Shown piece after piece: positions 1-40,855 of a stretch of 40,855 nucleotides of DNA. Numbering within the stretch: position 1 is the first letter of the stretch; every line of letters begins with the position of its first letter. The DNA is from Longimicrobiaceae bacterium (GTDB taxonomy: Bacteria; Gemmatimonadota; Gemmatimonadetes; Longimicrobiales; Longimicrobiaceae), in contig JBPCIT010000265.1 in the NCBI GenBank assembly GCA_051006015.1, positions 1-40,855 on the forward strand, given 5' to 3'. The position numbers and the translations under genes were made by a program. The notes beneath the pieces were generated by a model. It saw only the letters and a program-made list of their open reading frames with translations. It searched no databases and was not told the DNA's origin.

Positions 1-2
1 TG

Positions 3-875
3 GTTCTGCTCAACGAGGCCGGAGAGCCGGTCGAGGTTTACGCCACCGGCGAGATCACGATTCGGAGCGCGCACCTGGCGCTCGGTTACTGGCGCCGACC
101 CGAGCTCACCCGTGCGGCCTTCCTGCCCGATCCCCAGGGAGGCGAGCGGCGCCTCTACCGAACCGGAGATCTGGGGCGGCTGCTGCCGGATGGCAGCATC
201 GAGTTCGTCGGGCGGCGGGACGCGCAGGTCAAGATCCGTGGCTACCGAATCGAGACCGCCGAGATCGAGAGCGCGTTGCTCGTGCACCGCGCCGTCGATC
301 AGGCAGTGGTGCTGCCACGCCGCCACGAGAATGGTGGCGAAGGAGAGCGGCAGCTCGCCGCCTATCTGGTGGTGCCCGAGGGCATCGCACAGCCCTCGCA
401 GGCCGAGCTGCGCGAGCTGCTTCGAGCGAAGCTGCCCCTGTACATGGTACCATCCGAGTACTTCTTCCTCGGCAGCCTTCCGCTCACCGCGAACGGGAAG
501 GTGGACCGGCGGGCGCTGCTCGCACTGGAGCAGCCCCAACCCGCGGCGGCGACGACGTTCGCGGCGCCGGAAGCGCCCCTCGAGCTGCTGATTGCCGGAA
601 TCTGGCGCGATCTGCTCGAGGTCGAGCAGATCGCCGTTGACGACAACTTCTATGATCTCGGCGGCCACTCGCTCCTGGCGCTGCGCTTCATCGCCCGCTT
701 CCAGGACGCTACGGGTATCCGGATCAACCCGCGAGAGCTTACTTATCAGACACTCGGGCAGCTCGCCGCCGCCCATGGCGGCGTCGCCGTACAGCTCCCC
801 GCGGGGCGACCCGGCCTGGCGTCGAAGCTCCGCCGCCGCCTGCAATGGACGGGCTTCGGCAGCGGGAGAAGTTGA
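3..875 (+). CDS. NRPS-type adenylation domain (C-terminal part) fused to a peptidyl-carrier (thiolation) domain. 5' end truncated by the window edge; the gene stops right after the carrier domain.
   Basis: Frame 3 is open from the window edge to the TGA at 873-875. Translation carries A-domain core motifs (YRTGDLGR...DGSIEFVGRRDAQVKIRGYRIE; LPLYMVPSEYFFLGSLPLTANGKVDRRAL, A8-A10) and then a carrier-domain motif (NFYDLGGHSLLALRF, phosphopantetheine Ser in GGHSL). No condensation or TE domain follows. Confidence 0.85.
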   Translation, partial: VLLNEAGEPVEVYATGEITIRSAHLALGYWRRPELTRAAFLPDPQGGERRLYRTGDLGRLLPDGSIEFVGRRDAQVKIRGYRIETAEIESALLVHRAVDQAVVLPRRHENGGEGERQLAAYLVVPEGIAQPSQAELRELLRAKLPLYMVPSEYFFLGSLPLTANGKVDRRALLALEQPQPAAATTFAAPEAPLELLIAGIWRDLLEVEQIAVDDNFYDLGGHSLLALRFIARFQDATGIRINPRELTYQTLGQLAAAHGGVAVQLPAGRPGLASKLRRRLQWTGFGSGRS

Positions 876-1768
876 AGCTCGCAGTGAGCGAGCACCGCGA
901 CATCGGGAGCGCGGTGGGTCCCCTGTCTGGAATCAACGCGGAGAGGCCGATCGTGCAGGTGAAGACGCGCAGGGAGGAGCGCCAGCCGCTGTTTTTCGGA
1001 GAGCGTTCCGAGCCGCTGTACGGTTGCTACCATCCTCCGGTGGGTGGCGGAGCGCGCGACTGCGCGGTCGTGCTCTGCTACCCATTCGGCCAAGAGTACA
1101 TCCGGTCGCACCGCTCCTTCCTTCAGCTCGCCATCCGGCTCGCCGGCCGCGGCTTTCCGGTCCTGCGCTTCGACTACTTCGGCTGCGGTGACTCCGCGGG
1201 AGAGACGGAGCAGGGACGCGTCGGGCGCTGGCTGGATGACATCGCTGCCGCGGCGCAGGAGATCCGGGTGCGCTCCGGTGCGAGCCGCCTCTGTCTGGCC
1301 GGGCTTCGGCTGGGCGGCACACTCGCCGGCCTCGCGGCCGCCGCGCAGGGGGGCGTGGACTCGCTCGTCCTCTGGGACCCGATCGTGAGCGGGCGCGCCT
1401 ACCTCGACGAGCTGAGCGCGCTACAGGCGGAGATGCTGCGCTTCGCGTACGTGGATCCGAAGCACCGGATGGGAGCCGCACTCGACGAGGTGCTCGGCTT
1501 TCCTACGCCGCCGGAGCTCCGGGCGGAACTCGAAGCCCTCGATCTGCTCGCGCTGGGCGGCAGGATCGCGGATCGCGTGCTGCTCATCGAGAGCGGATCG
1601 CCGCCCGAGCTGGCGCCGCTCCTCGCCGAGCTCCGCCGCGGCGCGGGCGAGGTCGAGCACCTGCATGTGGCGGAGCGGCGGGTCTGGCTGGCCGAGCCGT
1701 TTCGCGGCATCGTGCCGCACCAGCTGCTGGAGGCGCTCGTCGCCTGGATGGACCGGGTACACGAATGA
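845..1768 (+). CDS. alpha/beta-fold hydrolase (hydrolase 1). The nucleophile-elbow position appears to be Arg (GLRLGG). Start codon uncertain; the 845 ATG overlaps the upstream gene by 31 bp.
   Basis: 307-aa ORF. RFDYFGCGDSAG motif after the core strand. Paralogous alignment with the downstream hydrolase places AGLRLGG opposite IGNCSGA. Its stop codon overlaps the start of the next gene (ATGA). Confidence 0.7.
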   Translation: MDGLRQREKLKLAVSEHRDIGSAVGPLSGINAERPIVQVKTRREERQPLFFGERSEPLYGCYHPPVGGGARDCAVVLCYPFGQEYIRSHRSFLQLAIRLAGRGFPVLRFDYFGCGDSAGETEQGRVGRWLDDIAAAAQEIRVRSGASRLCLAGLRLGGTLAGLAAAAQGGVDSLVLWDPIVSGRAYLDELSALQAEMLRFAYVDPKHRMGAALDEVLGFPTPPELRAELEALDLLALGGRIADRVLLIESGSPPELAPLLAELRRGAGEVEHLHVAERRVWLAEPFRGIVPHQLLEALVAWMDRVHE

Positions 1769-2592
1769 GGGAATCGGTCGTACAGCTGGGGGCGGAGCGG
1801 GCGCTGGTGGGGATCCTCTCCCGGCCGCCGGCACCACGGGAGCATAGAGGCCGCACGGGGGTGATCTTCCTCAACGCCGGGCTGGTTCATCGGGTCGGTC
1901 CGAACCGCCTCCACGTGGCGATGGCGCGGAAGATCGCGGAGCGTGGGCGTGCGACGCTGCGTTTCGACCCCTCCGGCATCGGCGACAGCCGCGCCGGCGC
2001 GGGTGCCGGCAAGCTCGGCGAGCGGCGGATCGCCGAGACGCGCGCGGCGATGGACTGGCTCGGCAGCGAGACCGGCACCGACCGCTTCCTCCTGATCGGC
2101 AACTGCTCGGGGGCGGCGGTGGGCTACCTCACAGCCCACGCCGATCCACGGGTGGTCGGACTCGGATTGATCAATCCGCAGGCGCCGGTGCTGATGCGCC
2201 ACTTCCTCCGCACGGCTCTCACCCACCCGAACACCTGGCGCCGGCTGCTCGGCGGGCGCGCGAGGGTGGGGGAGCAGCTCGGGCAGCTCTTCAGTCGGTC
2301 CGAGGATGAGGCTGAACCGGAGCAAACGTACCGCGAGATACCGGAAGGATTGCGGAGGCTGGCCGAGCGCGGCGTCGATCTACTGCTCGCCTACTCCGAG
2401 TGGGATCCGGGCTACGACTACTACCGCCACATCCTGCGGCGCGAGCTCGCCGCACCGGGAGTGAAGGAGAAGATCCGCTTCGAAGTCATCCCGGGCGCCG
2501 ACCACCAGTTGAGCCTCCGCGGCACCCAGGAGCATCTCGTCCAGATCGTCGATCGCTGGCTCGCCGGAATCTCCGAGAACGGCTCGCATTGA
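1765..2592 (+). CDS. alpha/beta-fold hydrolase (hydrolase 2) with a Cys nucleophile elbow GNCSG. Paralog of the upstream hydrolase and translationally coupled to it.
   Basis: 275-aa ORF. RFDPSGIGDS, LLIGNCSGAAVGY (G-x-C-x-G) and C-terminal GADHQ (catalytic His candidate). ATG at 1765 overlaps the upstream TGA. Confidence 0.75.
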   Translation: MRESVVQLGAERALVGILSRPPAPREHRGRTGVIFLNAGLVHRVGPNRLHVAMARKIAERGRATLRFDPSGIGDSRAGAGAGKLGERRIAETRAAMDWLGSETGTDRFLLIGNCSGAAVGYLTAHADPRVVGLGLINPQAPVLMRHFLRTALTHPNTWRRLLGGRARVGEQLGQLFSRSEDEAEPEQTYREIPEGLRRLAERGVDLLLAYSEWDPGYDYYRHILRRELAAPGVKEKIRFEVIPGADHQLSLRGTQEHLVQIVDRWLAGISENGSH

Positions 2593-3273
2593 GGATTCCA
2601 CTGCACCTTGGGCGGCGGCATACTGGAATGCGGCCGCGGCGGTTGCAGCCGACGCGGCGCGCTACGCGGAGTTCGATGGCGATCTCGAACGAGTTCCTGC
2701 CCTTCCTCTGTGGATGTGCCAATGGTCGGGCCTCGGCTGCAGCTATCGCGCACGCTGCGATTCTCTGCTATATTTTCGTCGGACCGGGTTGTAGCATCGC
2801 CCGGGTTGCGCTCGGCACCAGCATCAGTTACTTCCTCTACTGGACCGCCGCGCCGGCGTTCGCACTCCGCCAGTCCGGCGGCGATCTGCAGGAGCTGCTC
2901 TCTCGATGGGCTGATCCTGCTGCGTTTCGCGGCGATGGTTTGCCTGCACAGAGTACTCGACACTGCTCCTCCCATCGAGCAGCTCGGACTCTGGGGCGGC
3001 ATCCTCCCAAGCCACCTATACAGGAGCGGTCTCTCTTGCGCCGTCTTCGCGCTTCTTCCCTTCGCCCTTCGTGCACACCCGTCCGTTGTCCGCATGCGTC
3101 GTAGCCTGCATCCTCTCCGGCAGCACTCCCGCGGTTAGCAGAGTGGCGAGCCTATCGCGCACCCCGCTCACCGGCGGCGAACCGCCGCCGGAACAGTTCA
3201 CGCCTCAGCTCCAGATGGGATCCGATCCTGGAGTTCCGGCGCACCACGCCCTCCCCTCGTTCCTGAGGCCGCG

Positions 3274-4551
3274 ATGAGCCCACTGCGCTTCTGCATGATC
3301 ACCACCTTCTATCCCCCCTACCACTTCGGGGGTGATGGAGTGAACGTGCAGCGCTTCGCGCGCGGGCTCGCGCGGCAAGGCCATGAGGTCGTGGTGATCC
3401 ATGATGTGGACGCCTACAACGCGCTGCACGATGGTCCGGAACCGCCAGCTCCGCAGGAGCAGGACGGCGTAGAGGTGGTGCGGCTGCGCAGTCGCCTGGG
3501 TGCACTCTCGCCGCTGCTGACGCACCAGCTCGGCCAGCCCATCGTTCACGGCGGGAAGATCCGGCAGATCCTCGATCGCGGGCGCTTCGATGTCATCCAC
3601 TATCACAACATCTCATTGGTAGGCGGACCCGGCATCCTCGCGGCGGGCAAGGCGCTCAAGGTCTACACGGCGCGCGAGCACTGGCTGGTCTGCCCCAGTA
3701 ACGTGCTCTGGCGACACGGGCGCGAGCTCTGCACCGGCCGCGAATGCACCCGCTGCGTGCTGAACCACGGCCGTCCACCGCAGCTCTGGCGCTACACCGA
3801 CTATCTCGAGCAGCAGCTCGATCACGTGGACCTCTTCATCGCCCTGAGCGAGTTCAGCCGGGAGAAGCACCGGGAGTTCGGCTTCCATCGCCCGATGGAG
3901 GTTCTTCCCAACCTCCTCGCAGATACGGCTGCGGAGGTTTCGATCCCTGCCGGCGATCCGCCGAACGAGCGCCCGTACTTTCTCTTCGTCGGCCGCATCG
4001 AGCGCATCAAGGGGCTGGATGATGTGGTGCCGGTCTTCCACTCCTATCCGGACGCGGACCTGCTGATCGCCGGTACCGGCGACCACGCGCCGGTGATCCG
4101 GAAGCTGGCAGCCGGCAACCCGCGGGTGAAGTTCCTGGGCCAGGTTCCTCCGGAGGAGCTGGCACGCTACTACCACCACGCGCTCGCTCTCCTGGCGCCT
4201 TCCGTGTGCTATGAAACCTTCGGCGTGATCCTGATCGAGGCCTTCCGGCTCTCCACCCCGGTAATCGCCCGCCGTATCGGTCCCTTCCCGGAGATCGTCG
4301 AGCGCTCTGGCGGCGGCGAGCTCTTCTCGACGCCGCAGGAGCTGGTGGCGGCGATGCGGCGCCTGCAGGCGGACGCCGCGCTGCGCCGACGCATGGGCGT
4401 GGCGGGACACAACGCCTTTCTCCGGAACTGGTCCGAGTCTGCGGTCATTCCGCGCTATCTCGAACTCGTCCGCCGGACCGCCGAGCGGAAGGGCAACTCC
4501 CGCGTCGCCGCGGCGCTGGAGGGCGAGCGGACGCTGTCTGCGGCTTCCTGA
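3274..4551 (+). CDS. GT4-family (GT-B fold) glycosyltransferase.
   Basis: 425-aa ORF. N-terminal FYPPYHFGG with a HEVVV acceptor-domain pattern. C-terminal donor-binding E-x7-E motif (CYETFGVILIEAF...PVIA). Confidence 0.85.
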   Translation: MSPLRFCMITTFYPPYHFGGDGVNVQRFARGLARQGHEVVVIHDVDAYNALHDGPEPPAPQEQDGVEVVRLRSRLGALSPLLTHQLGQPIVHGGKIRQILDRGRFDVIHYHNISLVGGPGILAAGKALKVYTAREHWLVCPSNVLWRHGRELCTGRECTRCVLNHGRPPQLWRYTDYLEQQLDHVDLFIALSEFSREKHREFGFHRPMEVLPNLLADTAAEVSIPAGDPPNERPYFLFVGRIERIKGLDDVVPVFHSYPDADLLIAGTGDHAPVIRKLAAGNPRVKFLGQVPPEELARYYHHALALLAPSVCYETFGVILIEAFRLSTPVIARRIGPFPEIVERSGGGELFSTPQELVAAMRRLQADAALRRRMGVAGHNAFLRNWSESAVIPRYLELVRRTAERKGNSRVAAALEGERTLSAAS

Positions 4552-4569
4552 GGACCGCTTCGACGGCAG

Positions 4570-5217
4570 ATGCACGACGACCTCCACAGGCAGGCCTCGA
4601 GCGCTCATTATTTTCAACAGGAGTACGACGATCTACCCCGCTTCATCTCCTACTTCTACCAGGTCGATCTCGTCAGGAGCCTGCAGCCACGGAGCGTTCT
4701 CGAGATCGGCGTCGGCAACAAGACGGTCGCGAATTACCTTCGGCAGAATGGAATCGAGATCAGCACCTGCGACATCGACGCGGAGCTGCACCCCGATTAT
4801 GTCGCCGACGTACGCACCCTCCCCTTCCCCGACGACAGCTACGACGTGGTGATGGCGTGCGAGGTGCTGGAGCACCTCCCCTGGTCCGATCTGGAGCGGG
4901 CGCTGCGTGAGCTGCACCGAACGACCCGACGCTTCGTACTGCTTTCCCTTCCCCACGCTTCCGCCGCTCTGGAGGTCGTCCTCCGGAATCCTCTGCCCCC
5001 GCGGATGCTGAAGACACCGTTCTTCGGCGTCTCGGTGCGGATGCCGCTCTTCTTCACGAGGACCGCTTCGACCGGCGAGCACCACTGGGAGATCGGACGG
5101 AGGAGCTTCCCCGCCCGCCGGATCCGCGCCGCATTGAGGAAGCATTTTACGATTCGCCGCGAGGTCCGGCCCGCTCTGCACTCCTACCACCACTTCTTCG
5201 TTCTCGAGAAGAGATAG
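4570..5217 (+). CDS. class I SAM-dependent methyltransferase.
   Basis: 215-aa ORF. Motif I VLEIGVGNK (GxGxG), acidic motif II CDID, motif III VVMACEVLEHL. Confidence 0.8.
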   Translation: MHDDLHRQASSAHYFQQEYDDLPRFISYFYQVDLVRSLQPRSVLEIGVGNKTVANYLRQNGIEISTCDIDAELHPDYVADVRTLPFPDDSYDVVMACEVLEHLPWSDLERALRELHRTTRRFVLLSLPHASAALEVVLRNPLPPRMLKTPFFGVSVRMPLFFTRTASTGEHHWEIGRRSFPARRIRAALRKHFTIRREVRPALHSYHHFFVLEKR

Positions 5218-5310
5218 CCCGCCGCCAGACGAGCCGCGGAGCGGAGGCGCGCAGGGTGGCCGCGTGCCCGCCAGAGCGCCCGTTGAGCGGATTCCAAGCA
5301 GTGTGGGTCG

Positions 5311-6267
5311 TCAGCTCCCCGAACGCAGCCGCTCTCGCAGGAACTGCAGGATGGTGCAGGTCGAGGCGCGGAAGCGCGGCTCGGCGCTGAACTCGGGCAC
5401 GCTGTGCCCCACCCCGGGCAGCTCGATCAGCGTAGCAGGCACGCCGGCGGAGCGCAGAGAGTCGCGCATGGAACGAGACTGGCGGATCGGCACCACCTCG
5501 TCCGCCGTGCCGTGGATGAGCAGGAAAGGAGGGTCGCCCGCGCTCGCGTGCACCGCGGGAGAGGCGAGCAGCGCCCGCGCCGGGTCGGCTTCCGGACGAG
5601 CTCCCAGGAAGTTCTCCACCATCGAGCGCTGCCCGGAATCGAGCGCACCTGCGGTGCGGATGTCGTGCGGGGCTGCGATCGCGACCACGGCGCTCACCGC
5701 GGGCGAGACGTCTCGCAAAGGGCAGGCGCCGTCGAGCCCTTCGACTTCCGCGGCCGTGCCGAGCATCGCCGCGAGGTGCCCACCCGCGGAGCTGCCCAGG
5801 GCGGCAATGCGCGATGGATCGATGTCGTAGGTCGCGGCATTGGCGCGGAGCCACCGCACTGCGCAGCGCACGTCCTCCACCGCGGCCGGAAAGACGTTGC
5901 GAGGCGCCGCCACCAGCCGATAGCTCACCGACGCCGCCGCGTACCCCTGCCCCGCCAGAAGGCGCATGCTGGAATGATAGGCGCTCCTGTCGCCCGCGCT
6001 CCAGCCGCCACCGTGAATGAGCACCACCAGCGGGTGCGGCCCGACATGCTCCGGCCAGGCGATGTCCAGCCGCTGGACCTGCCCATCCATCTCCGCGTAG
6101 GTGACGTTCCCGGCCAGGTTGATGTCGGCCGGACCCGGCGTCCGCGGAATGCTGCACTCCCGGACGATCGCCATTGACTCGCCGCCCGCCTCGCCCGAGG
6201 TCATCGGCGGGGAGACCCCTGCACACGCGCTCAGCAGCAACAGAGCCGAGGCGAAGCTTTGCTTCAT
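5311..6267 (-). CDS. lipoprotein esterase/lipase, alpha/beta hydrolase (HGGG oxyanion hole, GSSAGG nucleophile elbow).
   Basis: Real start taken at the internal ATG (6265-6267), giving MKQSFASALLLLSAC with lipobox LSAC. HGGGW and GSSAGGHLAA motifs, and a C-terminal HGTADEVV region carrying the catalytic Asp/His. Its start abuts the stop of the upstream gene. Confidence 0.8.
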   Translation of the reverse strand: MKQSFASALLLLSACAGVSPPMTSGEAGGESMAIVRECSIPRTPGPADINLAGNVTYAEMDGQVQRLDIAWPEHVGPHPLVVLIHGGGWSAGDRSAYHSSMRLLAGQGYAAASVSYRLVAAPRNVFPAAVEDVRCAVRWLRANAATYDIDPSRIAALGSSAGGHLAAMLGTAAEVEGLDGACPLRDVSPAVSAVVAIAAPHDIRTAGALDSGQRSMVENFLGARPEADPARALLASPAVHASAGDPPFLLIHGTADEVVPIRQSRSMRDSLRSAGVPATLIELPGVGHSVPEFSAEPRFRASTCTILQFLRERLRSGS

Positions 6268-6893
6268 TCCCGCGCGAGAAGCTCGGCTGGCGATATCCAC
6301 TGTCCGAGCGGCAACTGCACCCCCTGCCAGGTGACCAGCTCGTCCACCGGGGTTGGCCCGCCGATCCGGACGGCCGCGATGCTTCTCAGCCCCTGAACAT
6401 GGTCTGGGGAGAGCCAGCTGTTGACGGTCGGATCCCACACCTCGACGCCGCTCTCAGAGAAAACCGCACATGCCTCATGGTATGCCAGACCGTCGCCCGC
6501 CCATTCCGGCGAGGCGTTGCCGGTCATCCACCACCCGTGGAAGTGAGGAAGGTGGTGGCGCTCCTGGCGCTGCACGAGCTGCACAGGTAGGACCCGGCGG
6601 GAGTACGCGCTGAACGCCTCGATCGTCAGCGCCGCGTGGGCGCCGCAGTCGAGCTCTTCGGCATCCAGGGCGTCGCACCAGTGCAGCGGCCAGCGCGTCG
6701 GACCCCAGGGGAAGCGCTGCGCGATCCACCCCGGGCCGCCCTGCCCTCGCCACATCGAGCGGTTCATCGCCATGAACCAGCTGCGCGCGGTCGTACAGCA
6801 ATCGGCGCCATGATGCGTGAGAGTCGAGGGCACCCATGCCTCCCAGGGTGCCCAGGACTGAACTCGTGTCGGCTCAGCAACAAGCATCTTCAA
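6264..6893 (-). CDS. hypothetical Trp-rich protein, possibly with a transglutaminase-like / papain-like Cys-His-Asp core.
   Basis: 209-aa ORF in the operon between the ATP-grasp/decarboxylase fusion and the esterase. Candidate triad context: LDCGAHAAL, HFHGWW, VWDPTV (TGase-like cores often show a C in G-x-C, an H followed by aromatics, and a D in DPT). Weak and unverified. Confidence 0.5.
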   Translation of the reverse strand: MKMLVAEPTRVQSWAPWEAWVPSTLTHHGADCCTTARSWFMAMNRSMWRGQGGPGWIAQRFPWGPTRWPLHWCDALDAEELDCGAHAALTIEAFSAYSRRVLPVQLVQRQERHHLPHFHGWWMTGNASPEWAGDGLAYHEACAVFSESGVEVWDPTVNSWLSPDHVQGLRSIAAVRIGGPTPVDELVTWQGVQLPLGQWISPAELLARE

Positions 6894-9159
6894 GTACTCC
6901 CCTGCCGAAGTTGTAGGCCATGCTGGCGTCGTAGGCGCCAGCGTCTCCGATCACCAAGCAGTCACCCGGCCGGAGCGATTCCGGCACCGCCAGATCCGTG
7001 GCCAGGATGTCCGTCTCCATGCAGATCCGCCCGAGCAGTCGATCGGATCCGCCTCCAAGCACCTCCCACTCGCCGCCCGTGGAGCGGCCGTACACGCGGT
7101 GCGGATAGAAGGACGCCATCGGTAGGTCCGATATCGCCGCGTCCACGACAACCTCGGCTCCGCCTTTCTCGTGCTTGCGCACCTCCAGCACGGTGGTGAC
7201 CAGCGCCATCGTCGGCTGTGCGACCGCCTTGCCGGGCTCGACGAAGAATCGTTGCAGCCCCGGAAGGGTCTCGGCCGCGGCTCCGACCAACTCTTCCAGC
7301 CGGGGCAACAGCTCCGCATCGAAGTCGTCGGGGAACCACCCGCCACCCGAATCGAGGCAGCGCACCGGTCGGCCCACTCCCTGCTCGATCGCGTGCGCCC
7401 AGTGGATCACGCTCTGGAACACCTCCCGCCAGCGTGAGGGGCCGATCACATCGCTGGCGAAATGGAAGTGCACCCCGATCTCCTGCTCGGGCGGAAGCTC
7501 CTTCAGCAGGGCGAGCGTCTCGGCGAAGCGGCTGGGTGTGTCCATCGTCGCGCCGAAGCGCGACGGGACGGTCACGGGCCGCAGCCGGATGCCGAGGTAG
7601 CGGGCCGCGGGAGCGCCCTCGCACATCCAGCGCGCGAAGCTCTGCGGGGAGTCGGCGAACGCGGCCATCAACGCACCGTCGGGCGCCGGGCCGAATGGCC
7701 AGTGCTGGGCGGGGCCGTTCAGAATGATGCGCTCGGCGGGAAAGCCGGCGGCGAGGGCGTGCTGCATCTCCGCGCGGCTGATCACCTCGGCGAACATCCC
7801 GGCCTCCTCCGCGAGCGCGACCAGAGTCGGGTGGGGGTTGGTCTTGATGCTGTAGCCGAAGCCGAGCTCGACGCCCAGCGGGAACTCGGCGGTGGCGCGC
7901 TCGATCTGAGCGAAGCGCGCGCGGGTCGTGTGCGGCAGAAGAATGCGGCGTGGTGTGGCGGAGTCACCAACCAGAGCGCTCGCCAGGTCCTTTTCCACCG
8001 TGACCGGCATCGGCGCCGGCGCTCGGCGGGGCTTCTCCTGCTCAGGCCGTCCGCCGTTCTTGCGGGCTGCGTCCAGCCGCCGCGCCAGGTCAGGCATTCC
8101 CGAGGGGTGCTTCGAGCCGACCTGCCATTCGTCCAGCGGAGCTTTGACGGCGGGCAGCGGATACTGCGGATGCACCGGGATCTCCACGACGACGCGGGTG
8201 AACTGGGCGGCTCGGAAGGGCACCGCCGCCGCCGTTCCGAAACCCGCCGCCTCGACGACCCGCGCCGGGAGGTTGTGCCCCGCGAAGCTCGCGGCGTGGA
8301 TCCAGGCGGGGAACCGGGGGTTCCAGTCGATCAACTGGAGGGTGCCGTCCACGGCGCGCACGAACTCCAGCTCCCCACCGCCCGTCCACTCCAGCTCGGC
8401 GACCACCTCGCGCAGCGGCTCGACGATCGCGGGGTCAGCCGCGGAGACGCGTCCGGCCCACGTCTTCCCCTCCGCCGTCTGCGTCTGCTTGCGCATGTGA
8501 ACGCAGTCGAGCAGCTCGCCCTGATAGGCGCAGAAGGCGAACGACTCCTCGGTACCGAGCACATGCCGCTGCACGAATACCTTCTCGGTGCTCCAGGTGT
8601 CGGAGAGCACAGTGCGGGCGTTGCGGAACGAGGGCCAGTCACGTACGCGCATCGCCTCGTAGTTCGGACCCTTCACCCATACACGCCACCCATGCTGACG
8701 ACAGAAGCTGTGCAGCTCCCAGTCGGAGCGGTCCACCGAGATGAACTCCGGGATCACGAAGGGCAGCTTTCGCGCAGCCTCGATCGACGGTTTGGCGACC
8801 TGCGCAAGCGCGCCCGCCGGTGGAAGGAAGGCCCGGCTGCTGTCGGTGAGCGCGCCAGCCAGCCAATCGACCTCCAGATCCTGCCCCGCGAACCAGAGTG
8901 CCCCCGCGTCGAGGACCGACTGGATCGCCGCCTGATAAAGGGGAAGCTGAAGCTCCTTCCACGGACGCTGCAGCCAGATGTCGTCGAAGACGTCGCTGTG
9001 CAGCCCGGAGCTCTCTACGGAGTAGTCGACCGCGACGAGGTGAGCGTGGGGAAAGGCCTGCCGGAGGGAGAGTGCCACCCCGAGCCCGGGTGAGGGGTTG
9101 GGACCGCTGTGCACACCGCTGAGATAACACGTAAGTCGGCCATCGGCTTCTGCTCGCAT
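6874..9159 (-). CDS. fusion protein: N-terminal ATP-grasp carboxylate-amine ligase domain joined to a C-terminal fold-type-III PLP-dependent decarboxylase (Orn/DAP/Arg decarboxylase family) domain.
   Basis: 761-aa ORF. ATP-grasp hallmarks in the N-half: a CYLSG...GPNP Rossmann-like pre-domain, central VKGPNYEA / VQRHVLGTEESF, and GGELEFVRAVDGTLQLIDWNPRF (E-x-N-P-R). The C-half (from about residue 400) matches DAP-decarboxylase-type motifs: GFGYSIKTNPHP (PLP lysine), AERIILNGP, LDSGGGWF, EPGKAVA, and C-terminal VIGDAGAYDASMAYNFGRG. Confidence 0.85.
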   Translation of the reverse strand: MRAEADGRLTCYLSGVHSGPNPSPGLGVALSLRQAFPHAHLVAVDYSVESSGLHSDVFDDIWLQRPWKELQLPLYQAAIQSVLDAGALWFAGQDLEVDWLAGALTDSSRAFLPPAGALAQVAKPSIEAARKLPFVIPEFISVDRSDWELHSFCRQHGWRVWVKGPNYEAMRVRDWPSFRNARTVLSDTWSTEKVFVQRHVLGTEESFAFCAYQGELLDCVHMRKQTQTAEGKTWAGRVSAADPAIVEPLREVVAELEWTGGGELEFVRAVDGTLQLIDWNPRFPAWIHAASFAGHNLPARVVEAAGFGTAAAVPFRAAQFTRVVVEIPVHPQYPLPAVKAPLDEWQVGSKHPSGMPDLARRLDAARKNGGRPEQEKPRRAPAPMPVTVEKDLASALVGDSATPRRILLPHTTRARFAQIERATAEFPLGVELGFGYSIKTNPHPTLVALAEEAGMFAEVISRAEMQHALAAGFPAERIILNGPAQHWPFGPAPDGALMAAFADSPQSFARWMCEGAPAARYLGIRLRPVTVPSRFGATMDTPSRFAETLALLKELPPEQEIGVHFHFASDVIGPSRWREVFQSVIHWAHAIEQGVGRPVRCLDSGGGWFPDDFDAELLPRLEELVGAAAETLPGLQRFFVEPGKAVAQPTMALVTTVLEVRKHEKGGAEVVVDAAISDLPMASFYPHRVYGRSTGGEWEVLGGGSDRLLGRICMETDILATDLAVPESLRPGDCLVIGDAGAYDASMAYNFGRGVLEDACC

Positions 9160-9306
9160 GCACTACTCCACTCCGTGATGTGAATACTCACCGCCCAGGC
9201 CGCCTTGCGGGTGGGAAGAACGTGTCTCTCAGGAACCATCATACAGGTGAGCCTGCTCGAGAGCCGGACTGCGATCCGCAGCGCTCCCTGCCGACTCGGC
9301 CACCGC

Positions 9307-9864
9307 TTACAAGGAGAGCGCCATGACCTGGCGCGGGATCTCCGGCGCATCCGGCGCTCGCGAAGCCTGGATCGCCTGGATCCAGCGCGGTGGCGAGGAC
9401 AGGTTCACGGGCGCCACGATCGTGAACCCCTGGCGTTGCAGCGGAGCCCAGCGGATCGGCGGGGCGACACACCAGATGGTGCGGCACCCGATCTCTCTCG
9501 CCTTGCGGATGCGAATCTGGTCCAGCGCATGACTCAGCCCGCGGCGCTGATACTCCGGATGCACGACCAGCCGGTTGAGAGACGCGATTGGAGCGGGTGG
9601 ATCGATTCCCACCCCGATGAAGAACCCGGCATCCGGCAGCGATCGCACGTCGTCATGCACACACATGCGCGCCGCGGCGATCAACCGGCCCCCATCGCGC
9701 ACCACCCAGTGCATGGCGTGCTCGTCATGCTCGTCCTCGCACACATCGGCCGGGAAACTGCCGTCCCGAAGCACACCAACCGACTTCCACGACTCGATCC
9801 GCAGGCCGAAGACGACCTCCCGCAGGAGATCCGTTTCCCCTGGCTGGATGAGCTGCGGCATCAT
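9307..9864 (-). CDS. GNAT-family N-acetyltransferase.
   Basis: 185-aa ORF. Motif A LVVHPEYQRRGLSHAL (Q/R-x-x-G-x-G/A-like CoA-binding). Same strand as the ATP-grasp/decarboxylase gene and 147 bp upstream of it. Confidence 0.75.
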   Translation of the reverse strand: MMPQLIQPGETDLLREVVFGLRIESWKSVGVLRDGSFPADVCEDEHDEHAMHWVVRDGGRLIAAARMCVHDDVRSLPDAGFFIGVGIDPPAPIASLNRLVVHPEYQRRGLSHALDQIRIRKAREIGCRTIWCVAPPIRWAPLQRQGFTIVAPVNLSSPPRWIQAIQASRAPDAPEIPRQVMALSL

Positions 9865-10258
9865 GCCCGAAACTCCGCGGTGACCCTAACGGCACGGTTG
9901 CACTCCGTGCGTCCTGCCGCGCCCGTGCTCATTCCATCATTGATCGGGCGGGGCACGGGCATACTCGCTCGCCATGATTAACGATCCGCCGGCCCCCAAC
10001 GAGGCGCGTAGGAGAACGCAAGTACAAGGCCACGTTTGTTTCCTTCGGGAGTGCCGCTACCCGGAAGGCGTCGCGCGGAGAAAAGAAGCGTTCTGCGCGT
10101 GGTCTGACGATCGACGAGCTCAGCTACTGGCTGGTGTGGTGGGTGGGGCAGGAGTGCGCGTCTACTTTGGCAGAGTGGCGTCGTCGGATGACATGCACGG
10201 CGAGGGTGGAACGCGGCTGACACGCGTGTATCGAGCGGTCCTGCCGAACCCGGATCGG

Positions 10259-11571
10259 CTATCCACCCCCGAGATAGGCGTAGCGGAGCACGAAGAGCAG
10301 CGCCAGCAGGTATACCAGCGGGCTCACTTCCCTTCCCTGCCCCGCCAGCAGCTTGATCAGCGGGTAGGAGATGAAGCCGAGCGCCAGCCCGTCGGCGATG
10401 GAGAAGGTGAGCGGCATTCCGACCAGCGTTAGAAAAGCCGGCACCGCCTCCGTCGCATCCTCCCAGCGCACGCCGAGCGCGCTGTGGAGCATCAGGCTTC
10501 CCACGATGATCAGCGCAGGCGCCGTCGCGACCGCGGGGATGGCCGCCGCGAGCGGGGAGAGGAAGACCGCCAGCAGGAAGAGCACGCCCACCGTCACCGC
10601 GGTGAGTCCGGTGCGTCCGCCCTCGGCTACGCCGGCGGCGCTCTCGATGTAGGAGGTCACGGTGGAGGTGCCGAGCACCGCACCCGCGCTGGTAGCGATC
10701 GAGTCGGCGAGGAGCGCCCGCTGCGCACGCGGGAGATCACCCTCGGGAGTGAGATAGCCCGCCTGCTGCCCGAGTCCGACGAGCGTGCCTACCGTGTCGA
10801 ATAGGTCCACGAAGAGGAACACGAAGACGACCTGGAGAATGCCGAGTCCGAGCGCCGCCCGCACGTCGAGCGCCAGGAAGGTCGGCGCGGGATCGGGGAT
10901 CGCCACCAGGCGCGTCGGCGGCGCGGCCACTCCGGTCAGGTACGCGCCCGCGGCCGTAAAGGCGATCCCCAGGATGATGGCGCTCTTCCATCCCCGCGCC
11001 AGCAGCGCCGCGGTGAGCACCACCCCGCCGAGGGCCAGCAGCACCGGCAGCGAGGTGACCTCGCCGAGCGCCACCGCGGTCGCGGGGCTGGCGACCACCA
11101 CTCCGGCGTTGCGCAGACCGATGAAGGCGATGAAGAGCCCGATCCCGGCACCGGTAGCGAGCTTGAGCGTGAGGGGGATGGCGCGCACCACCAGCTCGCG
11201 GATCCGCCCCAGGGTGAGCAGCAGGAAGACGACGCCGGAGATGAAGACAGCGCCCAGCGCGGTCTGCCAGGGCACCCCCTCCCCAGCACGACGGAGTAGG
11301 TGAAGTAGGCATTCAGCCCCATCCCCGGCGCGAGCGCGAAGGGGTAGTTCGCCAGCACCCCCATCAGGATGGAGCCGAGCGCGGCCGCGACCGCAGTAGC
11401 GAAGAGCGCGCCCTCGATCGGCACCCCCGCCTCCGAGAGGATCAGCGGGTTGACGGCGAGGATGTACGCCATCGTCAGGAAGGTGGTCACTCCCGCCTCC
11501 ACCTCCGTCCTCACCGTGGTGCCGCTCTCCCGCAGCCGGAACTGTCGCTCGAGCCACCCGGTTCCCGGCAC
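10259..11571 (-). pseudogene. AzgA/NCS2-family purine (guanine/hypoxanthine-type) permease, disrupted by a 1-bp frameshift at a G4-A-G5 run (about 11271-11285).
   Basis: The N-terminal 95 aa read in one frame (FLTMAYILAVNPLILSEAG...PGMGLNAYFTYSVVLG). The next 340 aa continue in the +1 frame (GVPWQTALGAVFISGVVFLLL...), consistent with one contiguous AzgA-like protein. Inserting one G in the first G run restores VVLGEGVPWQ. Confidence 0.8.
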
Positions 11572-11618
11572 CTACGGCGCCCCAGCAGCAAGCGCTGAGG
11601 CGGATCGCGCAGCCCGCT

Positions 11619-12209
11619 TCATTCGCCGGAGAGTCCGAGCTCCGGTGCGACGCCGCGCATCGCCTCGATCACGAACTGGACGTGCTCCTTGAGATCCACG
11701 CCGAGCTGCTCCGCCGCCTCCGTGACCTCCGTGCGGTCCACCCCCGCCGCAAAGGCGCGGTCCTTGAACTTCTTCAGCACCGACTTCGCCTCCAGATCCA
11801 TCACCGAGCGCGAGGGACGCACCAGCGCTGCGGCGGTGATCAGCCCCGTCACCTCGTCGCAGGCGCGCAGGGTGCGGTCGAGCAGCGTCTCCGGTGCGAC
11901 GTTGGTGCGCGACGGGTAGCCGTGCGCCAGCACCGCGTGCACCAGCTCCTCCGGGTAGCCTCGCTCGCGCAGGATCTCGGCGCCCGGCAGCGGATGAGCG
12001 TCGGGCCGCTTCTCGTAATCGAAGTCGTGGATCAGCCCGGCAAGGCCGTACAGCTCCTCGTGCTCATCGTACTTGCGGGCGTAGGCGCGGCACGCCGCCT
12101 CGACGGCGTACATGTGGCGGCGCAGGCTCTCGCTCTCGACGTACTGGTGCATCAGCGCGAGGACCTCGGCACGCGAGGGTAAGCTCTCAGGCATGAACCG
12201 CTGCTCCAA
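11619..12209 (-). CDS. HD-domain phosphohydrolase (HDIG-like).
   Basis: 196-aa ORF with LAGLIHDFDYEK (HD motif) and conserved His residues. Confidence 0.8.
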   Translation of the reverse strand: MEQRFMPESLPSRAEVLALMHQYVESESLRRHMYAVEAACRAYARKYDEHEELYGLAGLIHDFDYEKRPDAHPLPGAEILRERGYPEELVHAVLAHGYPSRTNVAPETLLDRTLRACDEVTGLITAAALVRPSRSVMDLEAKSVLKKFKDRAFAAGVDRTEVTEAAEQLGVDLKEHVQFVIEAMRGVAPELGLSGE

Positions 12210-12233
12210 TGCTAACGAGGGAAATGTGAACGC

Positions 12234-13667
12234 TCAGAATTCGGCGTTTCCGGGCGTCCGGGGATACGGGATCACGTCGCGAATGTTGGTCATGCCGGTC
12301 GCGTACTGGATCAGGCGCTCGAAGCCGAGGCCGAATCCCGCATGCGGGACGGTGCCGTAGCGGCGCAGGTCGCGGTACCACCAGTAGGCCTCCTTCTCCA
12401 GCCCCATCTCCTCCATGCGGCGATCGAGCACCTCGAGGCGCTCTTCGCGCTGCGAGCCGCCGATGATCTCGCCGATGCCGGGGGCGAGCACATCCATCGC
12501 GGCTACCGTGCGGCCGTCGTCGTTGACGCGCATGTAGAAAGCCTTGATATCCCGGGGGTAGTTCATCACCACCACCGGCCGCTTGATGAGCTCCTCGGTG
12601 AGGTAACGCTCGTGCTCGGACTGCAGGTCGATTCCCCATTCGACCGGGAACTCGAAGCTGCGCTTCGCCTTCTTCAGCAGCTCGATGGCGTCGGTGTAGT
12701 CGATGCGCTCGAAGCTGGAGGCGAGGAAGTCCTCGATCCGATGGATGGCCTGCTTGTCGATGCGATCCGCGAAGAAGGCCATGTCGTCCTGCCGCTCGTC
12801 GAGCAGCTCCGTCAGGATGGAGCGCAGAAAGGCCTCGGCCAGATCCGCGTCATCGTGCAGGTCGGCGAAGGCGATCTCCGGCTCGATCATCCAGAACTCG
12901 GCCAGATGGCGGCTGGTATTCGAGTTCTCGGCGCGGAAGGTGGGGCCGAAGGTGTAGACGTTGCCGAGCGCCAGGCAGTAGCCCTCGACGTTGAGCTGCC
13001 CGGAGACGGTGAGGTTTACCTGCTGGCCGAAGAAGTCCTGCGCGAAATCGACCTCGCCCTCCGGCGTACGCGGCAGGTTGAGCAGATCGAGCGTCGATAC
13101 GCGGAACATCGCGCCCGCGCCCTCGGCATCGTTGCTGGTGATGATCGGCGTGTGCACCCAGTAGAAGCCACGCCGGTCGAAGAAGCGGTGGATCGCCATC
13201 GCCAGGGTGTGCCGCACCCGCGCGATCGCGCCGAAGGTGTTGGTGCGCGGGCGCAGGTGCGCGACCTCGCGGAGGAACTCGAAGCTGTGCTGCTTCGGCT
13301 GAATCGGATAGGTCTCGGGATCCTCGACCCAGCCTACCACTTGGAGCTCCCTCGCGCGGATCTCGACCGTCTGACCCTTCCCCTGCGAGGGGACCACCTC
13401 GCCGCGCGCGATCACCGAGGCGCCGCTGGTGAGCCGCAGCACCTCGCTCTCGTAGTTCGCCAGCTCGCCCGGGGCGACCACCTGGATCGGGTGGAAGCCG
13501 GAGCCGTCGTGCAGATGGATGAAGGAGAGGCCTGCCTTCGAGTCACGCCGGGTGCGCACCCATCCCTTCACGGTCACCTGCCCGCCGACCGGCACCTGCC
13601 CGGCGAGAATGTCGGCGATGCGCACGTGCGGCGCGGTAGTGGTTACCTGCTTCTCTTTGGTTGTCAT
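12234..13667 (-). CDS. asnS: asparagine--tRNA ligase (class IIb aminoacyl-tRNA synthetase).
   Basis: 477-aa ORF. N-terminal OB-fold anticodon-binding region and the AsnRS-type motif 2 [22 protein letters not shown]. Motif 3 GFGLGFERL. Confidence 0.9.
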
Positions 13668-13719
13668 CTGTTGTGATAACCGCGCAGTAGATGAATTCTG
13701 TCGGATCCCCGGCGGGCCC

Positions 13720-13870
13720 TCACCCCCGGCTCGCTAGGGCTCGCCACCCCCTCTCCCAAGGAGGGAGAGGGGGAGCACTGCAGATCCTGTCGCTGCACCA
13801 ACACTGAGGTTCGGCAGGATCAAGTCCCCCTCTCCCCTTGTGGGAGAGGGGGTGAGGGCCGCACCCGTCG
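13720..13870. repeat. two copies of a G/C-run hairpin repeat (CCCCCTCTCCC-loop-GGGAGAGGGGG) with flanking CGCTAGGGCTC / GTGAGGGC modules; REP/MITE-like intergenic element.
   Basis: Copy 1 about 13744-13781 (CCCCCTCTCCCaaggaGGGAGAGGGGG). Copy 2 about 13825-13857 (CCCCCTCTCCCCttgtGGGAGAGGGGGTGAGGGCC). Related copies at 14480-14535 and 25425-25550. Confidence 0.6.
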
Positions 13871-14552
13871 GGCACAGCTCCAGCAGCCCGCACAGCTCGC
13901 ACCGCGGCTTGCGCGCGATGCAGATCGTGCGCCCGTGGTCGATCACCCGGTGGGTGAACTGCACCCGCTCCTCAGACGGGATCAGGGGGAGCAGATCCTG
14001 CTCGACGCGCTCCGGATCTGTCTCCACGGTGAGGCCGAGCCGCTTGGTCACCCGCTTGACGTGCGTGTCCACCACCACCCCGTCCGCCTTGCCGAAGGCG
14101 ACGCCGCGCACCACGTTGGCCGTCTTGCGGCCGACGCCGGGGAGAGCGGTGAGCTCCGGCAGCGCACAAGGCACCGCACCGCCGTGCCGCTCCTCGAGCG
14201 CCTGAGCCAGGCCGATCAGCGCCCGCGCCTTGTTGCGGAAGAAGTTGATCGAGCGGATCCCCTGCTCGACCTCTTCCTGCGCGGCGGCGGCGAGCGACAC
14301 GGCCGTGGGGTAGCGCGCAAAGAGCGCCGGCGTCACCTGGTTCACGCGCGCGTCCGTGCACTGCGCCGAGAGCACCGTCGCCACCAGGAGCTGGAAGGCG
14401 TCCTCGTGATCCAGCGAGCAGCGGCTCTCCGGGTACATCGCCGCCAGCCGCGCGAGGATGAGCGAGGCGCGCTCCTGCAGTGCTCCCCCTCTGCCGATGC
14501 TGGGAGAGGGGGCCGGGGGGTGAGGGCTAGCGCCTTTCACGCCGCTCCTCAA
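13734..14552 (-). CDS. nth: endonuclease III (DNA glycosylase/AP lyase, HhH-GPD with 4Fe-4S cluster) carrying repeat-derived N- and C-terminal extensions. Start probably TTG at 14552 or GTG at 14540.
   Basis: LLVATVLSAQCTD, LPGVGRKTANVV (HhH-GPD) and C-x6-C-x2-C-x5-C (CIARKPRCELCGLLELC). About 45 aa beyond the Fe-S motif and about 25 aa at the N-terminus are encoded by the hairpin repeats. GGGAGG lies 4 nt upstream of the TTG. Confidence 0.85.
   Translation of the reverse strand: MRSGVKGASPHPPAPSPSIGRGGALQERASLILARLAAMYPESRCSLDHEDAFQLLVATVLSAQCTDARVNQVTPALFARYPTAVSLAAAAQEEVEQGIRSINFFRNKARALIGLAQALEERHGGAVPCALPELTALPGVGRKTANVVRGVAFGKADGVVVDTHVKRVTKRLGLTVETDPERVEQDLLPLIPSEERVQFTHRVIDHGRTICIARKPRCELCGLLELCPTGAALTPSPTRGEGDLILPNLSVGAATGSAVLPLSLLGRGGGEP
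14480..14535. repeat. hairpin repeat copy in inverted orientation (CCCCCTCT...GGGAGAGGGGGCCGGGGGGTGAGGGCTAGCG) at the PolX/nth junction.
   Basis: Shares the GGGAGAGGGGG and GTGAGGGCTAGCG modules with the copies at 13720-13870 and 25425-25550; TGAGGGCTAGCG is the reverse complement of CGCTAGCCCTCA in the others. Confidence 0.5.
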
Positions 14553-16260
14553 AGTACCTCCCTACCTCTTCCAGCGCCCAGGTATTGAGCACCTGCCGCG
14601 CCTCCAGTCCTCCCTTGCGCGCGATGTTCACCCCGAAGACCACGTGCTCGAGGCCGTCCACCGAGTGGGCATCGGGGTTGATGGCGATCAGCACACCGCG
14701 CTCGGCGGCGTAGCGCAGGTGGCGCCAGTCGAGGTCCAGCCGGTGCGGATTTGCGTTGATCTCGACCACCACGCCATGCTCAGCCGCGGCATCGAGCACC
14801 GCCTCGACGTCCAGCGGATACCCCTCACGGGTGAGCAGCAGCCGCCCGGTAGGGTGGCCGAGGATGGTGAGATACGGATTCCGCACGGCCCGGAGCACGC
14901 GCTCCGTCATCTCCTCGCGCGAGATGCCGAAGCCCGAATGCACGGAGCCCACTACGTAGTCGAAGCTCGCCAGCACCTCGTCGGGGTAATCCAGGCTGCC
15001 GTCGGGAAGGATGTCGGACTCGGTGCCCTTGAAGATGCGAAAGCCACTCGCGGCGTTCGCCTGATTCCAGGCGTCGATCTCGCGCTGCTGCTCGCGCACC
15101 CGCTCGATCGCGAGTCCGCCGGCATAAGCCGCAGCGCGCGAGTGGTCGGCGAGGCCGAGGTAGGACCAGCCGCGCTCGCGGGCGGCCTCCGCCATCTCCG
15201 CGACCGTAGCCTTGCCGTCGGAGTAGGTGGTGTGGCAGTGGAAGGTGCCCCGCAGGTCGTCAAGCTCGACGAGCCGGGGGAGCGGGCCCGCGTCGGCCAA
15301 CGCGACCTCCCCCATCCCCTCGCGCAGCTCCGGCGGGACGTAGGCGAGGCCGAGCCTCTCGTAGAGCAAACTCTCATCCGCGAGCTGCACGAGCTGGTCG
15401 CCCTGCCAGAGACCGTCGGAATCGAGGCGCAGCCCCGCTGCGGCGGCACGCTCCACCAGCTCGCGGAGATGAGCGTCGCTGCCCGTCTGCCAGAGGAGCG
15501 CTCCCGTGAAGCGCTCGGGCGGCACACAGCGGAGGCGCGCGCGCAGCCCGTCCGTCAGCTCGACCAGCGCGTGCTCTCCCCCGCCCCGCTCGACCACCTG
15601 CGTCACCCCGTTGAGCTGCACGAACGCCTCGACCAGGGTGCTCGTCTCCTCGGCGCTGGCGACCAGCTCGACGGTCTCCACGATCTCGAGGCGGCGCCGC
15701 AGCGGGCCCGCGATCTCGGCGTAGTGGACGCCGGGCCGCTCACGCAGCCAGAGCAGCAGCCGCACCGCCACCTCGAGCGCCTCCGGGTAGCGCCGGCGGC
15801 CGCGGCTGGTGCGCATGAAGGCGAGCCCCGCCAGGATCTTCTTCTCGGTGCGGGCGCCGAAGCCGGAGAGACTGGCGATCCGTCCGGCGCGGGCCGCCTC
15901 CTCGAGCGCATCGAGCGAATCGATCCCCAGCGCCTCGTGCAGCGTGTGGATGCGCTTCGCTCCCAGACCGGGAATCCTGAGCAGGTCGTAGAGGCCGATG
16001 GGGGTGGCGGTCTTCAATTCCTCGTAGAGGGTCGAGCGGCCGGTCTCGACCAGCTCGCGGATCGTCTCGGCGATCGCGGGTCCGACGCCGCTGAGGGAGG
16101 TGAGCGTCCCTTCGCGCGCCAGCGCCTCGAGGTCCACGTCCGAGCCTTCGAGCGAGCGCGCGGCGCTCGCGAAGGCGCGGCTGCGGAAGGGGTTCTCGCC
16201 GTTCAGCTCGGAGAGAGTGGCGATCTCGGCGAGCACGCGTGCCAGGTCGGCACGCGTCAA
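14527..16260 (-). CDS. polX: family X DNA polymerase (PolX) with a C-terminal PHP phosphoesterase domain. TTG start overlaps the upstream stop (TTGA).
   Basis: 577 aa from the TTG at 16258-16260 (MTRADLARVLAEIATL...). HhH motifs (GVGPAIAE, IPGLGAKR), a pol-beta-like core, and a PHP domain (FHCHTTYSDGKATV, HSGFG, NPDAHS). The 836-aa track ORF is an upstream out-of-context extension. Confidence 0.85.
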   Translation of the reverse strand: MTRADLARVLAEIATLSELNGENPFRSRAFASAARSLEGSDVDLEALAREGTLTSLSGVGPAIAETIRELVETGRSTLYEELKTATPIGLYDLLRIPGLGAKRIHTLHEALGIDSLDALEEAARAGRIASLSGFGARTEKKILAGLAFMRTSRGRRRYPEALEVAVRLLLWLRERPGVHYAEIAGPLRRRLEIVETVELVASAEETSTLVEAFVQLNGVTQVVERGGGEHALVELTDGLRARLRCVPPERFTGALLWQTGSDAHLRELVERAAAAGLRLDSDGLWQGDQLVQLADESLLYERLGLAYVPPELREGMGEVALADAGPLPRLVELDDLRGTFHCHTTYSDGKATVAEMAEAARERGWSYLGLADHSRAAAYAGGLAIERVREQQREIDAWNQANAASGFRIFKGTESDILPDGSLDYPDEVLASFDYVVGSVHSGFGISREEMTERVLRAVRNPYLTILGHPTGRLLLTREGYPLDVEAVLDAAAEHGVVVEINANPHRLDLDWRHLRYAAERGVLIAINPDAHSVDGLEHVVFGVNIARKGGLEARQVLNTWALEEVGRYFEERRERR

Positions 16261-17123
16261 GCGCCGCCCTCGCCGAAGGTGACACGCTGAAAGTCGAGGC
16301 GCGAGGTGCGGCCGGTCTCCTGCTGCGAGCCGGTGCGCGTCTCGGGCGCCTCGTGGGGGCGGACATCCAGCGGGTGCGCAGCGATGTACCAGATGGCGCG
16401 CGCGAGCAGCTTGAGCGCCTCGGCGGTGGTGAGGATCGAGTAGAGGCCGCTGATCTCGCCGCCGGGGAGGATGTTCTCGAAGTCGCGGGCGGCCTCGCGG
16501 CCGGGGGTCTCCGCCCACACCGCGGGGATGCCCGGACCGACCTGGGTGTCGAAGGGGATCACGCTGAAACCGGCGCGTTCCCGCCGGATGCCGAGGACGA
16601 GGAGCAGCTCGAGCCGCTGGTAGGGACCGGCGACCGGGCCCTCCGCGTGAGAGGCGGTGGCGAAGAAGCCGTCCACCGGCTCCGGCGTGCTCTCGGGGGA
16701 GATGCTCGCCCAGAAGAGGTTGGCGGGAAGCTGCACGTAGAGGCTGGGATAGGGCAGCGCGAACTCCCATCCCTGTAGCTTGGGCGCGGCCTCGACGAGG
16801 TACCGGGCGAGCGCCGTGTCGAGCAGGTACGCCCGCTTGCCGAAGCGCCAGAAGTTGAAGGCGTGGTAGAGGAGCACGCGGTACTCCTCGGCCGCTTCCG
16901 GCGGCATCTCCTCGGGGACGACGTCGCGCAGGGCATCGCCGCCCACCGTCAGAAAGGCGAAGCGGTCCCGCTGCGCCGGATCGATGCCCGCGGTCTCCGC
17001 CTCCCGTTCGAGGGAGGGAAAGATCCGGGTCTCCCACTCCGCCGCACCGAACGCCAGCTCGTATGGGGTGAGCCGCGCGGCGCCCCGGGCGCCGTCCTGC
17101 GGCTGCTCATACTCCTTCTGCAT
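16257..17123 (-). CDS. conserved hypothetical protein, first gene of the PolX-nth operon.
   Basis: About 288 aa from the ATG at 17123 (MQKEYEQP...), with GGGAG upstream. No recognisable motif. Its stop is fused with the PolX start. Confidence 0.55.
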   Translation of the reverse strand: MQKEYEQPQDGARGAARLTPYELAFGAAEWETRIFPSLEREAETAGIDPAQRDRFAFLTVGGDALRDVVPEEMPPEAAEEYRVLLYHAFNFWRFGKRAYLLDTALARYLVEAAPKLQGWEFALPYPSLYVQLPANLFWASISPESTPEPVDGFFATASHAEGPVAGPYQRLELLLVLGIRRERAGFSVIPFDTQVGPGIPAVWAETPGREAARDFENILPGGEISGLYSILTTAEALKLLARAIWYIAAHPLDVRPHEAPETRTGSQQETGRTSRLDFQRVTFGEGGA

Positions 17124-17169
17124 CACACGTAACTCCCGCGTTTGCCGCCGCTCCGCGTTCCGGCGGCGC

Positions 17170-18048
17170 TCATTCTCCCGCCCGCGCTTCCAGCCAGTCG
17201 CGCAGCAGCGGCCAGATCTCCTGGCGGGCATTGCGGCTGACGATCAGCTCCGCATGCCCGTACTCCTCGAGAAATCCCTGCCGGGTGCCGGCGAGCACCA
17301 GCGTGCGGTCCTCGGAGCCGAAGCGCCCGGCCAGGTCGCGGACCGCCTCCGGCGGCGCAAGCCACCGGTCGCCCGCGCCGGCCAGCGCCAGCAGCGGGAC
17401 CTCCACGGCATCTAGCGCGTCAAGGTAGTCACCCCCGTCGCTGCCGCGCCAGGCGCCGTGCAGATTCCAGCCCATCCACTGGCGGATCAGGGGCGTCGGC
17501 TCCGGCTCGGGACCCAGACCGAGCAGCGTTCCCGGCACTGCTGCCCGCGGGAAGAGGCCGGCCGCGAGGTGGCCGGAGCGTGCCACCCAGCGGCGGAGGC
17601 CGCTTACCCCGGCGGGCCCCGGCGCACCGATCAGCACCAGACCCCGCAGCCGCGCGGCGAGCTGCGGACACGCTCCCACGGCCGCCGCACCCACCACCCC
17701 TCCCGCACTGTGCCCGACCCAGAAGCAGTCGGGCGCTCCGGTCGTGGCGAGCACCCGATCGAGGGCGGCGGGGGCGTCCTGCCGGATCCAGTCCTCCAGC
17801 GTCCAGGACGCGGGGCGCTCGCTCGCGCCATGTCCGCGCGGCTCGAGGATCCAGATGTCGAAGCCGGCCTCCGCGAGGAAGCGGCCGAAGCCCTGGCCGC
17901 GAGTGCCGAGCCAGAAGGTGCGCGTGCTGAAGGTGCCCGCCACCAGCAGCACCGGCGTCGTGTGGCGCGGCGCCCGGGGCTCCAGCCGGTGCAGCACGAT
18001 GCGTACGCCGTCGCCGGTGCGCGCCGGGTACGCGCGCGTCGGGCTCAC
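17170..18048 (-). CDS. alpha/beta-fold hydrolase (GHSAGG nucleophile elbow).
   Basis: 292-aa ORF. VGHSAGG motif and HG-x oxyanion region. Overlaps the upstream gene by ATGA. Confidence 0.75.
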   Translation of the reverse strand: MSPTRAYPARTGDGVRIVLHRLEPRAPRHTTPVLLVAGTFSTRTFWLGTRGQGFGRFLAEAGFDIWILEPRGHGASERPASWTLEDWIRQDAPAALDRVLATTGAPDCFWVGHSAGGVVGAAAVGACPQLAARLRGLVLIGAPGPAGVSGLRRWVARSGHLAAGLFPRAAVPGTLLGLGPEPEPTPLIRQWMGWNLHGAWRGSDGGDYLDALDAVEVPLLALAGAGDRWLAPPEAVRDLAGRFGSEDRTLVLAGTRQGFLEEYGHAELIVSRNARQEIWPLLRDWLEARAGE

Positions 18049-18761
18049 AACGGATCCGCCTCGGATTGCAGCACCTCAGCAGCGGCGCCGGAGAGGGCGC
18101 TTCGCACCGACTCCCAGACGCCCCGGCGGCGCAGCAGCACGAGGAAGAGCTCGCCGGAGCTCTCCTCGAAGGCGCCCAGGCTGACGAAGTGCACGTCGCC
18201 CAGCCGGTCGGGCCGCGGGATGCGCAGCTCCTCGCCCTCCCACTCCACCGTTAGGATCGGCTCGCGCCGGAACGCATCGGGATCCATCTCCCGCTCGATG
18301 AAGACGTCGCCGCTCACCTCGAACACCCTCTCACCCGAAGGAACGCCGGCGCGATAGAAGAGCGGATCGAAGCTCTCGCCCTGGCGGCGCGCGAAGTTCT
18401 GGTCGTCGGCGTAGTCATGCTCCTCGAGCGCGTCCTCGTCAGCGAGCGATTCGAGGTGGTGGCGCACCTCGTGGGTGATCGTCTCCCAGAGCTCCTCCTC
18501 CCAGTCGAAGTGCTCGTCCAGCTCGGCGAGGCGGCGGAAGGAGCCGTGGAAGAGCACCACCAGCGAGCGTACCTCCCCGGGCCCGCCGAACTCCGAAGGA
18601 TAGGCCTCGGTGCGGCACTCACCGAGCGTGTAGACATCGGGGAGCGAGGGATGCGGGCTCTCCTCCCGCAGCACCATCAGCCCGTCCACGCCACGCTTGA
18701 ACTCTGGCGGGATCTCGGCGAAGATCCGCTGAGCGCGGCGCTCGAAGTGCTCGAAGGTCAT
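18045..18761 (-). CDS. zincin-like putative metallopeptidase (HExxHH motif), acidic protein.
   Basis: 238-aa ORF with ITHEVRHHLESLADED. Overall very acidic. Possibly DUF1025/Zincin_1-like; unverified. Confidence 0.55.
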   Translation of the reverse strand: MTFEHFERRAQRIFAEIPPEFKRGVDGLMVLREESPHPSLPDVYTLGECRTEAYPSEFGGPGEVRSLVVLFHGSFRRLAELDEHFDWEEELWETITHEVRHHLESLADEDALEEHDYADDQNFARRQGESFDPLFYRAGVPSGERVFEVSGDVFIEREMDPDAFRREPILTVEWEGEELRIPRPDRLGDVHFVSLGAFEESSGELFLVLLRRRGVWESVRSALSGAAAEVLQSEADPL

Positions 18762-18816
18762 CGGAGCCGCGGATCAGCCTGGCAGGTCATGCTCGGGGGT
18801 GCCGGCCAGTGCAGCG

Positions 18817-20577
18817 TCAGGGCGGCGCCGAGCCGATCATCCCCGTGGTCACCTCCTCCCCGCGGCCCTCGATGACGGTCTTGCGCACCAGCCAGTTGTT
18901 CAGCAGGAGAAAGGCGCCCAGCGCGACTCCCCACTGGATGAGCACCGTTCCGACGTTGAACGCGGAGAGAAGGGTGAGGCTGGCACCCAGATCGGCGAAG
19001 TCTACGGCCTGGTAGAGCCACCAGAGCATGAGCACCACCGCCTGCACGAGTACCAGATAGATCGCCACGTCCCACCAGGCACCCACGTGGAGGTCCGAGT
19101 CGGGAGTATTGACGAACTGCTCCCGGAAGCGGCTCACGCCGTAGCGCACCACGGCGAAGGCGAAGAAGAAGCCCGAGAGCATCAGCCCCACGCCCCACAC
19201 CCAGTCCTGATTGTCAAAGACCGCCATCGAGAGCGCGGAGGGAACGCCCAGGAGAAAGCCGGCGGTGCCGACCAGCGAGATGGCGCGGCTGCGCGCCATC
19301 CCCCCGTCCACCAGGATGCGTGTCGCCAGCTCGATCATGGCGATCAGCGAGCTGAGGGCGGCGAAGACCAGCGCCAGGAAGAAGAGCGAGGTGAGCACCC
19401 GGCTGAAGGGCAGGGTGTTGAAGATCTGCGGCACCCAGATGAAGGTGAGGCCGTTGTTGCCGCTGCCCAGCACGGCGTTGCTCACCGTCTCCGCGTCGAG
19501 CGCCTCGGTGGCGCGCGCGATCTCGAGGCGAGTCTCGACGGGCACGGCGGTGTTGGCGAAGAAGCCGGGGATCTCCTCCTCGGTCACCACCACACCGAAG
19601 CGCTGCCGCACCTCGTCGGGCTCCAGATCGCGCAGCGCCGCCTCCAGTCCGCCCTCGAGGCCCGGATAGGCGCGGATCGCCTGATCGAAGCCCGCCGGCG
19701 TCGCCGCGATCCGCCCCGCGAGCGAGGGTCCCACCGCGAAGACGGTGCAGATCACCATGATCCCCGCCAGGAGGCTCACCGAGTTGTTGCCGAAGCCGAG
19801 CATGAAGGAGTTGAGCGCGGTATCCTCGCGCGGGCGCATGTAGATCGCGTAGGTCAGCGCCAGCCCCCAGCCCGCGCCGGTATCCCACGCGTTCTGGGTG
19901 AGCGCCTGCAGCCAGATGCGGTAGTCGGCGAGCTGCTCGAGATTCGGCGTGAAGAGGAAGGCGATCCCGCCGCCGGCGCCGGGGAGGGTCACCGCGCGCA
20001 CCGCCAGCAGGATGACCAGCACGAAGAGCGAGGGGATGAGCACGCTCGCCGCGCGCTCGATGCCGCGCACGCCGCGCGCCACCACCCACACGCCCAGCCC
20101 CATCGCGATGGCGTGCGTCAGCACCGCCCAGCCGCTGCCGGCGTAGTTCGCCCAGAGCGCACCGGGGATCTCGCCCTCCAGCTCGCCGGTCAACCCGGCC
20201 CAGAAGTAGCGCAGCGTCCACCCGGCCACCACCGAGTAGTAGAACATGATCGCGGTAGCCGTCCACGCCACCCACGCGCCCATCCACGCGAACCTCTTCC
20301 CGATCAGCTTGATGAACGCCCCGACCGTACCGTAGCGAGTCGCCTTGCCCATCGAGAACTCGACGAGCAGCAGCGGCACCGACCAGAGCAGCAGGAAGAC
20401 GACCCAGGCGACCAGGAAGGAGCCGCCGCCATTCGCCGCGGCGATGCGCGGGAAGCGCCAGATGTTGCCCGTGCCCACCGCCATGCCGAGCATGGCGATC
20501 ATCATCCCCCAGCGGGAGGAGAAGGTAACCTGTTTCTCGCTCAAGAGATCGGCCTCGCGAAGGGGGTTCGCCAGCAC
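18817..20577 (-). CDS. sodium-dependent transporter of the neurotransmitter:sodium symporter (NSS/SNF) family.
   Basis: 586-aa ORF. Hallmark GTGNIWRFP near the N-terminus. About 12 predicted TM segments. Confidence 0.85.
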   Translation of the reverse strand: MLANPLREADLLSEKQVTFSSRWGMMIAMLGMAVGTGNIWRFPRIAAANGGGSFLVAWVVFLLLWSVPLLLVEFSMGKATRYGTVGAFIKLIGKRFAWMGAWVAWTATAIMFYYSVVAGWTLRYFWAGLTGELEGEIPGALWANYAGSGWAVLTHAIAMGLGVWVVARGVRGIERAASVLIPSLFVLVILLAVRAVTLPGAGGGIAFLFTPNLEQLADYRIWLQALTQNAWDTGAGWGLALTYAIYMRPREDTALNSFMLGFGNNSVSLLAGIMVICTVFAVGPSLAGRIAATPAGFDQAIRAYPGLEGGLEAALRDLEPDEVRQRFGVVVTEEEIPGFFANTAVPVETRLEIARATEALDAETVSNAVLGSGNNGLTFIWVPQIFNTLPFSRVLTSLFFLALVFAALSSLIAMIELATRILVDGGMARSRAISLVGTAGFLLGVPSALSMAVFDNQDWVWGVGLMLSGFFFAFAVVRYGVSRFREQFVNTPDSDLHVGAWWDVAIYLVLVQAVVLMLWWLYQAVDFADLGASLTLLSAFNVGTVLIQWGVALGAFLLLNNWLVRKTVIEGRGEEVTTGMIGSAPP

Positions 20578-20736
20578 TACACCAGGCGTCAGATCGGGTC
20601 AGGTGGCGGCAGTATACGGCACCTCCCATCCGCGGCGCAACGCAGACCGGTGACGGCCGGATTGGCTTCCCCGCATACAGCGCCCGCACATTGACATCGC
20701 GCCCCTCCCCATCAAGGTTGAAGGCGACCCACCGCA

Positions 20737-22242
20737 GTGGGTACCACGCCGCAACCCTTCTGGTCGTCACCCTGCGAGGATCCATTGACCGAAGCCACCC
20801 GGGCCACTCCGCCCGCTCCGGAAGCGCCCGCACCTCCCGCGCCGGCCGCCGGACGGTACGACCGCTCCATCATCGAGGGTCCGTTGCGGCTGACGGTCTG
20901 GAAGCTCGCCTGGCCGACGATGCTGACCAACATCATCGGTGGGCTGCAGGGGATGGTAGACCACGTGATGGTCGGCCACCTCGTCGGCTTCGAGGGAAAC
21001 GCCGCGATCGGCGTCTCCTGGCAGATCTTCATCGTCGTGATCGTCTTCATCTCCTCGCTCTTCACCGGTATGAGCGTGCTCGTCGCCCGATTTGCCGGCG
21101 CGAACGAGGAGGAGAAGGTGAATCGCACCGTCTATCAAGCGTTCCTTACAGCGCTCGGAATCTCGCTCCTGGTGATGGCACCGGCGGGCTACCTCCTCTC
21201 GCCGGCGCTGCTCGACCTGGTGAACGCCGCACCGGCGGTGAAGGTGGAGGCGCTGCCCTTCCTGCGCATCATGTTCCTCTTCAGCACCGGACTGCTCATC
21301 TTTTTCATGCTCGGCGGCGCACTGCGCTCGGCGGGCGACGCGCGCACTCCGATGGTGCTCGGCATCGTGATGACGGTGCTGAATCTCGTCCTGAATGTGA
21401 TCCTGATCGGCGGGCTCGGGCCGATTCCGGCGTTCGGGACCGCAGGCGCGGCGATGGGAACGGTGATCGCCTCCGGCCTCGTCGCGCTCTATGCGCTGGC
21501 GAAGCTCTGGGGTGGTGGATGGGTCGTGTCGTTTCCGCGGGGGCAGGGCTTCGGGCCGGATTGGGCCATCATCCGCGCGCTCTTCCGCTTCGGCCTGCCG
21601 ACGGGCATCCAGGGGATCGCGATGAACGTGGGCGGGGTGCTCCTGCTCGCCTTCATCGGCTCGCTGGCGCAGAGCGCCGCCGCGCAGGCCGCGTTCGCCG
21701 TTGCATACACGCAGCTCTTCTCGCTCGTCACCTGGACCGCCTTCGGACTGATGGGTGCCGCGGCGGCGGTGGCGGGCCAGAACCTCGGAGCAGGCAAGCC
21801 GGAGCGCGCCGCCCAGGCGGTGAGCGTCGCCGGCCGCATCGGCGTTGCGGGCGCCGCCTTCCTCGGGATCTTCTTTCTCTTCTTCCCGCGCCAGCTTCTC
21901 GCGGTCTTCGGAATGAACGAGCCCGTGGTCGTCGAGCTCGGCACGCAGCTCCTGCGCGTGCTCAGCGTCTCGGGCCTCTTCCTCGCCGGCGCGCTCACCT
22001 ACACGGGCGGCCTGCAGGGGACCGGCGACACCAGGAGCCCGCTCTACATCTCGATCATCTCGCAGGTCATCCTGCCGCTGGGCATCTGCTTCGTGATCCA
22101 GCAGACCGGCACGCTGGATCCGATGGATATCTGGATCGCGATTCTCGTCGGTCACGTGAGCCGCTGTGTCCTGAGTGTGGTGCGGTTCAACCAGGGCAAG
22201 TGGCGCGGGATCGTCGTGGACATCGGAGCGAAGGCGTCGTAG
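20737..22242 (+). CDS. MATE-family efflux transporter.
   Basis: 501-aa ORF. Two 6-TM repeats, N-terminal WPTMLTNIIGGLQGMVDHVMVGHLG-like MATE signature. GTG start assumed. Confidence 0.85.
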   Translation: MGTTPQPFWSSPCEDPLTEATRATPPAPEAPAPPAPAAGRYDRSIIEGPLRLTVWKLAWPTMLTNIIGGLQGMVDHVMVGHLVGFEGNAAIGVSWQIFIVVIVFISSLFTGMSVLVARFAGANEEEKVNRTVYQAFLTALGISLLVMAPAGYLLSPALLDLVNAAPAVKVEALPFLRIMFLFSTGLLIFFMLGGALRSAGDARTPMVLGIVMTVLNLVLNVILIGGLGPIPAFGTAGAAMGTVIASGLVALYALAKLWGGGWVVSFPRGQGFGPDWAIIRALFRFGLPTGIQGIAMNVGGVLLLAFIGSLAQSAAAQAAFAVAYTQLFSLVTWTAFGLMGAAAAVAGQNLGAGKPERAAQAVSVAGRIGVAGAAFLGIFFLFFPRQLLAVFGMNEPVVVELGTQLLRVLSVSGLFLAGALTYTGGLQGTGDTRSPLYISIISQVILPLGICFVIQQTGTLDPMDIWIAILVGHVSRCVLSVVRFNQGKWRGIVVDIGAKAS

Positions 22243-22328
22243 TGGATCCATCCCTGAAGAGCCAGAGCCGGCTGCAACGGCGGCTTCACGATGACGCTGA
22301 ATCCCACCCCGCCACAACGAGAGCCACA

Positions 22329-23726
22329 ATGACCACTCTGCTGCTGCGCCAGACCGTGCACCTCCTGGCCGTCATCGTCGCGGTGCTCGCGAGCGTGCAT
22401 CCCACGCACGCGCAGACGATCGCATCCGACTCCACGGTTCGCTCCATCCTGAAGGTGCGGGTGGAGAGCGGCCGTGCGCCGGGCATCGTCGTCGGCATTC
22501 TCGAGAACGGCCAGCGGCGCTACGTCGTCTATGGCTCGGCCGGACCGGGGCGCGGGCCGCTCGACGAGCACACGCTCTTCGAGATCGGCTCCATATCCAA
22601 GACCTTCACGGGGCTGCTCCTCGCCGACGCCGTGGTGCGTGGGGAGGTCCGGCTTGACCAGCCTGTGGTGGAGCTGCTGCCGGCGGGTACGGTGATCCCC
22701 GCCCGTGCGGATCGCCCGATCACGCTGGAACAGCTAGCCACCCACCGCTCCGGGCTGCCGCGTCTGCCGACCAACATGGCGCCGGCGAACCCCGCTGATC
22801 CGTACGCCGACTACGATGAGGCGCGGCGCTACGCCTTCCTCGCCGCGTACACGCTGCCGCGCTCGCCGGGTGACAGCGCCGAATACTCCAATCTCGGAGC
22901 CGGCTTGCTGGGACACGCGCTCGTCCGCCGCAGCGGCGCGCCCTCATGGGGCGCGCTCGTCGAACGCCGCATCACCGGGCCGCTGGGCATGCGCGAGACG
23001 TTCGTAGATCTGCCACCGGCCGCCATCGAGCGCATGGCCGCGGGACATGATGCCGGGATGGACACCGTGCCGCTATGGCATCTCGATGTGCTCGCCGGGG
23101 CCGGAGCGCTCCGCTCCACCGCTGCCGACATGCTCACCTACCTTGCGGCCCAGATGGACACCGTCGAGGGACCGCTGGCGCGGGCGGTGGCGCTGGCCCG
23201 TGCGCCGCGCGCGGAGCTGGGTGGTGGGAATCGGATCGCGCTCGGGTGGGTCGTACGAGGACCGGCGGATCGTCCCATCTGGTGGCACAACGGCGGCACG
23301 GGGGGCTTCCGCACATTCGCGGCCTTCGATCCCGAGCGCAGGGTGGCGGTCGTGGTGCTCGCCAATGCGGCCGTGTCGGCGGACGACATCGGGATGCACC
23401 TGCTCGATCGAACGACGCCACTCGGCATGCCGCCGGTCCCCCCGCGGCGGACCGTCATCCCGCTGAGCACGACGGATCTGGATCGCCTCGTCGGCGATTA
23501 TCCGCTCGCGCCGGCCTTCGTCCTCCACGTCACGCGTGAGGGCGACGTGCTCTACCTGCAGGCTACGGGGCAGCCAAAGGTGCGGCTGTGGCCCACGGCG
23601 CCGGACCGGTTCTTCCTCAAGGAGGTCGATGCAGAGCTCGTGTTCGGTCTCACGGGCGGCGGACCGGCGACGAGCGTCACGCTTCTGCAGAACGGGATCT
23701 CGCAGACGGCGCAGCGGAAGCCGTGA
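22329..23726 (+). CDS. secreted serine hydrolase of the class C beta-lactamase / DD-peptidase family (SxxK, YxN, HxG motifs).
   Basis: 466 aa from the ATG at 22329. Signal peptide ending AHAQ. GSISKTF (S-x-x-K), EYSNLG (Y-x-N), WHNGGTGG (KTG-like), plus a C-terminal extra domain. The 1011-aa track ORF (20691..23726) is a frame artefact across the MATE gene. Confidence 0.85.
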   Translation: MTTLLLRQTVHLLAVIVAVLASVHPTHAQTIASDSTVRSILKVRVESGRAPGIVVGILENGQRRYVVYGSAGPGRGPLDEHTLFEIGSISKTFTGLLLADAVVRGEVRLDQPVVELLPAGTVIPARADRPITLEQLATHRSGLPRLPTNMAPANPADPYADYDEARRYAFLAAYTLPRSPGDSAEYSNLGAGLLGHALVRRSGAPSWGALVERRITGPLGMRETFVDLPPAAIERMAAGHDAGMDTVPLWHLDVLAGAGALRSTAADMLTYLAAQMDTVEGPLARAVALARAPRAELGGGNRIALGWVVRGPADRPIWWHNGGTGGFRTFAAFDPERRVAVVVLANAAVSADDIGMHLLDRTTPLGMPPVPPRRTVIPLSTTDLDRLVGDYPLAPAFVLHVTREGDVLYLQATGQPKVRLWPTAPDRFFLKEVDAELVFGLTGGGPATSVTLLQNGISQTAQRKP

Positions 23727-23971
23727 ATGCGCGGCATCACCGTTGCCGCTGTGGAGGGAGCGTGCCGCTGTTGCGTGAACAGAACGTGTCGGGCAACACG
23801 GCGCGCTACAGCTGCATTGCGAACAGCGCCACGCGGGATCCGATAGGCAGATGGACCGGCACCCTGGCGCGTCAGCTGAGCCGCTACGCGCCGCCCGGGC
23901 TGCATCTCCTCGGTGCGGCTCGGCGTGGGTGAAAGCAATTCTCCTTGCCGCTCGGGGGATCGTGATCATTA

Positions 23972-24805
23972 ATGTTCAAGATGAACGCGAGCCTCCAGAG
24001 CGGTAGTTTCATCGGATTCCTGCGGGGCATTCGTCAGGTCAGCGGCTTGACGCTGGCTGAAACCGAATACGCGCCTGGGCTGAGCGTGCCCGCGCATGCC
24101 CATGATCACGCTCTGTGCTGCCTGGTGGTGGACGGCTCCTTCACGGAGCGGGTGGGAAGCAGGAGAAGCCTCTGCGAACCGGGCGGCCTGATCTTCCAGC
24201 CGAAAGACGAGCCGCACGCGCACGAATTTCACGCCAGCGGCGGCAGGTGCTTCAACATCCAGTTCGGCTCGCCGTGGGTTGAGCGGCTCGCCGCGTGTGG
24301 CGTCGAGCCGGGGAAAACCCCGATCGACCTTCAACGCAGCAGAGCCGGCTGGCTCGCCAACCATCTCTATCAGGAGTTCCACGCCTCCGATAGCGCCTCG
24401 ACCCTCGCCATCGAGGGCTTTGCCCTGGCTCTCGTCGCAGAGCTCACCAGAACCGCAACCCGCCCGGGTCGAGGAGCGAAGCCCCGGTGGTTGATCCAGG
24501 CAGTCGAGCACCTGCACGCGCACGCCCTCGAGCCGATCAGCCTGACGGAGCTTGCCGCCATGCTGGGCGTCGACCCGACTCATCTCGGTCGCACCTTCCG
24601 CCGGCATCACGGCTGTACGAGGGGCGAGTACCTGCGCAAGCTGCGGATCGAAGCCGCTCGCAAGGATCTCCTCACCACGGCGAAACCGATCTCCGCCATC
24701 GCCGTGGGCGCGTTATTCGCCGATCAGGCCCACTTCTCCCGCGTCTTCAAGCAGCTCACCGGTCTTACTCCGGCTGCCTTCCGAACCGCCGCGACGACTC
24801 GCTGA
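23972..24805 (+). CDS. AraC-family transcriptional regulator (N-terminal cupin-like sensor + C-terminal double HTH).
   Basis: 277-aa ORF. C-terminal ISAIAVGALFADQAHFSRVFKQLTGLTPAAFR is typical AraC HTH. N-terminal HAHDH cupin-like motif. Confidence 0.85.
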   Translation: MFKMNASLQSGSFIGFLRGIRQVSGLTLAETEYAPGLSVPAHAHDHALCCLVVDGSFTERVGSRRSLCEPGGLIFQPKDEPHAHEFHASGGRCFNIQFGSPWVERLAACGVEPGKTPIDLQRSRAGWLANHLYQEFHASDSASTLAIEGFALALVAELTRTATRPGRGAKPRWLIQAVEHLHAHALEPISLTELAAMLGVDPTHLGRTFRRHHGCTRGEYLRKLRIEAARKDLLTTAKPISAIAVGALFADQAHFSRVFKQLTGLTPAAFRTAATTR

Positions 24806-24989
24806 AGCCGTTCAAAGCCGGCCGAAAGCGTTCAAGACTTCCCTACCGGTAGTGCCTGTTCTTGCTTCCGTGAGCCGCTGACCGACCACGGCAGCCGGCG
24901 CTCGCACAGAATCGGATTTCCGTAGCTCACGCAATCATCGGCGGGACGCAGACGGACGGCAAGACACCACACATCATAGTGAGGCAGCC

Positions 24990-25328
24990 ATGCATCCTCC
25001 CGACTCGGTCATGCTCACAGGCACCTTCATCCCGCTGCTCGCGATTCTTCTGGGCGGCCTGCTCATCCTCATCCCCGTTGCCGGTCTCACGCTTCGCTTC
25101 GCGCTGAAGCCGGCGCTGGAGACGTTCGCTCGTGTCAGGGAGCTTCAGGGTGAATCCGAGGAGAATCGCCTGATCGAACGACGCCTGGCCCTGCTGGAGC
25201 AGCATCTCCAGAGCCTGGTCCTCCTGCGGATCATCGAAGAGCAGCGTCCACAGCAGCTTCCGGAAGCTGGCCTGGAGGTCATGAAGATGCGTGGATCCGC
25301 CGTCGCAACCGATGGGCACCGGAGCTGA
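24990..25328 (+). CDS. small single-pass membrane protein, hypothetical.
   Basis: 112-aa ORF with one TM (FIPLLAILLGGLLILIPVAGL) followed by a charged helical tail. GTGAGG 6 nt upstream. No homology recognisable. Confidence 0.4.
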   Translation: MHPPDSVMLTGTFIPLLAILLGGLLILIPVAGLTLRFALKPALETFARVRELQGESEENRLIERRLALLEQHLQSLVLLRIIEEQRPQQLPEAGLEVMKMRGSAVATDGHRS

Positions 25329-25424
25329 CGGGGAGGAGTGCCGGAAATGATGTACACACCCATTGATTCTCCCGGTCGCTCGGCGGCGGAGGCTTCAGAC
25401 CAAGTACGGGTGAACAGTTCGGCC

Positions 25425-25550
25425 TCCGCGCCCCCTCTCCGGCTCGCTAGGGCTCACCACCTCCCCCCCGAGTTCGGGGGAGAGGTTGGAACTACAAGCT
25501 GTTCTCCCCTCCCTCAGCATTGGGGGAGGGGCTGGGGGAGGGGGCCTGCA
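25425..25550. repeat. two further copies of the G/C-run hairpin repeat family (CCCCCTCTCC...CTAGGGCTCACC...GGGGGAGAGG; CTCCCCTCCC...GGGGGAGGGG).
   Basis: CCGGCTCGCTAGGGCTC(A/G)CCACC is shared with copy 1 at 13726-13750. C5-7 / G5-6 inverted arms. Confidence 0.5.
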
Positions 25551-25611
25551 GCGACTGGGCAAGGATGAACTCTTCCAGCGGACCTGGTATCAGACAGCGC
25601 AGGGGGTAACG

Positions 25612-26340
25612 ATGAACAGACGCTCGTTTCTCATGGGTTCCGCGGCAGCCGCCGCCTTGGCAGTGGTCGACCGCAGCTCTCTCTTCGCCGAAGCTGCCAC
25701 ACCGAACGAGGAAGATTTCCTGATGCAGCATGTAGCCACGCCGAGGATCAATGTCGGGTTCGCTGTCTCTCCGAATGCCAACGTGATCGATCTGGCAGGT
25801 CCGTGGGAGGTCTTTCAGGACGTGATGCTTCCGTCCTCAGGCCGCGAGCATCAGATGCCGTTCCGCCTCTATACGGTGTCGGATTCGATCCGCACCATCA
25901 CCGCGACCGGAGGACTCAAGCTCGTCCCGCACTATACGTTGCGCAGCGCGCCGCCACCCGCGATCGTCTGCGTCGGCGCACAGACCGGGTCGTCTGCGAT
26001 CCACGCCTGGCTGCGGGAGCAGGCGCAACGCGCGCAGGTCGTGCTGTCGGTTTGCACCGGCGCCTTCCAACTGGCACGTGCGGGACTGCTCGACGGACGG
26101 CGGGCGACCACCCACCATGAGTTCTGGGACCGCTTCGCGGAGGCGTTTCCTCAGGTCCATCTGGTGCGCGGCCGCCGATTCGTCGCCGATGGCAAGATCG
26201 TGACGGCGGGTGGTCTCACGTCAGGAATAGACCTGGCGCTCCATCTGGTCGAGCGGTACTTCGGCAGAGATGTAGCCGAGCGGACGGCCAATTACATGGA
26301 GTACGAGAGTGGTCAATGGCGCGCGACGGCGGATGCATAA
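25612..26340 (+). CDS. DJ-1/PfpI-family protein with a twin-arginine (TAT) signal peptide.
   Basis: Start at the ATG at 25612 (MNRRSFLMGSAAAAALAV, RR motif) with AGGGGG upstream. Nucleophile elbow VCTGAFQLARAGLLDGRRATTH. Confidence 0.8.
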   Translation: MNRRSFLMGSAAAAALAVVDRSSLFAEAATPNEEDFLMQHVATPRINVGFAVSPNANVIDLAGPWEVFQDVMLPSSGREHQMPFRLYTVSDSIRTITATGGLKLVPHYTLRSAPPPAIVCVGAQTGSSAIHAWLREQAQRAQVVLSVCTGAFQLARAGLLDGRRATTHHEFWDRFAEAFPQVHLVRGRRFVADGKIVTAGGLTSGIDLALHLVERYFGRDVAERTANYMEYESGQWRATADA

Positions 26341-26406
26341 CCAACGGTAGAGATGTTATATGCAGCGTCGGGGAGGACCGGCAGGCAGAACGCTCCGCGT
26401 GCGGAA

Positions 26407-26431
26407 GCCGCGCCCACCCCGTGGGCGCGGC
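26407..26431. terminator. GC-rich perfect hairpin between convergent genes (DJ-1/PfpI and ABC-F); candidate bidirectional terminator.
   Basis: GCCGCGCCCAC-CCC-GTGGGCGCGGC (11-bp stem). No clear U-tract on either side, so intrinsic-terminator function is uncertain. Confidence 0.35.
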
Positions 26432-26442
26432 CCCTTCGCAGC

Positions 26443-28401
26443 TTACGCGAGCTGCGCCATCTCGCTCTCCACCCGCTCCCACTCCTCCATACGCTGCTCG
26501 ACCATCTCCTGCAGCCGCGCTCGCTCAGCCGTCAATGCCGCCACCTGGTCGGGCGCGGTCGCCTCGAAGTAGCCTGGTTCGGAGAAGAGCCTGTCGATCT
26601 CGGCGATCCGTGCCTCGGCCACCTCGATCGCCGCCGTGAGTTCGTCGCGGCGCCTCTCGAGACCATTCCGGCGGGCGGCACCGTTAGCCTTCACGGCTCC
26701 CCGGCCCTGGGGAGCGGCAGGTCGCTTTCCGTTCTCCGGCGGCTCCTGCTTCTTGCCCTTCCTGTCCTCCCGGCGAGCCTTGAGGACCACGGTGTCGGCA
26801 TCGAGGTGGTCGTCGCCGCAGGCGTGGACGTACTCCTCGTAGGTGCCGTGATAGTCGCGGATCCCGTCGCGGCTGATCTCGACGACGCGGGTGGCGAGCT
26901 GGCTCACGAACCAGCGGTCGTGGGAGACCAGGATCAGGGTGCCCTCGTAGCTCTGCAGGCCGGCGACCAGCGCCTCGATGGACTCGAGGTCGAGGTGGTT
27001 GGTGGGCTCGTCAAGCACCAGCAGGTTGGGCTGCTCCATCGCCAGGCGGCTGAAGACGAGCCGGGCGGCCTCCCCTCCGGAGAGAGCGCTCAGGCGCTTC
27101 TCGCCGTCGTCGCCGGAGAATAGCATCATACCCAGCTGCCCCCGCACGAAGCCACGATCCTTGCCGGGGCAGAACTCCCAGAGCCACTGCTCCGCCGTGC
27201 GGTCGAGGCCCTCGAGCTGCTCGTGGTGGTCCTGCGCGAAGTAGCCGGGCCGGGCCTCGTAGCCCCACTCGACCTCGCCGTCATCCGCCTGCAGCTCGCC
27301 GATCACGATCTTGAGCAGCGTGGACTTGCCGATGCCGTTCGGCCCCATGATGACCAGCCGCTCGCCACGGTTGACCTGGAGGTCCACGCCGTGGAGCACC
27401 TCGTTCTCCCCGAATGCCTTCTTGAGACGGGTGATCTTCAGCACCTCCCGGCCGCTCGGCCGGCGCTGCACGAAGCGGAACTTCGGGTAGCGGCGCGAGC
27501 TGCCGGGCAGCTCCTCGAGCTCGTCCGCCTTCTTCTCTATCATCCGCAGCTTGCTCTGCGCCTGCCGCGCCTTGCTCGCCTTCGCCTTGAAGCGGTCCAC
27601 GAACTTCTGGTGGTGGGCGATCTCCTTCTGTCGCCCCTCGATCTCCTTCTCCCGCCGCTGGCGGTCCTCCCGCTTCTGCTCCAGAAAGGCCGCGTAGTTG
27701 CCCTTGTAGAGGGTGACGGTCTGGTAATCCACGTCCAAAATGCTCGTGGCGACGTTGTCGAGGAAGCGGTGATCGTGGGAGATGACCACCACCGGGCCGG
27801 CGAAGTCCTGGAGGAACTTCTCCAGCCAGCGGATGGAGAGGATGTCGAGGTGGTTCGTGGGCTCGTCCAGCAGCAGGACGTCCGGGGTGCTCGCCAGGAC
27901 CTGGGCGAGGAGCACCCGCAGCTTGAAGCCGCCGGAGAGGGTGGAGAGCGGCTGGCGGTGCACCTCCGCGGGCAGGCCAAGGCCCTCTAGGATGGTCGCG
28001 GCGCGAGCCTCGGCCGTGTAGCCGTCCAGCCGTTGCACCGTCTCCTCGAGCTCGGAGAATCGGTCCGCGTCGAAGTGCTCGTGCGCCCGGGCGAGAAGCG
28101 CCTCCTTCTGGACGAGGGCTCGCCAGAGCTCGGGGTTGCCCATCAGGGTTACGCCCAGGACCTCCTCGTCTTCATAGAGGAACTGATCCTGACGCAGCAC
28201 CCCCAGCCGCAGCGACTTCGGGAGCGAGACGCTACCCTCAGTGGCCTCGGCCTCGCCACTCAGAATGTTGAGCAGCGTGGTCTTGCCGGACCCGTTGGCC
28301 CCGACCAGCCCGTAGCGCTCGCCGGGGTTGAGCTGAAACGATGCGTCGGCGAACAGAGTGCGGTCGCCGAACTCCTTTGCGAGATTGGAAAGAGAGATCA
28401 T
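26443..28401 (-). CDS. ABC-F family ATPase (two tandem ABC domains, no TMD; Uup/EttA-like) with a C-terminal coiled-coil tail.
   Basis: 652-aa ORF. Two Walker A sites (GANGSGKTT, GPNGIGKST), two LSGG signatures, a linker between them, and a charged C-terminal helical extension. Confidence 0.9.
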   Translation of the reverse strand: MISLSNLAKEFGDRTLFADASFQLNPGERYGLVGANGSGKTTLLNILSGEAEATEGSVSLPKSLRLGVLRQDQFLYEDEEVLGVTLMGNPELWRALVQKEALLARAHEHFDADRFSELEETVQRLDGYTAEARAATILEGLGLPAEVHRQPLSTLSGGFKLRVLLAQVLASTPDVLLLDEPTNHLDILSIRWLEKFLQDFAGPVVVISHDHRFLDNVATSILDVDYQTVTLYKGNYAAFLEQKREDRQRREKEIEGRQKEIAHHQKFVDRFKAKASKARQAQSKLRMIEKKADELEELPGSSRRYPKFRFVQRRPSGREVLKITRLKKAFGENEVLHGVDLQVNRGERLVIMGPNGIGKSTLLKIVIGELQADDGEVEWGYEARPGYFAQDHHEQLEGLDRTAEQWLWEFCPGKDRGFVRGQLGMMLFSGDDGEKRLSALSGGEAARLVFSRLAMEQPNLLVLDEPTNHLDLESIEALVAGLQSYEGTLILVSHDRWFVSQLATRVVEISRDGIRDYHGTYEEYVHACGDDHLDADTVVLKARREDRKGKKQEPPENGKRPAAPQGRGAVKANGAARRNGLERRRDELTAAIEVAEARIAEIDRLFSEPGYFEATAPDQVAALTAERARLQEMVEQRMEEWERVESEMAQLA

Positions 28402-28605
28402 GGAAGGAATTTAACCAATCACCGGCCTCGTGTCCCCCCCTGTGCTGGGCATCTGCTTCGCGGTGCGGCGGATCGCTACGGTGGATTCGCCCGACATCCC
28501 GATCGCCATTCTCGCGCGTCACGTGGGCCGTTGTGCCTCGAAAATGGCGCGGGAGTTGCCGCCTGCCCCCACTCCACAACCCGCAGCTCCACCACGGTAG
28601 CGACG

Positions 28606-28971
28606 ATGACTCCCAGGACGATTCTGCTGATCGAGGGCCACGGGGACACACGCGAGGTGTACGGGGAGATCCTCCGCCGCGCCGGCTACCGCGTCCTGGC
28701 AGCGAAGGATGGAGGCGAGGGCGTACGACTGGCGCGCGAGCATCTGCCGGACCTGGTCGTGACCGATCTCGCGCTGCCCGTCGTGGATGGCTGGCATGTG
28801 ACGGGATTGCTCAAACAGCACGCTCCAACGGCGCACATCCCGGTGATCGCCATCACGGCGAACACGCAGAACTTCTACCGCGGCCGCGCCGAGGCTGTGG
28901 GGTGCGACGCGTTCCTGGAGAAGCCCTGCCCGCCCGCTCTCCTGCTCGAAACCATCGAGCGCCTGCTGTAG
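28606..28971 (+). CDS. single-domain CheY-like response regulator receiver.
   Basis: 121 aa from the ATG at 28606 (MTPRTILLIEGHGD...). Conserved acidic pocket, phospho-acceptor D in VVTDLALP, T/K in later loops. The 312-aa track ORF is an upstream artefact. Confidence 0.85.
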   Translation: MTPRTILLIEGHGDTREVYGEILRRAGYRVLAAKDGGEGVRLAREHLPDLVVTDLALPVVDGWHVTGLLKQHAPTAHIPVIAITANTQNFYRGRAEAVGCDAFLEKPCPPALLLETIERLL

Positions 28972-28978
28972 GGGAGGA

Positions 28979-29400
28979 CTACCTCGATCCGGCTTCCGCC
29001 GAGTCCTCCTCCTCGGGCTTCGGCAGGAAGAAGCGGAAGGTGGTCCCCACGCCGGCTCGCTCTCGAACTCCACGCGGCTGCCGAGCTGCTGGACCGCATC
29101 CTGTGCGATCGAGAAGCCCAGTCCCAAGCCCTCTGCGACGTCGGGGTGAGCACGGAAGAACCGATCGAGGATTCGCCCCTGATGCTCAGGCTCGGTCCCG
29201 AGCCGGTTGTCGCTCACCGATGCCCACCAGCCGCCTCCCGCCTCCTGCTCGAACGCGATCCGCACCCGGCGCACGGGCTTGCCGCGGTCGCAGTACTTGG
29301 CCGCGTTGCTGATCAGGTTGAGGAGGACGATCTCGACCCGGGCCGCGCCCGGTTTCGCTCAGGGCCCGGATCTCCCCGCCGAGCATGTGCACCAGGCGCC
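28979..29400 (-). pseudogene. histidine kinase remnant. It comprises a HATPase_c catalytic domain with a 1-bp frameshift near its C-terminus, preceded by a duplicated ~30-aa G2-box fragment. The DHp / H-box region is absent.
   Basis: Minus-strand reading [11 protein letters not shown] (N-box), VSDNRLG (G1), ILDRFFRAH, GLGLGFSIAQ (G2), VEFESEP. One missing G in CCGGG would restore ...EPGVGTTFRFFLPKPEEEDSAEAGSR-stop at 28979. Upstream lies an isolated [27 protein letters not shown] segment in another frame. Confidence 0.6.
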
Positions 29401-29429
29401 GCGCGATCCCCAGCCCGAGGCCGGTCGCT

Positions 29430-29603
29430 ACGGGTCAGCTGCTATGGCAGACGAAGCTTCCTTACGCCGGCTATGCCACACCGAGCGTATACCGGGTCGA
29501 TGGCAAGCAGTACGTGGTAATCGCCGCCGGTGGCGGAAAGCTGGAGACGCCCTCGGGGGGTGTCTACGTCGCGTTCGCACTTCCGGATGCCCAGCCGCGA
29601 TAG
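29430..29603 (+). pseudogene. C-terminal fragment (last about 57 aa) of a PQQ-dependent dehydrogenase (quinoprotein beta-propeller); the rest of the gene is absent.
   Basis: [56 protein letters not shown]-stop matches the terminal blade of quinoprotein glucose/alcohol dehydrogenases. Upstream sequence is unrelated. Confidence 0.5.
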
Positions 29604-29738
29604 CAGCGCTGCAGCACGCAGGCGTCTATTGGCTCGCAGCGCGTCTCTCATTGTCGAGGTTCCCTCCCCGCGCGCGCTTAAGACTGCATCCCCACCATGT
29701 GGCACTCCCATTCGGCAGGCAAACAGCACGCAGATGCA

Positions 29739-30350
29739 TTACACTGCGGGCGAGGTGAGTTGGCCGATGATGCCCCGAATGGCCGCGTGGTACTCCGTGA
29801 TGTCGAAGTGACCGGGATCGACCAGTGCTTGCACCGCGCACCCGTTGATGAGGCTCACCGCAACCGCGGCAAGGCCGTCCGGATTGACTTCGCCAACTGC
29901 TGCGGACTCGGACCGAAGAACCTCTTCGGCCACGGCGCGGAGCGCCGAGCGGTAGCGCTCGAGCGCGGCGCTGATATTCTTCCCGATGGCCGGGTCCCGC
30001 GTGCCCAGCGTTCAGTACTCGAAGAACAGCGGGGTCCTGTGCGGCTCGTGAGAAAGGCGGTCCATCTCCGGCAGCAGGAGCGAGCGCAGCCGATCCGCGG
30101 GTTGGCGGCTCTGTGCTACATCGTCGGGGATGTGCAGGGTGAGAGTGGTCGCCAGCACCCAGTCGAGCAGGGCTCGCACCAGCTGGTCCTTGGTCTTGAA
30201 GTGGAAGTGCACCAGACCGTGGCTCACCCGCGCTTCGGCCGCAATCGACCGCACCGTCAACCCACCGACCCCCACCCGTGAGGCCACGTCAAAAGCAGCC
30301 TTCAGGAGCTGCTGACGACGCTCTTCCTCGGACGCTTTCTTTCCCGGCAT
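29739..30350 (-). pseudogene. TetR-family transcriptional regulator interrupted by an in-frame TGA (30012-30014), probably TGG(Trp) to TGA.
   Basis: N-terminal HTH (LTVRSIAAEARVSHGLVHFHFKTKDQLV) in the 112-aa ORF. The same frame continues after the TGA into the 64-aa ORF (FFEY-stop-TLGTRDPAIGKN...). Combined length of 204 aa is typical for TetR. AGGAGAGGAG upstream of the ATG. Confidence 0.75.
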
Positions 30351-30460
30351 CTAGATTCTCCTCTCCTTCTCCTCGGGTTCCGGTGATCGGCATTCCGCAC
30401 GCGACTCGCGGCTACGTCCCGCCGCGAAGGCGGGCGCGCCTTCCACCTGGCTGCGGCCGT

Positions 30461-30485
30461 CGGTCATCATTGACCGTATGGTCAA
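30461..30485. promoter_or_regulatory. operator-like overlapping palindromes CGGTCA-TCAT-TGACC-GTAT-GGTCAA in the divergent TetR / small-membrane-protein intergenic region.
   Basis: Perfect 6-bp arms TTGACC...GGTCAA (30470-30485) and CGGTCA...TGACCG (30461-30476). The same half-sites recur at 35557-35604. Confidence 0.5.
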
Positions 30486-30603
30486 TATAGGCTATACTTC
30501 ATTCGCCACCTGGTCAACACCTGCCCACCTGGCCCCTATCCCAGCAGTAGGACGCCCTCTGCGGCGCTCTCCGCCGCACCTGCGCTCCTGCGAAGGAGGC
30601 GTG

Positions 30604-30873
30604 ATGTTGTCATTTATCGGTTCCGCAATCGCGGCCGGCGCTGTGGTCTCACTCGGCGGCGTCAACCTCGACGCCGTGCTCGTGTACGGCCTCGTGGCGT
30701 TCGTGATCGGGCTGATCACGTGGAGCAAGTACAACGAGCCGGCCCTCTCGAACCCCTATCCGGAAAAGCGAACCGGCCACGATCTGTCGGAGATGGCCGG
30801 GAACAAGGAGGTCGGACCGCTCGTGGCGATCCCGGTGGTGGTTGAGGAGGTGCCGAATCGCAAGCGGCCGTAA
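30604..30873 (+). CDS. small membrane protein (two predicted TM helices), hypothetical; divergent from the TetR gene.
   Basis: 89 aa from the ATG at 30604 (MLSFIGSAIAAGAVVSLGG...LVYGLVAFVIGLITW), with AGGAGG 5 nt upstream. The longer track ORF starts inside the operator palindrome (ATGGTCAAT) and is probably an artefact. Confidence 0.5.
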   Translation: MLSFIGSAIAAGAVVSLGGVNLDAVLVYGLVAFVIGLITWSKYNEPALSNPYPEKRTGHDLSEMAGNKEVGPLVAIPVVVEEVPNRKRP

Positions 30874-30981
30874 GCGAGGGTTCTGAGTTACAACATGGCT
30901 TTGCCGCAGAGCCAGCTCCTCGCCGGCTCGGAGTGGGCATCGGGAGTGCACCACTACGCACCATAGACCTGGAGACAATCC

Positions 30982-31347
30982 GTGCTACCCTTTCGAACCA
31001 AGACGGCGCTTCGCATTGAGGACTTCCAGGTTCGGCTGACGGACCGCCCCGGATGGGTGTGGGGAACCGCACGCTTGCCCCAACAGGGGGAGGAGATCTT
31101 CTGTGCAGCCGGGATGGGGACGGTAACGGCATTGCACGGCAAGACGGGGGATGGCAGCCGACTCGTACAGATCGGGCTCGAAAACGCGGTGAGGCGTCCG
31201 TTCTTCGCGGCCGCATCCAACGTACTACTCGCACCGCTGAGCAACGTCATACCTGAGGATGTGCGATCCGGTGGGGAGGTCCCGCCAGCCACGACAGAGC
31301 CCACGGTGTGGCTCGGCGAGACGGCGGGCACGGCATACATCCGGTGA
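30982..31347 (+). CDS. hypothetical protein (lower GC3 than neighbours); doubtful.
   Basis: 121-aa ORF with GTG start and GGAGA upstream. GC3 is about 75% versus about 90% in flanking genes. No motifs. Confidence 0.25.
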   Translation: MLPFRTKTALRIEDFQVRLTDRPGWVWGTARLPQQGEEIFCAAGMGTVTALHGKTGDGSRLVQIGLENAVRRPFFAAASNVLLAPLSNVIPEDVRSGGEVPPATTEPTVWLGETAGTAYIR

Positions 31348-31437
31348 ACCCTTCGGCCACGGATCCCTCATGCCTATGAGGAGCGGCGTCGAGCCGCACC
31401 TGTCCGCCTCCATCCACTTCGCACCCGGGAATCGAAC

Positions 31438-31614
31438 ATGAAGCAAGCATCTGGGAACCGTCAGCCGAAGTACGGGGACCGCACCGGTACGGTGTGCCCT
31501 GTATGCGGCGATGCCGTGCTGCAGCAGGAGAAATTCGGAAAAGCCGGTACCCTCAGCGGTCACCGACTCGTGTGCAGCAAGCGCGGCTGCCCCTGGCAGG
31601 GTCAGGTTCGGTAG
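31438..31614 (+). CDS. small zinc-ribbon protein (58 aa, C-P-x-C-G ... C-x5-C), below the ORF-track length cutoff.
   Basis: ATG 31438 ... TAG 31612-31614: MKQASGNRQPKYGDRTGTVCPVCGDAVLQQEKFGKAGTLSGHRLVCSKRGCPWQGQVR. Four Cys in ribbon spacing. Weak RBS. Confidence 0.35.
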   Translation: MKQASGNRQPKYGDRTGTVCPVCGDAVLQQEKFGKAGTLSGHRLVCSKRGCPWQGQVR

Positions 31615-31821
31615 CCGGGCGAGTGAATACCAGAAGCGGTTATTCCGGCCCACCTGGACTCGCCCGTCCACGCTCACCTCCCCCGCCGTACGCCCGACCT
31701 TACTGGGCTCGAGCAAGGGGATCGCGTACAGCCGTCTCCCATCGGTACTGAACCGAGTACTCCGGCCAGACGTCCGGAAGTTGGCCGCCACGGGCACGTC
31801 TGCAGCGGTCGTGGGGAACCG

Positions 31822-32091
31822 CTACACGATGGTGTTGAGTGCGGTCCGAACACGGTGGCGCTCCGCTTCCGCCCAGACGACATGGTCCTCGATGCGGTTC
31901 AGCGTGCCGGTGGTGTCATGGGCCATCTCGCCGGGATCTGAGCCGGGGCCGTCGTTGAACGCATCCACGAACGCGGTCAGCGCGGCCATATACTCCGCGG
32001 CGGTCGTGCGCGCCTCCGGCTGGTGGGCCGCCACCTGCCGCTCGAACTGGAGCCGGAGCGTTTCTATCGTTGCCTTTTCTGCGTCGAACAT
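31822..32091 (-). CDS. small hypothetical protein (89 aa).
   Basis: ORF with GGGAGA 4 nt upstream of the ATG and high GC3. No recognisable domain. Confidence 0.45.
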   Translation of the reverse strand: MFDAEKATIETLRLQFERQVAAHQPEARTTAAEYMAALTAFVDAFNDGPGSDPGEMAHDTTGTLNRIEDHVVWAEAERHRVRTALNTIV

Positions 32092-32159
32092 CGTGTCTCC
32101 CTGATAGGGTTAGGAACGCTGTCTACGTGTTGGTCGATGTGCGACCGATGCCCGGTGCG

Positions 32160-35100
32160 TTACGGTTGCTTCCTACGACGCGGCAGCCAGACGCGGAAGG
32201 TGCTCCCCCGGCCGAGCTCACTCTCGACCTCGACGTCGCCGCCGAGCAGCCGGCTGAACTCCCGGGCTGCCGCAAGCCCGATCCCCATGCCGCCGAATGC
32301 GCGGGTCGTGGCGTTGTCGGCCCGCCAGAATCGCTCGAAGATGTGGGCCTGGTCCTCGGGCGCGATTCCGATGCCCGTATCGCGGACCTCGAAGACAACC
32401 CGCTCCCCCTCCGCTCGTACCTCCAAATTGATCTCTCCGCGCTCAGTATACCTGACGGCGTTGCCGCACAGGTTGACGAGGATCTGGCGGGCCTTGTCGG
32501 CATCCATATCCAGCTCGACGGCCTCGTCTGGAAGGCTCAGGACCAGCGCGAGATCCTTTGCCTCCGCACTGGGCTCGACCAGCACCTTTGCCTCGCGCGC
32601 GATCATTCTCGCGTCCACCTTCTCGTACCGCACCGTCTCGCAACCCTCGTCCAGCTTTGCGAAGGTGAGGATCTCGTCGATCATGGAGGCGAGATGCCAG
32701 CCGCACACCTTGATCCGCTCGATCTTTTCCACCTGCGGTGTCGTGAGCGGCCCATCGAGGTCGAGTAGCTCGGAATAGCCGAGCATCGCAGTGAGCGGGG
32801 TACGGAATTCGTGCGACATCGTCGCCAGAAAGCTCCCCTTGAGCAGGTTCGCCGATTCGGCCGCGATCTTCGCCTCCCGCAGCTCCTCCTGGACCCGCCG
32901 TCGCGCGGTGTTGTCGACGAAGGTGAGCACGGCGCCATCGATCTCGCCCTCGGCGTAACGGTACGGGTTGATGCGGAGGATGTACCACTCGCCGGCGTCG
33001 CTCGACACCTCACGCTCGATCCGCTCCTGCGAGGTGAGCACGCTCTGCGCATCGGCGACCAGGTCGGGGTAGTCGAGCCGGTGGGTGATGTGGGCGAGCG
33101 GACGGCCCTGGTCCGTGGCGACGAAGTTGAAGAGCGTCGCGACCGACGGGGTGAACCGCCGGATCCGCATCGCGCGGTCGAGAAAGATGGTGCCGATCTC
33201 CGTGGATTCGATCAGGTTCTGGAGATCGGCGTTCGTCCGCTTCAGCTCCTCGATCGAGCTCTGGTGCTCCTGGTTGATGGTGGTGAGCTCCTCGTTGATG
33301 GACTGGATCTCCTCGCGGCTGGTCTCCAGCTCCTCGGCCGCCGCCTTCTGCTCCTCGTTGACCGACAGCAGCTCCTGGTTGGCCGACTGGAGCTCCTCCA
33401 CCGTCCGATCGCGCGCCGCGATAGTGGATTCGAGCTGCTCCTCGATCCGACGCAGCTCCTCCTCCGGGCGGGCGACCGCTCGCGGGGGGGGGGGATCCTG
33501 CAGCGCCTCTCCCTCGGCCGCCGGCTCGGTCTCAAGCAGCGCCTCTTCCTCGAAGAGGACCAGGGCGAACCTACCCGCTCTCTCGTCTCCTACCGGTGGG
33601 TTCACCCGCAGGCATAGCGGGGCACCGCCGTTGAGGCGGAGGTGGCGGGTGGTCGGCAGCCCCTTCGCAAAGGCCTGGTAGAGCGCCGTGCGCAGCTCCA
33701 TTCGCAGCTCGGGCGGGGCCAGGTCCATCAGGTCGTGGCTCGGCTCGCCCTCCGCCAGGTGCAGGTAGTCGCCGGCCCGGCCGGAGAGGTGGACCACCTC
33801 GAGCCGCTCGTCCACGACCAGGCTCGCCGGCGCGTAATGCTCGAGCATCCGCAGATGGACCGGCCCGTACGCGAACCGGTGCGGGCGGGACATCTCGATG
33901 GCATCCGCCGGTCGGCCGCCGGGCCGGGAAGGCGGATCCGCGGCCGAGAGCCGCGGCAGGACCCGGTGCGGGGTGGCGTTGCGGCGGTAGATCCGCGACG
34001 CCCGCGCGACGGGCACGAAGCGCCCGCTCTCCCCCGCCGACTCCGCCGAGCCGAGGAAGAGCAGCCCCTGCGACCGCAGCGCATAGTGGAAGGTCGCGAT
34101 CGCCTGTTCCTGAGCCGCCGGCTGGAGGTAGATGAGCAGGTTCCGGCAGCTGATCAGGTCGAGCCGCGAGAAGGGTGGGTCGTGCAACACGTTGTGGACG
34201 GCGAAGAGCACTCCCTCGCGCAGCGGCTTCTTGATCCGGTAGCCTCCCGCCTCCTGGGTGAAGTAGCGGCGGAGCCGCTCGGGCGGGATCTCCGCCACGG
34301 CAGAGGCCGGGTAGATGGCCGCGCGGCCCCGCGCGTAGCCCTTCTCGTCGATGTCGGTGGCGAAGATCTGGATCTGCGGCGGGTGCTCCAGGGTGGCCGC
34401 GTGCTCGTTCGACAGGATGGCGATCGAGTAGGCCTCCTCGCCCGTGGCGCACCCCACCACCCAGACACGCACCGCGTCATCCGGTCCCTTGCCCTCGAAG
34501 AGCGCAGGAATCGCCTCCGCCAGCGCGCTGAACGCCTCCGGATCCCGGAAAAAGGAGCTCACCGAGATCAGCAGGTCCCGCACGAGCGCCCGGGCCTCGG
34601 TCTCACTCGCCCGCAGCATCGGCAGATAGTCCTCGAGGGTCGCCGCACCATTGAAGCGCAGCCGCCGCTCGAGCCGGCGCAGGATGGTGGAGGGCTTGTA
34701 CAGGCTGAAGTCGTGGCCGGTCTTGCCACGCAGTACGGCGAAGATCTGGGCCAGCTGCGCCTGGGTGTCCCCGGGAGGCGAGTCGACCTCGAGGGGCGAC
34801 GGCATCCGCCGGAGGCGAAGCAACTCGGCGGGGACCCGCGCCGACGGTAGCACCAGGTCGATCTGCCCGGTCGCGATCGCGCTCTCCGGCATCCCGTCGT
34901 ACTCGGCTTCGTCCGGCGACTGGGCGACCGTGATGCCACCGCACTCCTTGATGTGCCGGGTCCCCGACGCGCCGTCGCTGCCGGTGCCGGAGAGCACAAC
35001 GCCGACCGCATCCGGTCCGCACGCCTCGGCGAGTGTGCGGAAGAAAAGGTCGATGGGCGAATGCTGCGGTCCGTCGCCGCGCTCCTGCAGGCGGAGGGTC

Positions 35101-35501
35101 GCGTCCTGTATCGTGAGGTCGTGGCCCGGCGGGATGATGTAGATGTGGTCGGGCTCCACCGTCGTCGTCCCGGTGACCTGCGTCACAGGGACCGAAGTCC
35201 GGTCCTGCAGGAGCGCGGCGATGCGGCTCTCCCGCTCCGGGTCCAGGTGCATGATCACCACGTATGCCATGCCGCTGTCGGCCCGCACCGACTGGAAGAA
35301 GAGCTGCAGCGCCTTCAGCCCGCCCGCCGAGGCACCGATCCCCACGACCGTCAGCGGGCCCCGATCTCCTACATCGGGGCTGCTAGCCTGTTCGGGAAGG
35401 ACCGCCTGAGTCATGGCTGCCTCGAAGGAAGTGAGGGCCGCTCGCGCGGCCGAGGCCAACGGTGACCATCGATCAGAAGGCGCTCCACTTCGGAGAACCA
35501 T
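32160..35501 (-). CDS. multidomain chemosensory fusion: CheB-type methylesterase + CheR-type methyltransferase + coiled-coil/PAS + histidine kinase (HisKA + HATPase_c). Start possibly at the ATG at 35414.
   Basis: GIGASAGGLKAL...YVVIMHLDP (CheB catalytic domain); VRVWVVGCATGEEAYSIAIL (CheR SAM-binding); long heptad region (ELQSANQELLSVNEEQKAAAEELETSREEIQSINEEL); FLATMSHEFRTPLTAM (H-box); LVNLCGNAVRYT, VRDTGIGI, GGMGIGLAAAREF (N, G1, G2 boxes). Confidence 0.9.
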   Translation of the reverse strand: MVLRSGAPSDRWSPLASAARAALTSFEAAMTQAVLPEQASSPDVGDRGPLTVVGIGASAGGLKALQLFFQSVRADSGMAYVVIMHLDPERESRIAALLQDRTSVPVTQVTGTTTVEPDHIYIIPPGHDLTIQDATLRLQERGDGPQHSPIDLFFRTLAEACGPDAVGVVLSGTGSDGASGTRHIKECGGITVAQSPDEAEYDGMPESAIATGQIDLVLPSARVPAELLRLRRMPSPLEVDSPPGDTQAQLAQIFAVLRGKTGHDFSLYKPSTILRRLERRLRFNGAATLEDYLPMLRASETEARALVRDLLISVSSFFRDPEAFSALAEAIPALFEGKGPDDAVRVWVVGCATGEEAYSIAILSNEHAATLEHPPQIQIFATDIDEKGYARGRAAIYPASAVAEIPPERLRRYFTQEAGGYRIKKPLREGVLFAVHNVLHDPPFSRLDLISCRNLLIYLQPAAQEQAIATFHYALRSQGLLFLGSAESAGESGRFVPVARASRIYRRNATPHRVLPRLSAADPPSRPGGRPADAIEMSRPHRFAYGPVHLRMLEHYAPASLVVDERLEVVHLSGRAGDYLHLAEGEPSHDLMDLAPPELRMELRTALYQAFAKGLPTTRHLRLNGGAPLCLRVNPPVGDERAGRFALVLFEEEALLETEPAAEGEALQDPPPPRAVARPEEELRRIEEQLESTIAARDRTVEELQSANQELLSVNEEQKAAAEELETSREEIQSINEELTTINQEHQSSIEELKRTNADLQNLIESTEIGTIFLDRAMRIRRFTPSVATLFNFVATDQGRPLAHITHRLDYPDLVADAQSVLTSQERIEREVSSDAGEWYILRINPYRYAEGEIDGAVLTFVDNTARRRVQEELREAKIAAESANLLKGSFLATMSHEFRTPLTAMLGYSELLDLDGPLTTPQVEKIERIKVCGWHLASMIDEILTFAKLDEGCETVRYEKVDARMIAREAKVLVEPSAEAKDLALVLSLPDEAVELDMDADKARQILVNLCGNAVRYTERGEINLEVRAEGERVVFEVRDTGIGIAPEDQAHIFERFWRADNATTRAFGGMGIGLAAAREFSRLLGGDVEVESELGRGSTFRVWLPRRRKQP

Positions 35502-35556
35502 GCCAATCGGAACCGACGCGGCTGCGCAGCAGCGGGGTGCGAGGGCTTCCCATCTA

Positions 35557-35604
35557 TTGACCGGATGGTAAATACAAGCTAGCTTAGATTGTCCAGATGG
35601 TCAA
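35557..35604. promoter_or_regulatory. large imperfect palindrome with two copies of the TTGACC-N4-GGTCAA-type operator (TTGACC-GGAT-GGTAAA and TTGTCC-AGAT-GGTCAA) flanking a perfect AAGCTAGCTT core. Lies in the divergent region between the CheBR-kinase gene and a small secreted-protein gene.
   Basis: Sequence ATTGACCGGATGGTAAATACAAGCTAGCTTAGATTGTCCAGATGGTCAATGATTG. The half-sites match the operator at 30461-30485. Confidence 0.5.
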
Positions 35605-35731
35605 TGATTGCAGCAGAGGCATCAGCAGGAGAGAATTCCCCACGTTGATGCAAATGCGCTGGACCGCTGAGATGCTGGGGTGGGAAGCACTCCGCTTTCC
35701 GTCCGCCGTACCTCACCAAGGGGGAGACATC

Positions 35732-36016
35732 ATGCGTTCCATGCTCATTGTCGGGCTTCTGTTCACTCTGGCCACGGTGCCCGCCGTGCAGGCGCAACAG
35801 GTAGCAGTTCCGGCTTCGGCAGAGCAACCCGCTCCGCGCGTCGTAGAGGTTACGATGCCCAGGACCGAGGTGGATCTGACCCCGGCTCGGGCCGCGGCGG
35901 TTCAGTCCAGGGAGGCAGTCACGGCGGAGGCCGCGCGGGAGATGAGCGCACGCACCCTCCTTGCAGTCATTGGGGCGGCCCTGGTTGTGGTAGCCCTGGT
36001 CGTGTTACTAAACTGA
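35732..36016 (+). CDS. small exported/membrane-anchored protein (N-terminal signal peptide, C-terminal hydrophobic anchor), hypothetical.
   Basis: 94 aa from the ATG at 35732 (MRSMLIVGLLFTLATVPAVQAQQ... ending LLAVIGAALVVVALVVLLN), with GGGGGAG 5 nt upstream. The track ORF start at 35597 lies inside the operator and is probably spurious. Confidence 0.5.
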   Translation: MRSMLIVGLLFTLATVPAVQAQQVAVPASAEQPAPRVVEVTMPRTEVDLTPARAAAVQSREAVTAEAAREMSARTLLAVIGAALVVVALVVLLN

Positions 36017-36306
36017 TCGCTGGCGGCGGCGCTGGCGTTCGCCACCAGCACCACCCTGCCGCGGAACGCGGCCGCACTGCCCGCACTGACATTGAACCAC
36101 CACCCCAAGATGCGAGAGAGACCCACTCTGCGGCCCCACGAACCAGGTGAGGCGCCCGGGGGGGTGGTGGCGCGTGCGCTCACGATCCTCGAGGAAGAGA
36201 CGCGGGCGTGGACGGCGTTGCGCGAGCACCGGTTGGCACGCTCGCGTGAGGCGGTGCGGTCCGGTGAAGCGGCGGAATCGGACCCCGATGGTTCGCGGAG
36301 TGCACC

Positions 36307-39300
36307 ATGATCTGCTCGCGCTGCGGCCGGGAGAACGTGCGGTCGGCCCGCTTCTGCAACAACTGCGGAGGCGACCTGGGGCCGACGTGCCCGCACTGCG
36401 GTTTCGAGAATCCACCTGAATCGAAGTTCTGTGGCGGCTGCGGCCACCGTCTGCAGGAGGTGCACGCGTCGGAGGCGGAGGGCGAGCGCCGGCAGATCAC
36501 GGTGCTCTTCTGCGACCTGGTAGGCTCGACGGAACTCTCTCAGCAGCTCGACCCGGAGGACCTGCGCGATGTCATCGCGGCGTACCAGAGTGTCTGCGGC
36601 GAAGCGGTGGCGGCCCACGAAGGATATGTCGCGCAGTACCTCGGCGACGGCATCATCGTCTACTTCGGCTACCCGCGTGCCCAGGAAGACGATGCCCAGC
36701 GCGCCGTTCGCTGCGGGCTGGACATGCTGCGGCGGGTGCAGGTGGTCGCGGCGCAGATACGCAAGGACGTCACCCTGGCCGTGCGCGTCGCCGTGCACAC
36801 GGGGCGGGTCGTGGTGGGGCCGGTGGGCGCGGGCGACCGCCAGGACCGGATCGCGCTGGGCGACGCACCCAACATCGCCGCGCGACTGCAGGGGGTGGCG
36901 GAGCCCGGCACGCTGGTCGTGAGCGACGCGACCTGGGGCATCGTGAGCGGCTACTTTACCGGCCGCTCCATCGGCGAGGTGCAGCTCAAAGGCATAGCCC
37001 AGCCGATGGAGGTGTGGCTAATCGACGGCGAGACGGCATGGCGCGACCGCCTCGATGCGGCCGGCAGGCTGGCTCCCTTCGTCGGCCGCGAGCGAGAGCG
37101 ACGCCTCCTCGAGGAAGCCTGGCAGGCGGCGCAGCGGGGCGAGACGGGTTTCATCCTGCTGCGTGCGGATGCGGGCGTGGGCAAGTCGCGGCTCGGTCGG
37201 CTCTTTCGTGATCAGGCCGAGGCCTCCGGTGCGGCGGTGCTGGTGGCCCGGGCTTCCCCCTATAACAGCGACAGCCCGTTCTACCCGATCATCGAGCTGC
37301 TCGCGCAGCGGTTCGGTCTCGAACCGGGGCAGTCGGCGGACGAACAGCTGGCACGCCTCGAGGGCGCGCTCCGCGAGCTGCATCTGGACCCGGCCGTGGT
37401 CGTACCCTTCCTGGCGCCGCTGCTGGCCATCCCCGCCGGCGACCGCTACGCGGCTCCGGATCTCTCGCCCATACGGCGCCGCGCCCGGACCATGGAGGTG
37501 ATCGCCCATTTGTTCGGCGCCCTGGCCGAACAGACGCCGACGCTGCTGGTATTCGAGGACCTGCACTGGGCCGACACCTCGACCGCGGAGCTGCTCGAGC
37601 TGATCGTCGATACGCTGTCCGGCGTTCCGTTGCTGGGCCTGATCGCGGCGCGGCCGGATCTCGACGCATCCTGGGGCAAGGGCACCCGCCTGCAGTGCCT
37701 CGATCTGACGAAGCTGGACCCGGCACAGGCGGAGGCGCTCGCGCAGAGCGTCGCGGGCGGCAAGGCGCTGCCCGGCAAGGTGCTGCGGCAGATCGTGGCG
37801 CGCTCGGACGGCGTGCCGCTCTTCATCGAGGAGATGACGCGGGCCGTGCTCGAGTCGGGCGTGCTCCGCGAAGGCGCGGCAGCGTGGGAAGCGCGAGGGC
37901 CGGTGCCGGAGGATCTGATCCCGGCGACCGTGGCCGCGTCGCTGACCGCGCGCATCGACCGGCTCGGCACCTCGCGCGCCACCGCGCAGCTGGCCGCGAC
38001 CATCGGCCGCGAGTTCGGCTTCGCACTGCTGCGCGAGGTGAGCGAGCGCGACGAGCCGACCCTCCGCCAGGACATCAAGCGGCTAACGGACGCAGGCCTG
38101 GCGTGGGCAACAGACGAGTCAGGTGCCGGCACCTTCATGTTCAAGCACGCGCTGGTGCGCGACGCGGCCTACGAATCGCTGCTGCGCGCCACCCGCCAGA
38201 GCTATCATAGCCGCATCGCTGCCGCGATGCGCAGCAACATGGCCCAGTTCGCGGCGGAGCGGCCCGACCTGATCGCGCACCACCTGACCCAAGCCGGCGA
38301 GTACCAGGATGCGGTGGGCTTCTGGGAGACCGCCGGCCAGCAGGCGCTGCAGAGGTCGGCCATGCACGATGCGAGCGTCGACTTCCAGCGGGCGATCGGC
38401 TGCCTGAGCAACCTGCCCACGACGCGCGAACACCGGGAGCACGAGCTGGAACTGCAGCTCCAGCTCGCCCCGGTGCTCATGGCAGTGTATGGGTGGGCAG
38501 CGGTGCAAGTCGAGGAATCGTGCGAACGCGGCCGCGCGCTGGCGGAGGAGCTCGAGCGCTACGACCGCATCTACCCGCCGCTCTGGGGCCTCTGGACCGT
38601 CTACTTCCTGCGCGGTGAGCTCGAGCCGGCCATGTCTGCAGCCGAGGCGGTGCAGCGGATGGCGGAGGCTTCCGGGGTACCGATGATCCAGATTACAGGT
38701 CGCCATGCCACGGCCTATACGCTGCTCTACCGAGGCGAGATCGAGCGGGCGCTCGAAGAGGCGAACGCCGGTCTGGCGCTCTTCGATTTCGAACAGGAGA
38801 AGGCGCTGACCAGTATGTTCCAGCTCTCCTCGTCCGTCTGCCTGCGCACGGTGAGAGCGCATGCGCTCTCGATGCTGGGGCACGTCGCCGAGGCAGAGGC
38901 GGAGTGGGAGCGTATGGTGCAGCTCGCCCGGGATCTGCAGCACCTGCCCACCCTGGCCGCCGCGCTCGCCTTCTTCCTGCACGGCTACGGCTACCGCCAC
39001 TCGCACCTCCACCGGATCGAGCGGCTGTGCGAGGTCGCGGACGAGCTGCGCAGCCTGTGCAAGGACGAGGGGTTCTTGCTCTGGCTCGCGGTCGCGGAGA
39101 ACTATCGCGGCGTGATCGGGCTCGCCCTCGGCGAGGAGGATGCCCGCACCCGCATGCAGGAAGGCCTCGAGCTCTTCCTTCAGACCGGGACCCGCGTCAC
39201 CCTCGTGCTCGTGTACGTGATGATGGCCGAAGCGCTGTACGAGCTGCACGAGGACGAGGAAGCCTTCCGATTGCTGGACGAGGCCGAGGCGGAGATGGAG

Positions 39301-39600
39301 GCGCGCGGAGAGCGGCTGAACGCGCCCGAGATCTGGCGGGTACGCGGCCGCCTGCTGGCCCGGCGCGGCGACGCCGCCGCGGCCGAGGCGGCCTACCGCC
39401 ACGCGCTGCACTTCGCCGGCCAGCAGAAGGCGCGCTCCCTCGAGTTGCGCGCCGCGCTCGACCTGTACGACCTGCTGGCCACGAACGGGCGCGTCGAGGA
39501 AGGCCGTGCCCGACTCGCGGCTAGCCTCGATTCCCTCCCGGAGGGACTGGACCGCCCGGAACCGGCACGCGCGCTCGCCATCTTGGGTGGGTCCTCCTGA
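36307..39600 (+). CDS. signalling STAND protein: N-terminal double zinc ribbon + class III adenylate/guanylate cyclase domain + AAA/NB-ARC-like NTPase + C-terminal TPR-like helical repeats.
   Basis: CSRCGREN...CNNCGG...CPHCGFEN...CGGCGH (two ribbons); ITVLFCDLVGSTELS, AVHTGRVVVGPVG (cyclase homology domain, metal-binding Asp and transition-state residues); LLRADAGVGKSRL (Walker A) and LLVFEDLHWAD (Walker B); about 450-aa helical repeat C-terminal region. No HTH seen. Confidence 0.85.
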   Translation: MICSRCGRENVRSARFCNNCGGDLGPTCPHCGFENPPESKFCGGCGHRLQEVHASEAEGERRQITVLFCDLVGSTELSQQLDPEDLRDVIAAYQSVCGEAVAAHEGYVAQYLGDGIIVYFGYPRAQEDDAQRAVRCGLDMLRRVQVVAAQIRKDVTLAVRVAVHTGRVVVGPVGAGDRQDRIALGDAPNIAARLQGVAEPGTLVVSDATWGIVSGYFTGRSIGEVQLKGIAQPMEVWLIDGETAWRDRLDAAGRLAPFVGRERERRLLEEAWQAAQRGETGFILLRADAGVGKSRLGRLFRDQAEASGAAVLVARASPYNSDSPFYPIIELLAQRFGLEPGQSADEQLARLEGALRELHLDPAVVVPFLAPLLAIPAGDRYAAPDLSPIRRRARTMEVIAHLFGALAEQTPTLLVFEDLHWADTSTAELLELIVDTLSGVPLLGLIAARPDLDASWGKGTRLQCLDLTKLDPAQAEALAQSVAGGKALPGKVLRQIVARSDGVPLFIEEMTRAVLESGVLREGAAAWEARGPVPEDLIPATVAASLTARIDRLGTSRATAQLAATIGREFGFALLREVSERDEPTLRQDIKRLTDAGLAWATDESGAGTFMFKHALVRDAAYESLLRATRQSYHSRIAAAMRSNMAQFAAERPDLIAHHLTQAGEYQDAVGFWETAGQQALQRSAMHDASVDFQRAIGCLSNLPTTREHREHELELQLQLAPVLMAVYGWAAVQVEESCERGRALAEELERYDRIYPPLWGLWTVYFLRGELEPAMSAAEAVQRMAEASGVPMIQITGRHATAYTLLYRGEIERALEEANAGLALFDFEQEKALTSMFQLSSSVCLRTVRAHALSMLGHVAEAEAEWERMVQLARDLQHLPTLAAALAFFLHGYGYRHSHLHRIERLCEVADELRSLCKDEGFLLWLAVAENYRGVIGLALGEEDARTRMQEGLELFLQTGTRVTLVLVYVMMAEALYELHEDEEAFRLLDEAEAEMEARGERLNAPEIWRVRGRLLARRGDAAAAEAAYRHALHFAGQQKARSLELRAALDLYDLLATNGRVEEGRARLAASLDSLPEGLDRPEPARALAILGGSS

Positions 39601-39629
39601 CATTCCCCTACAGCGACTGGAGACGCCGT

Positions 39630-40553
39630 ATGTCTGACGACACCGCTCGCCTCCCCTGGTCCACCGAGCAATGGGCGGCGCTCCGCTCGGTGGTCCAGGA
39701 GTCCGCCCGCAAGGCACGGGTCGCGAGTTCGTTTCTGCCGCTGTACGGGCCGCTGCCGCGCGACCAGGTGACGGTGCCGGCACTCACCATGGAAAGCCCG
39801 GAGCTCGGCGACCGCCAGCGGGGCGAGCCACCCGCGCGCCTCGAGATCAACGACGCCGAGACGCTGCGCCTGACGACGATCGCCGCTGATGTGTACCTCA
39901 AGACGGCCGAGGCGGCCGACCCCGATCTGGAAGCGGCCAAGGCGATGGTGGGCCGGGCCGCGGACGTGCTCGGCCGGCTCGAGGACGCGATCGTCTTCAA
40001 CGGCCAGCCGGAGGCCGCACAGGCGCCCGTCCGGGAGGATGGCTCGCCCTTCGTCGTGCCGGTGATCTACACGGTGCGCGGCGGCCAGCAGCATCCGGGT
40101 CTGCTCGATACTGAGCTCGAGGTGGCGGTGCCCTTCCGCGAGCTGGACGGACGGAGCGAGACGCTGGTGAGCGGGGTCGTCGAAGCGATCGAGATGCTCG
40201 AGGGCCGGGGTCACTATGGCCCGTTCGCGTGCGTGCTGGGGCACGAGCTCTTCCTGGCCGCCAACACGCCGAACCGCAACTCGCTGGTGCTGCCCAGCGA
40301 CCGCATCCTGCCCTTCCTGGAGGGGCCGCTCCTGCGCTCGAGCACCCTCCCGGCGAACCTTGGGGTGGTGGTGGCGCTCTCCGGCTCGCCGATCGACCTG
40401 GTGGTCGCCACGGATCTGGACGTACAGTTCGTTCAGCTCACGCTCGAGCCGCGCTACGTGCTGCGGGTATCGGAGCGCTTCGTCCTGCGCATGAAGGAGC
40501 CGGACGCCGTCTGCCGGCTAGTGGCGGAGCCTGCCTCCGGCGACCGGGGCTAG
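39630..40553 (+). CDS. encapsulin nanocompartment shell protein (family 1, Linocin_M18 / HK97-fold).
   Basis: 307-aa ORF. N-terminal LPWSTEQWAALRSVVQESARKARVASSFLPLYGPL matches the conserved encapsulin N-terminal helix pattern (L-T-E-x-W-x-x-I-D...A-R-x-x-L-V-G-R-x-F). C-terminal half aligns in pattern with Thermotoga/Mycobacterium encapsulins (ILPFLEGPLLRS...DLVVATDLDVQFVQLTLEPRYVLRVSERFVLR). No phage structural genes nearby. Confidence 0.8.
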   Translation: MSDDTARLPWSTEQWAALRSVVQESARKARVASSFLPLYGPLPRDQVTVPALTMESPELGDRQRGEPPARLEINDAETLRLTTIAADVYLKTAEAADPDLEAAKAMVGRAADVLGRLEDAIVFNGQPEAAQAPVREDGSPFVVPVIYTVRGGQQHPGLLDTELEVAVPFRELDGRSETLVSGVVEAIEMLEGRGHYGPFACVLGHELFLAANTPNRNSLVLPSDRILPFLEGPLLRSSTLPANLGVVVALSGSPIDLVVATDLDVQFVQLTLEPRYVLRVSERFVLRMKEPDAVCRLVAEPASGDRG

Positions 40554-40556
40554 GCG

Positions 40557-40855
40557 ATGCGCACGCCGCGCGGCCGCCTGACCGCAGCAGCCCTGGCTCC
40601 CGCCGCGCTGCTGGAGAGCAGCAACCTGCCCCTGCCCACAGGCTCGACACCTGCCGGAAGCAGCCCGGCGCTCGTGGTCGGCGCGGTGCCGCCTCACCCG
40701 AGCAACGTCGTCGAGGTGCTGCTGCGCCGCGACGGCGGACGGGTACGCGCTCTCCGCGCCGGTCGCGAGCCGGCTTCCGCGCCGGGCGCGACGCCCGGTG
40801 ACGCGCAGTGGTTCCGGACGCTGCTGCCGCCGCTGCGCCCGGGAAGCCGCGACGA
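40557..40855 (+). CDS. hypothetical protein, 3' truncated by the window end; translationally coupled to the encapsulin gene (3-bp gap).
   Basis: Open frame from the ATG at 40557 to the window end (MRTPRGRLTAAALAPAALLESSNLPLPTGSTPAGSS...). Not in the ORF track because no stop is reached. Pro/Ala-rich, no motif. Confidence 0.4.
   Translation, partial: MRTPRGRLTAAALAPAALLESSNLPLPTGSTPAGSSPALVVGAVPPHPSNVVEVLLRRDGGRVRALRAGREPASAPGATPGDAQWFRTLLPPLRPGSRD

Follow-up and report, generated by a model that had tools for sequence, protein, structure and literature searches.

Two probably independent conserved modules, a TE-less NRPS end with paired hydrolases and an ATP-grasp/decarboxylase fusion pair, converge in a Longimicrobiaceae contig

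The window analysed here is a whole stretch of 40,855 nucleotides from a Longimicrobiaceae bacterium (GenBank assembly GCA_051006015.1, contig JBPCIT010000265.1), and the genes of interest lie at its beginning (Table 1). An earlier note, made from the letters of the DNA, had called nine genes in this region. All nine are present where it had placed them, with genic GC1/GC2/GC3 patterns, and almost all of its gene and domain calls proved correct in Pfam and NCBIfam profile searches. The genes are discussed below as two modules, both of which are conserved and uncharacterised. The comparison set comprised ~165 related loci, namely 85 HydA loci for module 1 and 80 genome loci for module 2, the latter taken from 467 matches in several bacterial phyla and one Bathyarchaeia (archaeal) genome.

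Table 1. Features at the start of the window
Feature	Position	Strand	Evidence or remark
Module 1	3-5217	+	NRPS 3' end, HydA, HydB, GT4, methyltransferase
A(C-terminal part)-PCP, ~35-aa tail, no TE	3-875	+	AMP-binding_C E=3e-13, PP-binding E=3.4e-16; NRPS NCBIfam models
HydA, alpha/beta-hydrolase fold, kin of exosortase-A hydrolase 2	845 or 872-1768	+	TIGR03101 104.7 bits, below 202.75 cutoff
HydB, alpha/beta hydrolase, kin of exosortase-A hydrolase 1	1765-2592	+	TIGR03100 100.6 bits, below 168.45 cutoff
No convincing gene, ~680 nt	2593-3273	.	Between HydB and GT4
GT4 glycosyltransferase	3274-4551	+	Glycos_transf_1 E=1e-24, Glyco_transf_4
Class I SAM methyltransferase	4570-5217	+	Methyltransf_11 E=2.7e-13
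BD-FAE/Abhydrolase_3 esterase, predicted lipoprotein	5311-6267	-	BD-FAE E=1.3e-54; lipobox LLLSAC
Module 2 core	6264-9159	-	TGase-like gene and ATP-grasp/decarboxylase fusion
Trp-rich protein, 207-209 aa, TGase-like fold	6264-6893	-	Module-2 core; confident fold prediction
ATP-grasp/Orn-DAP-Arg decarboxylase fusion, 761 aa	6874-9159	-	Module-2 core
Fold-III PLP decarboxylase half	~residues 400-761, ~nt 6874-7962	-	
ATP-grasp ligase half	~residues 1-345, ~nt 8125-9159	-	
GNAT, Acetyltransf_5/FeeM-like (N-acyl amino acid synthase-like)	9307-9864	-	Acetyltransf_1 E=4.6e-10

Module 1 opens with the end of an NRPS gene that is truncated by the window start at base 1, inside its A domain. The A10 motif NGKVDR is followed by a PCP with its phosphopantetheine serine (GGHS, in an LGGHSL motif), and no terminal TE, R or C-type release domain comes after this PCP in the window. 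The stop codon at 873-875 lies ~35 aa past it, in agreement with the missing TE of the earlier note. That note had also seen a stand-alone A-T didomain, a status that the window does not show, since its sequence begins inside the gene, and relatives carry multimodular NRPS or PKS-NRPS genes at this place. On a contig 98% identical to the window (L086), the A domain runs 227 aa further and still reaches no start codon. Across the 85 HydA loci several A-PCP matches usually lie upstream of HydA, with two or more in most of the loci whose upstream sequence is 5 kb or longer, and in the closest long relative (L082) the upstream gene is AT-KR-ACP-C-A-PCP. Upstream genes in relatives likewise end in a PP-binding domain without a TE. 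Extrapolating multimodularity from these homologues, at 45-62% identity, the window A-PCP would be the last module of a large TE-less NRPS or PKS-NRPS. The case set against the earlier reading, a normal multimodular NRPS with its own TE and unrelated neighbours, fits the relatives in part: they are multimodular, but they lack the TE and their hydrolase neighbours are conserved. Nothing supports the acidic amino acid that had been proposed as the loaded substrate, and the approximate A-domain code (DAMHVGGVAK, derived against a GrsA reference) is not diagnostic.

The two hydrolase genes follow immediately. HydA starts either at ATG 845, inside the NRPS gene, or at TTG 872, and HydB starts within the HydA stop as ATGA; the overlapping stop and start codons reported earlier are present between HydA and HydB and, if TTG 872 is the start, between NRPS and HydA as well (TTGA, 872-875). 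This order recurs widely, with an A-PCP end directly upstream of HydA in 72/85 loci and HydB directly downstream in 76/85, and in two contigs (P0200 and P0207) an in-frame fusion, A10-PCP-HydA in one reading frame, puts HydA behind the PCP in the usual position of a TE. At the nucleophile position HydA has an Arg (GLRLGG in the window, GLRLG in 79/79 distinct homologues), and its family has no conserved C-terminal catalytic His. In HydB the nucleophile is a Cys (C114, in GNCSG), accompanied by His247, and of 60 homologues at least 90% keep GxCSGA and H247. The two proteins had been described as paralogous; they are indeed homologous, but only distantly (29% identity over 119 aa, E=4e-7, with HydA Arg155 aligned to HydB Cys114), and their best NCBIfam models differ (TIGR03101 and TIGR03100, respectively).

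Both models come from the exosortase-A (PEP-CTERM) cassette, which consists of a ligase (TIGR03098), a decarboxylase (TIGR03099), hydrolase 1 (TIGR03100) and hydrolase 2 (TIGR03101). The kinship that the earlier note drew to this cassette is real, HydB being nearest to hydrolase 1 and HydA to hydrolase 2, but the scores stay under the family cutoffs, and the HydA match covers only positions 2-154 of the 266-position TIGR03101 model. The ligase and decarboxylase models reach 102.2 bits against 592.35 and 35.0 bits (58 residues matched) against 478.45, so that all four profiles named in the note fall far below their cutoffs. Like the cassette, module 1 pairs two mutually distant alpha/beta hydrolases beside an adenylating enzyme and a carrier domain. 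The cassette, however, has a single ligase and an ACP, whereas the partner of HydA and HydB is a multimodular NRPS, and none of the 85 HydA loci has a decarboxylase. The ORFs scanned in the window, from base 1 on, include no exosortase, PEP-CTERM or EPS genes. A tie between hydrolases 1 and 2 and a fold-III decarboxylase does exist in the exosortase-A cassette, and this counts against full independence of the two modules.

Another comparison is with type I TE termination of NRPS, including TEs with a Cys active site, where an alpha/beta-fold unit stands directly behind the last PCP, as HydA does. Module 1 differs in splitting the function over two proteins: HydA occupies the TE position without nucleophile and catalytic His, and the catalytic candidate, HydB, is a separate protein. 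A Cys nucleophile like that of HydB is known in transacylating or cyclising TEs and in PHA synthases. Judging from motifs, HydA would be a non-catalytic partner docked on the terminal PCP, and HydB would load the finished chain, as a thioester, on its Cys114 and might then free it by hydrolysis, cyclisation or transfer.

Beyond HydB, the stretch at 2593-3273 has no ORF with genic GC3 and no Rfam match, and may contain a small membrane ORF that is decayed or frameshifted; in L082, the closest relative, HydB and GT4 abut with no gap. The window GT4 is 67% identical to the GT4 directly behind HydB in L082/L083. Only 6/85 HydA loci have GT4 genes, in ~4 distinct contexts, and none of the 85 has a homologue of the methyltransferase. 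The GT4 is a module-1 accessory and the SAM methyltransferase is specific to this lineage, in which the two may decorate the product or its acceptor.

The core of module 2 is the fusion gene and its TGase-like partner. Catalytic motifs are invariant in both halves of the fusion, the ATP-grasp half appears catalytically intact by these motifs, and the linker between the halves, partly predicted at lower confidence, holds an invariant KHPSG motif. The two genes are adjacent in 77/80 genome loci, the median gap being -11 nt by extrapolation, and the pair occurs in ~470 species genomes, cultured Sphingomonas and Pseudomonas strains being among the carriers. LysA was considered for the decarboxylase half and rejected: TIGR01048 scores 106.9 bits against a cutoff of 297.9, the domain is fused to an ATP-grasp, and no lys operon is found in the loci inspected. 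Structurally the half is as near to SbnH, FslC and BtrK as to LysA.

The partner matches no Pfam or NCBIfam family. Its earlier description as a Trp-rich putative Cys-His-Asp protein has held up; a TGase fold is predicted and the Cys and His are invariant. C81 (in DCGA, where a helix begins), H137 (in YHE) and D152 form a putative triad, and the predicted structure has the layout of the superfamily, with the Cys at a helix N-terminus, the His and Asp on later beta-strands and a papain-like core. C71 is also invariant, and the protein further has a nearly invariant CC pair and an invariant Trp-rich signature, WGPxxWPxxWC...DCGA...YHE. TGase-like condensation catalysts and amide synthases of the arylamine N-acyltransferase type (AdmF of andrimid; GdmF) differ from it in showing no detectable sequence similarity (7-13% identity in structural alignments), and the window protein is much smaller and has its own signature.

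Two further genes flank this core. The GNAT, 147 nt upstream of the fusion, exceeds the Acetyltransf_5 cutoff (24.0 against 22.4 bits) and is sub-threshold for FeeM (21.7 bits); it has no homologue in 82 other module-2 loci, and another GNAT, mutually orthologous, stands alongside the pair in 9 loci. The lipoprotein esterase likely starts at 6267 (MKQSFASALLLLSAC, with the lipobox), and the ATGA overlap of this start with the stop of the TGase-like gene indicates that the two are translationally coupled. An esterase 49.5% identical to it adjoins the pair in L167 and L078 has a weaker homologue at ~5 kb from the start of the fusion, with none in the other module-2 loci. Both the window GNAT and the esterase are local add-ons, and the GNAT is no conserved partner of the pair.

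Across the comparison set the two gene sets stay apart. Homologues of A-PCP, HydA, HydB, GT4 and the methyltransferase were sought near the fusion pair and found in 0/80 module-2 loci, and neither a decarboxylase nor a TGase-like ORF occurs in the HydA loci (0/85, even by HMM at E=0.01), where a single weak ATP-grasp-like ORF was seen. Fusions 73-75% identical to that of the window (L001 and L002) have different flanks. The region is probably two independent conserved modules, convergent by accident of genome arrangement, and not one carrier-centred pathway. The earlier note had joined both operons. In a model of this kind an amino acid loaded on the PCP would be extended by the ATP-grasp and decarboxylated by the PLP half, as with BtrI/J/K, and the hydrolase pair or the TGase-like protein would transfer it to a glycosylated, methylated acceptor. 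A PCP, an ATP-grasp, a fold-III decarboxylase and a Cys-His-Asp enzyme, the parts of butirosin/closthioamide-type systems, do lie within 10 kb here, the exosortase-A cassette unites hydrolases 1 and 2 with a decarboxylase, and a PCP is present in 95% of CtaD-type ATP-grasp loci (Dunbar et al., PMC7183216). Such a single pathway is nevertheless very unlikely, given gene sets that never co-occur elsewhere and a fusion pair with no nearby carrier in 79/80 loci. The only PCP near the window fusion, ~6 kb away, stands last among the domains of the NRPS gene and in relatives is part of the last module of an assembly line; the operons are convergent and not co-transcribed, and the TGase-like protein is not of CtaG/BtrH type. 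Being physically adjacent, the modules could still cross-talk in this one genome.

The combination of ATP-grasp, fold-III decarboxylase and papain-like transacylase has experimental precedent (PMC7183216, PMC12865890), and butirosin-type logic has been documented as "noncanonical thiotemplated" (NCT) pathways (PMC7183216). An intact ATP-grasp and a PLP decarboxylase of the Orn/DAP/Arg family are common to module 2 and to the NCT systems of butirosin (BtrI/BtrJ/BtrK/BtrH) and closthioamide (CtaE/CtaD/CtaF/CtaG). NCT loci differ in having a dedicated carrier, in 95% of CtaD-homologue loci, whereas, when six-frame ORFs within 10 kb of the pair were searched by HMM, a PP-binding ORF turned up in 1/80 loci, ~7 kb away. 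What survives of the butirosin-like logic in the earlier note is the resemblance of ATP-grasp, decarboxylase and cysteine enzyme, and what is lost is the link to a carrier protein. The best analogy for module 2 is the "ligate, decarboxylate, transfer" sequence of butirosin and closthioamide, and the module is probably a self-contained two-gene unit without a dedicated carrier.

A carrier for module 2 could, conceivably, be encoded elsewhere in the genome, or the invariant cysteines of the TGase-fold protein could themselves serve as a covalent carrier, which would make the module thiotemplated. The enzyme triad is the same in kind as BtrJ/K/H and CtaD/F/G (PMC7183216), the genes are tightly coupled, and the partner offers C71, C81 and the CC pair. 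Against this stand the 79/80 neighbourhoods without a carrier ORF, compared with the high frequency of carriers in CtaD loci. To our knowledge a TGase-fold carrier has no precedent, and we give this reading very little credence.

Siderophore biosynthesis offers a further comparison. SbnH (staphyloferrin B), FslC (rhizoferrin) and PvsA/PvsE (vibrioferrin) belong to routes that decarboxylate an N-acylated amino acid, and SbnH, FslC and BtrK act on N-acylated or tethered amino acids. Module 2 differs in having no NIS synthetase, siderophore transporter or receptor genes, or citrate-handling enzymes nearby, and siderophore routes have no counterpart to its TGase-fold partner. For the carrier-free unit preferred here, we infer every substrate and chemical step from gene content, conservation, folds and motifs. 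The ATP-grasp half would activate a carboxylate as an acyl phosphate and ligate it to an amino acid, or would attach an amino acid to some nucleophile. Next, the fold-III PLP decarboxylase of the fusion would strip the alpha-carboxylate from the ligated amino acid, and the TGase-fold Cys-His-Asp protein would transfer or hydrolyse the resulting acyl or amide unit, all without a dedicated carrier protein.

A different use of the same enzymes would be the modification of a protein or peptide, with no small molecule made. The ATP-grasp would extend a side chain or C-terminus by an amino acid, for which RimK and tubulin-tyrosine ligase are models, the decarboxylase would trim it, and the TGase-fold protein would act as an eraser, modelled on vasohibin, or as a cross-linker. 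In Gemmatimonadota, however, no conserved third protein or peptide gene stands beside the pair, and the recurrent accessories, a GNAT and a small putative oxygenase-like protein, are typical of small-molecule tailoring. The known substrates of fold-III decarboxylases are amino acids that are free, N-acylated or tethered to a carrier, and we know of no such enzyme that acts on proteins. Protein modification seems highly improbable.

Finally, a bolder reading of each module is very unlikely but worth stating. The pair would work as carrier-free "ligate, decarboxylate, transfer", with an invariant Cys of the partner as thioester holder for the aminoacyl unit. Two proteins would suffice as a minimal machine that makes an N-acyl-diamine or omega-amino-acyl metabolite. 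Horizontal transfer would have carried the fusion and its partner through soil Acidobacteriota, Sphingomonadales, Gemmatimonadota and other phyla, and they are present in at least one archaeal genome as well. Separately, HydA/HydB would be an unrecognised two-protein release for TE-less NRPS.

Genome-mining tools lump co-located biosynthetic genes into one cluster, and the window shows how this can mislead. The ligase-decarboxylase fusion, with a partner family that has neither name nor Pfam model, is an uncharacterised and widespread unit. HydA and HydB appear to be a split, TE-replacing pair behind hundreds of NRPS lines and are the nearest kin of the unexplained "hydrolase 1 / hydrolase 2" of exosortase-A loci. 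Solving either unit would enlarge the known release or ligation strategies of non-ribosomal biosynthesis, and would also give the exosortase-associated hydrolases a function.

Genes were called across the window by listing and translating ORFs and screening their GC1/GC2/GC3 patterns, and domains were assigned with Pfam and NCBIfam (see the table). Every gene that the earlier note had listed in 3–9864 is present by ORF listing and GC screen, and the domain identities were confirmed; the observation is thus upheld, while the interpretation is only partly supported. What gave way was the idea of one carrier-protein-centred system in which both operons serve a single pathway. Homologues of the genes of module 1 (A-PCP, HydA, HydB, GT4 and the methyltransferase), and of the window's GNAT, were found in 0 of 80 loci related to module 2, the fusion and its TGase-like partner (tblastn, E<=1e-5). 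The esterase was likewise missing from all 80 at that threshold, a more sensitive search yielding one weak homologue, about 5 kb from the pair in the related locus L078. Conversely, none of 85 HydA loci held the fusion, the decarboxylase or a TGase-like ORF, even by HMM at E=0.01. Because of this mutual absence, modules 1 and 2 are units conserved independently of each other, and the window is the only place where they meet. The integrated pathway is accordingly given a lower probability, as genes of the two modules never occur together in the 80 + 85 related loci, and the “all in one cassette” picture dissolves.

Features of the window and of two related loci, with the basis of the call for the genes in 3–9864
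Feature	Coordinates	Strand	Basis
NRPS gene, 3′ end	3-875	+	Pfam/NCBIfam
HydA	845 or 872 to 1768	+	Pfam/NCBIfam
HydB	1765-2592	+	Pfam/NCBIfam
GT4 glycosyltransferase	3274-4551	+	Pfam/NCBIfam
SAM methyltransferase	4570-5217	+	Pfam/NCBIfam
BD-FAE esterase with lipobox	start 6267, stop 5311	-	Pfam/NCBIfam
TGase-like protein, 207-209 aa	6264-6893	-	ORF listing
ATP-grasp/fold-III decarboxylase fusion, 761 aa	6874-9159	-	Pfam/NCBIfam
GNAT	9307-9864	-	Pfam/NCBIfam
CheB-CheR-PAS-HisKA-HATPase hybrid, large; unrelated	32160-35501	-	
Zinc-ribbon/adenylate-cyclase/AAA/TPR protein; unrelated	36307-39600	+	
Encapsulin (Linocin_M18) shell gene, right window end; unrelated	39630-40553	+	
“up267” example, related locus L020	9157-9960	-	
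“up267” example, related locus L168	6864-7529	-	

In module 1, the NRPS gene is interrupted by the window's first base, and a 98%-identical 3-kb metagenome contig adds 227 aa of the A domain with no start reached. HydA has a TTG start at 872 that runs into the NRPS stop at 873–875, and ATGA overlaps join HydA to HydB and the 209-aa gene to the esterase. Homologues of HydA number in the hundreds, with at least 468 confirmed matches in a metagenome scan, and 85 loci were compared for their neighbourhoods. Of these, 72 have an A-PCP end immediately 5′ of HydA, the remainder mostly being without upstream sequence, and HydB lies directly 3′ in 76. Where the upstream DNA suffices, two or three A-PCP matches 3–6 kb apart are usual. 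By gene calls and Pfam, the upstream genes of the relatives are of the C-A-PCP-C-A-PCP type and end in PP-binding without a TE; in L082, the closest long relative (62% identical), the order is AT-KR-ACP-C-A-PCP. The A-PCP had been taken for a stand-alone didomain, a view not supported by its relatives, which continue into multimodular synthetases; the NRPS nevertheless has no TE of its own, and its hydrolase neighbours are conserved. An approximate Stachelhaus-type specificity code, DAMHVGGVAK, was extracted for the A domain against a GrsA reference sequence, and was set aside as unreliable for calling a substrate.

HydA and HydB are distant from one another (29% identity over 119 aa). Their suggested kinship to the exosortase-A hydrolases holds to the extent that the best NCBIfam matches are hydrolase 2 for HydA and hydrolase 1 for HydB, with both scores below cutoff. 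The nucleophile elbow of HydA reads GLRLG(G/A) in 79 of 79 distinct homologues, among which the C-terminal His is not conserved. In HydB the elbow is GxCSGA, and C114 and H247 are kept in at least 90% of 60 homologues; pairwise alignment places Arg155 of HydA opposite Cys114 of HydB. Two partial metagenome proteins, P0200 and P0207, pass in a single reading frame from an A10 motif through a PCP straight into a HydA-like domain sharing the GLR(I/L)G elbow, so that the place of a TE can be taken by HydA. Judged from these reading frames, a hydrolase that lacks its nucleophile is the synthetase's C-terminal domain in some organisms. On the favoured reading, HydA would serve as a non-catalytic docking partner of the PCP and HydB as a Cys-dependent off-loading enzyme. 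A literature search for TIGR03100/TIGR03101-type hydrolases turned up no paper describing them.

The accessory genes of module 1 are less constant. GT4 follows HydB in the closest relatives only, GT4 genes occurring in about four distinct contexts among the 85 HydA loci, and the methyltransferase is unique to the window, with no homologue in the other HydA loci of that set. The 680 nt between HydB and GT4 (2593–3273) match nothing in Rfam and lack any ORF with the codon bias of a gene. Two hydrophobic ORF pieces sit there in different + frames and hint at a small membrane gene that has decayed or been frameshifted. In L082, unlike the window, HydB directly abuts GT4.

Homologues of the module-2 fusion include more than 888 full-length proteins. 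With each species represented by a single genome, 467 matches were obtained, with carriers in Longimicrobiaceae, Pyrinomonadaceae, other Acidobacteriota, Allosphingosinicella/Sphingomonas, Caulobacteraceae, Polaromonas, Janthinobacterium, Pseudomonas akapageensis, Chloroflexi and a Bathyarchaeia archaeon. The gene directly 3′ of the fusion encodes a homologue of the 209-aa protein in 77 of 80 fetched loci, the other three being cut by contig ends or too short, and the extrapolated gap between the two genes runs from -44 to +34 nt. On a Longimicrobiaceae-like metagenome contig (L081, 2354–6848), only a few kb separate the pair from genes for a Mu-like transposase (DDE_2, Mu-transpos_C), a MuB-like ATPase and a repressor. 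The patchy spread of the pair is probably horizontal, and these neighbours fit.

In comparisons of 18 and 16 diverse sequences, the catalytic motifs of the fusion's two halves are invariant, comprising K163, E263/E265, N280 and R282 of the ATP-grasp and, for the PLP enzyme, K439 in YSIKTNP, HFH, GGGW, EPGK, CMExD and GAYD. In structure, the decarboxylase half stands at much the same distance from SbnH (24.2), DAPDC (23.8), N-citrylornithine decarboxylase (23.7), a putative carboxynorspermidine decarboxylase (23.5) and BtrK (23.4). The LysA model scores 106.9 on the fusion against a cutoff of 297.9, and the decarboxylase is therefore no ordinary LysA. The ATP-grasp half is closest to CPS-like ATP-grasp (14.3), then PylC (12.1), and drew only weak biotin-carboxylase matches in a PDB profile search. 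For the partner, 1.84 billion representatives were searched exhaustively by HMM and yielded only 361 family members, nearly all stand-alone and about 200 aa long. Among the rare longer members, P0364 has its TGase-like domain linked with a GNAT, and P0316 is extended at the C-terminus by 380 aa that include a CX8CX2C motif and match nothing in Pfam. P0356 (944 aa), an apparent triple fusion, was rejected as Rosetta-stone evidence, its junction resembling a frameshifted decarboxylase C-terminus.

The butirosin and closthioamide pathways rely on an ATP-grasp enzyme (BtrJ/CtaD), by which an amino acid is loaded onto a carrier protein and extended there; while tethered it is decarboxylated by a fold-III enzyme (BtrK/CtaF), and a papain-like transacylase (BtrH/CtaG) performs the final transfer (PMC7183216). 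The enzyme triad of module 2 is alike in kind, but a defining feature fails: a dedicated carrier protein is found in 95% of CtaD loci (PMC7183216), whereas a carrier-protein HMM detected a PP-binding ORF in 1 of 80 module-2 loci, about 7 kb off. Against its own reading the earlier note had set an ordinary LysA/SpeA enzyme lacking carrier context elsewhere; the missing context is borne out, the ordinary enzyme is not. A trans or self-templated thioester version of the chemistry is held less probable, a carrier ORF lying near the pair in that one locus only. A carrier-free precedent exists in SbnH and FslC, which remove the carboxylate from N-citryl amino acids once a ligase has acted. Because the carrier feature fails and this precedent exists, a carrier-independent small-molecule route is favoured, in which module 2 would ligate, decarboxylate, and then transfer or hydrolyse. 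A protein-modifying writer/eraser pair is likewise of lower probability than this carrier-independent route. PADLOC returned no defence-system match for the fusion, partner, GNAT, esterase or “up267”, and a literature search found no paper on ATP-grasp plus decarboxylase fusions with TGase-like partners.

Other genes accompany the pair variably. The “up267” family (~220 aa) does so in 60 of 83 loci, none of them from Gemmatimonadota, and is not in the window. It is 52–78% identical across Acidobacteriota, Sphingomonadales and Abditibacteria, and Pyrinomonadaceae often carry two copies in tandem. Neither Pfam nor PDB gave a match, PDB profile search included; the invariant motifs AH(R/K)DH and NQFHG may mark a 2-His-1-carboxylate oxygenase. 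An orthologous GNAT stands beside the pair in 9 loci. The window's GNAT, of the Acetyltransf_5/FeeM-like kind, has no similarity to it and was ruled out as the module's conserved GNAT. In the related locus L167, a BD-FAE esterase 49.5% identical to that of the window adjoins the pair.

Right of 9864 lie housekeeping genes (permease, HD protein, class II aaRS, endonuclease III), and the remainder of the window is ordinary chromosome, with a GC of ~68% and closest protein homologues of Longimicrobiaceae type. Rfam and promoter/terminator scans of 1–12 kb gave nothing meaningful. Long ORFs without a Pfam family occur at 14644–16287 (+) and 16257–17243 (-), and no ORF in 14.5–16.3 kb shows the usual GC3 bias.

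Two uncharacterised, widespread modules remain, each a variant of a known system type. The Arg/Cys hydrolase pair at TE-less NRPS ends and the fusion/TGase-fold pair are both worthwhile leads, and both modules are testable in cultured carriers.

Follow-up and report, generated by a model that had tools for sequence, protein, structure and literature searches.

A single gene in the window, as we call the 40,855-nucleotide stretch of Longimicrobiaceae DNA analyzed here, encodes an ATP-grasp ligase joined through a connector to a fold-type-III pyridoxal phosphate (PLP) decarboxylase (6874..9159, minus strand; 761 amino acids plus stop codon), and a gene for a transglutaminase-fold protein (hereafter the partner) overlaps its 3' end. 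Quite possibly, although we propose it tentatively, the fusion and its overlapping partner form a self-contained, carrier-independent module that ligates and then decarboxylates in small-molecule amide or amine chemistry. The open reading frame (ORF) of the fusion starts with ATG and has no internal stop codon, and its product is laid out as ATP-grasp domain (residues about 9–331), connector (332–379), and PLP decarboxylase (380–761). An AF2 model of the full-length protein had a pLDDT of 90.7 and a pTM of 0.90.

Both domains were spanned by a single ORF in all 84 loci examined, and in nearly all of them the same ORF covered query residues about 9–754; the few shorter matches stop at a contig end. 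The initial annotation had placed both activities on one polypeptide and had raised a hidden frameshift or stop in the linker as a possible flaw. The uninterrupted, conserved ORF bears out the fusion, no such break was found, and a frameshift or assembly artefact as its source was rejected. As to how widespread the fusion is, which the initial annotation had asked, 888 database proteins matched it at E ≤ 1e-5, full-length homologues showed 44–96% identity, and relatives are encoded by 328 GTDB species. These include members of Gemmatimonadota, Acidobacteriota, Alpha-, Beta-, and Gammaproteobacteria, Abditibacteriota, Chloroflexota, and Actinomycetota, and the module is also present in a Bathyarchaeia MAG. 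Four cultured strains carry the module: Sphingomonas qilianensis CGMCC 1.15349, S. xinjiangensis DSM 26736, Pseudomonas akapageensis PS24, and Streptomyces zaomyceticus NBC_01228. PGAP annotates the fusion and the partner as "hypothetical protein," and JGI labels many fusion members "diaminopimelate decarboxylase."

The N-terminal half (8167..9135, minus strand) has the pre-ATP-grasp, central, and C-terminal subdomains of the ATP-grasp fold. The ATP-binding Lys, the Mg-binding acidic pair and Asn, and the catalytic Arg of the E/D-x-N-x-R motif are all there: K163, E263, E265, N280, and R282 occurred without exception in 98 sequences, and D278 is either Asp or Glu. In a profile alignment with the MCC-alpha biotin carboxylase domain (E = 1.5e-4), K163, E265, D278, N280, and R282 fell on the corresponding residues. 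The motif first given as E-x-N-P-R is thus present, but it reads D278-W-N280-P-R282 in the window protein, the first position being Glu in many homologues. No curated Pfam or NCBIfam family scored above its cut-off for this half. ATPgrasp_Ter reached 21.9 bits against a gathering threshold of 29.1 in the window protein and matched 16 of 16 family members at E ≤ 0.1 (best E, 2.4e-9), and the PRK12767 model reached 18 bits against a cut-off of 218; these scores indicate a divergent, unnamed ATP-grasp family. A phmmer search of the N-terminal domain against the PDB returned 0 matches. The closest structures were those of small-molecule ligases (2pn1, PylC, PurD, BacD, PurT, and PurK), below which RimK, LysX, and the graspetide ligases ranked. 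Similarity to PylC and to the PRK12767 "carbamoyl-phosphate-synthase-like" group (PDB 2pn1, a structure without known function) is marginal and below the curated cut-offs.

The C-terminal half (6877..8022, minus strand) scored above the gathering thresholds of Orn_Arg_deC_N (PF02784, 54.6 bits) and Orn_DAP_Arg_deC (PF00278, 33.8 bits), so that a Pfam search recovers the decarboxylase domains expected from the initial annotation but finds the ATP-grasp domain only below threshold. The motifs that it had quoted were all found in the protein: YSIKTNP, which contains the PLP-binding Lys439 (7843..7845, minus strand), DSGGGW (605–608), EPGKA (641–645), and DAGAYDASMAYNFGRG (739–754). The domain also carries H564 and H566, GGG at 605–607, E641-P-G-K644, C713, and Y743. 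In ornithine and diaminopimelate (DAP) decarboxylases, the equivalents are the Schiff-base Lys, the PLP-stacking His, the Gly-rich phosphate loop, the EPG Glu, the active-site Cys, and the GAY Tyr. K439, H566, G605–607, E641, C713, and Y743 aligned with the DAP decarboxylase residues and were invariant in the 98 sequences; the earlier description of two complete domains with their catalytic residues therefore stands across these homologues. The top sequence and structure matches of this half were DAP decarboxylases, and it is related to BtrK and CtaF, BtrK being a close relative in both sequence and structure. Identity with LysA was rejected, because the score for the LysA equivalog TIGR01048 was 106.9 bits against a cut-off of 297.9 and substrate residues are altered: EPGR of DAP decarboxylases is EPGK in the fusion, and "DLIRPSIY" aligns to "DLPMASFY," with Met in place of Arg. 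The Arg residues of EPGR and of the "RP..Y" loop are presumably those that bind the distal carboxylate of DAP. A Foldseek search against the PDB gave matches to the decarboxylase half only, and no chain spanned both halves.

The two domains are joined by a connector of about 48 residues (332–379; 8023..8166, minus strand), which the initial annotation had taken for a Pro/Arg-rich linker of about 60 residues. A Pro/Arg-rich stretch does exist, but it is confined to the variable residues 368–385, extending a few residues into the decarboxylase part, and most of the connector is conserved. Column conservation was 0.55–0.65 at residues 332–367, the same degree as in the flanking domains, versus 0.25 at 368–385. 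The conserved segment has a fixed length, the distance from P328 to K350 being 20–23 residues in 98 sequences; it contains a KHPSG motif (residues 350–354; 8098..8112, minus strand), followed by a predicted helix at 355–367. K350 was invariant and H351–G354 were at least 90% conserved in 98 homologues. The motif is not the N-terminus of the decarboxylase, since the alignment with a stand-alone decarboxylase does not begin before residue 383. As judged from these alignments, the connector is more than a mere spacer.

A split form of the family, in which ligase and decarboxylase are encoded apart, occurs in a Nitrospirota genome; the connector is missing from both halves, and no transglutaminase-like gene lies within 13 kb. 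The fusion is therefore dispensable for function, which counts against the obligatory coupling of ligation and decarboxylation suggested earlier, and the partner may be dispensable for the core chemistry. Obligatory coupling, possibly with channelling, is nevertheless plausible, as it fits the conserved fixed-length connector and the high pTM of the model. In the eukaryote-like transcripts P0317 and P0295, a triple fusion places the partner domain N-terminal to the ATP-grasp domain. These triple fusions carry a SAM_3 domain, an observation that counts against a small-molecule reading and would fit a protein-directed function. The bacterial proteins P0200/P0328 (944 amino acids), with fusion and partner in one ORF, were set aside as evidence; they probably reflect a frameshift, because the C-terminal GAYD motif of the decarboxylase is lost at the junction.

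The partner gene (6264..6887, minus strand; 207 amino acids) starts with an ATG at 6887, the ORF lister having placed the start at TTG 6893, and overlaps the fusion by 14 nt. Its product had no Pfam or NCBIfam match at E ≤ 0.01, Transglut_core included, and its profile found only chance matches among PDB sequences (E about 2). In its core fold, as in transglutaminase/papain-like proteins, a helix begins with the Cys and the β-strands that follow bear the His and Asp; the triad of Cys83 (6645..6647), His139 (6477..6479), and Asp154 (6432..6434; all minus strand) occupies the canonical positions. CtaJ, AdmF, GdmF, the arylamine N-acetyltransferases, LapG, and PeiW share this core fold and the order and placement of Cys, His, and Asp/Asn. 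The partner belongs to the system: all 81 informative loci had it, in translational coupling with the fusion through a gene overlap, it is fused to the same polypeptide in P0317 and P0295, and its triad is canonical.

Further genes around the module are less constant. The ATG of the next gene overlaps the TGA of the partner gene (ATGA) and starts a BD-FAE family esterase (5311..6267, minus strand; Pfam BD-FAE, 1.3e-54), probably a lipoprotein given the lipobox MKQSFASALLLLSAC read in its sequence. An esterase homologue was found near the module only in locus L001, and the gene is probably a lineage-specific neighbor rather than a core part. Upstream of the fusion and on its strand, at a distance of 148 nt, lies a GNAT acetyltransferase (9307..9864, minus strand; Pfam Acetyltransf_1, 4.6e-10) that is weakly FeeM-like, FeeM scoring below its cut-off; it is possibly an accessory gene. 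A different GNAT family adjoins the module in nine other loci from four phyla, with no detectable orthology to the window protein. Neither the esterase nor the GNAT was therefore retained as a core component. In other phyla, 59 loci encode an HxD..H protein family that is absent from the window and had no match in Pfam, NCBIfam, or a PDB profile search; its motif, the sole basis for an assignment, suggests an Fe(II)/2-oxoglutarate-type oxygenase. Other recurrent neighbors are a TauD oxygenase (13 loci), UT-family transporters (three), and MFS transporters (at least two). These accessory genes suggest a metabolite as the product. The flanks vary between loci and consist of housekeeping genes in the window, and thus no biosynthetic cluster hints at the product.

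The initial annotation had further assumed a carrier-tethered substrate and a peptidyl carrier protein (PCP) encoded downstream. Neither was supported: the downstream gene is that of the transglutaminase-fold partner, and no PP-binding domain was found in it, in the esterase, the GNAT, or the other flanking genes of the window, or among the genes called in L001, L003, and L005, each of which comes from a different phylum, nor did 84 loci contain a conserved ORF of 25–110 amino acids around the module. A RiPP or other precursor peptide or a small carrier was likewise rejected, as the conserved small-ORF clusters were all shadow ORFs inside the partner or HxD..H gene. With no PCP near the module, the locus does not show a carrier-tethered mechanism of the BtrJ/BtrK type. 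An anti-phage defence system was also dismissed, PADLOC giving no match for the fusion, partner, HxD..H protein, GNAT, or esterase.

To our knowledge, tandems of an ATP-grasp enzyme and a decarboxylase have been characterized in two pathways only, those of butirosin and closthioamide, and BtrJ/BtrK and CtaD/CtaF represent the closest known chemistry to the fusion. In those pathways, an ATP-grasp enzyme and an Orn/DAP/Arg-family decarboxylase were shown experimentally to act in tandem on side-chain-linked Glu or Asp (PMC7183216). As the initial annotation had stated, these are separate proteins (BtrJ/BtrK/BtrI and CtaD/CtaF/CtaE; PMC7183216). They work on a phosphopantetheinyl carrier, whereas our module unites the two activities in one polypeptide, has no carrier that we could find, and has a transglutaminase-fold protein as constant partner. 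BtrJ and CtaD, which lack a solved structure, are likened to the ATP-grasp half by their described chemistry, not by sequence. The architecture was not found in the literature, Pfam, NCBIfam, or the PDB, in agreement with the earlier statement that no described enzyme of this kind was known to its author; the amidoligase paper of Iyer et al. 2009 lay outside that search. In the pathways of FslC, an N-citrylornithine decarboxylase (rhizoferrin), and SbnH (staphyloferrin B), the ligase is a separate NIS (IucA/IucC) synthetase and not an ATP-grasp enzyme, and neither an NIS synthetase nor siderophore transport genes occurred among the annotated neighbors of the module. PylC differs in context, as no PylB, PylD, or pyrrolysine setting accompanies the module. 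A precedent for a fused enzyme that conjugates and then decarboxylates is FrbH of FR-900098 biosynthesis; its conjugating domain, however, is a cytidylyltransferase instead of an ATP-grasp domain, and its decarboxylase probably has another PLP fold type.

From homology and gene context, we infer the order of steps, the class of substrate, and the role of the partner as follows. The ATP-grasp domain would activate a carboxylate as an acyl-phosphate and join it to an amine, yielding a product that retains a free α-amino-acid head group. It could link an acid to the ω-amine of a diamino acid, by the logic of PylC, FslC, and SbnH, or couple an amine to Glu or Asp at the side-chain carboxylate, by that of BtrJ and CtaD. 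The fused decarboxylase would strip the α-carboxylate of the conjugate to leave a terminal primary amine, as in a mono-acyl-diamine or an ω-aminoacyl amide, and the Cys-His-Asp/Asn triad of the partner might catalyze acyl transfer or amide hydrolysis on the decarboxylated product or its precursor. CtaJ and AdmF provide precedents for the formation of amide bonds by transglutaminase homologues in such pathways (PMC7898593). Because the module always occurs with a transglutaminase-like enzyme, in more than 300 species, it probably makes an amine-containing compound.

The same proteins could be arranged differently. We consider it unlikely that Cys83 of the partner stands in for the phosphopantetheine thiol in a carrier-free, self-templated thioester machine, in which the ATP-grasp domain would attach Asp or Glu through the side chain to Cys83, in the way that a PCP is loaded by CtaD and BtrJ, decarboxylation in place would give a β-alanyl or 4-aminobutyryl group, possibly over several rounds to oligomers, and the partner would transfer it to an amine. 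We know of no ATP-grasp enzyme that acylates the active-site cysteine of an enzyme, free small molecules are what the nearest ATP-grasp relatives with solved structures ligate, and no partner gene lies close to the split form of Nitrospirota. By contrast, the lack of a PCP near a module whose partner is constant agrees with a thiol supplied by Cys83, as does the N-terminal position of the partner domain in P0317 and P0295, which resembles that of carrier domains in megasynthases. CtaD takes the simple thiol N-acetylcysteamine instead of PCP, and CtaF acts on a tethered substrate only (PMC7183216); transglutaminase-fold enzymes act through a Cys thioester, and CtaJ and AdmF accept thioester substrates (PMC7898593). 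If Cys83 did serve in this way, the module would be a new route to amide-linked metabolites, present in bacteria, archaea, and eukaryotes alike, and would make a widespread compound. A BtrJ/BtrK-type pathway with its substrate on a PCP or ACP, the gene for which would lie downstream or at another genomic site, has little probability in our view: a PCP is present in the locus of 95% of CtaD homologues (PMC7183216), so this chemistry is usually thiotemplated, and the decarboxylase half is close to BtrK, but no PCP is encoded by the gene downstream and the carrier searches described above were negative.

It also seems improbable that the module modifies a protein or peptide, the ATP-grasp domain extending one of its side chains or termini by an amino acid, the decarboxylase trimming the added residue, and the partner serving as the reversing peptidase. 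Tubulin tyrosine ligase and vasohibin, a tubulinyl-Tyr carboxypeptidase, provide an analogy; vasohibin, LapG, and PeiW are among the structural neighbors of the partner, RimK and LysX are detectable as ATP-grasp relatives, and SAM_3 is a protein-interaction domain. However, neither a conserved small ORF nor a candidate target protein is encoded beside the module, and the accessory genes encode oxygenases, GNAT proteins, and small-molecule transporters. PLP decarboxylases require a free α-amino group, which restricts the possible protein linkages. That each domain has a substrate unrelated to that of the other, as would be the case for a LysA-type DAP decarboxylase with a regulatory or degenerate ATP-grasp domain, so that the fusion would be mechanistically meaningless, is hardly credible. 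The JGI labels and the DAP decarboxylases among the top matches would suit such an arrangement, but the shortfall against the LysA equivalog, the change to EPGK, the lost Arg of "LIRPSIY," the conserved connector, and the strict pairing with the partner gene speak against it, and the invariant catalytic residues argue against a degenerate ATP-grasp domain.

What sets the proposed ligate-then-decarboxylate module apart is that a single protein combines the two chemistries, that no carrier accompanies it, and that its constant third activity comes from an unannotated transglutaminase-fold enzyme. It also exposes an annotation gap: the fusion, the partner, and the HxD..H protein all lack a usable annotation, and the latter two belong to no family. 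If ligation and decarboxylation are coupled as we infer, the product of the module would be an amine or amide metabolite common in soil bacteria, and the gene pair would offer a genome-mining signature that is invisible to current NRPS, PKS, and PCP-based searches.

The open reading frame at 6874..9159 on the minus strand encodes a single 761-amino-acid protein that starts with ATG and contains no internal stops. Its C-terminal part scored above the Pfam gathering thresholds for both Orn_Arg_deC_N (54.6 bits) and Orn_DAP_Arg_deC (33.8 bits), and its N-terminal part gave a weak Pfam match to ATPgrasp_Ter (21.9 bits, below the cut-off of 29.1). This weak ATP-grasp match recurred in every one of the 16 diverse members of the family that were compared (best E-value, 2.4e-9), and a profile of the N-terminal domain matched the biotin-carboxylase ATP-grasp of methylcrotonyl-CoA carboxylase (E-value, 1.5e-4); in this alignment, K163, E265, D278, N280, and R282 correspond to the ATP-binding lysine, the Mg ligands, and the catalytic arginine. 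Among 98 homologues, the invariant residues were K163, E263, E265, N280, and R282 in the ligase and K439, H564, H566, G605-607, E641, C713, and Y743 in the decarboxylase. The initial annotation had proposed two complete domains, and the folds and catalytic residues of both superfamilies were found on testing. All of the decarboxylase motifs it quoted are present (YSIKTNP, GGGW, EPGKA, and GAYDASMAYNFGRG). Its ATP-grasp motif was located as well, but reads D-W-N-P-R here and not E-x-N-P-R; glutamate occupies the first position in many homologues. These results show that two intact catalytic domains lie on one chain, each half belonging to its superfamily and neither to any narrower curated family.

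A search of 5.8 billion proteins returned 888 matches at E ≤ 1e-5. Among the matches listed, more than 100 were full length (≥98% coverage) with 44 to 96% identity, and their sources were Longimicrobiaceae/Gemmatimonadota, Pyrinomonadaceae, Abditibacteriaceae, Chloroflexi, Isosphaeraceae, Caulobacteraceae, Syntrophomonadaceae, and a Bathyarchaeia MAG. Scanning one genome per GTDB species revealed relatives in 328 species, and cultured strains with a relative include Sphingomonas qilianensis CGMCC 1.15349, S. xinjiangensis DSM 26736, and Pseudomonas akapageensis PS24. Soil and desert crust are among the sources. The linear plasmid NZ_CP108525.1 of Streptomyces zaomyceticus NBC_01228 (locus L091) carries a gene 37.6% identical over 98% of the protein; PGAP annotates this fusion as a "hypothetical protein," and the gene next to it bears the same name. 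One open reading frame spanned both domains in 84 of 84 loci (query residues ~9-754, save for truncations at contig ends), which excludes a hidden frameshift. The single-polypeptide fusion suspected at the outset, uninterrupted by frameshift or stop, is confirmed as genuine, complete, widespread, and uncharacterised.

AlphaFold2 modeling of the whole chain with a 98-sequence alignment gave a pLDDT of 90.7 and a pTM of 0.90, which suggests that the two domains adopt a defined arrangement. Foldseek found no solved chain spanning both halves (query-normalised TM-score ≤0.39). The connector was assigned to residues ~332-379 on the basis of a split form in a Nitrospirota MAG (GCA_004298335.1, SCTG01000183.1, locus L087, 4907-8539), in which an O-methyltransferase, a stand-alone ATP-grasp protein, an unannotated 109-amino-acid ORF, and a stand-alone decarboxylase are encoded. 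Its ATP-grasp protein (TAL08682.1, 335 amino acids) stops at the equivalent of residue ~331, and the alignment of its decarboxylase (388 amino acids, 41% identical) starts at residue 383. The 109-amino-acid protein occupies the place where the connector would be, and no transglutaminase-like gene was found within 13 kb of the split form. The initial annotation had described a Pro/Arg-rich linker of about 60 residues; the length is close, but the segment is more than a spacer. Conservation across residues 332-367 matches that of the domains (mean column identity, 0.55-0.65), the distance from P328 to K350 is fixed at 20-23 residues in 98 sequences, and an invariant K350-H-P-S-G354 motif is followed by a predicted helix; only residues 368-385 are variable (column identity, 0.25). 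This conserved connector element is specific to the fused proteins.

Identity of the decarboxylase half with diaminopimelate decarboxylase (DAPDC, LysA) was rejected: it scored 106.9 against a TIGR01048 cut-off of 297.9, the EPGR motif is EPGK, and another residue stands in for the arginine of the "LIRPSIY" loop in DAPDC. The structure neighbours of this half, with scores in parentheses, were DAPDC 2p3e (30.8), the N-citrylornithine decarboxylase FslC (30.7), BtrK (28.9), and SbnH (28.8). Fold-type-III PLP decarboxylases require a free α-amino acid head group, and the non-LysA members nearest to the fusion decarboxylase all use amino acids whose side chain is already part of a conjugate: γ-Glu-S-ACP for BtrK, N-δ-citrylornithine for FslC, and a citryl-diaminopropionate for SbnH. 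The ATP-grasp half was closest to 2pn1, of the PRK12767 type (23.5), followed by PylC (21.0), PurD (20.6), BacD (19.8), and PurT and PurK (~19); Ddl/VanA (~16), RimK (15.2), LysX (14.9), and a graspetide ligase (14.7) ranked lower.

The gene directly downstream (6264..6887, minus strand), here termed the partner, encodes 207 amino acids from an ATG, overlaps the last 14 nucleotides of the fusion gene, and is identical (100%) to the database protein P0121. It had no sequence match in Pfam, NCBIfam, or the PDB; structure, not sequence, places the protein in the transglutaminase-like fold class. Cys83 lies at the start of helix 83-95, and His139 and Asp154 are on the subsequent strands; the first two of these residues do not vary, and position 154 holds either D or N. 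In addition to this catalytic triad, residues 28-73 (6477..6893, minus strand) hold a conserved HHG-x2-CC motif (H28, C32, C33) and a second motif, WGP-x2-WP-x2-WC, with an invariant C73. The fold leaves both of these motifs unaccounted for, and they might serve as a metal site or in a disulfide. In 81 of 84 loci, the fusion gene is directly followed by a partner homologue in the same orientation; the contigs of the other three break off at the fusion gene. The Streptomyces plasmid carries a partner homologue too. The carrier protein (PCP) that the initial annotation had placed downstream was not found, its position being taken by the partner. No PP-binding domain was listed among the called genes within 8 kb at three loci of three phyla or detected in the flanks of the window, and no conserved 25-110-residue ORF was found to accompany the module. 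The partner is obligate, and the signature of the system is a set of three activities: an ATP-grasp enzyme, a PLP decarboxylase, and a transglutaminase-like enzyme.

In two independent eukaryote-looking sequences, the partner domain precedes the ATP-grasp-decarboxylase on the same polypeptide, which is Rosetta-stone evidence that the partner is functionally part of the system. P0317 (L089:105-4217, Logan SRR10664324; 1370 amino acids) comprises SAM_3, the partner domain (hmmsearch E-value, 1e-15), ATP-grasp, and decarboxylase, and P0295/P0316 (JGI; 1282 amino acids) contains the partner domain with an E-value of 4e-9, P0295 having a ~140-residue insert near the decarboxylase C terminus. The eukaryote-looking fusions P0317, P0295/P0316, and P0283, all with the partner domain at the N-terminal side of the ATP-grasp-decarboxylase, are 1180-1370 residues long with long low-complexity linkers. 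A bacterial protein with the fusion and partner in one frame (P0200/P0328, 944 amino acids, NCBI and JGI) was not taken as a true triple fusion; it probably reflects a frameshift where the two genes naturally overlap, because the C-terminal GAYD...FGRG motif of the decarboxylase is swapped for unrelated sequence at the junction.

In the window, the module is surrounded by housekeeping genes, with a GT4 glycosyltransferase, a methyltransferase, and an esterase on one side and a GNAT, a xanthine/uracil-family permease, an HD protein, a class II aaRS, endonuclease III, and PolX on the other. The flanks vary from genome to genome among the Gemmatimonadota loci, so the mobile unit is a two-gene cassette. 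The BD-FAE family esterase (5311..6267, minus strand) overlaps the partner TGA with its ATG (ATGA, 6264..6267), and L001 is the only other locus with a similar esterase (49% identity) close to the module. Its N terminus, MKQSFASALLLLSAC, resembles a lipoprotein signal with a lipobox. The GNAT gene (9307..9864, minus strand), 148 nucleotides upstream of the fusion, weakly resembles FeeM, an N-acyl amino acid synthase, with a score under the cut-off. Since an unrelated GNAT family adjoins the module in nine loci from four phyla, N-acetyltransferases may recur as accessories of the module and yet be interchangeable. Farther along, a 1113-amino-acid ORF (32160..35501, minus strand) with no relation to the module resembles, on by-eye inspection, a CheB/CheR-type methylesterase and methyltransferase region, then coiled-coil, PAS-like, and histidine-kinase segments.

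The most frequent accessory, always adjacent and often duplicated in 59 of 84 loci, is an orphan family of ~240 residues with an invariant H-x-D...H...R (AH-x-DH ... NQ(F/Y)HG ... R) reminiscent of Fe(II)/2-oxoglutarate oxygenases (e.g., L003:6564-7256 and 7258-8001; L005:6864-7529, minus strand). In Acidobacteriota, Abditibacteriota, and Alphaproteobacteria, its gene lies next to the 5' end of the fusion gene and either runs in the same direction, often in duplicate, or is divergent. The family had no sequence match in Pfam, NCBIfam, or the PDB, was absent from all Gemmatimonadota loci, and gave nothing convincing in the window by tblastn. A TauD-family oxygenase occurs in 13 loci and an MFS transporter in at least two. 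A urea-transporter-family membrane protein (Pfam UT) is encoded immediately downstream of the partner in three beta-/gammaproteobacterial loci, from Polaromonas, Janthinobacterium, and Pseudomonas akapageensis (L044:10899-11858; L077:6462-7520; L074:11013-11873, the last on the opposite strand), a hint of membrane transport of a small, polar amide or amine. On the Streptomyces plasmid, the fusion and partner are followed by a 505-residue "fatty acid desaturase" (L091:14914-16431), a third, unrelated oxygenase type beside the module. PADLOC defence models gave no match.

We infer function throughout, and the general model that we favour is a tentative one. The ATP-grasp domain would form an amide with a free α-amino-acid end left over, the fused decarboxylase would turn this end into a primary amine, and the partner would perform acyl transfer or hydrolysis via a Cys83 thioester. 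The substrate might be built by ω-N-acylation of a diamino acid, following the logic of PylC, FslC, and SbnH, or by side-chain activation of Glu or Asp, following that of BtrJ and CtaD. The separate pairs BtrJ/BtrK and CtaD/CtaF show that an ATP-grasp enzyme is able to make a side-chain conjugate of this kind (PMC7183216), and CtaJ and AdmF are precedents for the transglutaminase-like step (PMC7898593). The module could instead template its chemistry on the partner cysteine itself, which we regard as unlikely. A protein-modification cycle is doubtful to a similar degree; the accessories (oxygenases, acetyltransferases, and small-molecule transporters) favour a metabolite over a protein as the substrate. 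The initial interpretation is supported in part, but the carrier-tethered mechanism that it envisaged gained no support, no carrier protein having been found in the loci searched, and a thiotemplated pathway with its carrier encoded elsewhere seems very improbable. That the two domains are mechanistically unrelated, or that the second is LysA after all, is scarcely credible.

Compared with the favoured model of amide ligation and decarboxylation, BtrJ/BtrK and CtaD/CtaF are the closest systems in their working, but their defining carrier protein is missing here and their architecture differs. Enzymes that act one after another in a pathway commonly occur as domain fusions. The nearest conceptual precedent is FrbH, a fused "conjugate-then-decarboxylate" enzyme (PMC8976061), although its conjugating domain is a different one. 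The view that no enzyme of this architecture is known held up: the full-text literature searched contained no description of an ATP-grasp/fold-type-III decarboxylase fusion, an earlier computational mention being possible. A carrier-less, fused, and broadly distributed module of this kind is notable for specialists in natural products and enzymology and is directly testable in cultured strains.

Follow-up and report, generated by a model that had tools for sequence, protein, structure and literature searches.

A strain-specific C11 homopolymer in the linker of a CheB-CheR fusion sensor kinase gene is likely an incidental product of mutation

We found that a homopolymer of 11 G:C base pairs interrupts neither the reading frame nor the domains of a gene encoding a CheB-CheR fusion sensor histidine kinase in an uncultured Longimicrobiaceae bacterium. 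The gene lies in a stretch of 40,855 nt that was analyzed as a whole (hereafter, the window). The run is genuine, and it is likely that it is incidental, namely a young, strain-specific, mutation-driven run in a disordered linker, and that it represents a liability to the gene and not a device.

The run occupies positions 33484 to 33494, where the plus strand carries G11, read as GGGGGGGGGGG and flanked as CGC-GGGGGGGGGGG-ATC (33481-33497), and the coding (minus) strand carries C11. Together with base 33483, the C11 makes up the proline codons CCC CCC CCC CCG, and the coding strand across the tract, GAT CCC CCC CCC CCG CGA, is translated as D-P-P-P-P-R. The tetraproline corresponds to Pro641-644 of the 1084-aa product (residues 670-673 of the 1113-aa open reading frame [ORF]), and the tract is located 59% into the gene (nt 1921 of 3255). 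An earlier note on this DNA had reported an 11-nt G:C homopolymer in coding sequence, which we confirmed at these positions and in frame; its placement of the PPPP within an inter-domain linker is borne out by the translation and the domain map.

G11 is the longest homopolymer of the window, followed by three 7-nt runs. When the 40.8-kb window was shuffled 100 times with its dinucleotides preserved, 6 of the shuffles contained a G11/C11 run; the expectation under a first-order Markov model is ~0.06 such runs per window. Given that so few shuffles reach 11 nt and that the expectation is so low, G11 is unusual for the window. If the genome measures a few megabases, several G11/C11 runs would be expected genome-wide from composition alone. 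The codons of the run are also atypical of the gene: CCC accounts for 16 of the 64 proline codons outside the tract, all eight of the other Pro-Pro dipeptides are encoded by interrupted codons, and three consecutive CCC codons are expected with a probability of ~1.6% by codon usage alone. The improbability of the CCC triplet could alternatively point to selection that kept the run uninterrupted, although extension of the run by mutation accounts for it too.

The gene is located at 32160-35414 on the minus strand, within an ORF (32160-35501) that remains open upstream of the annotated start at 35414. Its 1084-aa product (P0001) is 100% identical to NCBI MGI9181648.1, "MAG: chemotaxis protein CheB [Longimicrobiaceae bacterium]." The protein is intact, with the domain order CheB-CheR-PAS-coiled coil-PAS_10-HisKA-HATPase and with homologous sequence in frame on both sides of the tract. 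Pfam searches identified, on the minus strand, CheB_methylest (34821-35345; E = 1.4e-52; ORF residues 53-227), CheR_N and the SAM-binding methyltransferase CheR (34032-34757; E = 6.1e-14 and 5.8e-48; ORF residues 249-299 and 314-490), PAS_10 (32913-33224; E = 2.5e-28; ORF residues 760-863), and a kinase core at 32175-32840 composed of HisKA (32643-32840; E = 1.2e-17; ORF residues 888-953) and HATPase_c (32175-32504; E = 7.5e-30; ORF residues 1000-1109). One chain therefore combines CheB_methylest, CheR_N, and CheR with C-terminal PAS_10, HisKA, and HATPase_c, as in CheB/CheR fusion kinases, and these six domains occur in the same order in 120 of 120 homologues among the matches listed. Across 122 sequences, S29 (in the GASAGG motif) is nearly invariant, and H56, D147, and the HisKA residue His868 (SHEFRTP) are invariant. 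We take S29, H56, and D147 to be the CheB Ser-His-Asp triad.

An AlphaFold2 model built on the 122 homologues (mean pLDDT, 79) places a PAS-like alpha/beta domain directly upstream of the linker (33546-33863, minus strand; P0001 residues 518-623, from the secondary structure of the model). The corresponding Pfam family, PF00989, is matched weakly: the whole-protein E value is 0.0086, the score of 16.5 bits falls below the Pfam cutoff of 22.6, and no single stretch passes. Downstream of the linker, the model predicts a coiled-coil-like helix of ~90 residues (33204-33473, minus strand; P0001 residues 648-737), which has a weak CENP-F_leu_zip match and begins 4 residues past the proline run. The earlier note had situated the tract between the CheB/CheR modules and the coiled-coil/kinase core. 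This location holds, with the amendment that CheR is separated from the tract by the PAS-like domain as well.

The linker itself (33468-33551, minus strand; P0001 residues 622-649), which connects the CheB-CheR-PAS-like half of this soluble sensor kinase with the long helix ahead of PAS_10-HisKA-HATPase, is hypervariable and predicted to be disordered. Its length ranges from 17 to 35 aa across the 122 homologues, its composition is rich in A, E, G, P, and D, and no part of the protein is less conserved in the 122-sequence alignment than residues 622-649, where column identity is mostly 0.1-0.4 versus >0.8 in the flanking strand and helix. Residues 625-647 are modeled as coil with pLDDT below 50. 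PPPP is unique to the present strain among the 122 homologues, and PPP is found in the linker of only 5 of them. The window and the sister strain L001 differ at 28 amino acids, 6 of them in residues 635-650. Judging from the alignment and the model, the linker sequence appears to be barely constrained, and the tetraproline sits in a segment predicted to be disordered. The gene as a whole is under purifying selection, as indicated by dN/dS values of 0.29-0.31 between the window and two sister strains (L001 and L004) and of 0.41 between L001 and L004.

To which strains the run extends was evaluated within the 90%-identity cluster of the protein, which has five members; the DNA of the four members besides P0001 was compared. 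Two of them, from Logan assemblies of the runs ERR15133371 (L002) and SRR33880241 (L003), are each 99.92% identical to the window, over 9.3 kb and 8.3 kb, respectively, with zero gaps, and both carry C11. The other two are the sister strains, in which the run is interrupted: L004 (GCA_013694785.1; 98.1% identical) has GAT CCC CCC CAC CCG (C7-A-C3, encoding PPHP), and L001 (GCA_965611505.1; 98.0% identical) has GAT CCC CCC CAC ACG (C7-ACAC, encoding PPHT). In the next relatives (82-85% nucleotide identity), the aligned codons are GAC CCT GCC CGC AAG, GAC GCT GTC CAC AGG, and GAC GCT GCC CGT CAG, with no homopolymer run among them. Where orthologues have PPP or GGGG at another place in the linker, the codons are CCG CCG CCG, CCG CCG CCC, or GGC GGC GGA GGC; such interrupted codons were named beforehand in the earlier note as a finding that would speak against selection for a slippery tract. 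Read as DNA, the 9 other distinct orthologous genes have homopolymers of 7 nt at most (10 further sequences were read, of which L002 and L003 are the same). At the DNA level, the tract is thus neither kept nor recurring in relatives, being interrupted in the sister strains and absent from 7 more distant orthologues; one additional sequence, P0122/L018, spans the last 88 residues only and misses the tract.

The comparison of tract length among strains that the earlier note had proposed returned the same C11, as a consensus length, in all three assemblies of the strain. L001 and L004 differ from these by substitution, and no length variant was found among the consensus assemblies, in which variants of low or medium frequency within a population are invisible. 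Because C11 was read three times from what is essentially one strain, the invariance in length rests on little evolutionary time. By these comparisons, C11 appears to be confined to one strain lineage. A search for extra alleles in JGI metagenome contigs and GTDB genomes with the pattern GCGCTGSAGGAT-N{4,24}-GCGAGCGGTCGC gave 10 matches, all 10 of them unrelated and due to chance, and therefore no further strains were gained.

Within the run, the sole difference between C11 and the L004 allele is plus-strand position 33487, where the three C11 sequences (the window, L002, and L003) have G and both sister strains, L004 and L001, have T (coding-strand CAC, His). The ancestral plus-strand context of this position is GGG-T-GGGGGGG. 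Because CAC is common to L004, L001, and one outgroup, CCC is the derived state by parsimony, a polarity that depends on the alignment of the variable linker with the outgroups. In bacteria, T-to-G mutation is strongly raised at a T that follows at least three G, and GGGT-to-GGGG mutations lengthen the G run (Cherry 2022, bioRxiv 10.1101/2022.10.28.514265). The difference between the present strain and its sisters has the same form, a T-to-G after three G that yields a longer G run. The hotspot, however, was measured in Salmonella, E. coli, and other cultured bacteria and not in Gemmatimonadota, and the direction of the change here comes from parsimony. Given the outgroups, this direction is probably correct, and we infer that the hotspot mechanism, the neutrality of the change, and the hypermutability of the resulting tract are likewise probable.

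We propose that a C7 run (CCC CCC C) was gained first in the species lineage and that one coding-strand A-to-C change, equivalent to T-to-G at the GGGT site 33487 on the plus strand, then turned the His codon CAC into the Pro codon CCC in one strain lineage. This single substitution would have fused C7 and C3 into C11, and the His-to-Pro change would have been tolerated, the linker being under hardly any sequence constraint. The prolines would then follow from run extension at the DNA level, and not the run from selection for prolines, which fits the otherwise improbable CCC CCC CCC.

Once formed, the tract is probably slippage-prone on physical grounds and may act as a hotspot for slippage in replication and perhaps in transcription. 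Slippage in this species has a positive control: an intergenic C7 at 36158-36164 is C8 in L001, one of the five indels that separate L001 from the window. In simulations, C10 yields a product of 723 aa (643 native residues and an 80-residue R/S-rich tail) and C12 a product of 801 aa (644 native residues and a 157-residue G/A/R-rich tail), both without PAS_10, HisKA, and HATPase_c, while C8 and C14 remain in frame. The truncation that the earlier note anticipated after a one-base change is therefore what the simulations give, with both products stopping without the kinase half. We suggest that such kinase-less variants would be removed by the purifying selection on the gene, in which case the tract would be a transient mutational liability and not an evolved switch.

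Exact look-ups in a collection of 15 billion proteins detected none of the hypothetical products, namely C10 and C12 on the window background and C10, C8, and C14 on the L002 background (the C12 product is identical in the two backgrounds); such look-ups are narrow, as a match requires that background and start-codon call both agree exactly. The two out-of-frame tails also had zero matches in a database of 5.8 billion protein clusters, a weak test in which substring queries are unreliable. As a control, a 150-aa in-frame segment around the linker was searched in this database and did not retrieve its parent P0001, and, therefore, the negative result for the tails carries little weight.

The run could instead be an evolved contingency locus, at which slipped-strand mispairing reversibly exchanges the full-length kinase for a CheB-CheR-PAS truncation, giving phase variation of signaling. 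We regard this as quite improbable. Like contingency loci, the tract is longer than composition predicts (C/G runs of >8 nt at ~67% GC, a threshold taken from PMC1891110). Its uninterrupted CCC codons are unusual for the gene, and a one-base change would cost the kinase half and leave a truncated form that may or may not function. The tract also has precedents. In Bordetella, at 67% GC, C/G runs of >8 nt exceed chance and are nearly all length-polymorphic, those in sensor kinase genes included (PMC1891110); the precedents in such genes are bvgS C6 and kdpD C10. In a culture of Bifidobacterium breve, the G11 tract of the pilus gene bbr_0113 is strongly heterogeneous, with 37% G11 and 59% G12 (Penno et al. 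2022, PMC9187656). Nevertheless, the three assemblies are without length variation, neither the sister strains nor the 9 other distinct orthologues have an uninterrupted tract, and the tetraproline has no counterpart among the 122 homologues. Moreover, the tract lies more than halfway into the gene and not at its 5′ end or in its promoter, the look-ups of frameshifted products were negative, and there is no second long run in the 40.8 kb. The stochastic on/off switch raised in the earlier note is consequently unsupported, with C11 invariant in length where it occurs and the run broken or missing in relatives. As far as consensus assemblies allow, the sequences show what had been set out in advance as evidence against such a switch, and selection for the tract as a contingency locus is not supported.

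The precedents themselves differ from the present tract. In the Bordetella study (2007, PMC1891110), too, a two-component sensor kinase gene of a high-GC genome carries poly-C within its coding sequence, and kdpD, as here, has a long run in one lineage and an interrupted run in its siblings. In Bordetella, however, length polymorphism was shown between species and strains as well as within single cultures, and 74% of the tracts are polymorphic (PMC1891110), whereas the strains compared here are set apart by base substitution only, with no length variant in the consensus assemblies. Similarly, bbr_0113 of B. breve has an 11-nt G:C coding run at which a frameshift decides the fate of the downstream part, but various Bifidobacterium strains have equivalent G-tracts, and their populations are measurably heterogeneous (PMC9187656), in contrast to a tract found in one strain lineage.

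A related reading is that a contingency locus has been caught at birth. One GGGT-to-GGGG mutation would have made a hypermutable C11, and the resulting heterogeneity would be beneficial and maintained in a free-living soil member of the Gemmatimonadota. This is very doubtful in our judgment. If true, the tract would stochastically split a CheB-CheR-kinase fusion into a kinase-less module of adaptation enzymes, and a signaling protein would undergo phase variation outside host-associated pathogens.

Selection could also have acted on the protein, with the tetraproline serving as a rigid polyproline-II spacer or as an EF-P-dependent translational pause between the two protein halves and the DNA run being a side effect. 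Consecutive prolines stall ribosomes and require EF-P, and in the model the PPPP is positioned at a domain boundary, 4 residues before the 90-residue helix. We give this explanation little credence, because PPPP is not conserved (the sister strains have PPHP and PPHT, and PPP is rare in the linkers of homologues) and because selection for prolines would not prefer CCC CCC CCC to the favored codon CCG.

A sequencing or assembly artifact, in which the length is not 11 or the T-to-G difference at 33487 is a systematic miscall after a G run (the true sequence being G3-T-G7), is highly improbable. Errors are classically found at homopolymers and in G-rich contexts, and the window, a contig, comes from metagenome assembly. 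However, the frame is unbroken, homology extends to either side of the tract, and the same C11 was recovered in the assemblies of two further runs from different archives (ERR15133371 and SRR33880241); the gapless identity of 99.92% makes an error in consensus length unlikely. Furthermore, the strains with T at 33487 differ at ~2% of other sites, indicating that they are different strains and not the same DNA misread. The alternative of a sequencing error, also entertained in the earlier note, thus finds no support in either the frame or the two Logan assemblies.

Slippage at the RNA level, by which the polymerase would slip on the 11-nt run and a fixed fraction of transcripts would encode the truncated CheB-CheR-PAS protein from unchanged DNA, is hardly credible: 11 nt exceeds the RNA-DNA hybrid and is sufficient in principle, and such slippage is documented on long homopolymers in bacteria (e.g., PMC1088944), but that study analyzes A and T runs and evidence for C/G runs was not found in it, the tract is not conserved, the local RNA fold is no better than that of shuffles (z = +1.17), and the out-of-frame tails are of low complexity (R/S- or G/A-rich) and without detectable homologues in the weak test described above. 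More generally, of the signs of a programmed transcriptional or ribosomal frameshift, we found neither conservation of the run nor a stimulatory RNA structure nor, in that weak test, matches to the tails. No Rfam family or tRNA was detected at the site on either strand, and no promoter- or terminator-like site was detected within 33000-34000. A candidate template-strand G-quadruplex, GGGCGGG-N11-G11, was rejected: the upstream GGG is GG in L002 and L003, and the motif is therefore not kept even among the strains with C11.

Our preferred reading, a strain-specific run extended by mutation in a tolerant linker, makes the tract another instance of a well-known kind of feature. It adds to the coding mononucleotide runs of high-GC genomes and sits at a place where the protein can accommodate nearly any sequence. 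The genome of Mycobacterium tuberculosis is also high in GC. In its homopolymer phase variation, for instance at the 7C tract of glpK, reversible frameshifting takes place at a short coding C/G run, as might happen at the present tract; the two reports describe recurrent, independent indels across thousands of isolates together with phenotypes (bioRxiv 10.1101/717272; PMC10334774), and no such recurrence is seen here. We suggest that the tract provides a worked example of how a long and potentially unstable homopolymer may be born in one step, as a hotspot-type T-to-G fuses two shorter runs, and that tract length alone is no evidence for a phase-variation switch. If large C10 or C12 subpopulations existed, an environmental, non-pathogenic phylum would have gained a rare candidate for a phase-variable gene.

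The protein that carries the run is otherwise ordinary for its class. CheB/CheR fusion proteins with a kinase output (in JGI, [quoted passage not shown]) have the same domain order, and only the strain-specific linker sequence sets the present protein apart from them. A literature search found no paper on the CheB-CheR-PAS-kinase architecture. Among the 15 ORFs scanned, there were no matches to chemotaxis-protein families. The neighboring genes include an adenylate/guanylate cyclase-AAA_16-TPR protein, a TetR regulator, and small unannotated ORFs, as well as the housekeeping genes for a class II tRNA synthetase, a PolX-like polymerase, an ABC-F protein, and an encapsulin-like protein.

Within the CheB-CheR fusion kinase gene, the only non-synonymous change between the window and the two other assemblies of the same strain (L002 and L003) lies at codon 650 of the 1084-residue protein (window position 33466). 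This codon is CCG (Pro) in the window, and the DNA comparison of strains shows CTG (Leu) in L002, L003, and both sister strains. Leucine also occupies residue 650 in 80% of the 122 aligned homologues, where it forms part of the motif R-L-E-E-E-L-R-R. The residue is the third position of the 90-residue helix, and the proline run is located 6 codons earlier.

Variation in homopolymer length was found outside the kinase gene. An intergenic run at window positions 36158..36164 (G7 on the plus strand; C7), which belongs to the second-longest homopolymer class in the window, is a genuine case of changing run length in this species: the sister strain L001 has C8 at this site, compared with the C7 shared by the window, L002, and L003. 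The run is flanked by a 94-aa ORF and an adenylate/guanylate cyclase-AAA_16 gene. The cyclase gene starts at position 36307, 143 nt downstream, and the run possibly lies within a promoter or 5′ UTR.

The product of the cyclase gene (36307..39600), a zinc-ribbon-cyclase-AAA_16-TPR protein, and a TetR regulator (30012..30350) are the immediate neighbors of the kinase. In a Pfam scan of 15 ORFs, which are part of those in the 40.8-kb contig, none (0/15) matched chemotaxis-protein families, and the fusion kinase appears to be an orphan. A partial HATPase_c match is present on the minus strand at about 29050..29274, in the ORF at 28519..29274. The match is at the extreme N-terminus of the ORF and covers only positions 26 to 98 of the 111-position profile; the approximately 175 residues that follow it matched no family, and inspection by eye revealed no evident HisKA-like sequence in the ORFs upstream. 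This ORF looks like either a remnant of a histidine kinase gene or a frameshifted histidine kinase gene.

An 89-aa ORF without a Pfam match (31822..32091, minus strand) is located 68 nt 3′ of the kinase gene and may encode a dedicated partner of the fusion kinase. It was called at the equivalent position in six close orthologous loci (L001, L002, L003, L015, L016, and L018), and L016 carries an extra copy 5′ of the kinase gene (78% nucleotide identity). In four more distant orthologous loci (L019, L020, L021, and L022), the kinase stop codon is overlapped by the next gene (L020, positions 3331..3434). Because the gene that follows the kinase in L020 is a hybrid HisKA-HATPase-receiver gene in place of the 89-aa ORF, the downstream partner of the CheB-CheR kinase varies by lineage.

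Follow-up and report, generated by a model that had tools for sequence, protein, structure and literature searches.

Gene organisation at the kinase locus

The element described here, element B, is a 50-bp sequence (35556–35605) that lies between a leftward gene for a sensor histidine kinase with CheB and CheR domains and a rightward ORF of 94 aa (s94). The coordinates of these and of the other features discussed are collected in Table 1; the window refers throughout to the whole 40.8-kb stretch of DNA that was analysed. Gene callers start the kinase at the ATG at 35415, giving a protein of 1084 aa. The first-pass annotation had used an upstream ATG at 35501 to give an 1113-aa kinase, and this start was rejected because that ATG is missing in the sister-strain contig L002. 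The gene directly 3' of the kinase, s89b, is probably part of the kinase transcript; none of the other loci examined encodes a homolog, and it has no family match. On the other side of element B, s94 carries the sequence GGGGGAG 8 nt 5' of its ATG and is gene-called in five assemblies. It has no match in Pfam or NCBIfam, and homologs at 47–48% identity are found in L017 and L035, in the latter directly 3' of the kinase. The 1097-aa cyclase/STAND-like gene that follows may be co-transcribed with s94 across a gap of 290 bp. Longer reading frames do begin at ATG codons within the motif (from 30478 and from 35597), and the earlier judgement that they are spurious holds: the frame at site B is broken by indels of 1–2 nt in sister strains.

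Table 1. Genes and sequence elements at modules A and B. Positions are those of the window; promoter elements and operators are predictions.
Feature	Position	Strand	Sequence	Description
TetR-S repressor gene	29739..30350	-		203 codons; TetR_N and TetR_C_6; TGA at codon 113 (30012-30014)
Module A	30469-30518			Operators A1 and A2 with overlapping -10s between
Operator A1	30469-30486		ATTGACCGTATGGTCAAT	0 mismatches to consensus
Module A -10, leftward	30494..30489	-	TAGCCT	Overlaps rightward -10
Module A -10, rightward	30493-30498	+	TATACT	Overlaps leftward -10
Operator A2 (weak)	30501-30518		ATTCGCCACCTGGTCAAC	Exactly 32 bp after A1
s89a	30604-30873	+		89 aa; hydrophobic N-terminal half; predicted TetR-S target operon
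p121	30982-31347	+		121 aa; predicted TetR-S target operon with s89a (30604..31347)
s89b	31822..32091	-		89 aa; directly 3' of kinase; gene-called in L001-L005
Sensor kinase	32160..35414	-		1084 aa; CheB_methylest, CheR, PAS_10, HisKA, HATPase_c (Pfam)
Operator B1	35556-35573		ATTGACCGGATGGTAAAT	1 mismatch to ATTGACC-N4-GGTCAAT
Operator B1, outer half	35557-35562	+	TTGACC	Proposed -35, rightward promoter
Core B	35576-35585		AAGCTAGCTT	Perfect 10-bp palindrome flanked by B1 and B2
Core B -10, leftward	35581..35576	-	TAGCTT	Proposed; TA step 35580-35581 common to both -10s
Core B -10, rightward	35580-35585	+	TAGCTT	Proposed
Operator B2	35588-35605		ATTGTCCAGATGGTCAAT	1 mismatch to ATTGACC-N4-GGTCAAT
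Operator B2, outer half	35599-35604		GGTCAA	TTGACC on - (35604..35599); proposed -35, leftward (kinase) promoter
s94	35732..36016	+		94 aa; signal-peptide-like N-terminal segment, C-terminal hydrophobic anchor
Cyclase/STAND-like gene	36307..39600	+		1097 aa; zinc ribbon, adenylate/guanylate cyclase, AAA_16 (STAND-like), TPR (Pfam)

A related sequence, module A, lies 5 kb away between a TetR-family repressor gene (TetR-S) and two small genes, s89a and p121, neither of which has a family match in Pfam or NCBIfam. The suspicion that this TetR is inactivated by a TGA was well founded. Codon 113 is TGG in four sister-strain contigs (L002, L005, L006 and L007) and TGA in both the window and L001, which comes from an independent sample and agrees with the window at 99.84% identity, making this a genuine, strain-specific W113-to-stop change. 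TGA is likewise the codon in sample ERR15133371. Recoding of TGA as tryptophan was considered and rejected; the codon is a nonsense mutation, since s94 itself stops at TGA and the sister strains carry TGG. A search for homology between the small proteins s89a and s94 found none, and such unrelated proteins do not make "two small envelope proteins" a natural class of regulon.

Architecture of element B

The two 18-bp sites of element B, B1 and B2, start 32 bp apart on either side of the core. The first-pass annotation had described a 48-bp palindrome at 35557–35604; the motif pair and its symmetry are real, but the element extends over 50 bp from 35556 and its overall palindrome is imperfect, the 25-nt arms being 72% complementary. 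A more apt description is an 18-bp self-palindromic sequence present in two direct copies whose starts are 32 bp apart. The core was rightly called perfect, its 10-bp palindrome being exact, and the reported resemblance to the site in the TetR promoter was also borne out, the 18-mers agreeing with A1 at 16 of 18 and 15 of 18 positions when read directly. The motif is rare: with at most one mismatch allowed, ATTGACCNNNNGGTCAAT has exactly three matches in the window (B1, B2 and A1), compared with a mean of 0.00 and a maximum of 0 in 100 dinucleotide-preserving shuffles of the window, and at up to three mismatches there are 7 matches against 0.52 expected.

Because a second site, A2, is found 32 bp past A1, modules A and B have the same 50-bp two-site layout, and the window thus contains two copies of the module in 40.8 kb, each at a divergent promoter. 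A generic promoter scan called TTGACC-17-TATACT on the forward strand of module A (10/12). The weak A2 site does not appear in the first-pass annotation. The module belonging to TetR-S is almost identical to element B.

Conservation of the module in Gemmatimonadota

A scan for the kinase across 185,579 species genomes gave 35 Gemmatimonadota loci with the kinase start on the contig, at 57–73% identity; the best kinase match in the collection is 73%, the species of the window itself not being included. A module with no more than 6 mismatches in 28 lies upstream of the kinase, or of its operon, in 20 of these 35 loci, and 8 more have modules with 7–8 mismatches. In 27 other Gemmatimonadota genomes (kinase 58–73% identical) the kinase ortholog has the module upstream of it, with a conserved right-hand site, ATTTACCnnnTGGTCAAT, that corresponds to B1 in the kinase orientation, and the 32-bp spacing is exact in 32 of the 34 modules drawn from Gemmatimonadota loci and the window. 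In an alignment of 27 loci and the window, each of the 50 positions carries on average 1.34 bits of information, and the 30-bp stretches on either side carry 0.17 and 0.20 bits per position. Across 28 modules the information peaks at module positions 21, 25, 26, 29 and 30 (2.0–2.4 bits), which are the T, A and T of TAnnnT on the two strands, always 17 bp from each TTGACC.

It had been foreseen that the motif might prove to be frequent without any bias towards promoters. This is not the case: the copies in Gemmatimonadota loci lie at promoters, and the module is absent from 711,043 bp of non-Gemmatimonadota loci obtained in the same kinase scan. Nor does site B appear to serve primarily the small secreted protein, as had been suggested; s94 is specific to this lineage and the module accompanies the kinase in the 27 other genomes, making the kinase the predicted conserved target of module B. 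About 28 of the 35 loci have a divergent TetR gene directly upstream of the kinase, and 25 modules with no more than 6 mismatches among the related loci examined lie right next to a TetR start codon. Across the phylum, a TetR repressor gene and the gene for this uncharacterised CheB-CheR-PAS histidine kinase form a conserved pair. To our knowledge, almost nothing has been established experimentally about gene regulation in Gemmatimonadota, and the literature on CheB-CheR-kinase fusions yielded nothing relevant to the regulation of such fusions.

Kinase modules without an adjacent TetR gene are kept to differing extents. The mismatches number 5 in L023, 6 in L044 and 13 in L025, compared with 2 of 28 for B1 and B2 together, which is among the lowest totals of all recovered modules; site B looks maintained. 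L025, which has no nearby TetR, has kept TTGACC-17-TAGGTT and lost the inner half-sites, and L054 and L055 have neither TetR nor module. The module is invariant among the sister-strain contigs, but these are 98–99.9% identical to the window and so their agreement says little.

A predicted bidirectional promoter with twin operators

Taken together, these features make it probable that element B is a symmetric bidirectional promoter with two predicted TetR-family repressor sites. The operator consensus of the family is ATTGACCA-NN-TGGTCAAT, an 18-bp palindrome, and in all likelihood the motif is an operator for a TetR-family protein. It has the palindromic form and the 15–20-bp length of such sites, with one mismatch each in B1 and B2 and none in A1. 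It also occupies the position between a TetR gene and a divergent target in module A (TetR_N gene start at 30350, module from 30469) and in about 28 of the 35 orthologs of B, but not at B in the window.

The most satisfactory reading of the "perfect core" is a pair of -10 elements that overlap, with the outer half-sites doubling as -35 elements, in which case the palindrome would represent promoter symmetry combined with operators. Each TAGCTT of the core is placed 17 bp from the TTGACC on its own strand. The rightward promoter would therefore run from the outer half of B1 across this 17-bp spacer to a start near 35592, directed towards s94, and its leftward counterpart from the outer half of B2 across an equal spacer to a start near 35569, directed towards the kinase. 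Since the two -10s have a TA step in common, the predicted starts are about 23 bp apart. At module A the corresponding starts are predicted near 30505 (+) and 30482 (-), with a like separation of about 23 bp. Element B thus shows the sequence pattern of a bidirectional promoter, in which predicted -10 hexamers on opposite strands share bases and each has a -35 at a spacing of 16–18 bp. Each -35 would sit within an 18-bp palindrome, the centres of the two palindromes being 32 bp (about three helical turns) apart, and each palindrome would accommodate one dimer of a Gemmatimonadota-specific TetR clade with a BetI-like C-terminal domain. Each palindrome would span one promoter's -35 together with the region where transcription from the opposite promoter starts, so that occupancy should shut down transcription in both directions, and a ligand would free the repressor from both palindromes. 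The partner genes, among them those for Mla-like transporters and small membrane proteins, allow the speculation that the signal relates to lipids or the envelope. The proposal delimits a 50-bp cis-element of testable geometry (two operators, two -35s and overlapping -10s) for which the candidate repressor family is clear.

The TAGCTT hexamer matches TATAAT at 3 of 6 positions, by an E. coli consensus that may not fit the sigma factors of Gemmatimonadota, and this poor match accounts for the failure of the generic scan to call a promoter at B. Among the loci examined, 62 of 86 matches to a strict TTGACC-N17-TAnnnT pattern fall inside modules, so there is no independent promoter-only set with which the -35 function could be separated from that of the operator; L025 is the sole clean natural promoter-only control among these loci.

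Two TetR clades and the descent of site B

TetR-S and the repressor normally encoded beside the kinase, TetR-K, belong to separate clades, the TetR of the window being in the former. The contexts of TetR-S were taken from contigs encoding its orthologs (65–81% identity), in which a two-site module is found between the TetR gene and a pair of genes of 86–92 aa and 109–121 aa. This s89a/p121-like pair stands opposite the TetR-S ortholog in L014, L020, L106, L110 and L112, and the 89-aa and 121-aa genes are accordingly conserved neighbours whose control by TetR-S is predicted. Site B is of another lineage. It scores 75 bits with a kinase-type matrix (leave-one-out mean 67) versus 21 bits with an S-type matrix, which gives module A 73 bits. 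By these scores site B is K-type by descent, derived from the operator of TetR-K, whose gene is normally divergent from that of the kinase. The matrix difference mainly reflects descent and so cannot settle which paralog binds B.

In the window no TetR gene adjoins module B. The divergent gene there is s94, which fills the position held by the TetR-K gene in relatives and is lineage-specific at that position; it would have taken over the promoter arm of the TetR-K gene, which is no longer adjacent in this genome. A lenient tblastn search for a remnant of TetR-K next to B gave only noise (the match to the right of B, from a target of 1.1 kb, had E ~0.05 and lay on the opposite strand to that expected), and a TetR-K pseudogene there was rejected. 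With TetR-K not adjacent, the repressor acting at B would be either an unlinked TetR-K or TetR-S, which is encoded 5 kb from B and is the one TetR of the 40.8-kb window. The adjacent TetR had been put forward as the simplest regulator of both sites; given the descent of B from a TetR-K operator, TetR-S is one candidate.

The recognition helices of the two clades differ consistently, reading VSHGLVHFHF in the S clade versus (V/L)SHALVLFHF in the K clade; the positions that differ presumably correspond to the DNA-contacting Pro39 and Tyr42 of TetR(D). The inner half-sites of S-type and K-type modules differ as well, all being degenerate forms of ATTGACCA. Several paralogs of the clade can coexist in one relative, with two on a single L022 contig, two in L017, and P0007 and P0010 together on one contig of 5.78 Mb. 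A metagenome scan with the intact TetR returned four loci, none of them informative.

Candidate repressors and alternative readings

That an unlinked TetR-K, encoded outside the window, still represses B while TetR-S acts only at A is a serious possibility, if not yet a probable one. The kinase is paired with a K-clade TetR in about 28 of 35 related genomes, B retains the K-type features ATTTACC and GGACAAT, and the paralogs listed above show that relatives can hold several members of the clade. In L023 the kinase module no longer adjoins a TetR gene, yet a K-clade TetR is retained 8.5 kb away. Against this, no TetR-K gene was seen in the sequence flanking the kinase, which covers 32 kb on its left and 5 kb on its right, and no remnant of one is found beside B. 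It is also possible, though we regard it with some doubt, that the adjacent TetR-S is the sole repressor of A and B, in which case the TGA would derepress s89a-p121, the kinase and s94 together. Both clades use degenerate forms of the same half-site and S-type modules score 21–64 bits with the kinase-type matrix, making cross-recognition between the clades plausible. TetR-S is the lone TetR close to B, and the very good preservation of B suggests that something still binds there. Furthermore, two of the kinase loci without an adjacent TetR, the window (5 kb) and L023 (8.5 kb), combine a recognisable module with a clade member on the same contig, and L025, L054 and L055 have neither. The K-type descent of B (75 versus 21 bits) and the consistent difference in the recognition helix nevertheless argue against control by TetR-S, as does the failure to detect a CheBR kinase in up to 10 kb on each side (less at contig ends) of TetR-S orthologs in five genomes. 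The TetR near the L023 kinase is of the K clade, not the S clade, and the L023 parallel therefore favours an unlinked TetR-K.

Other readings dispense with a repressor. The palindromes could be relics, unbound since the loss of TetR-K, leaving a constitutive bidirectional promoter; the TetR-K gene is indeed absent from the locus and a promoter-only state exists in L025, but B has far fewer mismatches than the other modules lacking a TetR (see above), which makes this improbable, with the caveat that decay would be invisible if TetR-K had been lost very recently. We give hardly any credence to two further ideas, that the palindrome belongs to a dispersed repeat family or that it acts as a folded nucleic acid, whether RNA hairpin, terminator or DNA cruciform. 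A 62-nt RNA fold of -18.3 kcal/mol (z = -2.6) would fit a hairpin, but the complementarity of the arms across 28 modules is no better than with shuffled partners (0.548 versus 0.528, the observed figure being reached in 152 of 2000 shuffles), and the promoter reading places most of the stem upstream of either start. With no arm-to-arm covariation, no T-run after the stem, no terminator called at B and no match in Rfam at E up to 0.1, a structured RNA or terminator was rejected. A REP/MITE-like repeat was rejected as well, given that both copies in the window are at divergent promoters and that modules so often abut TetR starts; the orthologous positions of the modules, their sharp boundaries, their association with TetR genes and their absence from 711 kb of other phyla also speak against it.

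A wider reading, which we offer as unlikely but of some consequence, is that the expanded TetR paralogs of Gemmatimonadota share one half-site, ATTGACCA, and one 50-bp cassette that was duplicated with the repressor gene and attached to new partners (the CheB-CheR kinase, Mla-like lipid transporters, small membrane proteins and others), with cross-talk between them, and that here the repressor of the kinase was lost and TetR-S took over its operator. Were this so, a natural TGA allele would derepress the sensor kinase and the cyclase-STAND locus in one step. The window can be regarded as a natural experiment, with a kinase module that has no neighbouring repressor gene and a nearest paralog that carries a nonsense mutation in some strains only.

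Comparison with characterised systems

Autorepression by a TetR protein acting on a divergent promoter is a textbook mechanism, and module B would be an ordinary switch of this type, except that here the adjacent repressor gene is missing. In Tn10 the tetR gene is divergent from its target, tetA, and the palindromes tetO1 and tetO2 overlap the divergent promoters, such that one repressor shuts both. Element B similarly has two palindromic putative operators in a short intergenic region with predicted divergent promoters, and its operator centres are 32 bp apart compared with what we take to be about 30 bp for tetO1 and tetO2. The operator sequences are unrelated, however, and in element B the operators contain the -35s, the -10s overlap and no repressor gene adjoins the site; the repressor is itself a distant relative (29.6 bits against the NCBIfam TetR equivalog, with a cut-off of 265).

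Bidirectional promoters with a shared -10 commonly have starts 18, 10 or 23 bp apart, and include the promoter of the TetR-family acrR/acrA pair (PMC12825309). The predicted starts at B would correspond to the 23-bp type of this class, described by Warman, Grainger and colleagues. Like E. coli acrR/acrAB, which is repressed by a TetR-family autorepressor, element B would be pseudo-symmetric and divergent around a shared -10, but it has two full predicted operators rather than one site, and the phylum and the sequences differ; the score with the AcrR equivalog is 32 bits, below the cut-off of 271. The closest family by sequence is BetI, which is the best NCBIfam match of TetR-S and gives its name to the C-terminal domain (Pfam TetR_C_6, "BetI-type"), although the score of 67 bits falls below the TIGR03384 equivalog cut-off of 201.3. 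BetI is choline-responsive, whereas no bet genes lie near TetR-S and the targets associated with the clade are the sensor kinase and small membrane proteins here and, in relatives, also Mla-like transporters.

A two-site element upstream of the CheB-CheR kinase gene

The element upstream of the kinase gene, hereafter module B, had been described in the first-pass annotation as a palindrome. The sequences reported there stand, although the position was off by one base, and the core is a perfect palindrome, but the whole 50 bp is only 72% self-complementary and is more aptly seen as a self-palindromic 18-mer present in two direct copies, 32 bp apart, start to start. At no more than one mismatch, ATTGACC-N4-GGTCAAT occurs in the window only at the two sites of module B and at one site in the TetR promoter, and not once in 100 dinucleotide-preserving shuffles. 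The TetR promoter (module A) also holds a second, weaker site, overlooked in the earlier annotation, exactly 32 bp after the first, and modules A and B therefore share the same 50-bp two-site layout.

The core is best read as two putative -10 hexamers, one per strand, with a common TA step, and a putative -35 would make up each 18-mer's outer half; the palindrome as a whole would be a bidirectional promoter with twin predicted operators. Assuming the usual 7 bp from -10 to start, the predicted start sites lie ~23 bp apart. Bacteria are known to have bidirectional promoters whose -10 regions are shared; start separations of 18, 10 and 23 bp are reported to be common, and one example that has been studied is the TetR-family acrR/acrA promoter (PMC12825309). 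A generic promoter scan did not call module B, because TAGCTT agrees with TATAAT at only 3/6 positions, and the promoter reading rests on comparison with related Gemmatimonadota loci. A strict search for TTGACC-N17-TAnnnT in Gemmatimonadota loci L014-L062 and L106-L112 and the window found the pattern nearly confined to modules (62 of 86 matches had an inner half-site at ≥5/7 positions); either ordinary promoters there match it much more weakly, or the cassette may be unusually near consensus.

Features of modules A and B and of the neighbouring genes in the window
Feature	Position	Strand	Description
Module B, left 18-mer	35556-35573		ATTGACCGGATGGTAAAT
Module B, central palindrome	35576-35585		AAGCTAGCTT
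Module B, right 18-mer	35588-35605		ATTGTCCAGATGGTCAAT
Module B, predicted rightward promoter	35557-35562, 35580-35585	+	TTGACC, 17 bp, TAGCTT
Module B, predicted leftward promoter	35604..35599, 35581..35576	-	TTGACC, 17 bp, TAGCTT
Module A, first site	30469-30486		
Module A, second site	30501-30518		
Module A, predicted promoter toward 89-aa gene			TTGACC-17-TATACT; generic promoter scan 10/12
Module A, predicted promoter toward TetR gene			TTGACC-17-TAGCCT
CheB-CheR kinase gene	left of module B, start ATG 35415	-	1084 aa; domain matches CheB_methylest / CheR / PAS_10 / HisKA / HATPase_c
s94	35732-36016, right of module B	+	94-aa ORF; signal-like N-terminus, hydrophobic C-terminus
Zinc-ribbon / cyclase / AAA_16 / TPR gene	36307-39600, right of s94		
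Family-1 encapsulin shell gene	39630-40553	+	Linocin_M18 domain
TetR gene	29739-30350, 5 kb left of module B	-	TetR_N + TetR_C_6, 203 codons; divergent from s89a and p121
TetR codon 113	30012-30014	-	TGA
s89a, p121	opposite TetR gene		89-aa and 121-aa genes
Response-regulator gene, stand-alone	28606-28971	+	121 aa; called in L001
ABC-F-type double-ATPase gene	26443-28401	-	

Conservation across Gemmatimonadota

The kinase was used as query against 185,579 species, each represented by a single genome. Among the hits, 35 loci from Gemmatimonadota (Longimicrobiaceae, Gemmatimonadales and others) contain the start of the kinase gene, and their kinases are 57-73% identical to that of the window; another 43 loci came from other phyla. 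The two-site module precedes the kinase, or the operon that contains it, with at most 6/28 mismatches in 20 of the 35, and is present with 7-8 mismatches (of 28) in a further eight. L040, L045, L046 and L056 have a recognisable left site and -10 region but a degenerate right site, with 9-11 mismatches at the best spacing of 33 bp; neither TetR nor module was found in L054 and L055. Spacing is exactly 32 bp in 32/34 modules from the Gemmatimonadota loci and the window, and no module was found in 711,043 bp of other-phyla loci.

Aligned on the module, 27 related-locus modules and module B carry a mean of 1.34 bits per position inside the 50 bp versus 0.17 and 0.20 over the 30 bp on either side, with the consensus (kinase orientation) rTTGACCAnyyGgnCAAT AyAnnnTAnCTTgt ATTTaCCrnyTGGTCAAy. 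Within the central 14 bp the most informative module positions are 21, 25, 26, 29 and 30, which correspond to T, A and T in the TAnnnT of each strand, as two overlapping -10 elements would predict and a pure repressor site would not. The inner half-sites fall in the spacer of one promoter and close to the start of the other, regions in which RNA polymerase reads few specific bases. Even so, their information content is 0.6-2.4 bits per position, as an operator would predict. Locus L025 is a natural control for operator versus promoter: with no TetR nearby, it retains TTGACC-17-TAGGTT ahead of the kinase, and its inner half-sites are gone.

We judge the first-pass guess of a TetR operator correct, the cis-regulatory element being real and strongly conserved, but the target conserved among relatives is the kinase and not the small secreted protein proposed there. 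A dispersed repeat is contradicted by the orthologous positions, sharp boundaries, association with TetR genes and absence from the loci of other phyla. An RNA hairpin or cruciform was also rejected: the fold z-score is moderate (-2.6), but arm complementarity shows no excess (0.548 over 28 modules vs 0.528 with shuffled partners), and module B has no T-run, no terminator call in the scan and no Rfam match. The mechanism would be comparable to those of Tn10 tetR/tetA and acrR/acrAB and is of a well-known kind; the novelty lies in this particular family and in its being paired with a CheB-CheR kinase across the phylum. General interest is modest, since the mechanism is familiar.

Two TetR clades and the candidate repressors of module B

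A TetR 50-60% identical to that of the window is encoded divergently from the kinase in ~28 of the 35 loci, with the module between them, and 25 modules abut a TetR gene start across all loci fetched. These kinase-adjacent proteins (TetR-K; helix (V/L)SHALVLFHF) form a clade separate from that of the window TetR (TetR-S; proteins 65-81% identical to it; recognition helix VSHGLVHFHF or LSHGLVHFHF). In L014, L020, L106, L110 and L112, TetR-S is divergent from a pair of 86-92-aa and 109-121-aa genes across the module GTTGACCAAGTGGCTnAT GAAGTATACCCTAT ATTGGnCAnnTGGTCAAT. BetI proper was rejected as an identity for the window TetR (67 bits vs a cut-off of 201), and its closest solved relative, 2gfn, is distant (E = 1e-9). 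Module A reaches 73 bits with a matrix derived from the S-type modules. Module B (kinase orientation) reaches 75 bits with the K-type matrix (leave-one-out mean 67) versus only 21 with the S-type, and is therefore the ortholog of the kinase/TetR-K module. Lenient searches revealed no TetR-K remnant at the locus, and no TetR gene besides TetR-S was found in the window. Module B thus belongs by descent to the other paralog, whose gene is gone from this locus; s94 occupies the promoter arm that usually drives the repressor gene.

An unlinked TetR-K is a serious candidate for binding module B today, if somewhat short of probable. The module is K-type by descent, and two positions of the recognition helix distinguish the clades; by our own alignment these would be the DNA-contacting Pro39 and Tyr42 of TetR(D). 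Furthermore, the kinase module of L023 lacks an adjacent TetR, its place as divergent neighbour being taken by a KaiC-like ATPase, yet a K-clade TetR lies 8.5 kb off. The adjacent TetR-S is an only slightly less likely candidate: it is the sole paralog in the window, the sites of both clades are built from degenerate forms of one half-site, ATTGACCA, and S-type modules reach 21-64 bits with the K-type matrix. Module B is also among the best-preserved modules (2/28 mismatches), so something presumably still binds it, an argument we count for TetR-S; that the operator is an unbound relic is improbable.

The contig L001, with 99.84% identity to the window, has the same TGA in its TetR, while four same-species contigs from other samples (L002, L005, L006, L007) have TGG at codon 113. 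TGA serves this genome as a normal stop codon, as s94 terminates with it; the stop noticed in the first-pass annotation is therefore a genuine W113-to-stop allele at strain level, leaving only the N-terminal 112 residues.

Related cassettes and neighbouring genes

With other same-clade paralogs, the same cassette stands before an MlaE / ABC / MlaD / auxiliary-lipoprotein operon (L017, L028), an Oxidored_q6 gene (L017) and the gene for a 944-aa protein with a response-regulator receiver domain (L023). The TetR and 32-bp two-site module divergent from the Mla-like operon lie at L028 4289-8730 and L017 10667-15180, and in L028 the operon, with its ABC ATPase, sits between TetR and the CheB-CheR kinase. 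Also in L017 (700-5327), the TetR-S paralog P0007 has resolvase, relaxase/TraI, NikA-like and MazE/PIN genes ~5 kb away, suggesting that this copy adjoins a mobile element. Orphan modules at L034 633-683 and L061 273-322 (spacing 33 and 32 bp, 3-4 mismatches) have no adjoining TetR gene and lie ~950 bp from a conserved 162-aa opposite-strand ORF. Downstream of the s89a/p121-like pair that faces TetR-S orthologs, and separated from it by a few small ORFs, a cold-shock-domain gene recurs (L014 2625-2834, L110 805-1014, L112 7012-7221), with none at the matching place in the window, and KaiC-like double-ATPase genes recur near TetR/kinase loci (L023 8314-9774 (-), L020 1-222, L106 4770-6245).

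The kinase start was placed at 35415 because gene callers choose it and an alternative ATG at 35501 is absent in one sister strain. No relationship was found between s89a and s94; a homolog of s94 directly downstream of the kinase in L035 is a weak hint of a functional link between the two. The response-regulator and ABC-F-type genes are just left of TetR. The encapsulin gene, separated by 29 bp from the zinc-ribbon/cyclase/AAA_16/TPR gene before it, scores 91 bits with NCBIfam encap_f1, just below the cut-off of 100.

Follow-up and report, generated by a model that had tools for sequence, protein, structure and literature searches.

Gene organisation of the locus

The window analysed here, a 40,855-nucleotide stretch of a Longimicrobiaceae contig (JBPCIT010000265.1), ends in three closely spaced genes encoding a cyclase-STAND-TPR protein, an encapsulin shell protein and the N-terminal part of a protein with Ig-like and DUF3237 domains (Table 1). 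The positions given to these reading frames in an initial annotation of the same DNA hold, as does the gap of 3 nt between the shell stop codon and the next start at 40557, while the 30 bp it gave for the spacer ahead of the shell gene become 29 nt. This spacer contains GGAG at 39619-39622, 7 nt upstream of the shell ATG, and no terminator-like site was found across 35400-40855, the spacer included, which fits co-transcription of the cyclase and shell genes. Across the 36 kb that precede these three genes, the likely reading frames are of housekeeping or regulatory type: a tRNA synthetase, an ABC-F protein, MatE, an SNF symporter, a glycosyltransferase, a CheB-CheR-PAS histidine kinase and a TetR regulator.

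Genes for DyP, ferritin-like proteins, rubrerythrin or hemerythrin were found neither in the window nor in ~30 homologous loci. The shell gene without a classical cargo gene, as it was first described, is thus the rule in all homologous loci examined, and the loss of a standard cargo from this one locus, considered at the same time, finds no counterpart in relatives that still carry one. Judged from these relatives, the three genes probably open a conserved operon of four, the last of which would lie past the window end.

Table 1. Features of the encapsulin locus, with the predicted domains of the cyclase-STAND-TPR protein in amino-acid positions.
Feature	Position	Strand	Size	Basis
Cyclase-STAND-TPR gene	36307..39600	+	1097 aa	ORF, Pfam
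Double zinc ribbon	aa 1-50			Pfam DZR/Zn_Ribbon_1
Class III nucleotide cyclase	aa 62-240			Pfam Guanylate_cyc, E 6e-22
STAND NTPase	aa 257-442			Pfam AAA_16, E 3e-24
Helical/TPR sensor region	aa ~640-1097			Pfam TPR_2, weak match
Intergenic spacer, cyclase gene/shell gene	39601..39629	+	29 nt	Sequence reading
Encapsulin shell gene	39630..40553	+	307 aa	PF04454, AlphaFold2, Foldseek
Ig-like + DUF3237 gene, 5′ part	40557..40855	+	99 codons before window end	Translation

The shell protein is a divergent family-1 encapsulin

The shell protein matches Pfam Linocin_M18 (PF04454) with 69.9 bits (E 2.5e-19) against a gathering score of 24.3, and scores 91.2 bits with the NCBIfam model NF041155 (encap_f1), just below the curated cut-off of 100; by its sequences, the shell clade is a divergent one within family 1. 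An AlphaFold2 model (pLDDT 91, pTM 0.88) places the N-terminal helix at residues 12-29. When this model was searched against the PDB with Foldseek, the best 50 matches were family-1 encapsulins with no phage capsid among them, and the top match, Myxococcus xanthus EncA (E 2e-20), is also the best match in sequence. The assignment to a family-1-type encapsulin is solid, and the initial reading of the gene as an encapsulin with the N-terminal helix is borne out by Pfam, structure prediction and structural comparison alike. Self-assembly of the 307-aa protein would be expected to give an icosahedral shell. Its relatives that reach E<=1e-30 fall into at least 169 clusters when grouped at 50% identity.

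The HK97 fold of the shell would also suit a major capsid protein left over from a prophage, a reading weighed from the outset. It is refuted by the structural matches and the family-1 N-terminal helix, together with the absence of portal, protease and terminase genes from the window and the ~30 related loci, and its chance is negligible.

A cyclase-STAND-TPR protein precedes the shell gene

Pfam confirms the zinc-ribbon, cyclase, NTPase and TPR make-up first proposed for the 1097-aa protein. The NCBIfam model TIGR03903 scores 549 bits against a cut-off of 705.75, the alignment spanning profile positions 278-1265 and only the cyclase, AAA and TPR part, with the kinase domain absent from our protein. 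The cyclase metal-binding Asp, Asn and Arg are conserved, and Gln stands at the position of the substrate-specifying Lys, a replacement also found in M. tuberculosis Rv0386. At the N-terminus, the Roseicella version carries a SAM domain instead of the zinc ribbon.

The tail of the protein (...PEPARALAILGGSS) had been put forward as a tentative targeting peptide. Orthologues of the STAND-cyclase do share a C-terminal motif (EGxDxPE/DxxxAxxh), but it also stands at the end of a paralogue from Sinorhizobium meliloti pSymA that has no encapsulin in its neighbourhood; the tail is therefore taken as a general trait of the STAND-TPR family, and the suggestion was dropped.

In several phyla, 10 loci in all, genes for CRP-type or kinase-cNMP-binding proteins adjoin the cassette; none does so in the Gemmatimonadota loci. 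These 10 loci and the conserved catalytic residues of the cyclase lend support to the regulatory link through cyclic nucleotides that was initially suggested, and to a predicted regulatory role of the cyclase. The STAND-cyclase would be the dedicated sensor and regulator of the system, in which a signal perceived at the TPR/NTPase module would lead to cNMP synthesis and, in turn, act on CRP-type or kinase-linked cNMP receptors. That the TPR sensor reads the shell, cargo or product directly is a more speculative extension.

The downstream gene encodes an Ig-like and DUF3237 protein

Only the N-terminal 99 aa of a ~311-aa protein lie within the window, ahead of a barrel that is known from the orthologues. 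In full-length relatives an Ig-like beta-sandwich comes first and a DUF3237 barrel second: in locus L010 (99% identical) and in locus L003 the truncated reading frame runs on into PF11578, which the L003 orthologue matches with 78.4 bits against a gathering score of 24. What had been annotated as an unknown Pro/Ala-rich ORF is accordingly refined to an Ig-like + DUF3237 protein, and its tight coupling to the shell gene stands. The AlphaFold2 model has a disordered linker between the two domains, and Foldseek matches its barrel to 3g7g and 3c5o (both E 2e-09) and to PhnH (6jjs, E 4e-05).

Characterised DUF3237 enzymes need no cofactor and take prenylated or hydrophobic aromatic compounds as substrates (PMC11969235, PMC9942872). 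PhnH, which hydroalkoxylates a prenylated phenalenone, and the cofactor-free decarboxylases PhcF and PhcG share the barrel fold with the protein described here, which differs from them in its added N-terminal Ig-like domain and is only ~20% identical. It probably carries out a further step on the product, such as a cyclisation or isomerisation. A conserved N-terminal 'LLERxxLPLPxG', which together with the 'LPTG' linker motif of the fused enzyme described below might have been a shared targeting peptide, was rejected as such, since it forms an ordered strand of the Ig-like domain (pLDDT ~90, AlphaFold2). No conserved terminal peptide was found on the DUF3237 proteins, and those of the Ilumatobacteraceae loci have no Ig-like domain.

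The fourth gene and a candidate targeting peptide

In homologous loci the gene after DUF3237 encodes a ~980-aa fusion of a FAD amine-oxidase-like enzyme with a polyprenyl-diphosphate synthase, and in L003 it overlaps the DUF3237 gene by 8 nt. From these relatives we infer the same gene just past the contig end in the genome of the window. The two enzymes are joined by a ~100-aa flexible linker in this fused lineage and are encoded by separate genes in others. The synthase domain matches Pfam PF00348 with 201 bits, above the gathering score, has both Asp-rich motifs (DDIED and DDVLN) in L003 and L007, and finds its closest solved structures in the GGPP synthases 1wmw and 1wy0. Its best NCBIfam model is NF041169, 'family 2 encapsulin cargo polyprenyl transferase', yet the 194.6 bits obtained are far below the cut-off of 450. 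Matches of the oxidoreductase to known enzymes are weak beyond the FAD-binding motif.

A conserved peptide, approximately G/P-R-L-R-I-V-Q-K with the pattern [G/P][R/K][L/I/V]R[I/V][V/T][Q/P][K/R], closes at least 111 of 120 standalone oxidoreductase homologues, where it follows a variable, disordered tail. A strict regular expression matched 69 of the 120 oxidoreductase C-termini and had no match in the other 78,265 residues. Known family-1 targeting peptides have a GSL core, which is absent from this peptide, whereas the arrangement of an enzyme core, a flexible linker and a short hydrophobic/basic C-terminal peptide is common to family-1 cargo and the putative cargo of the split-gene systems (PMC7925596). 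Regular expressions for canonical targeting peptides ([LIV]x[LIV]G[ST][LIV] and GSL[KR]) gave only single chance matches on the four proteins of 22 loci. Core, variable tail and terminal peptide give the standalone oxidoreductase what we read as the build of an encapsulin cargo, its targeting peptide being non-canonical.

The fused lineage, that of the window, does not have the peptide; at the equivalent position there is a weak island of conservation, hLPTGhPV. Six shell columns differ between split-gene and fused-gene systems (S33A, Q46T, S223R, A249S, D256E and L278F), too few and too confounded by phylogeny for co-evolution of the shell with the peptide to be upheld.

Conservation of the cassette

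Loci were compared by tblastn and called genes, and the gene set was judged only where the contig reaches far enough. Across ~30 loci in seven phyla (Gemmatimonadota, Actinomycetota, Chloroflexota, Myxococcota, Acidobacteriota, Pseudomonadota and Nitrospirota) the same set occurs in every locus with enough flank, and a survey of synteny, as initially proposed, found the STAND-cyclase co-localised with the encapsulin in each of them. Shell, DUF3237, oxidoreductase and synthase occur together in 26 loci and in 3 more reached through the three oxidoreductases without a clear terminal peptide, all of which lie beside shells in the full cassette. All six oxidoreductase genes sampled sit in the cassette, and in the rearranged locus L039 the STAND and DUF3237 genes lie on the opposite strand. 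A functional tie of both neighbours to the shell is supported by this comparison of sequences. Clustering of the ORFs around the cassette yielded, besides cNMP-binding proteins, only cassette genes and shadow ORFs.

We found no description of the cassette, nor of a cyclase-AAA-TPR STAND protein linked to an encapsulin, in the literature within reach of our search, and no such operon in the searched portion of the supplementary tables of Andreas & Giessen 2021, a study that has 90 'Minor' systems in total.

A putative nanocompartment for isoprenoid chemistry

The reading we favour, with somewhat better than even confidence, is that the four-gene operon builds a protein nanocompartment for isoprenoid chemistry, with the oxidoreductase as its cargo. 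The cargo would be a FAD-dependent enzyme of the amine-oxidase/phytoene-desaturase superfamily, fused in the lineage of the window to a short-chain (FPP/GGPP-type) trans-prenyl-diphosphate synthase. In the standalone enzyme, the C-terminal peptide may be a targeting peptide of a new class, by which the enzyme docks to the inner shell face; in the fused lineage we infer encapsulation of the oxidoreductase with its synthase. The early idea of a new cargo thus survives in that there is a candidate, the best being the product of the fourth gene rather than the DUF3237 ORF or the STAND protein. Held more tentatively, at a little short of an even chance, is the broader proposal of a widespread class of family-1 nanoreactors for oxidative isoprenoid chemistry, with their own peptide class (…R-L-R-I-V-Q-K) and a STAND-cyclase coupling expression or activity to a cyclic nucleotide.

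Other assignments of the cargo are less probable. The DUF3237 protein could be the main cargo or a shell-bound adaptor that docks by its Ig-like domain, given that its gene is the most tightly coupled to the shell gene (3 nt), is present in all loci and encodes an extra N-terminal domain and a disordered inter-domain linker; lacking a conserved terminal peptide, having an ordered strand in 'LLERxxLPLPxG' and doing without the Ig-like domain in the Ilumatobacteraceae loci, it is an unlikely candidate, although such a role is compatible with the oxidoreductase as cargo. It is quite unlikely that the shell takes up a classical enzyme instead, one that carries a canonical peptide and is encoded elsewhere, the neighbours being unrelated or only co-regulated. 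Family 1 does include systems whose secondary cargo has its gene outside the operon (Andreas & Giessen 2021, PMC8346489), but the strict co-localisation over seven phyla, which survives a rearrangement, the conserved C-terminal peptide on the neighbouring oxidoreductase and the lack of a classical cargo in ~30 loci argue against it. The STAND-cyclase is a very poor candidate for a cargo or docking partner acting through its C-terminal tail: its strict synteny with the shell and the conserved motif would be in keeping with such a role, yet the S. meliloti paralogue has the motif with no encapsulin, and the STAND-cyclase has neither a canonical nor an RLRIVQK-type peptide.

STAND NTPases are common in defence, and a STAND sensor with a cyclase and a capsid-like protein could be taken for a Pycsar-like or Avs-like anti-phage system. 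PADLOC matches the cyclase domain to PycC models (E 1e-20) and cNMP-binding proteins lie near some loci, but the PycC matches reflect general class III cyclase homology, the cassette encodes no cNMP-activated TM or TIR effector, and PADLOC gave nothing for the other three proteins but a generic FAD motif. With biosynthetic enzymes as its constant partners, and housekeeping surroundings rather than a defence island, the cassette is very unlikely to serve defence.

Relation to known systems

The shell fold, N-terminal helix included, is that of the family-1 systems of Myxococcus xanthus (EncA with EncB/C/D), Thermotoga maritima and Quasibacillus thermotolerans. Family-1 cargo known so far is mostly peroxidases and iron-handling proteins (DyP or ferritin-like), whereas here a FAD oxidoreductase, alone or together with a prenyl synthase, would take their place. 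The shell gene precedes the putative cargo gene, an order unusual for family 1, and the cassette includes a dedicated cyclase-STAND gene, unlike classical family 1.

Shells tied to terpenoid enzymes have so far been of family 2, and the family 2B terpenoid encapsulins (2-methylisoborneol, geosmin synthase) resemble the cassette in combining a shell with isoprenoid enzymes. They differ in having a terpene cyclase, which the cassette lacks, and a cNMP-binding-fold insertion in the shell, which is absent from our shell, a match to family 1 only; the link to cyclic nucleotides is a cyclase gene here and a binding fold on the shell there. No cNMP binding was detected for the 2-methylisoborneol shell carrying this insertion (PMC12746231).

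The cyclase + AAA_16 + TPR core is shared with the TOMM system kinase/cyclase fusion (TIGR03903), the Rv0386-type cyclases of M. tuberculosis and the S. meliloti multi-domain cyclase, the last with the same C-terminal motif. TIGR03903 proteins are named after their association with natural-product gene clusters and the STAND-cyclase is likewise cluster-associated, but it has no kinase or LuxR domain and begins with a zinc ribbon (SAM in Roseicella).

Should this family-1 clade always go together with enzymes of three kinds, flavin oxidoreductase, prenyl-diphosphate synthase and DUF3237, use a different peptide and be under the control of its own cyclase-STAND sensor, the known functions of encapsulins would widen. 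The peptide and shell would offer a new orthogonal pair for engineering. As an encapsulin operon with its own signalling enzyme the cassette would be a first, and it would give a first handle on second-messenger regulation of a compartment. The system occurs in the cultured isolates Roseicella aquatilis and Tabrizicola sp. J26, which makes it directly testable.

A divergent family-1 shell in a truncated putative operon

The window encodes a genuine family-1-type encapsulin that belongs to a divergent clade. When an HMM of 28 relatives was compared with solved structures, M. xanthus EncA matched best (E 2e-26), followed by the shells of Q. thermotolerans and B. methanolicus. The AlphaFold2 model (pLDDT 91, pTM 0.88) contains the N-terminal helix characteristic of family-1 shells. 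Against the NCBI encap_f1 model the protein scores 91.2 bits, slightly below the cut-off of 100. The clade comprises at least 120 clusters (90% identity) at E<1e-88 and, at 50% identity, 169 clusters at E<=1e-30 and 460 at E<=1e-10. Three far longer proteins, P0401 (927 aa), P0433 (708 aa) and P0436 (460 aa), have a C-terminal part matching the shell and may be fusions or gene-calling artefacts.

The arrangement given in the initial annotation, in which a cyclase protein, the encapsulin and a coupled downstream ORF follow one another, is borne out by the ORF listing and Pfam. The spacer between the cyclase-STAND and shell genes is 29 nt, with GGAG 7 nt ahead of the shell ATG, only 3 nt separate the shell stop from the next start, and no terminator-like site was found in 35400-40855. 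In the 36 kb upstream, the genes are ordinary chromosomal ones and none encodes a classical encapsulin cargo, and composition is uniform across the window (GC ~68%). The many long shadow ORFs lying over real genes in 36000-40855, with both strands considered, are to be expected at ~70% GC, and GC3 filtering takes them out. A gene for a CheB-CheR-PAS kinase sits ~800 bp ahead of the cyclase-STAND gene in divergent orientation and is not kept beside the cassette in other phyla. Elsewhere in the window, the N-terminal ~400 aa of a decarboxylase-like protein have no Pfam match.

Features of the window and of homologous loci (L-numbers)
Feature	Location	Strand	Evidence or remark
Cyclase-STAND protein, 1097 aa	36307-39600	+	ORF listing; Pfam DZR/Zn_Ribbon_1, Guanylate_cyc, AAA_16, weak TPR_2
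Shell protein, 307 aa	39630-40553	+	ORF listing; Pfam Linocin_M18, 69.9 bits (gathering score 24.3)
ORF downstream of shell (DUF3237 gene in relatives)	from 40557, 99 codons to window end	+	Sequence read
CheB methylesterase, CheR methyltransferase, PAS, HisKA and HATPase_c in one 1113-aa polypeptide	32160-35501	-	
Decarboxylase-like protein, 761 aa	6874-9159	-	Orn/Arg/DAP decarboxylase domains match C-terminal ~340 aa only
Shadow ORF (example), 554 aa	38119-39783	-	
Tandem cyclase-STAND genes	L026:3351-9964		Acidimicrobiia MAG
Tandem cyclase-STAND genes	L035:115-7237		Ca. Nitrospira neomarina
Small ORFs beside shell gene, 110-213 aa	L035:9272-9742; L038:6794-7435, 8490-9107; L039:7886-8512, 9574-9906		No Pfam match
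FadL-like Toluene_X porin, NUDIX hydrolase	L035:13195-15328		Downstream of cassette
Signal-peptide protein, LVIVD-repeat protein, ABC-2 transporter	L003:6053-10578		Downstream of cassette

Contigs with an identical shell break off where the window does, within the DUF3237 gene, and an independent Logan assembly contig (L001) ends at the same base (40855), which suggests a recurrent assembly break caused by a repeat or strain variation. The missing part was read from relatives whose shells are 99% (L010, a Gemmatimonadetes MAG), 87% (metagenome contigs L003-L006) and 59% (L007, a Gemmatimonadaceae MAG) identical to that of the window. In these relatives the truncated ORF extends to ~300 aa and carries PF11578 (DUF3237) in the C-terminal half. 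It overlaps by 8 nt a gene in which an FAD amine-oxidase-like domain (PF01593, PF13450) is fused to a polyprenyl synthase (PF00348, 201 bits), ~980 aa in all.

Conservation of the cassette

A shell-profile scan of one genome per species gave 23 loci, and proteins of the window and of L003 served as tblastn queries against them. Wherever the flank suffices, the genes for the cyclase-STAND protein, shell, DUF3237 protein, oxidoreductase and prenyl synthase follow one another in this order on a single strand. Six further loci reached through oxidoreductase homologues carry the same set (Ca. Nitrospira neomarina, Roseicella aquatilis GCA_004343615.1, Tabrizicola sp. J26 and three metagenome contigs). 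The cassette occurs in Gemmatimonadota, Actinomycetota, Chloroflexota, Myxococcota, Acidobacteriota, Pseudomonadota and Nitrospirota. Variants include a cyclase-STAND gene doubled in tandem ahead of the cassette (L026 and L035), a DUF3237 gene ahead of the shell gene (L035), and STAND and DUF3237 genes on the opposite strand (L039). In some split-gene loci, where oxidoreductase and synthase are separate genes, small ORFs beside the shell gene could encode extra cargo or shell accessories.

The initial annotation had named two readings that would undo the proposed system, namely that the shell is a phage capsid with phage genes nearby, or that homologous loci carry a standard cargo. The best 50 Foldseek matches of the shell model in the PDB are all family-1 encapsulins, with no phage capsid among them, and not one of the 23 + 6 loci contains phage, DyP, ferritin-like or hemerythrin genes, so both readings fall away. 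This absence, together with the recurrence of the same gene set across loci, rules out chance adjacency.

The oxidoreductase as candidate cargo

Known family-1 targeting peptides include NTGGDLGIRK and PLTVGSLRRGG, with the consensus DGSLGIGSLKG (PMC7925596); none of the four cassette proteins contains a canonical peptide of this kind. In L027, L029 and L030, oxidoreductase and synthase are separate genes and the oxidoreductase retains a 60-100-aa tail. With the L029 oxidoreductase as query, the best 120 of thousands of homologues were all standalone proteins of 584-739 aa, at least 111 of which end in [G/P/R][R/K][L/I/V]R[I/V][V/T][Q/P][K/R] with 0-1 further residues, or up to 3 in a few cases, after a variable Pro/Ala/Ser/Gly-rich stretch of 30-170 aa. 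In its strict form the motif occurs at 69 of these 120 C-termini and nowhere in the remaining 78,265 residues. The split-gene oxidoreductase thus shares the anatomy of family-1 cargo, a core, a flexible linker and a short terminal peptide in which hydrophobic and basic residues alternate, while the peptide sequence itself differs. Because of this anatomy, and because at L035 and L036, two split-gene loci, the peptide is found on the oxidoreductase only, we take the oxidoreductase, from its sequence, to be the cargo. The terminal peptide is absent from the fused lineage, including the relatives of the window, where the equivalent position ~15 residues ahead of the synthase domain shows only a weak conservation island (hLPTGhPV; LLPTGLPVAP is the corresponding linker segment of the fused type). 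Outside the FAD-binding motif, the likeness of the oxidoreductase to HpnE and phytoene desaturases is weak.

The solved structures nearest to the synthase are GGPP synthases, and among NCBIfam models it scores best, though far under the cut-off, against 'polyprenyl transferase', a family-2 encapsulin cargo. The DUF3237 protein is modelled by AlphaFold2 (pLDDT 87) as an Ig-like sandwich (12-122), a disordered linker (126-145) and a barrel (154-307), the last matching the DUF3237 structures 3g7g, 3c5o and 4pux and also PhnH (6jjs, 6jjt), whose hydroalkoxylation reaction cyclises a prenylated phenalenone (PMC11969235). Other characterised DUF3237 members, PhcF and PhcG, are decarboxylases (PMC9942872). 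A conserved N-terminal LLERxxLPLPxG in the DUF3237 protein was considered as a targeting peptide and rejected, as it forms an ordered strand.

Putative cyclic-nucleotide signalling and mechanism

The cyclase-STAND protein resembles the cyclase-AAA-TPR part of TIGR03903. Its cyclase domain conserves the two metal-binding Asp and the transition-state-stabilising Asn and Arg, with Gln at the substrate-specifying Lys position, and a PADLOC scan returned only generic PycC-type matches to this domain. The tentative likening of its C-terminus to a targeting peptide in the initial annotation does not hold, since the same motif ends an S. meliloti pSymA paralogue with no encapsulin nearby and is therefore a feature of the family. 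At 10 loci from several lineages, a cNMP-binding protein is encoded no more than a few kb from the cassette, be it a CRP/FNR regulator or a Ser/Thr kinase that carries a cNMP-binding domain; the Gemmatimonadota loci have none adjacent.

We infer the chemistry of the cassette as follows. The flavin oxidoreductase would reside inside the family-1 shell, with an FPP/GGPP-type synthase co-localised by fusion in the lineage of the window, or presumably by complex formation in split-gene loci. An isoprenoid intermediate that is hydrophobic or reactive would be kept within the shell, possibly along with H2O2. The DUF3237 enzyme would process the product, and the STAND-cyclase would act as a regulator within the cluster, signalling by cyclic nucleotide. 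Genes downstream of the cassette in Nitrospira (FadL-like and NUDIX) and L003 (including an ABC-2 transporter) suggest handling of hydrophobic compounds and fit, weakly, export of a hydrophobic product.

Full-text literature searches found no paper tying encapsulins to DUF3237, the cassette oxidoreductase or adenylate cyclases. The 2021 encapsulin census lists DyP, ferritin-like, hemerythrin, bacterioferritin and fusion systems and 90 unassigned 'Minor' systems in family 1, and assigns enzymes of terpene and prenyl metabolism to family 2 alone (PMC8346489); no such operon appears in the searched portions of its supplementary tables, nor is one mentioned in a 2025 review. The shell family is already known, and what we rate as new are the proposed cargo set, its putative targeting peptide and the association with a signalling enzyme. 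The cassette is widespread and occurs in cultured isolates, and is hence open to direct testing.
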